Shown here: positions 1 to 36,253 of the stretch, piece after piece
Position numbering within the stretch: position 1 is the stretch's first letter
How the letters are laid out: each line of letters begins with the position of its first letter
Assembly: GCA_016218885.1 (NCBI GenBank)
Contig: JACRCT010000657.1
Coordinates: 1 to 36,253 of the forward strand
Reading direction: 5' to 3'
DNA length: 36,253 nucleotides
From: Deltaproteobacteria bacterium
Lineage (GTDB): Bacteria > Myxococcota > Myxococcia > Myxococcales > UBA5297
Made by a program: the position numbers and the translations under genes
Notes under the pieces: generated by a model
What the model was told of the DNA's origin: nothing
What the model saw: the letters and a program-made list of their open reading frames with translations, nothing else
The model's database searches: none

Positions 1-2
1 AC

Positions 3-383
3 GTCCAGAGCAAGCTCACGCCGCTCTACCAGCGCCACCTCGAGGTGGTCGAGCTGGTGCGCAGCCGGGCCCGGCTGGAGAGCGGGGTCGTCTTCTACGA
101 CGTCGGCGACCAGGACGTGGGCGCCCTCAACAAGTTCATCAGCTACGACCTGTTCCCCCAGGCCCGCTACGCGGTGTCGGTGTCGCGTCATCCCAGCCGC
201 GCCAAGATCTCGGTGGGCTCCAACCCCTGGGCGCGCGAGAAGCGCACCCACGACCTGGCACGCCTCTGCGAGCGCTACGGCGGCGGCGGGCACCCAGTGG
301 TGGGCGCGGTCTCCTTCCCTGCCGATGAGCTGGAGAAGGCCCGTCGGGTCGCGCAGGAGATCGTCGGGCAGCTGAAGGGGTAG
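3..383 (+). CDS. DHH-family phosphoesterase, C-terminal DHHA1-like part (5' truncated by window edge)
   Basis: Frame open from position 3 (VQSKLTPLYQRHLEVVEL...). It ends in 'LCERYGGGGHPVVGAVSF', the GGGH motif typical of DHHA1 domains. Confidence 0.7.
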   Translation, partial: VQSKLTPLYQRHLEVVELVRSRARLESGVVFYDVGDQDVGALNKFISYDLFPQARYAVSVSRHPSRAKISVGSNPWAREKRTHDLARLCERYGGGGHPVVGAVSFPADELEKARRVAQEIVGQLKG

Positions 384-389
384 CGGCCT

Positions 390-1922
390 TCACCTTCCCG
401 GCGGCGGCTGAGCCGGTGCCGCGGCGCGCTCGACCTCGTCCAGGCGTGGCAGGAACACCTTGAAGGTCGTCCCGACCTCCGGCTCGGAGTGGGCCTGCAC
501 CGTGCCGCCCGCCTGCTGGACGATGGCGTACACCGTGGCCAGCCCAAGCCCTGTCCCCTTGCCCGGCTCCCGGGTGGTGAAGAAGGGCTCGAAGAGCCGC
601 TCCTGGACTTCGCGAGTCATGCCGCGGCCGTTGTCGCTGACCGCCAGCGTCACGTAGCGGCCCGGGGAGAGGCCGGCCTGACGCGTGCTCGCTTGGTCGT
701 CGAGGTCGACGTTGGCGGTCTCGATGACCAGCTTGGCGCCGGCCCGGCCGGCCATCGCGTCGCGGGCGTTGAGGACGAGGTTGAGCAGCACCTGACCCAT
801 CTGCTCGCCGTCGGCGCGGGCGCGGCCCAGCGCGGGGTCGCTGACTGCCACCAGGTCGAGGTCGTTGCCCAGGGCATGGCGCAGCACCTTCTCGGAGTCG
901 CGGACCAGCGTGTTCAGGTCGAGCGGCTCGAGGGGGGCGGGGCGCTTGTGGCTGAAGGTCAGCAACTGCCGGGTGAGGCGGGTGGCGCGTTGGGCGACGT
1001 CGAGGATGTCCCGGGCGCGTTCGCGGGTCTTCTCCTGCTCGGCAGAGCCGGCGGCGATGAGCTGGGCGTTGCCGACCACGAGGGCCAGCAAGTCGTCGAA
1101 ATCGTGAGCCACCCTGTCGGCGACGCGCCCCAGCGCGTCCATCTTCTGGGCGTGCCGCAGGTGCTCCTCGAGGGCGGCGCGCTCGCGCTCGGCCCGCTCG
1201 CGCTCGGTGACGTCGCGCACCGCCACGATGCGCATGGCTCGGCGCTGGAAGAGGAACTGGCCGAAGGAGACCTCGGCCGCGAAGGACGAGCCGTCCTTGC
1301 GCACGTGCCGCTGCGCCGCAAGACCCGCGTTCCCCTCGCGCGGAATCCCCACCCCGAGCCGATCGACCGTCATGGCCGCCAACTCGTTCTGGCTGTAGCC
1401 GTAGAGGCGCTGGGCTGCAGAGTTGGCGTCCTGGATTCGACCGAGATCGGCGTCGCAGACCAGGATGGCGTCGCAGGAGGCCTGAAAGACGCCGCGGTGG
1501 CGCTCCTCGCTCTCGGCGAAGCGGTCGAGCAGGCGGCGCTGGTCGCGCTTGAGGCGAACCTTCTCGGCGGCGTTCTGGACCTTCAGGTTGAGGTCGTCGA
1601 AGTCCTCGATGGGCTTCTGGATGTAGTCGAAGGCCCCCACCTTCACGGCCTCGATCGCCGAGTCGAGCGAGGCGTAGCCGGTAAGGAGGATGACCTCCAC
1701 GTCGGGGTGCAGGTGCTTGAGCTCCCGGGCGACGTCCAGCCCCGTCCGGTCGGGGAGGTTCTTGTCGACCAGGGCCACCTCGAGCGAAGGGCACCGCCCG
1801 GCCAGGGAGAGCGCCTGGCCGGCGGTCTCCGCCACGAGGAACTCACGATCGGTCCGCGCCAGGATGCTCTGCAGCACGGTGAGGATCACCGGCTCGTCAT
1901 CGACGATGAGGATCTTGTTCAT
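390..1922 (-). CDS. Hybrid sensor kinase, REC-PAS-HisKA-HATPase
   Basis: N-terminal receiver (KILIVDDE, VALVDKNLP, LLTGY, YIQKP), PAS (HVRKDGSSF), H-box VAHDFDDLL, N-box NLVLNARDAM, DNGRGM, FFTTREPGKGTGLGLA. Start placed at ATG 1922 (MNKIL) rather than 1991. Confidence 0.9.
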   Translation of the reverse strand: MNKILIVDDEPVILTVLQSILARTDREFLVAETAGQALSLAGRCPSLEVALVDKNLPDRTGLDVARELKHLHPDVEVILLTGYASLDSAIEAVKVGAFDYIQKPIEDFDDLNLKVQNAAEKVRLKRDQRRLLDRFAESEERHRGVFQASCDAILVCDADLGRIQDANSAAQRLYGYSQNELAAMTVDRLGVGIPREGNAGLAAQRHVRKDGSSFAAEVSFGQFLFQRRAMRIVAVRDVTERERAERERAALEEHLRHAQKMDALGRVADRVAHDFDDLLALVVGNAQLIAAGSAEQEKTRERARDILDVAQRATRLTRQLLTFSHKRPAPLEPLDLNTLVRDSEKVLRHALGNDLDLVAVSDPALGRARADGEQMGQVLLNLVLNARDAMAGRAGAKLVIETANVDLDDQASTRQAGLSPGRYVTLAVSDNGRGMTREVQERLFEPFFTTREPGKGTGLGLATVYAIVQQAGGTVQAHSEPEVGTTFKVFLPRLDEVERAAAPAQPPPGR

Positions 1923-2012
1923 GAGGGTCTCTGGCTTGGCAGACGCGCCTCTGAAAAGCAACGCCGGGAGGCCAAGGCCGCCCGGCGTCAAAGGCTCCTT
2001 CGGATCTCTCGC

Positions 2013-2714
2013 CTACATCTCGGCGAGCATCATGTCCAAGCCGTTCTGGAAGGCGCCCACCCAGACGTTGAGGCTCTCCTCGTCGACCTTGGCGAAGCCC
2101 ATCGCGCCCAGGGTCTTATTGCCCTGGAGGTCCTTGCGGCCCTTGAAGAGGCGGCGGCCCTGGCTGTCATAGACCGAGACGACGGTCTTGGCGTAGGCCT
2201 TGGTGGTGGGGATGATGCCGCCGGTCTGGGTGGTCCACTCCGAGTACACGACGGTGATGAGGTCCACGCCCAAGGCCTGGCAGAGGTCGGTCGCCATCTT
2301 GGGATCGAGGTTGGTCTTGACCATGTCGCTGCGGTCGGCGGCGAAGATGGGCATCTGTGCGCCGGCCGGCTTGGGGGCGAAGACGTTGCCTTCCGCTTTG
2401 GACTTGGCGAGCTTCTGGTAGGGCTCGGCGGCCACGATGGAGGCGGCAGGGACGATGGTCCACTTGGCGCCGAAGGCCGTTTCGGTGAGGCCGAGCATCT
2501 CGTCCATCTTCTTGGTGATGAGCGAGCCGACGTCCTCGCTGTTGCCGTGCTGGAGCGTCTTGCCGAAGTCGCTGACGGTGAGTGAGACCACCGCCATCTT
2601 GGCCTTCTTCTCCTTGGTGGCGTCGAGCTCGGCCTTCATGTTGGCTCCGCCCCCGCAGGCGGCGAGCAACGAGAGCGCGGCGATCACGGCGGTGAAGCTG
2701 AAGAAGCGATGCAT
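2013..2714 (-). CDS. Lipoprotein of unknown function (possibly CsgG/LpoB-like alpha/beta fold)
   Basis: Strong SD (AAGGAGG) before ATG 2714; signal peptide ending in lipobox LAAC; 'LCQALGVDLI' segment resembles CsgG/LpoB-type domains (fold is inference). Confidence 0.75.
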   Translation of the reverse strand: MHRFFSFTAVIAALSLLAACGGGANMKAELDATKEKKAKMAVVSLTVSDFGKTLQHGNSEDVGSLITKKMDEMLGLTETAFGAKWTIVPAASIVAAEPYQKLAKSKAEGNVFAPKPAGAQMPIFAADRSDMVKTNLDPKMATDLCQALGVDLITVVYSEWTTQTGGIIPTTKAYAKTVVSVYDSQGRRLFKGRKDLQGNKTLGAMGFAKVDEESLNVWVGAFQNGLDMMLAEM

Positions 2715-2841
2715 TATTTCCTCCTTGAGACCGGTGAGCACGGCAAGGCACGGACACCAAAATCGACGCTGGAAACTACCACAGCCCCTGGAGTCGAGTG
2801 CCAGCCCCCCCGCTCTTCTCACCCTTTCGCTTGCCGGGGAA

Positions 2842-2859
2842 CTCCCGACGAAGGGACTA
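2842..2859. repeat. Dispersed intergenic element, copy 1 (core only)
   Basis: CTCCCGACGAAGGGACT, overlapping the TAG stop of the response regulator. Confidence 0.7.
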
Positions 2860-3240
2860 TGGGCACCAGCGGCGCACGGCCTGGAGAAGCACGTCGAGGT
2901 CGATGGGCTTCTTGAGATAGCCGTCGGCGCGCACCGAACCCGGGTCGGCTCCGCGCACGTCTCCGGAGAGCACGACCACGGGGATGGAGGCGAGCGCCGC
3001 GTCGCGCAGCTGCTCGGCCCGAAATTGCCAGCCGTTCATCAGGGGCATCATCAGGTCGAGCAGGATGAGCCCTGGACGCTCGCCCCCGCGCAGCGCTTCC
3101 AGCGCCTCGGTCCCGTTGGCGAAGGCGAGGACGCGCCACCCTTCGAGCTCGAGCAGCTGGCTGACCATGGCCCGGATGTCCGGGTCGTCCTCTACGAGCA
3201 TCACCGCCGCCGGCGCGGCTCCCTCCTGGTGCTCGCTCAT
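2857..3240 (-). CDS. Single-domain response regulator
   Basis: VMLVEDD, LILLDLMMP, VVVLSG, YLKKP. Its ATG (3240) overlaps the TGA of the upstream kinase (ATGA coupling). Confidence 0.92.
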   Translation of the reverse strand: MSEHQEGAAPAAVMLVEDDPDIRAMVSQLLELEGWRVLAFANGTEALEALRGGERPGLILLDLMMPLMNGWQFRAEQLRDAALASIPVVVLSGDVRGADPGSVRADGYLKKPIDLDVLLQAVRRWCP

Positions 3241-5441
3241 GCGACTCCCCGCTCGCTGTCTGCCTTGGCGTGCGGGCCGTTGCACGGGAGCTCGACGAGG
3301 AAGGTCGAGCCGGAGCCGGGCTGGCTCTGCACCTGTATCGAGCCGCCCAGCGCGTCCAACACCCGCCGCACGATGTAGAGCCCCAACCCCAGGCCGCTGT
3401 AGTGGCGCGCTGACACCGCGCGCTCGAACCGCTCGAAGATGCGTCCCACCCTCTCCGGGGGAATGCCGATGCCCTGGTCACGCACCACCAGGCGGGCCAG
3501 GTCCGCCTCGGCGGTCACCTCGATCTCCACGGGCTTGCCTGCTCCGTACTTGAGCGCGTTGGAGAGCAGGTTCGCCACCACCTGCTCCAGCCGCGCCCTA
3601 TCCCACCGGCCCACCACGGGCACCTCGGCCTTCAGCGTGACCGCACAGCCGGAGCGCGCTGCCTCGGCGGCCGTCTGCGCCAGGATCTCCCGGGCGACCG
3701 TCGTGAGATCGACCTGCTCCAGCTGCAGGTCCAGGCGTCCCGCCTGGATGCGTGAGACATCGAGGAGCCGATCGATGAGCTGCGCCATTCGCCCGCTCTG
3801 GCGCGTCGCGGTCTCCAGCGAGCTGGCCAGAAACTCCGGCGGCACCTTGGCCAGGGACCCCGCCTTGGTGAGCCGCAAGAGCCCCTGCGCGGCCAGCTGC
3901 AGGCTGGTGATGGGGGTGCGTAGCTCGTGGCTGGCGATAGAGAGGAACTCGTCGCGTGCCCGGACCGCCTCCTGGGTGCGCAGGTAGAGCCGGGCGTTGT
4001 CCACCGCCAACGCGGCGCGGATGGCCAGATCCTCGGCCAGCGCCAGGTCCTTGTCGCCGTAGTGCCGGCCCGACGGCCCGTAAGCCAGGGTGATGGCCCC
4101 TAGCTGCTTGCCGCGCGCGGTGAGGGGGACGATGAGCAGCGAGTGCGCTCCCAGCTCCTCCAGCAGGGCGCGGTGGCCCTCGTCGCGGGCGATGGCTTGG
4201 AGGTGCTCCGGCGTGACCTCGGCGATCAGCTCGCTCTGCCCGGTGCGCAGCACCTTGGGCACCCCCGCCGGCCAGCTCAGGTTGGGAGGGAAGCGGATGC
4301 GCAGCTGGTGCGCCGCCTCCGCCCGTGCCGGGTCGACGTGCGCCACCGCGACCCGGTGCAGGGAGCGGTCCTCCTCCACCACGTCCACCACGCACCAGTC
4401 GGCGAAGCCGGGAAGGGCCAGGTGCGCCACCCGCTCCAGAGTCGCCGCCCAGTCGAGCGAGGCCGCCAGCAGCCGGCTGGCCTCGGCCAGGAACGCGGCT
4501 CTTCGCTGTGCATCCTCGGCGGCCTCGCGCGCCGCCTGCTCCTTCTCCAGCAGGCGCAGCCGCTCCCACTCGGCGCGACGGCGCTCGGTGGCGTCACGGA
4601 AGCCCCAGCTGCGCCCGAAGTAGACCCCTTCTCCGCTGCGCACCGGGGTGCAGGTCACGTCCAGGATGTGCCCATCATGCAGGCGGATCTCGCCCACGTT
4701 CGCCGCCTCGCCGCTGGCCGCGTAGCGCTCCAGGCGCGCACGGACCTCGGCCGGCTCCTGCGCGTGCTCGGTCATCGAGGAGAGGAGCCTCTCGGGCGGG
4801 GGTAGGGGGCCGTCGGGCAGATGGAAGAGCTCGCGGAAGCGCCGGTTGCAGGAGACCGAGGCGTCCACGGCCACGAAGAGGATCCCGTCGAAGGCCGCCT
4901 CGCGCTGACTCTCCAGGAGCGTCTTCTGCTCGTAGAGCCGGCGCTCGCTTTCGAGGGTGCGGGCGTAGAGCTGCCGGTGCAGGAGCGCCGTGCGGACGAT
5001 CTCCACCAGGCGCTCGACGACGCCGTGGAACTGCACCGGCAAGCGCGGCCCACCCTCGAAGAACAGCACCAGCCCGGAGGCGGCCTGCCCAGCGTCGGGA
5101 GCGGTGATGCGGAAGCTCCAGCGTACCAGCCCCTCCCTCGCCAGCTCGGGGTAGGGCAGCTCGGACGGGAAGGAATCGGCCGGGTCGAGCGGACCCAGGG
5201 GCATTCGCCTCGACGCCCGAGACAGGCCTGCCGCTCCGAACAGACGCGCCGCGCCTGAAGGCTCGGCTTCGCCTACGCACAGGGCCGCCACGCAGCCCAG
5301 CCGCACCGCCAGCCGATCGAGGAAGTCGTCCATCGATCGCCGGGGATCGAACAGGTCGAGCGCCGCCACCGTGAGCTCCTGCAGGACGCTGGCCCGTGCC
5401 AGGCGCTCCTCGGTGAGCTTGAGCTCGGCGTCAGCGACCAC
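3237..5441 (-). CDS. Sensor histidine kinase with degenerate GAF, PAS and GAF domains
   Basis: GAF (FADWCVVDV...LIVPLTARG...AVDNARLY), H-box FLSIASHELRTPI, NLLSNALKY, DQGIGI, GLGLGL. Confidence 0.92.
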   Translation of the reverse strand: MVADAELKLTEERLARASVLQELTVAALDLFDPRRSMDDFLDRLAVRLGCVAALCVGEAEPSGAARLFGAAGLSRASRRMPLGPLDPADSFPSELPYPELAREGLVRWSFRITAPDAGQAASGLVLFFEGGPRLPVQFHGVVERLVEIVRTALLHRQLYARTLESERRLYEQKTLLESQREAAFDGILFVAVDASVSCNRRFRELFHLPDGPLPPPERLLSSMTEHAQEPAEVRARLERYAASGEAANVGEIRLHDGHILDVTCTPVRSGEGVYFGRSWGFRDATERRRAEWERLRLLEKEQAAREAAEDAQRRAAFLAEASRLLAASLDWAATLERVAHLALPGFADWCVVDVVEEDRSLHRVAVAHVDPARAEAAHQLRIRFPPNLSWPAGVPKVLRTGQSELIAEVTPEHLQAIARDEGHRALLEELGAHSLLIVPLTARGKQLGAITLAYGPSGRHYGDKDLALAEDLAIRAALAVDNARLYLRTQEAVRARDEFLSIASHELRTPITSLQLAAQGLLRLTKAGSLAKVPPEFLASSLETATRQSGRMAQLIDRLLDVSRIQAGRLDLQLEQVDLTTVAREILAQTAAEAARSGCAVTLKAEVPVVGRWDRARLEQVVANLLSNALKYGAGKPVEIEVTAEADLARLVVRDQGIGIPPERVGRIFERFERAVSARHYSGLGLGLYIVRRVLDALGGSIQVQSQPGSGSTFLVELPCNGPHAKADSERGVA

Positions 5442-5450
5442 GGCGCTCCT

Positions 5451-6626
5451 TCAGCCCGGCAGAGCCAAGACCGCAGTGGTCTTGTTGTGGAACTGCGGCA
5501 CCGCTGCCCCCAGCGCACCCACCTCGCCCATGGTGAGGCAGCCCATCCACGGCACGCCCTGGCCCAGGCCCTCGCTCACCGCATTAAGCTCGTCGCGCAG
5601 GCCCTGGTCGCCCAGCAGCAGAAAGCGCGAGACACAGTCGAAGACGAAGGCGCCACCCAGGGGCCCGCCGACCGCGGCGCGGGCGGCCTCGGCGGCGGCG
5701 CGCGCCGCCCCCACCAGGTCCGACCCGTTCGACTCCATCACCCTCACCAGCGAGCCGTCCGGCACCTCGGCCACGCAGCGCAAAGAGCCGTCCGCCTCCA
5801 CGCCGATGGGGTCGCGGATGAGGTGGTCTCCGTCGGCCTGGGGGATGCCCAGCGGGTGGCGCATGGCGAAAGCCGTGAACCCCTCGCGGGTGACCTCGTC
5901 GCCTCGCTCGGTGGCCGAGCGCCGGTAGACCTCGAAGGCCTGCTCGTACTCCAGCTCGAGCACGTGGGAGCCGCGGGCGCGCGTGACCATGGTCGGGGGG
6001 CCGTAAGGGCGCCAGCCGTGCCGCATGCCTGCCCCCGTGTGCCCCGGCAGGTCCAGCGCCGCGGCCACCGCGTGGTCAGAGAAGGCCTGGCCGCGGGCGA
6101 ACTGCGCCGCCTGGATGAAGCGCAGATTGTCGCCAGCGCCGCCTCCCGCCCAGGCCAGCGCGGTGCCGCCCTCGTGCACCGCGCCGCGCACCACCTCGGC
6201 GCCGTGGCCGCCCAAGGCATTCATGAAGAGCAAGGCCATCCGCCCGCGGGTGGCGCTGCGAGCGGGGAGCTGGTCGAGCGCCCGGGCCACCGCTGCCGCC
6301 CCTGCCGAGCGAGGATTGCCGCTGACGGGGCCGGCCGCGCCCACCCCCACGAAGGCCTGAGGAGAGGAGACGACGCCCACCACCAGCCCTGCGCGCAGGA
6401 ACGCGGCGTCGGCAAAGACCCCCGCTGCGCTGCAGCCGACCCAGGGAAGGTTGCCCAGCTGGCGTGAGCGGGCGCCGGCCAGGACCTCGCCGGGATACCC
6501 GTCGGTCGCCAGCACCACCGCGAGGGCGGGATGCAGCGCGTCTTTCATGGCCGCGCCGGTGGCCTCGGCAACTGCTGCGCCGAGGTCTTCCTGTGTGCTC
6601 TTGCCGATATGCAGCTTGGAGATCAT
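5451..6626 (-). CDS. FIST-domain signal transduction protein (FIST_N + FIST_C)
   Basis: GCSAAG, GGGAGD, HGWRPYG, VLELE..AFEVY, HPLGI, DCVSR, GCLTMGE, FHNKT motifs; start placed at MISKL (6626). It lies 9 bp upstream of the kinase on the same strand. Confidence 0.88.
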   Translation of the reverse strand: MISKLHIGKSTQEDLGAAVAEATGAAMKDALHPALAVVLATDGYPGEVLAGARSRQLGNLPWVGCSAAGVFADAAFLRAGLVVGVVSSPQAFVGVGAAGPVSGNPRSAGAAAVARALDQLPARSATRGRMALLFMNALGGHGAEVVRGAVHEGGTALAWAGGGAGDNLRFIQAAQFARGQAFSDHAVAAALDLPGHTGAGMRHGWRPYGPPTMVTRARGSHVLELEYEQAFEVYRRSATERGDEVTREGFTAFAMRHPLGIPQADGDHLIRDPIGVEADGSLRCVAEVPDGSLVRVMESNGSDLVGAARAAAEAARAAVGGPLGGAFVFDCVSRFLLLGDQGLRDELNAVSEGLGQGVPWMGCLTMGEVGALGAAVPQFHNKTTAVLALPG

Positions 6627-6820
6627 TCCGACGCGTCCGAGGTCGCGAGCGTAGCGCCTGAGCGGCGCCCGCCACAACCGTGCGAGCGCGAGCCGCCAGG
6701 CAGCCGTGCCCTGGCAAGGCGTTCACGTCGCTGAACCTTGGCGGCCGCGCGAGATCGACGTTGACCGCTTTCCTTGCTCTCGAGAAGCGGGATGGTCGGG
6801 TCGAGTATCGGCTTCAGGCC

Positions 6821-6986
6821 GTTCACGTCGCCGTCGCCGTCAACGTCAACGACCACGTCTACGTCCATCTCACGGGGAACCCCATGCTTGGCGTCGAGGT
6901 CCGAAATTCGAGCTTGGCCTCGACGTAATCGTTGACGTTGACGTTGACGGCGACGTTGACGGCGACGGCGACGGCGACGGCGACGG
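6821..6986. repeat. Inverted pair of hexamer tandem arrays (GTCGCC/GTCAAC versus GGCGAC/GTTGAC)
   Basis: Left arm 6821-6873: GTTCAC GTCGCC GTCGCC GTCAAC GTCAAC GACCAC GTCTAC. Right arm ~6919-6986: GTTGAC x3, GGCGAC, GTTGAC, GGCGAC x4. The arms are reverse complements of each other. Confidence 0.9.
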
Positions 6987-7033
6987 AGAGCCTCGATCGC
7001 GCGTGGGAGGCCGACCCAAGAAGACTCCCGACG

Positions 7034-7336
7034 CTAGTGCATGGGTCCCTCAGGCAGCTTGGCGAGATCGATGACCCCGAAGCTCGCCTCATACCGCTTG
7101 AGGTTGTCCTGTAGGGCCAGCAACAGGCGCTTCATGTGCTGGGGGCTGGTGATGATGCGTGAGCGGACCTTGGCCTTGGGCTGCTGCGGCTGCACGTAGA
7201 TGAAGTCCAGGGTGAACTCGGTGGGCGTGTGGTTCACCATCGCCAGGTTGCAGTACGCGCCCTGCGCGGTCTGCTCGTCGAGATCGATCTGCAGTTGGAC
7301 ATCCTTGGGGGCGGGCGCTTCGGGCTTGTCGGCCAT
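7034..7336 (-). CDS. DUF3467-family protein
   Basis: 'LQIDLDEQTAQGAYCNLAMVNHTPTEFTLDF...AKVRSRIITSPQHMKRLLLALQDNLKRYEASFGVI' is the DUF3467 pattern; GGAG SD before ATG 7336. Confidence 0.9.
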   Translation of the reverse strand: MADKPEAPAPKDVQLQIDLDEQTAQGAYCNLAMVNHTPTEFTLDFIYVQPQQPKAKVRSRIITSPQHMKRLLLALQDNLKRYEASFGVIDLAKLPEGPMH

Positions 7337-7486
7337 GGCGGGGCTCCTTCTGACGAGTATGGGTGCGAATCCTACCGCCGCAGCGTTCTGGCTGCTCTCG
7401 CGAACTCTCGAAAGGCGGGCATCGCCTGCTCCTCTGTGAAAAAGGGGGCTGCCAGCCCCTGCGCGGCATGCTATCGGGGAAGGGTG

Positions 7487-8254
7487 GTGCGCCACCCGAC
7501 CGAAGACTCGAGGCTTGTTCCGTTCGACCTGGGCAGAGGTCCTCCGGTCCTGCTGGTCCACGGCTTCACTGGCACTCCCTTCGAGATGCGCTTCCTGGGC
7601 ACGCACCTCGCGCGCCACGGCTTCCGCGCCGTCGGCATGCGGCTGCCCGGCCATGGAGTCGACCCCTTTGCCCTGGAGCAAGCCACCGCCACGCAGTGGG
7701 TCAATGAGGCGCGCGCGGAGCTCCTGCGCATCGGTGAGGGCGGGCGCGCGCACGTGGTGGGACTGTCGATGGGGGCGCTCATCGCCGCCATCCTCGCCGC
7801 TGACCATCCTGACCGCGTGAGCGGCCTGGCGCTGTGCGCCCCGGCGCTACGGCTGAACAAGGTTCGTACCCTGATGATCGGCCTGTCCGCACTGCGCTTC
7901 TTCACGCCTAGGCTGCGCTTCGTCTCCAAGGGGCCCAGCGACCTGCAAGATCCCCTGATGCGAAGGCGGTTGCCGAGCATCGGACGCATCCCTGCCGCGG
8001 CGGTCGAGCAGTTCTCCCGTGTGCGCACCTGGGCCCGCCTGGCCTTGCCCAAAGTGCAGGCTCCGACGGTGGTGGTCTACTCCGAGAACGATCGCACCGT
8101 TCCCTCTGCCGCCGCCTTTGAATGCGCTCGCCTCGTAGGCTCGCGCCCGGTTCGCATGGTACGGCTGGAGCGGTCCAGCCACGTGCTCACGCTCGATGTG
8201 GAGCGCACCCGCGTCGCCGAAGAGATCGAACGCTTCATCCGCGCGCTGGCCTAG
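7487..8254 (+). CDS. Alpha/beta hydrolase, carboxylesterase / monoacylglycerol lipase-like
   Basis: Oxyanion motif HGFTG, LPGHG, nucleophile GLSMG, Asp in SENDRTV, His in SSHVLTLD. Start approximate (GTG 7484 or 7487). Confidence 0.85.
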   Translation: MRHPTEDSRLVPFDLGRGPPVLLVHGFTGTPFEMRFLGTHLARHGFRAVGMRLPGHGVDPFALEQATATQWVNEARAELLRIGEGGRAHVVGLSMGALIAAILAADHPDRVSGLALCAPALRLNKVRTLMIGLSALRFFTPRLRFVSKGPSDLQDPLMRRRLPSIGRIPAAAVEQFSRVRTWARLALPKVQAPTVVVYSENDRTVPSAAAFECARLVGSRPVRMVRLERSSHVLTLDVERTRVAEEIERFIRALA

Positions 8255-8287
8255 AGAGAGGTCCGCGCCTCGTCGAGGAGCCGCCAG

Positions 8288-9766
8288 ATGGCCCAGTACG
8301 TCCTGTCGATCGATCAGGGGACCACCGGAACCACGATCCTGGTTCTGGACAAGCACCTCGCGGTCAAGGCCAAGGTCAACCAGGAATTCCGGCAGATCTT
8401 CCCCAAGCCGGGTTGGGTCGAGCACAACCTCGAAGACATCTGGGCGACCGTCGAGAGCGGCATCCCCAAGGCGCTGCGCCAGGCAGGGGTCAAGCCGCAC
8501 GAGCTCGTCGCCATTGGCATCACCAATCAACGCGAGACCACCGGCCTGTGGGACCGGCGTAGTGGCAAGCCCGTCCATCACGCCATCGTGTGGCAGTGCC
8601 GGCGCACGGCCGATGCCTGCCAGGAGCTGCGCGCCGCCGGCCACGAGGAGTTCGTGCGCGAGCACGCGGGTCTGGTGCTCGACCCGTATTTCTCGGCCAC
8701 CAAGATCTCCTGGCTGCTCGACAACGTGAAAGGCGCCCGTGCTCGCGCCGAGAAGGGCGAGCTGGCCTTCGGCAACATCGACGCCTTCCTCGTCTGGCGT
8801 TTCACCGGTGGCGCGGTGCACGTCACCGACGCCACCAACGCCTCGCGCACCTCGCTCTTCAATCTCAGGTCCCTGACGTGGGATCCGGAGCTGCTCTCGC
8901 TCTTCCGGGTCCCCAAGGAGGTCCTGCCTCAGGTCAAGGGTTCGAGCGAGGTGTATGGGACGACCAGGGGCGTCAAGTGCCTGCCCGACGGGATCCCGGT
9001 GGCGGGCATCGCCGGGGACCAGCAGGCTGCGCTCTTCGGCCAGGCCTGCTTCGAGCCCGGTGAGGCCAAGTGCACCTATGGCACCGGGGCGTTTCTCTTG
9101 ATGAACGTCGGGCCGCAACCGGTCTTCTCGAAGAAGGGGCTGCTGAGCACCGTGGCCTGGAAGGTGGGCGGGGAGGTCAACTACGCGCTCGAGGGCAGCG
9201 CGTTTATTGCTGGCGCGGCCGTGCAGTGGCTGCGCGATGGGCTCAAGCTCATCAAGAAGGCCTCGGAGATCGAGGCCCTAGCCAAGACGGTCAAGGATTC
9301 GGGTGAGGTGGTCTTCGTCCCTGCGCTCTCCGGGCTAGGCGCGCCGCACTGGCGCCCCGAGGCCCGCGGGCTGCTCGCCGGCCTCTCGCGCGACACCCAT
9401 GCCGGGCACCTCGCGCGCGCGGTCCTGGAGGGAATCGCCTTCGAGGTCTTCGACCTCGCCGAGGCCATGGCCGCCGACGCAGGCAAGACCATTCCGGCCT
9501 TCAAGGTGGACGGCGGGGCGTCGGCCAACGACCTCTTGATGCAGTTCCAGGCCGACCTGTTGGGCGTGCCGGTGGTTCGCCCGCGGATGATCGAGACCAC
9601 CGCCTTCGGCGCCGCCTTCCTGGCAGGCCTGGCGGTCGGCTTCTGGCCAAACAAGGATGAGATTCGCCGCACCTGGAAGGCGGACAAGAGGTTCGTCGCC
9701 AAGATGAAGGATGACGAGCGGGCGCGGCACCTCGCCAAGTGGCGGCGTGCAGTGCAGGGCGCTTGA
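8288..9766 (+). CDS. glpK: Glycerol kinase
   Basis: IDQGTTGT, GITNQRETT, AIVWQCRRT, DPYFSATK, TDATNASRT, GDQQAALFGQ, KCTYGTG, YALEGS, VDGGASAN. Confidence 0.97.
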   Translation: MAQYVLSIDQGTTGTTILVLDKHLAVKAKVNQEFRQIFPKPGWVEHNLEDIWATVESGIPKALRQAGVKPHELVAIGITNQRETTGLWDRRSGKPVHHAIVWQCRRTADACQELRAAGHEEFVREHAGLVLDPYFSATKISWLLDNVKGARARAEKGELAFGNIDAFLVWRFTGGAVHVTDATNASRTSLFNLRSLTWDPELLSLFRVPKEVLPQVKGSSEVYGTTRGVKCLPDGIPVAGIAGDQQAALFGQACFEPGEAKCTYGTGAFLLMNVGPQPVFSKKGLLSTVAWKVGGEVNYALEGSAFIAGAAVQWLRDGLKLIKKASEIEALAKTVKDSGEVVFVPALSGLGAPHWRPEARGLLAGLSRDTHAGHLARAVLEGIAFEVFDLAEAMAADAGKTIPAFKVDGGASANDLLMQFQADLLGVPVVRPRMIETTAFGAAFLAGLAVGFWPNKDEIRRTWKADKRFVAKMKDDERARHLAKWRRAVQGA

Positions 9767-10512
9767 GCAGGGGCTGGGCCTTTCCGAGCATTCGGCTCCT
9801 TGCCTTGGTTGCCGCACCGCTCTGAGCCAATAGGGTGGGAAGACCTTCGGGAGATCCGGTCTCGTGACCGGACCCGCGCCGAACGCAGGGATCGGGCGCA
9901 CCCGCCATCTCCCCAAGCTCGGCGAGCTTCAGGTCGCCTGCCTCTTCGCCTGCGCGCCGCGCGCTCACGGAGGGGACGGAGGGGGCAGTCTTCGTGTCGC
10001 AAGGGCGGCAGTCAGTAGCAGCGACGCTCTTCGGGGCCCAGGGGAGGTAGAGGGGTCCTCGAGCACCATTCTTCGAAAGTACAAGGTTTGTACCAAGGGG
10101 TATTGCCCGTCCTGCCGATGCCAATGGAACGCGCTATTCGCTCTGCTGGGAGCTTCGGCCTCGGCTTTTGACTGCAAACCTCTTCGCTCAGCGCGCTTCC
10201 GGTTGCCCCTCCTGGAAGCTTTGGCGAGGTGCCGAATCGCAGATGGTAAAGACCTTTTACCAGACCAGCCGGGGGACCTATCCTCCTCTGAGGCCTTCGG
10301 CTGCCCTTTCGCGAACCCCCCCCCGCCTTCCCGGCTTCTCGCCCTGAGCCACGGTTGCGGCTTGCGAAGGATGGGGCAGGGAAGGAGAGCGGTTCCTGGC
10401 TCCTCGATAGCTACGGCACAGGAGAAGACCAGGCTGCGCCCGGAGTGTCGAATTCGAGACGGCGCCGCGATCCCGTCGTATCGTCTCGCGAGAGGCTCGC
10501 GCGCAGGCACCC

Positions 10513-13032
10513 ATGGCTGCAGACAACAACAGGCACTTCGAGGCTGGTCACATCGTCGATGGCAGGTACGAGCTCCAACGGCTGCTGGGCGAGGGCGCGA
10601 TGGGCGCCGTCTACGAAGCCCGCAACGTCTGGACGCAGCGACGCGTGGCCGTGAAGGTGCTCCTGCCGGAGCTGGCCCGCATCGACGGCTTCGCCCAGCG
10701 CTTCATCCTCGAGGGCCGCAGCGCCACCATGGTGTCCCATCCCAGTGTCGTGGAGGTGCTCGACATGGGGCGCGACCCGGCCGACGGGTCGCTGTACCTG
10801 GTGCAGGAATTCCTCGTCGGCACCGGGCTCGACGTGGTTCTCGCCAAGAGGGGGCGGCTGCCGGTCCGCGATGCCCTGGACATCGCCGTGCCGGTCATGG
10901 CCGCGCTGGCGGCGGCCCACCGGCGCGGAATCGTGCACCGCGATGTCAAGCCGGCAAACATCCTCCTGGCCCAGACCGCCTCGGGGATCATCACCCCCAA
11001 GCTGATCGACTTCGGCGTCGCCAAGCTGCTCTCCGGCGACCGACCCACCCAGACCCAACCCGGGGTCCTGGTGGGCACGCCCTGCTACATGTCTCCGGAG
11101 CAGCTCCTCGCCGAGGACCAGATCGATCAGCGTGCCGACGTCTGGGCCATGGGGGTCGTCCTCTACGAGATGCTCGCCGGCCGGCGCCCGTTCGATGGCG
11201 CGCTGGTGCAGGAGGTGTGCGTCGCCATCGCCCGCGGCCAGTTCGCGGCGCTCGGCAGCCTGGCCAAGGAGGCCCCGGACGGGCTGGTGCGGGCGATCTA
11301 CCAGGCCCTGGCACGCCGCAAGGACGAGCGTCACGAGTCGATGGAGGCCTTCCTCGATGCGCTGCTGAGCGCGCCGGGGCTCGAGGAGACCTGCGGCTGG
11401 CTGGTCGAGCGCCATGGCGAGAAGCTGCCCTACCGTCGCCATCATCCGCGCTACGCCGTCCACTGGAGCTGTGACGTGAGCTGTGCGAGTTGGGGCAAGG
11501 TGCTCGAGCTCGTCTCCGCCAACGTCAGCCGCGGCGGGGTGTTCCTGCTCTCCGGCAACCCGCCCCAGCCAGGGGCGAAGGTCGAGGTGGGTCTGGTCCT
11601 GCCCGACGGCGCTCGCATGAGGCTGCGGGGAGCAGTGGTACGAGTGATAGGGCCCGAAGCAGCTTCCTCGGGCGCGAGCGCCGGGTTCGCGGTCCACTTC
11701 GACCAGGAGCATGCGACGGAGCTCTCGGTGCTCGAGCAGGTCGCCGCGGCGCACCAATCGCCGGGGTACGAGGCCTTGCCCGAGGCCGTGCTGGCTCCAC
11801 GCTCTCCAGCGGCCCCGGAGCCCAAGCCAGCGCCGCAATCCCCCCGAGCCCTGCGCGAGCAGCTGGCCGACGCCGTGGGCATCGACTTCGGCACCACCTA
11901 CAGCAGCGTGTCGATCGCCTTCAAGGACCGCGTCTATCCCATCTGCGACGCGCGGCAGCGTTCGCTGCACCCGTCCATCGTGAGCTTTCCCAGGCATGGC
12001 GGCCCCGTGGTGGGTTGGGACGCAAGGCAGAGGCACCTGAGCGAGCCGGAGCGGACGGTGAGGTCGATCAAGCGCCTCCTGGGACGCTCGATCGACGAGC
12101 CCACCCTGCAGGGCTACCTCGGCTCGTTGCCCTATCCCACGGTGCGCGGACCCGGCAACGCCGTGGTGCTGCAGATCGACGACACGCCGCTGGCGCCAGT
12201 ACAGGTGGCCGCGGAGATCATCGGCCTGTTGCGCAAGACCGCTGAGTCGCGCACCGGGAAGGAGATCCTGCGCGCGGTGCTCTCCGTGCCGCTCGACTTC
12301 ACCGAGGCGCAGCGCCAGGCGGTGCAGCGCGCCGCCTCGATGGCCGGGCTCGAGGTGCTCGAGCTGATTGGCGAGCCTATCGCCGCGCTGCTCGCCTACG
12401 GCCTGGGGCAGAACAAGCGCGAGGTCGTCGCGGTCTACGACTTCGGGGGCGGTACCTTCGATTTCTCGGTGGTCGACATGCAGGGCGACCACCACCGCGT
12501 GCTGGCCAACGGCGGGGACGCCTGGCTGGGGGGCGACGACTTCGACCTGGCCATCGCCACCGCAGCCGCCGACCGCTTCTGGCGCGAGACGCGCGTCGAT
12601 CTGCGCCAGCGGGCCGTGGAGTGGCAGCGGCTCCTGTACGCGAGCGAGCACGCCAAGCGGATGCTCACCGCCCAGGAGCAGACAGAGCTGGTGGTGGAGA
12701 AGGCTTTGGAGCATCCCGCTCCCCGCGACCTGCGTTGGAGCCTGAGCCGCGCCGACCTCGAAGCTCTGTGCAAGAGCGCCATCGAGGCTTCGATCGAGGT
12801 GTGTCGGGACGCATTGGCTGGCGCCGGGGTCGCCCTGCAGCGCGTCGATCGCGTGGTCATCACCGGGGGTACCTCGCGGGTTCCCGTCCTGCAGCGCGAG
12901 TTGGCCCGCTTCTTCGGCAAGCCGGTGACCTCGCTCGTCGATCCCGAGATGTCGGTTTGCATCGGTGCCGGGCTGCGTGCGGCCATGCTGACCAAGCATC
13001 AGGTCCGCCAGGCCGCCCACCGCGCGCCCTGA
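10513..13032 (+). CDS. Ser/Thr protein kinase - PilZ - Hsp70 nucleotide-binding-domain fusion
   Basis: Kinase motifs GEGAMG, VAVK, HRDVKPAN, DFGVAK, GTPCYMSPE (~10513-11370). PilZ motifs RRHHPR and NVSRGG (~11434-11750). Hsp70 motifs GIDFGTTYS, IKRLLG, EPIAALLAYG, DFGGGTFD, LGGDDFD, GGTSRVP (~11869-13000). Confidence 0.9.
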   Translation: MAADNNRHFEAGHIVDGRYELQRLLGEGAMGAVYEARNVWTQRRVAVKVLLPELARIDGFAQRFILEGRSATMVSHPSVVEVLDMGRDPADGSLYLVQEFLVGTGLDVVLAKRGRLPVRDALDIAVPVMAALAAAHRRGIVHRDVKPANILLAQTASGIITPKLIDFGVAKLLSGDRPTQTQPGVLVGTPCYMSPEQLLAEDQIDQRADVWAMGVVLYEMLAGRRPFDGALVQEVCVAIARGQFAALGSLAKEAPDGLVRAIYQALARRKDERHESMEAFLDALLSAPGLEETCGWLVERHGEKLPYRRHHPRYAVHWSCDVSCASWGKVLELVSANVSRGGVFLLSGNPPQPGAKVEVGLVLPDGARMRLRGAVVRVIGPEAASSGASAGFAVHFDQEHATELSVLEQVAAAHQSPGYEALPEAVLAPRSPAAPEPKPAPQSPRALREQLADAVGIDFGTTYSSVSIAFKDRVYPICDARQRSLHPSIVSFPRHGGPVVGWDARQRHLSEPERTVRSIKRLLGRSIDEPTLQGYLGSLPYPTVRGPGNAVVLQIDDTPLAPVQVAAEIIGLLRKTAESRTGKEILRAVLSVPLDFTEAQRQAVQRAASMAGLEVLELIGEPIAALLAYGLGQNKREVVAVYDFGGGTFDFSVVDMQGDHHRVLANGGDAWLGGDDFDLAIATAAADRFWRETRVDLRQRAVEWQRLLYASEHAKRMLTAQEQTELVVEKALEHPAPRDLRWSLSRADLEALCKSAIEASIEVCRDALAGAGVALQRVDRVVITGGTSRVPVLQRELARFFGKPVTSLVDPEMSVCIGAGLRAAMLTKHQVRQAAHRAP

Positions 13033-13204
13033 GGCTCGTGGCGGGGCAGAGGAGGGCCTGCCTGACCTTGGGAGAGAGCCTCTGGGCCGGCCGGAAAGCG
13101 CCCTCGGTTCGCGACTCTGGAGCTAATCGCCTGCGGTGAAGGTGCCGATGTCTCCGACTGAGCGCGTTCCGGGCTGGGATCCCGGCAGTGCCCAAGGAGC
13201 ATCC

Positions 13205-13567
13205 ATGGACGCCAAACAAGAGATCGATGCGGCGATCGATGCGCACGCCAAGTGGTTCGTCCGGCTGCGAGTGGCCATCGAGAAGAAGAGCAGCGAGTTC
13301 GCTCCCGGCAAGGTGTCGCTGGACAACGCCTGCGACTTCGGGAAGTGGCTCTATGGGAGCTTTCCGCCGCACCTGAAGGCCAGCCCGGCCTACCTGGAGA
13401 TTCGCAGCCTCCATGCGAGCTTCCACGTCGCCGCCGCGAAGGTCCTGGAGCTGGCGCTGGCGGGCAAGGCTCAAGAGGCGCTGAAGGCCCTCGAACCGGG
13501 AGGGCACCTCAAGCAGGTCTCCATCCAGCTGGTCTCGAAGCTCACCGCCTTGAAGGCCCAGGTCTGA
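13205..13567 (+). CDS. Stand-alone CZB (chemoreceptor zinc-binding) domain protein
   Basis: H-x-x-W (HAKW), C-x-F-G-x-W (CDFGKWLY), H-x-x-F-H (LHASFH) give the 3His/1Cys CZB zinc site; AAGGAG SD before ATG 13205. Confidence 0.88.
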   Translation: MDAKQEIDAAIDAHAKWFVRLRVAIEKKSSEFAPGKVSLDNACDFGKWLYGSFPPHLKASPAYLEIRSLHASFHVAAAKVLELALAGKAQEALKALEPGGHLKQVSIQLVSKLTALKAQV

Positions 13568-13606
13568 GTGCGGCCGTCTCGATGAGATCCCGAAGGTAGG
13601 CAGGCG

Positions 13607-13638
13607 ACAGCCGCCGCCAGCTCCCTGGCAGCGGCTGT
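13607..13638. terminator. Hairpin between convergent genes, putative bidirectional terminator
   Basis: ACAGCCGCCGCCAG-ctcc-CTGGCAGCGGCTGT, 13 of 14 bp paired; no U-tract. Confidence 0.5.
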
Positions 13639-13671
13639 GTCCTGTCGAAGCTCGTTGGGTACCGCCGCGAT

Positions 13672-15867
13672 CTACCGAGGGTCGGCGAGGATGCGGTCGA
13701 TCTCCGCCTGCGGGTCCTGGATCACGCCCTCGTGCACCAAGGTGAGGTCGCGATTGGACTTGGTGTCGTGCAGCGAGACGTTGTTCACCAGCACCTGGTC
13801 AGCGCCGGCGAGGCTGGCGAGGGTGGCGAGCTCGAGCTGGAGGTCGAGGCTCGCATTGGCCTTGGCGAACACGTGGGCGCGTGCCGCTGGCGTGGCTGCC
13901 TGCTGCAGTCGGGACACGAGTGAGCTGAGCTCCTCGCTGTCGCGCCATGCGGCCCGGTCTTGGGTCAGATTGCGGCCCGTGAGGAAGCGATAGCGGCCCT
14001 CGAGGTCCTGCGCCCGGAAGGAGATGCTGTCGCTCCGGAGCATCTTCATGATGTCGCCGTGGCGCGGGTGGTCGGTGGCCAGCCAGGGCGTATTCCTCCA
14101 CGCGCGCTGGTTGTCGCCGATGAGGTAGTGCATGTCCCAGGGGCGATCGAGCTTCTCGTAGGCGGCCCCGAAGGCCTTCTGCACCTGCTCCGGGCTTACC
14201 TGGCCGAGCGCCTGAAGCCCCTCGTCGGTGATGAAGAAGTCCACCGTGCGATCGGTCTTGCCGAAGCTGTCCAGGAACGTCCCGTTGTCGGCGAGGCCCT
14301 GCAGCGAGTCGCTCTCTGCGCCCAGGAAGCTGCTCAGCTCGATGAACTTGCGCACGTCGTTGCGGGAAGTGACCTTGTCGCCCCGCACGGTCTGGGTCAG
14401 GTGCAGGAAGCTCTCGACCGGCTCTCCCGGCTGCCGGGTCTGGATGAGCTCGGCGGACGTCGCGCGCTTGCCGGCCCAGATGTTGGAGAGGATGCCGGAG
14501 TAGTTCTCGTCGAGCCGGGCCCGGTCGAAGGTGAGCTCGCCCTGCGCCGAGCGGAGCGTGCCGTGAGCCTCGGAGTGGCTGGAAGCAGCTTGCAGCAGAG
14601 CAAGCTTGCCCAGCTTGAGGTTCGCCGAGGTGGAGGAGGTGCGCCCCACTTGGTCGAGGCGCGCGAAGGAGACGCCGCTGCTCGCGCCCTGCGCCCCCAG
14701 GGTGTCGGCCGTCCTCGTGTCCAAGCGCAACAGATCGGAGTAGGCCTTGGCGCCCTCCGCCTGGGACAGATCGATCGTGTAGCTCTGCACCACCTTCTCG
14801 CTCTTGGCGCGTGAGTGCGCCACCGAGAGATCGGCGCTCGTCCACTTGGAGATCTGCTTCTCGATTTTCTTGGCGACGGACTCTCCGCCCTGCTCGAAGA
14901 GGTCTCCGCCGAGCTCCGGCAGGTTGTCCCTAAGAGAGGCGGTGACTCCGACCCGGGCGCCCACCGAGCCGCTGCCCGTGGTGGACTCGAGCGTGGAGAG
15001 GGAGACGAAGACCTTGTCGCCCTCCAGCCGCTTCACCGTGAGCGATACGCTGCCCTCTCTGGACACGCCGACGTTCACGCCCGCCGAGGCCCCCACGCTG
15101 ATGAAGTTGCCGAGGTCGGCCAGCTGCGCGCCCACCCCCACGCCGGCGTTGGCCGCCACCGTCCCTCGCCCGACCAGCCGCACCTCGGTCCCCTCGGCCA
15201 GCGCCTTGGCGTTCTCGGGGTTGAAGGGCAGATCCACCGAGAGGTTCTTGGCGAGCTGGCCCGCTGCAGAGGTCTCGAGCGGATAGGGAGCCAGTACCGA
15301 GTATCCCAAGCTGGCCTTGGAGTTGAAGCCGGCGCTCACGCGGGCGGCGCCCGCCGGCAGCGAGAAGGTGAATCCGGCGCGGGGGTAGATGCCACCACCC
15401 ACCGTGGCCCAGGTCACCTTCTGCCACGCGGCCTCCATGCGCTGGGTCGTCGCCGCGCGATGCGGATCGTCAACGACAAGCGGGTCGTCGGGCCGCAGCG
15501 GTTTGACCTGCGTGCGCACGCAGATGCCGGCGTGGTCGCCCAGCTTGAAGTCGGCGATGGAGAGGTCGCGCGAGCGATAGATCTGGTCCTTGGCGAGGTC
15601 GACGAGCTTGTCCTTGACCTTGTCCAACAGCCCGTCGCTCTCATTGCTGCGCAGGGTGTCGGGCGCCATGCGGAAGAGGGCCAGGGCCTGGTTGCGCTCC
15701 GCGTCGCTGGCGAAGTACTCGCTCTTGAGCTCGTCGCGCAGGACCTGCTGCTGCTCGGCGGTCAGCGGCCCCTCGGCGATGAGCTGCTGCGCCTCGGCGG
15801 CAGTGAGCTTGTGGTCCTTCACCGAGGAAGCGACGCGGTGGCGGAAGGCTTCGAGCGAGACAGGCAT
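13672..15867 (-). CDS. Hypothetical 731-aa protein with a beta-rich central region
   Basis: Long ORF with normal high-GC3 codon pattern and GAGG SD; no family recognised. Confidence 0.85.
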   Translation of the reverse strand: MPVSLEAFRHRVASSVKDHKLTAAEAQQLIAEGPLTAEQQQVLRDELKSEYFASDAERNQALALFRMAPDTLRSNESDGLLDKVKDKLVDLAKDQIYRSRDLSIADFKLGDHAGICVRTQVKPLRPDDPLVVDDPHRAATTQRMEAAWQKVTWATVGGGIYPRAGFTFSLPAGAARVSAGFNSKASLGYSVLAPYPLETSAAGQLAKNLSVDLPFNPENAKALAEGTEVRLVGRGTVAANAGVGVGAQLADLGNFISVGASAGVNVGVSREGSVSLTVKRLEGDKVFVSLSTLESTTGSGSVGARVGVTASLRDNLPELGGDLFEQGGESVAKKIEKQISKWTSADLSVAHSRAKSEKVVQSYTIDLSQAEGAKAYSDLLRLDTRTADTLGAQGASSGVSFARLDQVGRTSSTSANLKLGKLALLQAASSHSEAHGTLRSAQGELTFDRARLDENYSGILSNIWAGKRATSAELIQTRQPGEPVESFLHLTQTVRGDKVTSRNDVRKFIELSSFLGAESDSLQGLADNGTFLDSFGKTDRTVDFFITDEGLQALGQVSPEQVQKAFGAAYEKLDRPWDMHYLIGDNQRAWRNTPWLATDHPRHGDIMKMLRSDSISFRAQDLEGRYRFLTGRNLTQDRAAWRDSEELSSLVSRLQQAATPAARAHVFAKANASLDLQLELATLASLAGADQVLVNNVSLHDTKSNRDLTLVHEGVIQDPQAEIDRILADPR

Positions 15868-16021
15868 GGGACCTCTTCGAGGAGCGGCTTTCGGGGGGGG
15901 AGGCCGGTCAATGACGACGCAGCATTATGCCTGGAGAGCAGACGGACGATCCACTCCTCGGCTTCCTGCTTCGAGAGGTGGGAGCCAGGCAACGTTGGAG
16001 CAAGGGGCCTGGGCGATCCCT

Positions 16022-16501
16022 CTAGCGAAGGGCGGCCTCGACCATCGCCAGGTCCTCGTTGCTGCGCACCTCGAGGCAGTCGGCGGCGGAGTCGCACTGC
16101 GGGCAGCGCCCCACGCTTTCGGTGCGTGCCCAGACGCGGCGGCAGCGCAGGCACACGTAGAACGGCCGCAGGGTGGCGCGGGCGAGCGCGAGCAGCTCGT
16201 GGACGGGCAGAGGGGGCTGCTCGGCGCCCCGCGGCGGGCGGGGCTTCACCAGCTGGCGCACTCCGCCCGCGAAGAAGGCTGTGGCGATCAGGAGCAGCAG
16301 GAGCGCGAACGCCCGCAGCTCGCCTATCTGGTGAAGGTGCTGGCGGGCCACCCGCTCGGCAGCGACCGACCAGACGAGCGCGCCACCCCCCGCGAAGGCC
16401 GCAGCGGTCCCCAGCAGCAGGCCGCCCCCAGCGCGTCCGAGGCGGCGCACCGCATCACGCGCGTCCAGGAAGAGCGCGGCGAGGGAGTCGATCGACTTCA
16501 T
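16022..16501 (-). CDS. Small membrane protein with C-terminal zinc ribbon
   Basis: Two hydrophobic segments, then CLRC...CPQC. Start at MKSID (16501), 13 bp after the PilZ gene stop. Confidence 0.7.
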   Translation of the reverse strand: MKSIDSLAALFLDARDAVRRLGRAGGGLLLGTAAAFAGGGALVWSVAAERVARQHLHQIGELRAFALLLLLIATAFFAGGVRQLVKPRPPRGAEQPPLPVHELLALARATLRPFYVCLRCRRVWARTESVGRCPQCDSAADCLEVRSNEDLAMVEAALR

Positions 16502-16514
16502 CGGGAAGGGATGC

Positions 16515-16892
16515 TCAGCCTGCCCGGTGCTGGGCAAGCCGGCGAGCGACGATCTCCTCGATCAGCGCCATGGAGTCGGCGTCGAAGTTGACGAACTCGA
16601 CCCCCATCCCGGCGACGACCGCGGGATCGCCCGGGAGGTTGACGCGCACGACCCGCCCCAGGCCCTCGATGAGCCGCGACCCGTCCTTGAGGGCGAACTG
16701 CAGATAGACGAACGCGCCCTCCTCTCGAGGCTCGTTGGTCTTGATGAACATTCCGCCCACCGAGAGGTCGGTGGAGTACTCGGCGAGGAACTCCTCGAAG
16801 GTGTCGAAGCGGTACTGGATGAGCAGCTGCAGCGGAGCGCGGGGATGGCGTCGGCGCTCATCGCCGGAATCAGCAGCCTCCGCGTCGGACAT
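16515..16892 (-). CDS. PilZ-domain protein, TIGR02266-like (myxobacterial)
   Basis: RRRHPR, 'FEEFLAEYSTDLSVGGMFIKT', GRVVR, GMGVEF. Start may be 16892 or 16919. Confidence 0.9.
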   Translation of the reverse strand: MSDAEAADSGDERRRHPRAPLQLLIQYRFDTFEEFLAEYSTDLSVGGMFIKTNEPREEGAFVYLQFALKDGSRLIEGLGRVVRVNLPGDPAVVAGMGVEFVNFDADSMALIEEIVARRLAQHRAG

Positions 16893-16963
16893 CGGGGCTT
16901 CTTCGTCGGAGGGGCACATGGGGCTGCCATTCTAGACCAAGTCCGAATCGGCGCCAGTTGGGG

Positions 16964-18565
16964 TCAGGCGGCGGCAGCGGCCTTGCGTCGACCCGCCTCT
17001 CGGGAGCGGCCCGCCTGGGTGTTCTCCGGACGCAGCCGGCGCTGCAGGACCCCGAGGGTCGCGGCCGCCAGGGCCAGCCATCCGAGCATGTCGCCGAGGA
17101 GCCCGTAGACCGTGGCGCCGCCGGTGATCATCGGCACGTCCCGCACCAGGGTCTCTTCGGTCTCGAAGCCGCTGCGCTGCACCAGCCTGCCGCTCGAGTC
17201 GATGAAGGCGCTGATGCCCGTGGCGGTAGAGCGCACCAGCCAGCGGTGGTGCTCCACGGCGCGGAAGACCGAGAGCGCGAGGTGGATGGGCGGCTCGGCG
17301 GGCCCATACCAGGAATCGTTGGTCCCGTTGAACATCGCGTGCGGGCGCGTCCCGGCCTCGTCGAGGGGGCCCATCAGGTCGCGGATGTGGCGCGGCAGGA
17401 TGTCCTCGTAGCAGACGTCGGCGGAGAGCCTCCAGGGGCCCACGGGCAGCGGCGCGAACGAGGTGCCGCGCTCGTACACCGAGAGGTAAGGCAGGATCTT
17501 CATCTTCAGCAGCCAACGGAAGAAGCCGGGGAAGGTCTCGTAGCCGGGCAGGTACTCGCCGAAGACGAGCAGCTGCACCTTGTCATAGGCGGCGACCGTC
17601 TCCCCGCCCGGCGCAATGGCCAGGATGCTGTTCCAGACCCGGGCCCTCCCGCCCTCGGGGTTGGGCTCGCCGCGCAGGGCCCCCACCAGCATGGGGACCT
17701 TCACCTCGGTGGCGACCTTGCCGGTGAGGTTGGCTTTGCCCATCACCAGCCGGTTGAGGCCGCTCTCGGGCCAGACCGCCAGCCCCAGCCCGGGGATGCG
17801 CATCGCCTCGTCGGTCATGTCCCGATAGCGGCGGATGCCGGCCTCGGCCATCTCGTGCTTCGCGCCCGCCCCCACGTTCGCCTGGATGATCGCCGTCTTG
17901 AGGGTCGGCGCGGCCCGCTCGGCGGCGTCGTTCTGACCCATTCGCACCCAACCGTAGACGAGCGTGAAGGCCAAGGCCCCGGCCGCGGCGAGGGGCAGGG
18001 CGCGCGGGAGGGGACGGCGGTGGAGGCGGGCGAGGATGACCTCGGCCACCGCGCCGCTCACCAGCGCGATGAACCCCGACAAGAGCAGCACGCCGCCGAG
18101 GTCCACGACCTGGATGAGCAGCGGAACCCAGGCCTGCGAGTTGGCGGTGTAGCTGGGAAAAAGCAGGGGGAAGGCGAACTCGGTGGCCACCAGCGCCACC
18201 GGCGCGGTCCAACCGATGGCGATGCCGGTGCGCCGGTTCAGCTTCCAGGCCAGCCAGCCAAAGACGGCCAGCAGCGCACCCTGCCCCAGGCACAGCAGCA
18301 GGTAGCCGAGCACCGAGAGCGGCAACGGGAGGAACGCGAAGGTCTGCAGCAGGTGGACGACCCAGTAGTACCCGCCCAGGTGCGTGACGAAGCCCATCCA
18401 CCACGAGAGCAGGAAGGCGCGCCGGCCGGTCTGGATGCCGTCCAGGGCGACGAGCAGCGGCACGAAGGCGACCCATTCCAGGTACCACTGGTCGAAGCCG
18501 ATGAAGCCCACGAAGTAGAGCACGCCGGAGAGCGCGGCGAGGCCGATGGGAAGGAGCTTGCGCAC
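16964..18565 (-). CDS. lnt: Apolipoprotein N-acyltransferase
   Basis: Multi-TM N-terminus; nitrilase triad in WPE, YDKVQLLVFGEYLP, VCYEDI; also TNDSWYG, RAVE, TGISAFID. Start approximate. Confidence 0.93.
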   Translation of the reverse strand: MRKLLPIGLAALSGVLYFVGFIGFDQWYLEWVAFVPLLVALDGIQTGRRAFLLSWWMGFVTHLGGYYWVVHLLQTFAFLPLPLSVLGYLLLCLGQGALLAVFGWLAWKLNRRTGIAIGWTAPVALVATEFAFPLLFPSYTANSQAWVPLLIQVVDLGGVLLLSGFIALVSGAVAEVILARLHRRPLPRALPLAAAGALAFTLVYGWVRMGQNDAAERAAPTLKTAIIQANVGAGAKHEMAEAGIRRYRDMTDEAMRIPGLGLAVWPESGLNRLVMGKANLTGKVATEVKVPMLVGALRGEPNPEGGRARVWNSILAIAPGGETVAAYDKVQLLVFGEYLPGYETFPGFFRWLLKMKILPYLSVYERGTSFAPLPVGPWRLSADVCYEDILPRHIRDLMGPLDEAGTRPHAMFNGTNDSWYGPAEPPIHLALSVFRAVEHHRWLVRSTATGISAFIDSSGRLVQRSGFETEETLVRDVPMITGGATVYGLLGDMLGWLALAAATLGVLQRRLRPENTQAGRSREAGRRKAAAAA

Positions 18566-18731
18566 GGATGGCACGATAGGGGGGCTCACGACGGACGGTC
18601 AACGCACAACTCCTCGCGGGCACTCCGCTTTTCGTTGGGCGAGAATTGACCGGTGCGCGAGGCCGAACCTATCCTGGAGAGCCTTTTCGGCCCATCAAAC
18701 CAGTGGCGGGAGCAGGCTCGCGAGCCTCAGG

Positions 18732-20522
<1,791 letters not shown>

Positions 20523-20575
20523 ACCGGGTCCATTCGTTCCTCGCGGGATTGGCAGCCCGACTGGTCCGCGCCAAG

Positions 20576-21493
20576 ATGCGGCGCATGAGCGCTCCCCTCG
20601 CCGTCCTCCTCCTCGCGAGCTTGCACGCGGCGCCCGCCGAGGCCGGTACAGGCACCCCTGCCGGGACGAGCGGCGACGTGGCGGTGCTGATCATCAGGCG
20701 CGCGGGTTTGCCGCGCCCCCCCGCGAACGACCTGGCGGTCCGGGTGGCCAATGGCCTGAGAGCCGCGGGGGTGAGGGTCCCCAGGTCGACGGCGGAGCTC
20801 CTCGTGGATCTCAAGAAGGCGGCGGTGGCCGATCCCGAGAGCTGCGTCGGGGACAAGCGCTGTGCCCAGGCTCTGGGGGCCAAGCTGCGCGTCGGTGCGG
20901 TGGTGGGCATCGAGGTCGGCGCGCTCGGGCTGTCGGTGGCGATTCACCTGGAGGCGCTCTCCGTCGCCACAGGGGAGAGCCTGGTGCAGTTCGACCAGCT
21001 CCTGCCGCGCGATCAGCTCACCAGCCTTCCCGGGTTCGACGTCTTCGCCAACAGTCTCCAGGAGGCGCTCCGGCCTCCACCGCCTCCGCCGGTCGTCCTC
21101 GCAGGCGAAGCCCCACGGGGCGTGGACGCGCCCAGGATGGTGGACTCCCGCTCCCCGCCTGAGCAGGACCAGCCCACCGGCCCGTCCCCTGAAATGCCCC
21201 CGGAGGCCGTGGCCGCGCCCCTCGGGGGGCAAGGAGGGCGCACCGCGGGGTATGTGATGGCCGGGACCGCCGCTGCCGCCGCCGTCGCCGCCGTGGCTTG
21301 CGCCGTCAGCGGCCTGATCCTCAAGCCCGCGCTCGATGGCGAGCCCATCGGTGACACGGGGAGGAGGCGCGTCGACATGACCCTGGCCGAGGCAGAGTCG
21401 CGGCGCGACACCGCGAACGCGCTCTTCACCGCCAGCCTCATCACCGGGCTCGTCGCAGTGGCTGCTGGCGGGACCGCCGTCTTCGTCTGGTAG
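20576..21493 (+). CDS. Exported/membrane hypothetical protein, probable partner of the kinase
   Basis: Signal peptide, C-x5-C 'AQALG' domain, Pro-rich linker and two C-terminal hydrophobic helices ending VFVW. This architecture is common downstream of myxobacterial kinases. Confidence 0.75.
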   Translation: MRRMSAPLAVLLLASLHAAPAEAGTGTPAGTSGDVAVLIIRRAGLPRPPANDLAVRVANGLRAAGVRVPRSTAELLVDLKKAAVADPESCVGDKRCAQALGAKLRVGAVVGIEVGALGLSVAIHLEALSVATGESLVQFDQLLPRDQLTSLPGFDVFANSLQEALRPPPPPPVVLAGEAPRGVDAPRMVDSRSPPEQDQPTGPSPEMPPEAVAAPLGGQGGRTAGYVMAGTAAAAAVAAVACAVSGLILKPALDGEPIGDTGRRRVDMTLAEAESRRDTANALFTASLITGLVAVAAGGTAVFVW

Positions 21494-21564
21494 CCGCTCG
21501 CGCCGCCACTTCTCCGAACCCGGCCGAGCCGGAACTAACGTGGGTGTCGGCGACGGCTACAGGC

Positions 21565-21694
21565 TCTAGACCCCAGGCTTCAGGACGAGCGGCCCCAGGC
21601 CACCAACTTCGCAGAATCCAAGGCTTTTCCTGGGTCTGAAGCCTGGAGCCCGAAGTCCTTGCCATCTTGCGCACGATTTCCCGACGAAGGGACC
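21565..21694. repeat. Dispersed intergenic element, copy 2 (inverted heptamer arms + TCCCGACGAAGGGAC end)
   Basis: Left arm AGACCCCAGGCTTCAGG..GCCCCAGGCC, right arm CCTGGGTCTGAAGCCTGGAGCCCGAAGTCC; 15-bp core at 21679-21693. Confidence 0.75.
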
Positions 21695-21833
21695 AAACAG
21701 ATCTCGCCCCAACGCCGTCGCAGAACACGATGCCGGCACGCAAACGTGCTGTAATAGCAACGTTTTCGCGGCTGGCACGACAATCGAGTCGGCGAAAAGC
21801 TCGCTTCCTCTCGACGCACCAGCGGAGCAGGCA

Positions 21834-24800
21834 ATGAAAGTCACCGGCTCGAGACCCAGCAGTGTGCCCACTCCGGCAGCTTCATCCTCTCCCGGGAAGA
21901 CCGCTCCGAGGAGTCCGGCTCAGAGCGCCAAGGTGCCGGTCGCTCCCGGCGATCGCTTCGAGTCCACGCCTTCCTCGAACCAGGCGGCGGGGACGGGAGC
22001 CGGCAAGCTCCTCGATACCGTGCAGCCCGATGCCCTGGTGTCATCGGTGCTCTCGTCGTTCGATTCCTCGACGGTCGTCAGCATCGACGACCTGCAGCTG
22101 CTCACCGCCGTCAACGATGGGACCGTGACCCTCGACGTGCCGCTCAAGGCGGGCAAGCACGACGTCAAGGGCATCTCTTTCGAGATCAAGCCAGGCACCG
22201 TCGCCCACGTGGAGGTGGAGGTCAGCGGCGGCAAGCTGGTTCCCGCGCGCGACCGCGACGGCTCCTCGACCGGACGGGGCTGCAAGGTCGACATCCGCCC
22301 GCCCGTGGACCTGCCGTTGTGGCTGAGCGGCAACGGCGCCTACCTGCGCGACCGCGGCGCTGCCCAGGGCGCCTTCAAGGCGGACATCGGTGGCTTCTTC
22401 GACATCAACGTCCAGAAGACCGACCTCGATCTCGCCTCGGTGGTTCGCTCGCTGACCACTCAGAAGCCGGAGTCGAGTGGCTCGGCCATGCCCCCGGGGC
22501 TGTTCGACCTGGGCAAGCTCAGCTTCTCGGGCTCGGTCACGATGCGCGACGACCGCATGGAGCTCGGCTCGGCGAAGATCGACCTCGCGCCAGGCTCGCA
22601 CCTGCAGGTGAGCGGTGACGCCAACGCGGCTCGCCTCTCTGGCCAGGTCAACCTGCGCGGCGCCCAGATCTCCCAGGACGGGGTCAACGCCCGGCTGGGG
22701 CCCGGCTCTGCCGAGATCGCCGCCAGCTATTCGCAGGCCGCCGACGGCACCCTGCAGATCCACACCGCGCTCGAGAAGCTCGACGCCACCCTCGAGGGCT
22801 TCGACCTTTCGCGCAGCCGCCCCGACGGCAAGCTCGACCAGCTCTCTCTGGGCCAGACGCAGGTGAAGGGCGGCAGCCTGGCGCTCGACACTCGAATCAA
22901 GCCCGACGGCAACCACCTGGCGGTCCTGAAGACGGATATTCGCGGCAGCCTCCAGGCCGACGGCGAGCTCAAGAGCGCCCAGCTCAGCATTCCCGACGCC
23001 AAGGACGATGCCGAGGTCCGCCTGGGGGTCGGTCACTTCCAGGGCAAGCTGGAGCTCGCGAAGAAAGCCATCAAGCTCGAGGGCCAGGTGACCGACGCCT
23101 CGGTGGGCGTGAGCGACCTGCAAGAGAAGCGAGCCGGCGCCAGCCTGTCGCTGCATCACGCCAATGCCTCGGGCAACGCCAAGGTCAAGATCGATACCCA
23201 GGCGGGCACGTTCGATGCCCAGGTCCAGGCCAGGTCGTTCGACGCCCTCGTCCAGGACTTCCGGGGCACCCAGGGCTCGCTCAAGCTCGACGTCGCGCCC
23301 ACCTCGGTGCAGGGCTCCGGCTCGGTGAGCCTCAGCAACGCCGGGGTGCGAGCCACCGGCGACCTCAAGGTCAAGGGAGGCATGGACGCGGTCCGCGTGG
23401 AGAGCAAGGCGCTCAAGGCCCAGACCGCCGCCGGCATCCAGGTGGACGGGAGGCTCAAGTCGCTCGTGGCCGAAGGCTCCGACTTCTCCTTGGAGGCCTC
23501 CGCCAACGTCGCCGCCAACCTTCGGGGTGCCAGCTTCCAGATGCGCGACATGCGGGCCGCGGGAGCTGCGCAGTTCACCGGCCACGCCGACGTCCGCGTC
23601 GGGCCCGACGGCGTCTTCGTCACCGCCCCCGACGGGCATCTGGCGGTCTCGGTAGACGACGCGAAGCTCGGCAACGGCGACCTGAAGCTCGATGTGGCCG
23701 CCGGCTCCAAGCTCGACGTCCGGCCGCAGGACATCGCCATCACCGGCGCCGGGACGAAGGTGAAGATCGGGCCCGGGAGCGTGCTCGACGCCTCGCTCGA
23801 CAGCGGAAGGGTCAAGCTTGGCGGGCAGGAGATGGCCCTCGCCAAGGGCAGCCGCGCCCGCCTGGAGGTCAGCTCTGCGCAGACCACTCCCCAGGGCGTG
23901 CAGCTCAAGGGCAGCCTCCAGCTCGACGCCAAGGTGTCCGCCGACCTCGGCCAGTCCGCCGGGCGTCTGGGGTTCAAGGTGGATCAGCTCCCGGGCGAGG
24001 GGCGGGCGCGCATCACCATCCCCGACGTCTCGCTCGCGCCCGACGGCAAGCTGTCCCTCCAAGACGCCCAGGTGCAGCTCGATGCCAAAGTGGGTACGTT
24101 CGTCGCCGCCACCTCGCCCCAGGGCGCTGCCGTCTCTGCCGAGCAGCTCCCCGAGGGAGTGAGGAGCCCGGAGGCGGTCCAGGCCAGCTCCGCCGCGCAG
24201 CTCGCCGGGGTCGACGCGCCTGCCGCCACCACCTTCAGCCCCTTGCAGGTGGCCAAGAAGCTGAAGGATGGGTCCCTGGACCTCACCATCCCTCTGGAGG
24301 GCAAGGTCAAGGCCGCCGGCGTCACCGTGCTCCACGTGCCAAATGGCACGCAGCTTCGCCTGAAGGCGGAGGTCAAGGACGGCCAGCTGGTGCCTGACCA
24401 CACCAGGGTGACCGTGGAGGGCCGCGCCGGTGCGCTGTGGATGAAGCTCAAGGGGGCCTACCTCGACGAGAACAACACCGTGCGCCTGGACATCGAGGGG
24501 TTGCCCAATTTCCCCGTCCCGAAGCTGGGCGAGCTGCCGCTGGACGTCGACACCCTCATCGACCGGCTGGCGCCAGGCCACGGGTCGTCCCCCAAGTCTG
24601 CCCACAACCTGGTCTCCGACCCGATGGACCTGGTCAAGCTCGACCGCACCGCCCTCTCCATCCAGGACGCTGCTTTCAAGGAGGGGGCCATCGTCCTGCC
24701 GGGAGGGTCCATCGACGTGGACGACACCACGCGGCTGAGCGTGAAGGGTGGCCTGCAAGGCGGCACCGTGAGCGGGAAGGTGCAGCTCAAGAACCTGGAG

Positions 24801-25559
24801 TTCGCCCAGGACGGGGTGGCCATCAAGGGCGAGGGAAGCGCCGAGCTCAAGGTCGATTTCAAGCGCGAGCGCGGCTCGGCCAAGGTCCACACCGAGCTGA
24901 GCAACGTCTCTCTCGCCACCGACTACGCGGTGAAGAAGCGGGCCAACGGCGACTACATCCAGCTGGCCAAGGGGCAGCTCGAGGGTGGCTCGCTGCGCGC
25001 CGGCGCCGAGGTCACCCTCGATGCCCAGGGTCGCCCCAAGGGGATGAAGCTGGGCGAGGTGAAGCTCGACATCACCCACTTCAAGGGCGAGGTCTCGGGG
25101 GCGCGCGTGACGGTCCCGGATGCCGACGGAACCGCCCAGGTCGAGCTGGGTCGATCGAGCGTCGAGGGCGGGGTGAAGATCGACGGCAAGCGGATCGAGC
25201 TCAAGGCCCAGGTCGACGAGCTGGACGTGGCGCTTCGCGATTTCGCCGCCAAGCAGAAGGGCGCCGCGGCGAAGCTCGAGGACGCCCGGTTCGTGGGGCG
25301 CGGCAAGGTGGAGCTCTCCACGCAGAAGGGGCTCTCGTTCAGCGCCGAGGCCCAGGGCTTCGAGGCGGTGGTCAGCGAGGCCGCGGCGAATACGAGCAAG
25401 GCGAGCGTCGCCGCGGGGCGCACCCGAATCCAGGGCCGCGGGAACGTGTCCCTGGGCGCCGACGGCGAGCTCAGCCTCAACGGAGAGATGAGCTCGAGCA
25501 GCACCGTGAGCGCCGAGGTCGACGTGGGGTCGCCCAAGCGGCCGGGACGCCCTCGGTGA
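21834..25559 (+). CDS. Large beta-strand-rich hypothetical protein with internal duplication
   Basis: 1241 aa, GGAG SD, alternating hydrophobic/polar pattern throughout, two homologous ~400-aa units, Ser/Pro-rich N-terminus, no Sec signal. Confidence 0.9.
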   Translation: MKVTGSRPSSVPTPAASSSPGKTAPRSPAQSAKVPVAPGDRFESTPSSNQAAGTGAGKLLDTVQPDALVSSVLSSFDSSTVVSIDDLQLLTAVNDGTVTLDVPLKAGKHDVKGISFEIKPGTVAHVEVEVSGGKLVPARDRDGSSTGRGCKVDIRPPVDLPLWLSGNGAYLRDRGAAQGAFKADIGGFFDINVQKTDLDLASVVRSLTTQKPESSGSAMPPGLFDLGKLSFSGSVTMRDDRMELGSAKIDLAPGSHLQVSGDANAARLSGQVNLRGAQISQDGVNARLGPGSAEIAASYSQAADGTLQIHTALEKLDATLEGFDLSRSRPDGKLDQLSLGQTQVKGGSLALDTRIKPDGNHLAVLKTDIRGSLQADGELKSAQLSIPDAKDDAEVRLGVGHFQGKLELAKKAIKLEGQVTDASVGVSDLQEKRAGASLSLHHANASGNAKVKIDTQAGTFDAQVQARSFDALVQDFRGTQGSLKLDVAPTSVQGSGSVSLSNAGVRATGDLKVKGGMDAVRVESKALKAQTAAGIQVDGRLKSLVAEGSDFSLEASANVAANLRGASFQMRDMRAAGAAQFTGHADVRVGPDGVFVTAPDGHLAVSVDDAKLGNGDLKLDVAAGSKLDVRPQDIAITGAGTKVKIGPGSVLDASLDSGRVKLGGQEMALAKGSRARLEVSSAQTTPQGVQLKGSLQLDAKVSADLGQSAGRLGFKVDQLPGEGRARITIPDVSLAPDGKLSLQDAQVQLDAKVGTFVAATSPQGAAVSAEQLPEGVRSPEAVQASSAAQLAGVDAPAATTFSPLQVAKKLKDGSLDLTIPLEGKVKAAGVTVLHVPNGTQLRLKAEVKDGQLVPDHTRVTVEGRAGALWMKLKGAYLDENNTVRLDIEGLPNFPVPKLGELPLDVDTLIDRLAPGHGSSPKSAHNLVSDPMDLVKLDRTALSIQDAAFKEGAIVLPGGSIDVDDTTRLSVKGGLQGGTVSGKVQLKNLEFAQDGVAIKGEGSAELKVDFKRERGSAKVHTELSNVSLATDYAVKKRANGDYIQLAKGQLEGGSLRAGAEVTLDAQGRPKGMKLGEVKLDITHFKGEVSGARVTVPDADGTAQVELGRSSVEGGVKIDGKRIELKAQVDELDVALRDFAAKQKGAAAKLEDARFVGRGKVELSTQKGLSFSAEAQGFEAVVSEAAANTSKASVAAGRTRIQGRGNVSLGADGELSLNGEMSSSSTVSAEVDVGSPKRPGRPR

Positions 25560-25593
25560 GGTGATCCCCCTCGGGAGCCGACTCGTTCAGCCG

Positions 25594-26221
25594 GGAAACG
25601 CGCAGGGGGCCGAGCCCGTCTCCCGCGGCGACAGATAGAGCCTCGCACTGCGCGAACGGCGATTGCGGTGGTGCGGCGGGCGCCGAGCTTGGCATGAAGG
25701 TCGCGCGCCTTGACCACCGGAGAAATCCGGAGGGATCCGAGAAGAATCGCAACCCAAGGGAGATCTTCCGATGCCGAGCAGCACCTGGCCCAACCGCCTT
25801 GCGCGCGCGTTTGCTCTCCTCCGGGGCGCAATGGTCGTCCTGTTTTCCGTATCGCTCATCATCGTGCCCGAGAGGGTGATGGCCGGGAGCTCGACCGAAC
25901 CCGCGCGGTCGCTCGCCCTGGTCTTCGCCAGCCGTTCGATACTTCTGGGAAGCTTGCTCGTCGTCTTGGCGATCAGGGGCAAGAGGGAAGGGCTCGCCTG
26001 GGTCCTCCTGGCCGATGCAGCGCTCCAACTCTTCGATACCGGAATGGCGCTTGCGACGCACAAAGGCGCGTTGGCGGTCCTCCCGGCCGCCTTGGGCGCG
26101 ATGGACGTCTGGGTCGCTCTCTTCCTCCTGCGCGCGGCACGGGTGCCACCAGCCTCGCCTGCCCATTGACGGGAGGGCCTCGCTTGGACCGCCAGCCTCG
26201 GAAACGCGCAGGGGGGCGAGC
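25594..26221 (+). repeat. 22-bp direct repeat pair (25594-25615 and 26200-26221)
   Basis: GGAAACGCGCAGGGGGcCGAGC versus GGAAACGCGCAGGGGGgCGAGC, 21 of 22 identical. Confidence 0.85.
25771..26169 (+). CDS. Small four-TM membrane protein (DUF4267-like)
   Basis: Four hydrophobic segments; 'FASRSILLG...LADAALQLFD' resembles DUF4267; GGAG SD upstream. Confidence 0.7.
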   Translation: MPSSTWPNRLARAFALLRGAMVVLFSVSLIIVPERVMAGSSTEPARSLALVFASRSILLGSLLVVLAIRGKREGLAWVLLADAALQLFDTGMALATHKGALAVLPAALGAMDVWVALFLLRAARVPPASPAH

Positions 26222-26368
26222 TGGGAGTGGATGCCCTCCCGATCGTGTGTTGAGAGATCCCGCTCACCCCCCACGACCTGCCCCGGAGACGGCAGCGCCT
26301 GCATCGCTTGCCGCTCCCCAGCCCCGCTGCCGTGCGCGGCTCCCTTTGGGATCGACCAGGCTTCTTTG

Positions 26369-28912
26369 CTATCCCCTTCGGCGCCACCTCAGGGCGACGA
26401 GGGCGGCGAGCAACCAAGCCACGGGTGCGCCGGTTCCCGCGCCGCAACCGCAGCCGACCTCTAGTGGAGGGGGCCCTCCAGCATCGGGGACCTTATCGGG
26501 CAGGCATTGGCCGGTCGCCGAGTCCAGGTGCGTGCCGGGTCCGCAGGGCTCACCCGCGTCGACGGCGACGTCAGCTTCGCACTCGCCCGAGCGACAATGC
26601 CCTCTGGAGCAGGGCGTGCCATCGGCCAGGTTCGCCTGAGCCCTGCAAACCGGCTCGCCTTTCGAGCAGTCGATGGCCCCGACCGTGCATTCTTGCGACA
26701 GCGTGCACGAGACACCCGGAGTACATGGACGGCAGACCCCTGCCTTGCACGCGCCGCCCGTGCACGCCGTGCCGTCAGCGCGATTGCCGAGCGAGCCGCA
26801 CACCGAGGGAGTCTCGGAGCAATCGATGAGGCCCGTCTGGCAGCCGTCGACGGACGTGCAGGGTTGCCCGGCGTTGCAGGCGCTGCAGGCCCCGGAATGG
26901 CAAGTGCCGGTTCCAGCCGCACAGGCTGCTCCCTCGGGCTGGTTCGTGAGGCCCGTGCACACGCCCTCTCCGGTCGCGCAGCTCAGGGTCCCGGACTGAC
27001 ATCCATCGAGTGAGGTGCAGCTCGCGCCCGCATTGCAGTAGCGGCAGCTCCCTGCATTGCAGACGCCCGAGCCAGGGCACGGCGTGCCATCGGGGCTATC
27101 GGTGAGGTGCGAGCAGGTCGCCTCGCCGCCGACGCATTCGAGGGTGCCTGCCCGGCAGCCGTCGGGGGAGGTGCACGCGCCGCCAGGGACACAGGTGCTT
27201 GCGTCCGCTGCGCCGGCGTCGGCCCCGGGCCCGACCGCGGTGTTTCCGTGGGCCACGTTCGAGAGCGGCCCGAAGACCACGTCCGCCTGGAACGTGCCGC
27301 GGAACGGCACGAGCCGGAAGTCGTAGGCGGTGCCCGGCGAGAGCCCGCCCGCGGTGCAGCTTCTCAGCGCTCCGATGGCGCTGCCGGTGATCGGCGCTGA
27401 GCAAGTACCTTGGCTCACCTGCGTCGCCGTTCCCCAGTTGATGGGAGTGGGCGCAAAGCGAACCTCGTAGCTGGCCGGATGGTTGGAGCCGTCGTCGACC
27501 TCGGTGAAGGAAAGCGTCGCCGAGTCGGTCGTAGTGGCGGTCACCACGAGGTCCCTCACCGCGCCTGGCACCCCGGCATCCGGAGGGATGACCTGGGCAT
27601 CCGCCACCAGGATGGTTGCATCGGGTCTCGGGCTCGCATCCGGCGCGCCGGCATCCATTTCGGGCCCGATCCCGGTGGTCGCCTGAGCCACATTGGAGAG
27701 CGGCCCAAAGACCGCGTCCACCTGAAGGGTGCCGCGGAATGGCACCAGCTGAAAGTCGTAGGCGGTGCCAGGCAGGAGCCCGCCCACGGTGCAGCTCCTC
27801 AGCGCGCCAATGGTGCTGCCGACCATCGGCGTTGAGCAGGTGCCTTGGCTCACCTCGGTCGCAGTGCCCCAGCCAATGGGAGTTGGCGCATAGCGCACGT
27901 CGTAGCGCGCCGGCTGGCCCAGGCCGTCGGCGACCTCGGTGAAGGAGAGCGTTGCCGTGCTGCTGGTCGTCGTGGTCACGGCGAGATCGAGCACCGTTCC
28001 CGGGGTCCCTCCACCGGCGTCGGGACCAGGCGCGCCGGCATCGACCGCGCCGCCGGAGGGACCGACGTAGGTGGTGCTCAGGACATAGTCATCGAGCTCG
28101 ATGGCCCGCCACGCATGTTGCCAGACTTCTCCCACGCTCGAGCGGTTGCCGAACCCAAACCCATCCCGCGTAAACACCGAGTTGTCCCTTGCGTCAAAGC
28201 TCCTATTCGCTTGCGTGCGCACATGCGTCCCGTCAATCCAAGCCTCGGCGATACCGTCTGACCGGCCACCCGAGTTGAGCTTGATCCGGAATTCCAAGCA
28301 GTGCCAATTGCCGTCCTTCAAGGCGGCCGACTCGGCGGCGGTGATGAGGGGTGGCGGAAAGGCATCGATAAGAGAGGCCATGACGTAAAGATCGCCGGGA
28401 AACTCACTGCTGTACTTGATGTTGAAATAGACTTCATTTCCACCATTGGGTCCCGCGGGTGCGAAGTTGTATCGCCAGAACTTCTGATAGTCCGTGTACT
28501 CGGTCCAATCCAGGTCGACCGGTATCCTCATGTACCAACGGACATATATGTCCCGGTGCGACCCGGGCGTGTTGTTGTACAGCGTCATGTAGGACCGGTC
28601 ATGGGGGAAATCACTATGAGTCCATATCTTGAGTGACTTACCCCCCGGGGTGCGCCCGCCGGAGCTGAGCTCCTGGGCGTAGTGCGTCACGTTGTCCTTG
28701 GTGGCGAAGTTGCTCGCCTGCCCGTCGCTGTCGTCCCATCCGCCGGGCGTCGGGTACCCGCCATGCCAATCCGGATCCGAATCGAAGTTGTCCTGCCAGA
28801 TGGGCGCGGCCGCGGCCACGCCGGGGAAGAGCAGGACGAGAATCGCGCTGATGGTGAGAATCGGCTTGACCCTTGGGGGCGGGGGGAGAGCAGAGAGCGC
28901 GTCGGTTCGCAT
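26369..28912 (-). CDS. Secreted modular MYXO-CTERM surface protein: ConA/LamG or polysaccharide-lyase-like domain + 2 FN3-like repeats + Cys-rich repeats
   Basis: Signal peptide (..LLFPGVAAAA), 'IYVRWYMRIP..KFWR..GNWHCLEFRIKLN..DGIAEAWIDG..IELDDYVLS', DAG linkers, C-terminal GCGC + TM + RWRRR. Confidence 0.88.
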   Translation of the reverse strand: MRTDALSALPPPPRVKPILTISAILVLLFPGVAAAAPIWQDNFDSDPDWHGGYPTPGGWDDSDGQASNFATKDNVTHYAQELSSGGRTPGGKSLKIWTHSDFPHDRSYMTLYNNTPGSHRDIYVRWYMRIPVDLDWTEYTDYQKFWRYNFAPAGPNGGNEVYFNIKYSSEFPGDLYVMASLIDAFPPPLITAAESAALKDGNWHCLEFRIKLNSGGRSDGIAEAWIDGTHVRTQANRSFDARDNSVFTRDGFGFGNRSSVGEVWQHAWRAIELDDYVLSTTYVGPSGGAVDAGAPGPDAGGGTPGTVLDLAVTTTTSSTATLSFTEVADGLGQPARYDVRYAPTPIGWGTATEVSQGTCSTPMVGSTIGALRSCTVGGLLPGTAYDFQLVPFRGTLQVDAVFGPLSNVAQATTGIGPEMDAGAPDASPRPDATILVADAQVIPPDAGVPGAVRDLVVTATTTDSATLSFTEVDDGSNHPASYEVRFAPTPINWGTATQVSQGTCSAPITGSAIGALRSCTAGGLSPGTAYDFRLVPFRGTFQADVVFGPLSNVAHGNTAVGPGADAGAADASTCVPGGACTSPDGCRAGTLECVGGEATCSHLTDSPDGTPCPGSGVCNAGSCRYCNAGASCTSLDGCQSGTLSCATGEGVCTGLTNQPEGAACAAGTGTCHSGACSACNAGQPCTSVDGCQTGLIDCSETPSVCGSLGNRADGTACTGGACKAGVCRPCTPGVSCTLSQECTVGAIDCSKGEPVCRAQANLADGTPCSRGHCRSGECEADVAVDAGEPCGPGTHLDSATGQCLPDKVPDAGGPPPLEVGCGCGAGTGAPVAWLLAALVALRWRRRG
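27239..28003 (-). repeat. Intragenic tandem duplication of an FN3-like domain (~27239-27569 and ~27674-28003)
   Basis: ATLSFTEV..G...PA.Y.VR.APTPI.WGTAT.VSQGTCS.P..GS.IGALRSCT.GGL.PGTAYDF.LVPFRGT.Q.D.VFGPLSNVA is shared by both copies. Confidence 0.9.
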
Positions 28913-29046
28913 CAGAGACTCCTCGGTCAATCGTTCTTACCAGCAGGAACCCGCGGGCCTCTCAATGTACCGGAGGACCGGTTCCGCGTTGGTTGGTGGC
29001 CGTGGCCAGCTCGGGAGGCGTCGTCCGGCTCCGGCGGGAGTGGATG

Positions 29047-29220
29047 CCATCCTGAACATCGAACACAAAGATCCGGTCACCCCGAGCGTGGCTCCCGCGG
29101 CGCAGCGGTGGGAGCGGAGTCGAGGGGCCCCTCGACTCCGGGGCTCGCGCTCCTGAGCTTGCCGAAGGGTCGCCCCTGCGCTCGGGGAGACCGGAGACCC
29201 TCGGCCCAGGTTCAGGATGG
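29047..29220. repeat. Nested REP/MITE-like palindromic element
   Basis: Outer IR CCATCCTGAAC / GTTCAGGATGG; inner IR TCCGGTCaCCCCGAGCG / CGCTCGGGGaGACCGGA; central palindrome CGGAGTCGAGGGG-CCCCTCGACTCCG. Confidence 0.85.
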
Positions 29221-29499
29221 TATCGCTCCGGCTCCTGGTGCCCGCCAGGGTCCTAGCGTTCGTGGAGATGGACCGCCGACGGCCGGCGGGGCCTGAACAC
29301 GAAGCATGGGCGAGGGCTGGTTCCATGGCTGTTCGCTTGGCGGCAACCAACCCTAAACAACACATGAAGCAGGCAGAGCTTTCCTGACCTCCCGCAACCG
29401 TCGGCAACGACAGCGGAAACCTCTTCAGCGGGCTCTCGGTGCCTGTCTCTCGCCGCCAGGATCATCGGGTCCTTCTCGATCTCACTGCCGACGTTGAAG

Positions 29500-29564
29500 C
29501 TGGGGTCTGAAGTCTGGCGGCTGGAGCCCTTGCCATTCACGCAAGATCTCCCGACGAAGGGACT
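29500..29564. repeat. Dispersed intergenic element, copy 3
   Basis: CTGGGGTCTGAAGTCTGG...CCTTGCCAT..CGCAAGATCTCCCGACGAAGGGACT aligns over ~65 bp with 21630-21694. Confidence 0.75.
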
Positions 29565-29567
29565 GGA

Positions 29568-29888
29568 CTAATGGGCCGACCGCAGCGCCAAGGCGTTGAC
29601 GTAGCCATGGATGGAGGTGAGCGCGTTCGGGGGTAGCTGGGTGAAGCGGATGCCAGAGCCCTCGGGCGAGCTGTGTCGGACCTCGCCGACCACCATGACC
29701 GGGCCTGATTCGGCGAGCGACATCGTGATCGAGACCGTCGCTCCCGCCGGCAAGCTGCTGCCCCTGAAGAACGCCCCTCCCACCGAAAGGTTGGCGCAGA
29801 CGCCGCGATGGCTCTCGCCCGGCAGAGTCACGAGAGCTTCGGCGTCGCATTCGACTCGAACGAAGCGCCGCTGAGTGGTCGGGTTCAT
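29568..29888 (-). CDS. Stand-alone PilZ-domain protein
   Basis: RRFVR (RxxxR), NLSVGG, GEVRH, GIRF; GAGG SD before ATG 29888. Confidence 0.85.
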   Translation of the reverse strand: MNPTTQRRFVRVECDAEALVTLPGESHRGVCANLSVGGAFFRGSSLPAGATVSITMSLAESGPVMVVGEVRHSSPEGSGIRFTQLPPNALTSIHGYVNALALRSAH

Positions 29889-30122
29889 TTGCATCCTCGT
29901 GGAAAGGCATCTCCACCGAGCAAGCGGCATGCCGGCAGCCGGACCTCGGCCAGACCGTGGATCTTCTTGGGATCGAGGGAGCGGCTCGAGCTCCAGAGGC
30001 CTCGCAACAAGCTGCAGGGTCCGCAAGGAATGCGCGCCCTCGACGAGCTCCCCCAACGTGCCAAAGGGAAACTCCCGTCACCGGTGAACATCGAACGCTC
30101 TTGCCTGCAAAAGGAGCGACCG

Positions 30123-30641
30123 ATGCCTCGCCCGTACTCTGTCGTGCTTGCCGTGATGCTCGCGTCCGCCTGCGGCGGATCCTCGGATGGCTCCGACGCC
30201 GGCTCCGGCACGGACGCATCCCCGTCCGCGGCCGATGCCACCGCCGCTACCGGCCTGGATGCGACGGCAGAGCCGGGCCTTGATGCCTCTCTCGAGGCGG
30301 CCGACGCGGGAGGGAACTCGGGTTGCGCCGCCGCGTTCGCCGGCTGCGCCGACTATCTCGATGCGACGGGTCCGAGCGCCGACCGCACGGTCTCCTTCAC
30401 CTGCTGCCAGTACACCCCCAAGTGCCTGAAGATCGCCGTCGGCCAATCGGTGACCTTCAGCGGTCCTTTCGGGTTCCATCCCGTGAAGCAGGCCTGCGGC
30501 TCCACCCCCGTCATTGCCTCGACCTCGAGCGGATCGTCGGCCAGCTTCGTCTTCGGCACCCCGGGGGAGTTCGGCTTCTTCTGCCCCCTCCACGGCTCGG
30601 CGGATGGCACGGGAATGGCCGGGAGCATCCTCGTCGAGTAA
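30123..30641 (+). CDS. Lipoprotein with C-terminal plastocyanin/cupredoxin (type-1 copper) domain
   Basis: AAGGAG SD, lipobox ASAC, DA-rich linker, 'YTPKCLKIAVGQSVTF..FHPV..FFCPLHG..GMAGSI' giving His, Cys, His and Met ligands. Confidence 0.85.
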   Translation: MPRPYSVVLAVMLASACGGSSDGSDAGSGTDASPSAADATAATGLDATAEPGLDASLEAADAGGNSGCAAAFAGCADYLDATGPSADRTVSFTCCQYTPKCLKIAVGQSVTFSGPFGFHPVKQACGSTPVIASTSSGSSASFVFGTPGEFGFFCPLHGSADGTGMAGSILVE

Positions 30642-31189
30642 CGGCCTCGAGACGCATCGAGGGCCAGCGTCGTCGATCCACGAATCCGGAGGCGGTCTCC
30701 TCTCTCTCGCGGCCGCTCGTAGAGGATCCACGTGGATCCTCCAGACATCACGGTCCTTGAGCTACAGGCGTCACGCGCAGTGACAGAAGACCCGGCCAGT
30801 CGTCCGGAGCAGCCGCCTAGGAGCTCGAAGGCAACGGAGGCGGCAACGCTGAGCGATCAGCAGGCCGAGAGCCTTCGAGACCGGCTCGCCCGCCCGCCGA
30901 GCACCAGCTGCTGCCTTGGCCAATTTCGCCTGAGCCGCCCGGCGAGTGTCCTCGATGAGGTCTGGAACCCGTTCGACCGAGGCCCTCGCCGCCAACGACC
31001 CCAGCGGTGCAGCCGGGCGGGGCCGCCCCCGCTCCCCAGAACCGAGACGCCGCGCCAACGACCGGTCAGCAGTCGTTGCTCGCATTTGCAGCTTGCGAGG
31101 CTCTTCGCGCAAGCACATATCTTGAGGGCGCGTTCGGGCCGCAGGTTCGGGAATGCCGCTGAACGCTCACAACGACATCCGGGTGCCAT

Positions 31190-35065
<3,876 letters not shown>

Positions 35066-35384
35066 TCGTCTCGGACATCGCGATGCCGGGCGAGGATGGC
35101 TTCAGCTTCATCCAACGGGTGAGGCGCCTCTCCCCCGAGCGCGGTGGGAGGGCCCCCGCGGCGGCCCTCACCGCCCTGGCCAGCGACGACGACCGTCAAC
35201 GAGCGATGCAGTCGGGCTTCCAGCTCCACGTGGCCAAGCCCATCGGCTCGGCCCGGCTGGCGGCCGTCATCGCGGAGCTGGCCGGCTGGAGGGGGTGAGT
35301 GGCAACCGCCTGCCTGGAGCTGCCTCCCCGGAGGTTCGACTCGGCCCTTGTTCGGCCCTACCTACCGACCTGCCTGGGCATGCC

Positions 35385-35546
35385 TCACGGAGGCGGTGCA
35401 GGCCCGTCTTCGCACGCATGGTGGGGTGCCGCCTGCGCGAGCTCCCGCTCGAGGGCCGGCAAATCGGGGGGCTTCGCCAAGTGGTGATCGAAGCCTGCGT
35501 CGAGCGCACGGCGCCGGTCCTCATGCTGGGCGTACCCGGTCAGGGC
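35385..35546 (-). pseudogene. Remnant C-terminal half of a receiver domain
   Basis: [29 protein letters not shown] is paralogous to the end of the adjacent gene and lacks the phospho-Asp half. Confidence 0.8.
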
Positions 35547-35578
35547 TGATCTCAAGCGCCGCAGCTGCGGTGAGGGGA

Positions 35579-36253
35579 TCACCGCGCGCCGCACTCGCCG
35601 AGGATGCGGTCAATGGCGTCCAGGTCAGGCGGCTTGGGCAGGTGCTGATCGAACCCCGCCTCCTGGGCGCGGCGTTGGTCCTCAGGCTGCGCGTAGCCGG
35701 TCAAGGCGACGAGGAATACCGAGGCCAGCGCTGGGTCGGTATCCGCCCGCAGCGCGCGGGCGACGCCATACCCATCGATCTCGGGCAGGCCGATGTCACA
35801 GAGCACCACCGCTGGCTTGAACTCCTTCGCCCGGTTCAAGCCCTCGCGCCCGTCAAATGCGATCGAGACCGTGTGCCCGGCGAGCTCGAGGATCTCGCGA
35901 AGGCCGTCGGCGGTGTCGCGGTTGTCCTCGATGACGAGTACCCGCCGTGCGGGCGTGACCACGGGCTCGGCCGGCCTGGTCGGAGCCGGGCGGTGGATGG
36001 ACACCGCTCCGGCTGGGACGATCGGGAGCTTGGTCCTGAAGTACGCGCCGGTGCCCGGTCCGTCGCTGTGGGCGTGGATCTCGCCCCCGTGGAGCTCCAC
36101 CAGCCCCTTCACCAGAACGAGGCCCAGACCGAGCCCGCCTCGGCTGCGGTCGAGCGAACGATCTGCCTGCGCAAAGGGCTGGAACAGGCGCTGAAGGGTC
36201 TCGGAGTCGATGCCGATGCCGGTATCGGCTACCTCCAGGACGGCGTGGCCGAT
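35579..36253 (-). CDS. Hybrid histidine kinase, HATPase + REC (5' truncated by window edge)
   Basis: Frame open to the window end: [25 protein letters not shown], then [25 protein letters not shown]. Confidence 0.9.

What the first reader, a model, noticed from the sequence alone, without database searches (positions are those of the whole stretch)
10513..13032. Ser/Thr kinase-PilZ-Hsp70 ATPase triple fusion with no substrate-binding domain
Seen: one uninterrupted 839-aa ORF. It has intact kinase motifs, a PilZ domain with both c-di-GMP motifs (RxxxR = RHHPR; [D/N]xSxxG = NVSRGG) and an Hsp70 NBD. The NBD keeps the equivalents of DnaK D8, K70, E171, D194 and T199, but the ORF stops right after it, with no DVLLLD linker and no SBD. 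No TM helix is evident. Established: myxobacteria have many DnaK paralogues and PilZ fusions, and DnaK T199 is a phosphorylation site. Inference: this is not a folding chaperone but a cytoplasmic switch joining c-di-GMP binding, ATPase cycling and Ser/Thr phosphorylation in one chain. I do not know of a characterised protein with this architecture.
Basis: partly seen in the sequence, partly recalled or inferred. Interest (0 to 1): 0.8.

Follow-up and report, generated by a model that had tools for sequence, protein, structure and literature searches.

The report
Kinase–PilZ–Hsp70 ATPase fusion, no substrate domain
This myxobacterial gene really does join a Ser/Thr protein kinase, a c-di-GMP-sensing PilZ domain and an Hsp70 ATPase domain that lacks any substrate-binding part, and it is a rare kinase-bearing offshoot of a much larger, unstudied family of PilZ–Hsp70-ATPase proteins that probably signal rather than fold proteins.

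Summary
Window 10513-13032 (+) is one intact 839-aa ORF. It has a PknA/PknB-like Hanks kinase, a PilZ domain with both c-di-GMP motifs, and an Hsp70 nucleotide-binding domain (NBD) with all catalytic residues. The protein ends 7 residues after the NBD. An independent assembly of reads bridges both junctions and the stop codon.

Thirteen homologues (43-61% identity, several sources) share the architecture and the same end. On an NBD tree the 14 kinase fusions form one clade nested among PilZ-NBD-only proteins. That wider family (52 further members among the best 120 hits) also carries DnaJ-, DnaJ-PilZ- and MshEN-NBD forms. It has lost the DnaK Arg167/Asn170 J-domain contact.

The triple fusion is rare: four representatives among the best 150 hits in a library of 1.84 billion cluster representatives, and one further genome among 400 sampled from the phylum.

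The pairwise combinations are known: Pkn1 (kinase-PilZ), CsdK1/2 (PilZ-DnaK with SBD) and a catalogued kinase+HSP70. I found neither the triple fusion nor the SBD-less PilZ-NBD family in print.

"Not a chaperone" is well supported. The c-di-GMP/ATPase/kinase switch is inference. Verdict: real, a new variant of known kinds, moderately interesting.

The parts
10513..13032 (+). Whole gene: 839-aa kinase-PilZ-Hsp70 NBD protein, stop codon included
   Evidence: Read contigs bridge the junctions and the stop codon.
10546..11376 (+). Hanks-type Ser/Thr kinase domain (residues ~12-288). Catalytic residues: K48, E67, HRD 142-144, N149, DFG 166-168, SPE 194-196. Activation-loop Thr181.
   Evidence: Pfam Pkinase E 6.6e-46. 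Closest solved structure is M. tuberculosis PknA, E 5.8e-46, then PknB. The catalytic residues are invariant in 14 of 14 family members, and the Thr181 column holds T or S in 14 of 14.
11425..11772 (+). PilZ domain (residues ~305-420): beta-strands followed by a C-terminal helix at 398-415
   Evidence: Pfam PilZ 36.6 bits against cut-off 22.5. TIGR02266 scores 42.7 bits, below its cut-off of 68.7. Secondary structure from the AF2 model.
11437..11451 (+). RxxxR c-di-GMP motif, RHHPR (residues 309-313)
   Evidence: Conserved as R-x-H-x-R in 10 of 14 family members. Low pLDDT at 308-314 in the model.
11521..11538 (+). [D/N]xSxxG c-di-GMP motif, NVSRGG (residues 337-342)
   Evidence: Present together with RxxxR in 10 of 14 family members.
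11773..11865 (+). Pro/Ala-rich flexible linker (residues 421-451)
   Evidence: pLDDT below 50 at 428-444. Length and sequence are highly variable across the 14 homologues.
11866..13008 (+). Hsp70-type nucleotide-binding domain (residues 452-832) with D458, K520, E621, D643, GGGT 645-648 and D650
   Evidence: Pfam HSP70 profile 1-380 of 599. DnaK NBD alignment. Foldseek best hit is DnaK NBD 7rax, TM(target) 0.91, rmsd 2.2 A. Catalytic residues are invariant in A1.
13009..13032 (+). Seven-residue tail after the NBD plus the TGA stop. With the four residues before it, it forms a short conserved H-x-V-x-(G/Q)-x-A-R type tail where Hsp70s have the interdomain linker.
   Evidence: The AF2 model shows beta-bridge residues at 833-834 and 836; this is a hint only.

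Best explanation
What it is. The gene encodes a soluble cytoplasmic signalling protein, not a chaperone. The protein has three modules. (1) An active PknA/PknB-like Ser/Thr kinase. (2) A PilZ domain that keeps both c-di-GMP-binding motifs. (3) A catalytically competent Hsp70-type ATPase domain. This ATPase domain belongs to a special, mainly myxobacterial subfamily that has no substrate-binding domain and has lost the canonical J-domain contact.

What is shown. The architecture is real. It is conserved. It arose once, by adding a kinase to the N-terminus of a pre-existing PilZ-NBD-only module. All catalytic and ligand motifs are intact.

What is inferred. c-di-GMP bound by PilZ changes the ATP-binding and hydrolysis cycle or the conformation of the tethered NBD. 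The NBD then acts as a nucleotide-driven switch or interaction module that sets the kinase output. That output could be activation-loop autophosphorylation at Thr181 and phosphorylation of targets, possibly proteins held by the NBD or the NBD itself.
For: Architecture. The junctions and the stop codon are bridged by an independent read assembly.

Conservation. Thirteen homologues from NCBI, JGI, ENA and Logan assemblies, at 43-61% identity, have the same order of domains and end 0-9 residues after the NBD. The kinase and ATPase catalytic residues are invariant in 14 of 14.

Origin. On a tree of 92 NBDs the 14 kinase fusions are one clade (SH-aLRT 99). That clade is nested in a 28-row clade (98) with PilZ-NBD, DnaJ-NBD and x-NBD proteins. 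It lies inside a 76-row subfamily (99) apart from canonical DnaK. The fused PilZ scores 72-122 bits against most PilZ domains of PilZ-NBD-only proteins (range 18-122). It scores no more than 38 bits against any other PilZ-like domain that the family HMM picked up in the same genome (10 further ORFs). So PilZ and NBD were inherited as a unit.

Link to c-di-GMP. 62 of 66 NBD-only proteins carry a PilZ-like domain and 38 of 66 have both motifs. One relative instead carries an MshEN domain whose first 24-residue c-di-GMP motif fits the published consensus exactly. The genome holds at least 19 GGDEF and at least 46 PilZ matches.

Not a chaperone. There is no linker and no SBD. Arg at the DnaK-167 position is kept in 10 of 11 canonical or full-length rows and in 0 of 63 NBD-only rows. 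The DnaK equivalog model scores 304 bits against a cut-off of 648.

Kinase regulation. Thr181 aligns with the first Thr of the PknA activation-loop 'TQT'. Its role as a phosphosite in PknA/PknB is recalled, not tested.
Against: No binding, ATPase or phosphorylation data exist for any member of the family.

Motif presence does not prove c-di-GMP binding. M. xanthus PlpA has the motifs but was reported not to bind (Kuzmich 2021, passages read).

Four of the 14 family members (P0012-P0015) have lost both motifs yet keep kinase and NBD. c-di-GMP therefore cannot be essential to the core function.

The PilZ-NBD linker is unconserved and very variable in length. This argues against a rigid allosteric interface.

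The full-length AF2 model has pTM of only 0.58 and gives no fixed domain arrangement.

No conserved neighbours were found. The window and the G107 locus share no flanking gene family, though only 2 loci could be compared.

The gene was not found in 60 relatives, including 2 genomes of the same genus. It is therefore dispensable or recently acquired. The MAG is 86.7% complete with 5.9% contamination.
Confidence: 0.5

Rival explanations
1. Chaperone-network regulator. The SBD-less NBD does not signal by itself. Instead it binds components of the DnaK system, for example the NBD of a full-length Hsp70 (Hsp110-like), a GrpE-type exchange factor or a J-protein. The kinase phosphorylates that machinery or its clients under c-di-GMP control.
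For: The closest characterised relatives by architecture, CsdK1/CsdK2, are chaperones that act with DnaJ1 and a GrpE homologue on a PilZ client (Seidel 2023, passages read).

Sister proteins of the same NBD-only family carry an N-terminal J domain. A J domain normally recruits an Hsp70.

The genome has about 12 Hsp70 paralogues, including a canonical 636-aa DnaK-like gene.

The family-specific conserved residues (W671, W690, W704) lie where DnaK has H226, K245 and M259. That region is lobe IIB, the GrpE-contact lobe; this assignment is recalled.
Against: The Arg167/Asn170 J-contact positions are lost in all 63 NBD-only rows that could be scored, including the J-fused ones.

No DnaJ, GrpE or Hsp20 gene lies near the gene in either locus.

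Nothing here shows NBD-NBD or NBD-GrpE contact.
Confidence: 0.2
2. c-di-GMP-independent adaptor. The PilZ domain no longer senses c-di-GMP and serves only as a protein-protein or structural module between the kinase and the NBD. The kinase is regulated only by the ATPase domain or by upstream kinases.
For: Four of the 14 family members lack both motifs.

Pkn1's PilZ is predicted not to bind c-di-GMP, and PlpA with intact motifs was reported not to bind it (Kuzmich 2021).

In CsdK2 the c-di-GMP motif was dispensable for the tested interaction, and its role is stated to be unknown (Seidel 2023).
Against: Both motifs are intact here and in 10 of 14 members across 43-61% identity. They are also intact in 23 of 30 PilZ-NBD proteins, which indicates purifying selection on the ligand site.

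An MshEN domain, a different c-di-GMP receptor, replaces PilZ in one relative.
Confidence: 0.2
3. Anti-phage or conflict-system kinase. The protein is a single-gene defence kinase of the PD-T4-6 / Stk2 type, with the NBD acting as sensor of a phage protein.
For: The kinase domain (residues 12-287) matches many PADLOC PD-T4-6 models, best E 1.3e-79, and also mad6 and PglW models (NCBIfam).
Against: These matches cover only the generic Hanks kinase domain. The genome holds 121 ORFs with such a domain.

Four flanking ORFs scanned match no defence model.

The surroundings are ordinary signalling and housekeeping genes, with no mobile-element signs.
Confidence: 0.05
4. Artefact or pseudogene: a chimeric assembly of separate kinase, PilZ and DnaK genes, or a DnaK truncated by a recent nonsense or frameshift mutation.
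For: The source is a fragmented MAG (1290 contigs, 5.9% contamination). No single read contig spans the whole gene. Three short-sided joints were listed.
Against: Thirteen homologues from independent assemblies have the same order of domains and the same end.

A Logan contig bridges both junctions and another covers the stop codon without any difference.

GC3 is uniform in frame.

No SBD-like sequence lies downstream in any scanned ORF.
Confidence: 0.02

Closest known systems
CsdK1 / CsdK2 (Mxan_3778, Mxan_6605), the PilZ-DnaK chaperones of Myxococcus xanthus (Seidel et al. 2023, PMC10313047; passages read)
   Same: A PilZ domain sits N-terminal to an Hsp70 NBD in a myxobacterium. The CsdK2 PilZ has the full c-di-GMP motif. 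In both cases the role of c-di-GMP binding is unknown.
   Different: CsdK1/2 are described as having the conserved linker and an SBD and as acting as chaperones on the client CdbS; they have no kinase. Here there is no linker and no SBD, a kinase is added, and the NBD belongs to a subfamily without the Arg167/Asn170 J-contact. The window's own genome has separate CsdK-like PilZ+Hsp70(+SBD) ORFs (C885, C92). These fall outside the NBD-only clade.
Pkn1 (MXAN_1467), the Ser/Thr kinase-PilZ protein of M. xanthus (Kuzmich et al. 2021, PMC8316039; passages read)
   Same: A Hanks kinase followed by a PilZ domain in one cytoplasmic chain. The ESM Atlas shows kinase+PilZ clusters of 419 and 566 aa, commonest in Myxococcota.
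   Different: Pkn1 has no Hsp70 domain, and its PilZ is predicted not to bind c-di-GMP. Here both motifs are intact. The PilZ is related to the PilZ of PilZ-NBD proteins, not to the other PilZ domains of the same genome.
'Kinase + HSP70' proteins (gi 32474490 of Pirellula sp., Krupa & Srinivasan 2005, PMC1262709; passages read) and the Planctomycetota/Actinomycetota Pkinase+HSP70 clusters
   Same: A Hanks kinase and an Hsp70 domain in one polypeptide. The pairing recurs in several phyla.
   Different: The examples I could inspect keep an SBD, with the HSP70 profile matched to positions 494-572 (P0147, P0177, P0201), or have the opposite order Hsp70-TPR-kinase (P0052, P0054, P0062). They have no PilZ. 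Six of the seven opposite-order Hsp70-kinase rows lie outside the 78-row clade that holds this family; the seventh, P0091, is a long branch of uncertain place. None is functionally characterised in what I read.
HSPA13 / STCH, the eukaryotic 'ATPase core' Hsp70 (PMC9691929, search listing and abstract only; the rest recalled)
   Same: An Hsp70 family member that consists of the NBD without a substrate-binding domain.
   Different: It is a eukaryotic ER protein with no PilZ and no kinase, and there is no evidence of common descent with this subfamily. This is a resemblance in kind only.
E. coli DnaK nucleotide-binding domain (PDB 1dkg_D, 7rax)
   Same: The fold (TM 0.91, rmsd 2.2 A, 34-35% identity) and all catalytic residues.
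   Different: No linker and no SBD. VKRIINEPT becomes VLELIGEPI, so Arg167, Asn170 and Thr173 are lost. Family-specific Trp residues sit at the DnaK H226, K245 and M259 positions.

Membership tests
Hanks-type Ser/Thr protein kinase (Pfam PF00069) | Pfam score above the gathering threshold | tested here: met
   157.3 bits against 31.7.
Hanks-type Ser/Thr protein kinase (Pfam PF00069) | Catalytic motifs: Gly-rich loop, VAIK Lys, alpha-C Glu, HRD, catalytic Asn, DFG, APE | tested here: met
   GEGAMG at 26, K48, E67, HRD 142-144, N149, DFG 166-168, SPE 194-196. All catalytic residues are invariant in 14 of 14.
Hanks-type Ser/Thr protein kinase (Pfam PF00069) | Kinase activity or autophosphorylation | not testable with these tools
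   Needs a biochemical assay.
PilZ c-di-GMP receptor domain (Pfam PF07238) | Pfam score above the gathering threshold | tested here: met
   36.6 bits against 22.5, residues 308-408.
PilZ c-di-GMP receptor domain (Pfam PF07238) | Bipartite motif: RxxxR, then 20-30 residues, then [D/N]xSxxG | tested here: met
   RHHPR 309-313 and NVSRGG 337-342, 23 residues apart.
PilZ c-di-GMP receptor domain (Pfam PF07238) | Beta-barrel with a C-terminal helix | tested here: inconclusive
   The full-length AF2 model shows five strands plus helix 398-415 at pLDDT about 72-84. The isolated-domain model was poor, pLDDT 55.9, and no fold search of the domain alone was made.
PilZ c-di-GMP receptor domain (Pfam PF07238) | Binds c-di-GMP | not testable with these tools
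   Needs ITC, DRaCALA or BLI.
Hsp70 / DnaK molecular chaperone | NBD with catalytic residues (DnaK D8, K70, E171, D194, T199) | tested here: met
   D458, K520, E621, D643, T648. Fold TM 0.91 to the DnaK NBD.
Hsp70 / DnaK molecular chaperone | Hydrophobic interdomain linker and substrate-binding domain (SBD-beta plus lid) | tested here: not met
   The HSP70 profile is matched only at positions 1-380 of 599, and the protein ends 7 residues after the NBD. The same holds in all 14 members.
Hsp70 / DnaK molecular chaperone | J-domain contact residues on the NBD (DnaK R167, N170, T173; their role is recalled) | tested here: not met
   These positions are E, G and I here. Arg is present in 0 of 63 NBD-only rows against 10 of 11 canonical rows.
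Hsp70 / DnaK molecular chaperone | NCBIfam DnaK or HscA equivalog cut-off | tested here: not met
   NF001413 scores 304.3 against 648. TIGR01991 scores 309.2 against 708.55.
CsdK-type PilZ-DnaK chaperone (M. xanthus) | N-terminal PilZ followed by NBD, linker and SBD, as described by Seidel 2023 | tested here: not met
   PilZ+NBD is present, but the linker and SBD are absent.
PilZ-NBD-only family (unnamed; defined here) | A C-terminal Hsp70 NBD ending no more than 12 residues after the domain, with the subfamily signature (W671, W690, W704, loss of R167), preceded by a PilZ-like domain | tested here: met
   P0001 sits inside the 76-row clade (SH-aLRT 99).
PD-T4-6 / defence kinases (PADLOC) | Full-length match and a defence-island context | tested here: not met
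   Only the kinase domain 12-287 matches. Four flanking ORFs scanned have no PADLOC match.

The most novel reading that the evidence does not exclude
The SBD-less Hsp70 ATPase domain of this mainly myxobacterial subfamily is not a chaperone part at all. It is a c-di-GMP-controlled, ATP-driven signalling switch, a new kind of second-messenger output domain. In this protein it gates a Hanks kinase. One polypeptide would then integrate c-di-GMP level, ATP hydrolysis and Ser/Thr phosphorylation, possibly with the short conserved tail taking the place of the Hsp70 interdomain linker in the NBD cleft.
Probability: 0.3. Interest if true: 0.75.

Novelty: new variant of a known kind. Interest (0 to 1): 0.55.

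Why it matters
Hsp70 ATPase domains are understood almost entirely as engines for a substrate-binding clamp. Here a whole family, mostly myxobacterial, keeps a catalytically intact engine and has discarded the clamp and the J-domain contact. It attaches the engine to c-di-GMP receptor domains (PilZ, and once MshEN).

The kinase-bearing branch gives a direct experimental handle. Kinase autophosphorylation is an easy read-out for asking what c-di-GMP and the ATPase cycle do to each other.

If the coupling is real, it adds a new class of c-di-GMP effector and a non-chaperone use of the Hsp70 fold in bacteria. It would also help to explain the unexplained PilZ domains of the characterised CsdK chaperones. 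If there is no coupling, the protein is simply one more multi-domain myxobacterial kinase.

Tried and rejected
The result was no verdict, so it counts neither for nor against docking of the domains.

Sequencing runs. No RNA holder was listed. Run X2 held only a small share of the words and covered 14 of 30 bins, so I draw no conclusion on habitat or on a second strain.

Genome scan. The genome-contig scan with the full-length alignment A1 chose generic DnaK patterns. Only L062 looked different, and it proved to be a kinase ORF followed in the same frame, after one stop codon, by a canonical-type Hsp70. It is not this family.

Metagenome scan. The scan with the PilZ-region alignment A3 returned 80 loci. 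My HMMs found PilZ-only or tandem-PilZ ORFs there and no kinase or NBD. No further genomic contexts were gained.

Alignment A2 was built with wrong window coordinates for its first row and was discarded. A3 replaces it.

The isolated PilZ-domain AF2 model was too poor to use (pLDDT 55.9), so no fold search was made of it. A sequence search of the PilZ region against the PDB gave nothing below E 0.1.

Conserved operon. This idea is rejected for lack of support. The window neighbours are an alpha/beta hydrolase, an FGGY kinase, a CZB protein, unknown ORFs, a PilZ protein and Lnt. The G107 neighbours are tRNA synthetases, Mrp/ParA, DUF1552/DUF1592-type proteins, a CBM protein and an aldo/keto reductase. 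They share no family.

Split SBD nearby. This is rejected. None of the five neighbouring ORFs scanned at E<=1 hit HSP70, nor did any of the 16 window ORFs scanned at E<=0.001.

Cluster look-up gave no organism names beyond 'Proteobacteria bacterium'.

Literature. The searches found no paper on an SBD-less PilZ-NBD protein or on the triple fusion. The library lacks most subscription journals. I could not see figures or supplements, such as Fig. 1/S1 of Kuzmich 2021 and Fig. 4C/S5 of Seidel 2023. These may show the exact domain limits of the four M. xanthus PilZ-DnaK/DnaJ proteins.


Full report
1. THE OBSERVATION

Window 10513-13032 (+) is a single ATG-started ORF of 839 codons without an internal stop. 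The window has 69% G+C, so long ORFs occur in every frame. An 869-aa ORF lies on the opposite strand. Only the + frame has the coding signature: GC at codon positions 1/2/3 is 0.74/0.48/0.88. GC3 stays at 0.80-0.95 in all 20 windows of 60 codons.

Pfam gives three domains:
- Pkinase at 19-242 (E 6.6e-46), with PK_Tyr_Ser-Thr extending the match to 273.
- PilZ at 308-408 (36.6 bits, cut-off 22.5).
- HSP70 at 454-830, matched to profile positions 1-380 of 599, that is the nucleotide-binding domain (NBD) alone (E 2.4e-93).

No NCBIfam equivalog cut-off is reached. DnaK scores 304 against 648, HscA 309 against 709, and PknB-PASTA kinase 249 against 450.

The kinase is closest to M. tuberculosis PknA (E 5.8e-46) and PknB. 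It has GEGAMG, K48, HRD 142-144, DFG 166-168 and SPE 194-196. The PilZ motifs are RHHPR 309-313 and NVSRGG 337-342. No 19-residue window reaches a hydropathy of 1.5, so there is no membrane helix.

The protein ends 7 residues after the NBD.

A full-length AlphaFold2 model (14-row alignment) has mean pLDDT 83.5 and pTM 0.58. Its low-confidence stretches are the activation loop (176-184), the RxxxR segment (308-314) and the PilZ-NBD linker (428-444). Foldseek finds only Hsp70 NBDs; the best is 7rax with TM 0.91 and rmsd 2.2 A.

2. IS THE FUSION REAL?

One public run (X1, a groundwater metagenome) holds 0.90 of the sampled words. It is probably the sample of origin, so it is not independent of the window. 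Even so, in Logan's separate assembly of that run a 1140-nt contig with 2 differences covers 11161-12300. That stretch runs from the kinase C-lobe through PilZ and the linker into the NBD. A 911-nt contig without any difference covers 12730-13600, which includes the stop codon at 13030-13032.

No listed piece spans the whole gene. Three joints with sides of only 21-22 letters were reported. The tool warns that such joints usually come from other organisms or repeats. They sit in conserved kinase and Hsp70 motifs, where depth also spikes.

Comparison gives stronger evidence. Among the best 120 hits of a search of 5.8 billion proteins, nine (P0003-P0011) carry Pkinase, PilZ and HSP70. Four more (P0012-P0015) carry Pkinase and HSP70 with a degenerate PilZ between them. 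Identity is 43-61%, and the sources are NCBI, JGI, ENA and Logan assemblies.

In the alignment of the 14 sequences, all end 0-9 residues after the NBD. The invariant residues are:
- kinase: K48, E67, H142-R143-D144, N149, D166-F167-G168, T189, P195-E196;
- NBD: D458, K520, E621, D643, G645-G646-G647-T648, D650.

The artefact or pseudogene reading is therefore rejected.

3. WHAT FAMILY IS IT?

Pfam scans of 33 other hits and an HMM of the NBD show the following among the 120 listed hits:
- 66 proteins have the NBD as their last domain, with a tail of no more than 12 residues: 14 kinase fusions, 30 PilZ-NBD, 11 with an unassigned N-terminus, 8 DnaJ-PilZ-NBD, 2 DnaJ-NBD and 1 MshEN-NBD.
- 12 keep about 120 further residues (SBD-beta only).
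- 7 are full-length Hsp70-(TPR)-kinase proteins with the opposite domain order.
- One fragment (P0096) was left out.
- The rest are kinases without an Hsp70 part.

I built an IQ-TREE 'quick' tree of 92 NBDs: these 85 plus 7 Hsp70 paralogues of the window's own genome that scored at least 240 bits. Fragmentary or weaker paralogues were left out. The tree puts the 14 kinase fusions in one clade (SH-aLRT 99). That clade is nested in a 28-row clade (98) with PilZ-NBD, DnaJ-NBD and x-NBD proteins. That in turn lies inside a 44-row NBD-only clade (96) and a 76-row subfamily (99). The genome's canonical DnaK-like gene and six of the seven Hsp70-kinase fusions of opposite order lie outside the 78-row clade (98) that encloses this subfamily. 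The seventh, P0091, is a long branch of uncertain place.

Two caveats apply. The rows are the best hits to this protein, so the sample is biased. The root is a midpoint root.

The family's PilZ HMM scores most PilZ domains of PilZ-NBD-only proteins at 72-122 bits (range 18-122). It scores no more than 38 bits against any other PilZ-like domain it picked up in the window's own genome (10 further ORFs). So PilZ and NBD travelled together, and the kinase was added at the N-terminus, once.

An exhaustive phmmer search of 1.84 billion cluster representatives (50% identity clusters) lists these among its best 150 hits:
- only four representatives of the triple fusion (P0007, P0009, P0010, P0014);
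- two larger kinase-PilZ-NBD-kinase proteins (P0138, P0161);
- 34 further PilZ-NBD representatives, 33 of them with a tail of 11 residues or fewer;
- three bare NBDs of 397-460 aa.

The gene is rare in genomes:
- 0 of 60 relatives have a full-length match, including 2 genomes of the same genus at 95% completeness.
- In a sample of 400 genomes of the phylum, one (G107, another family, 50% identity over residues 9-837) has it, and two others have PilZ-NBD-only genes. This search used a stricter first look, so the counts are a floor.
- The window's own genome is a MAG of 8.69 Mb in 1290 contigs, 86.7% complete with 5.9% contamination. It has one copy.

The organism is a myxobacterium. Lnt on the same contig is 69-71% identical to 'Myxococcales bacterium' MAG proteins and 56-63% identical to Vulgatibacter proteins. 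ESM Atlas clusters of PilZ+HSP70 proteins (518, 757 and 810 aa) and of a 396-aa NBD are commonest in Myxococcota.

4. WHAT THE SEQUENCE SAYS ABOUT FUNCTION

(a) The ATPase is probably active, because every catalytic residue is kept.

(b) It cannot clamp substrates, because there is no linker and no SBD.

(c) It has left the canonical co-chaperone circuit. Where DnaK has VKRIINEPT, this protein has VLELIGEPI. Arg at the DnaK-167 position is present in 10 of 11 canonical or full-length rows in which my pattern found the motif. It is present in 0 of 63 NBD-only rows; 2 further rows were not matched and 1 was mis-anchored. That R167, N170 and T173 contact the J domain is recalled knowledge. Even the J-fused relatives lack the Arg.

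(d) The subfamily has its own conserved residues: W671, W690, W704, E703, F651 and Q564. These are shared with the SBD-beta-only class and absent from canonical Hsp70s. By the DnaK alignment the three tryptophans replace H226, K245 and M259. Their assignment to lobe IIB is recalled.

(e) c-di-GMP is tied to the family in three ways. First, 62 of 66 NBD-only proteins have a PilZ-like domain by the family HMM. Both binding motifs are present in 10 of 14 kinase fusions, 23 of 30 PilZ-NBD, 3 of 8 DnaJ-PilZ-NBD and 2 of 11 x-NBD proteins. Only 1 of the 12 SBD-beta-keeping relatives has a PilZ, and it lacks the motifs. Second, one relative (P0116) has an MshEN domain instead. Its residues 6-29 fit the published 24-residue c-di-GMP motif exactly, while its second motif is degenerate (Wang 2016, abstract and passages read). 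Third, the genome holds at least 19 GGDEF and at least 46 PilZ matches.

(f) The kinase looks regulated in the usual way. Thr181 aligns with the first Thr of the PknA activation-loop TQT, and the column holds T or S in 14 of 14.

(g) Where Hsp70s have the linker, the closest clade keeps a short tail of the type H-x-V-x-(G/Q)-x-A-R. The model places beta-bridges at residues 833-834 and 836. This hints that the tail may sit where the linker docks. I could not see contacts, so it stays a hint.

5. MOST LIKELY MECHANISM AND ITS WEAKNESSES

I read the protein as a c-di-GMP-responsive signalling ATPase-kinase. PilZ senses c-di-GMP. The tethered NBD is a nucleotide-driven switch or interaction module. 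The kinase is the output, or a second input acting on the PilZ-NBD unit. I put this at about 0.5. Only the anatomy and the evolutionary history are shown; all coupling is inferred.

Several points count against it:
- Four members have lost both c-di-GMP motifs but keep kinase and NBD.
- The PilZ-NBD linker is unconserved and very variable in length.
- pTM is only 0.58.
- No conserved neighbours were found in the two loci I could compare.
- Intact PilZ motifs do not guarantee binding, as with PlpA (Kuzmich 2021).

The rivals, all set out in the Rival explanations section, are:
- a regulator of the DnaK network (0.2);
- a c-di-GMP-blind adaptor PilZ (0.2, which overlaps with the others);
- a defence kinase (0.05), for which only the generic kinase domain matches PADLOC models and the genome has 121 kinase ORFs;
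- an artefact (0.02).

6. COMPARISON WITH WHAT IS KNOWN

PilZ-DnaK proteins are characterised. CsdK1 and CsdK2 of M. xanthus have PilZ, NBD, linker and SBD. They stabilise the stand-alone PilZ protein CdbS as a client of the DnaK part. The role of c-di-GMP binding by CsdK2 is stated to be unknown (Seidel 2023, passages read).

Pkn1 is a kinase-PilZ protein needed for development. Four of the 24 M. xanthus PilZ proteins carry DnaK or DnaJ domains (Kuzmich 2021, passages read).

'Kinase + HSP70' was listed for a Pirellula protein in a 2005 domain census, without experiments. The ESM Atlas shows Pkinase+HSP70 clusters of 792-883 aa in Planctomycetota and of 822 aa in Actinomycetota. The representatives I could inspect keep an SBD or have the reverse order.

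HSPA13/STCH is a eukaryotic SBD-less Hsp70 (listing; otherwise recalled).

The window's own genome also has CsdK-like (C885, C92) and Pkn1-like (C848, C651, C246) ORFs.

I found no paper on an SBD-less PilZ-NBD protein or on the triple fusion. The PilZ review preprint mentions Pkn1 but not DnaK or Hsp70. The DnaK-duplication paper mentions neither PilZ, kinase nor truncation. Figures and supplements were not visible to me.

7. VERDICT

Novelty: a new variant of known kinds. This is a rare kinase-bearing branch of a sizeable, apparently undescribed PilZ-NBD-only family. Interest 0.55. The wider family is what a specialist would want to follow up, together with the independent PilZ and MshEN fusions to an SBD-less, J-contact-less Hsp70 ATPase.

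Noticed in passing
window 13127-13567 (+): A stand-alone 146-aa protein with a chemoreceptor zinc-binding (CZB) domain (E 1.9e-10) lies 95 bp downstream of the fusion gene on the same strand and may be co-transcribed. From memory, CZB domains are known from zinc-regulated diguanylate cyclases. It is not present next to the G107 orthologue.
   Followed up: partly
window 16515-16931 (-) and 29598-29873 (-): There are two further PilZ genes in the window. The first is a 138-aa stand-alone PilZ (52.5 bits) with an intact RxxxR and a DxSxxG motif. It is 30% identical to the fused PilZ (E 6e-13). This recalls the CdbS/CsdK pairing in M. xanthus, but with at least 46 PilZ matches in the genome it may be chance.
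   Followed up: partly
window 31163-35065 (+): A 1300-aa protein fuses a CheB methylesterase, a CheR methyltransferase, PAS domains and a histidine kinase (HisKA + HATPase_c).
   Followed up: no
window 390-6722 (-): A run of three signalling genes: a FIST protein, a GAF/PAS histidine kinase, and a receiver-PAS-HATPase hybrid. A 340-aa ORF without a Pfam match lies between them.
   Followed up: no
window 13672-15924 (-) and 21570-25559 (+): Two long ORFs (750 and 1329 aa) have a good coding signature (GC3 0.89-0.91) but no Pfam match at E<=0.001.
   Followed up: no
window 25560-31160: This stretch has a weaker coding signature. The only clear call is an 853-aa ORF (26369-28930, -) with fibronectin type III domains. 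Five other ORFs tested had no Pfam match.
   Followed up: partly
L062 7188-8930 and 8934-11060 (+): In another MAG a Ser/Thr kinase ORF and a canonical-type Hsp70 ORF lie in the same reading frame, separated by a single stop codon. This could be adjacent genes, read-through or a broken fusion. The NBD is not of the family described here.
   Followed up: partly
proteins P0138 (1532 aa) and P0161 (1628 aa): A larger variant: kinase-PilZ-NBD(only)-kinase plus about 300 further residues, so the SBD-less NBD is sandwiched between two kinase domains.
   Followed up: partly
proteins P0012-P0015 and P0260: A sub-branch of the kinase fusions has lost both c-di-GMP motifs. In three of the four aligned members (P0012-P0014) it has gained an N-terminal extension with CxxC...C spacing that looks like a zinc ribbon.
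   Followed up: no
protein P0116 (733 aa): An MshEN-NBD-only protein. A second, unrelated c-di-GMP receptor domain is fused to the same SBD-less Hsp70 subfamily. Its first 24-residue motif is perfect and its second is degenerate.
   Followed up: partly
G000 contigs C885 (283-3318, +) and C92 (6877-9155, -): The same genome has PilZ + Hsp70 ORFs that keep an SBD-like tail (CsdK-like architecture) and the Arg167 position. On the NBD tree they fall outside the NBD-only clade.
   Followed up: partly
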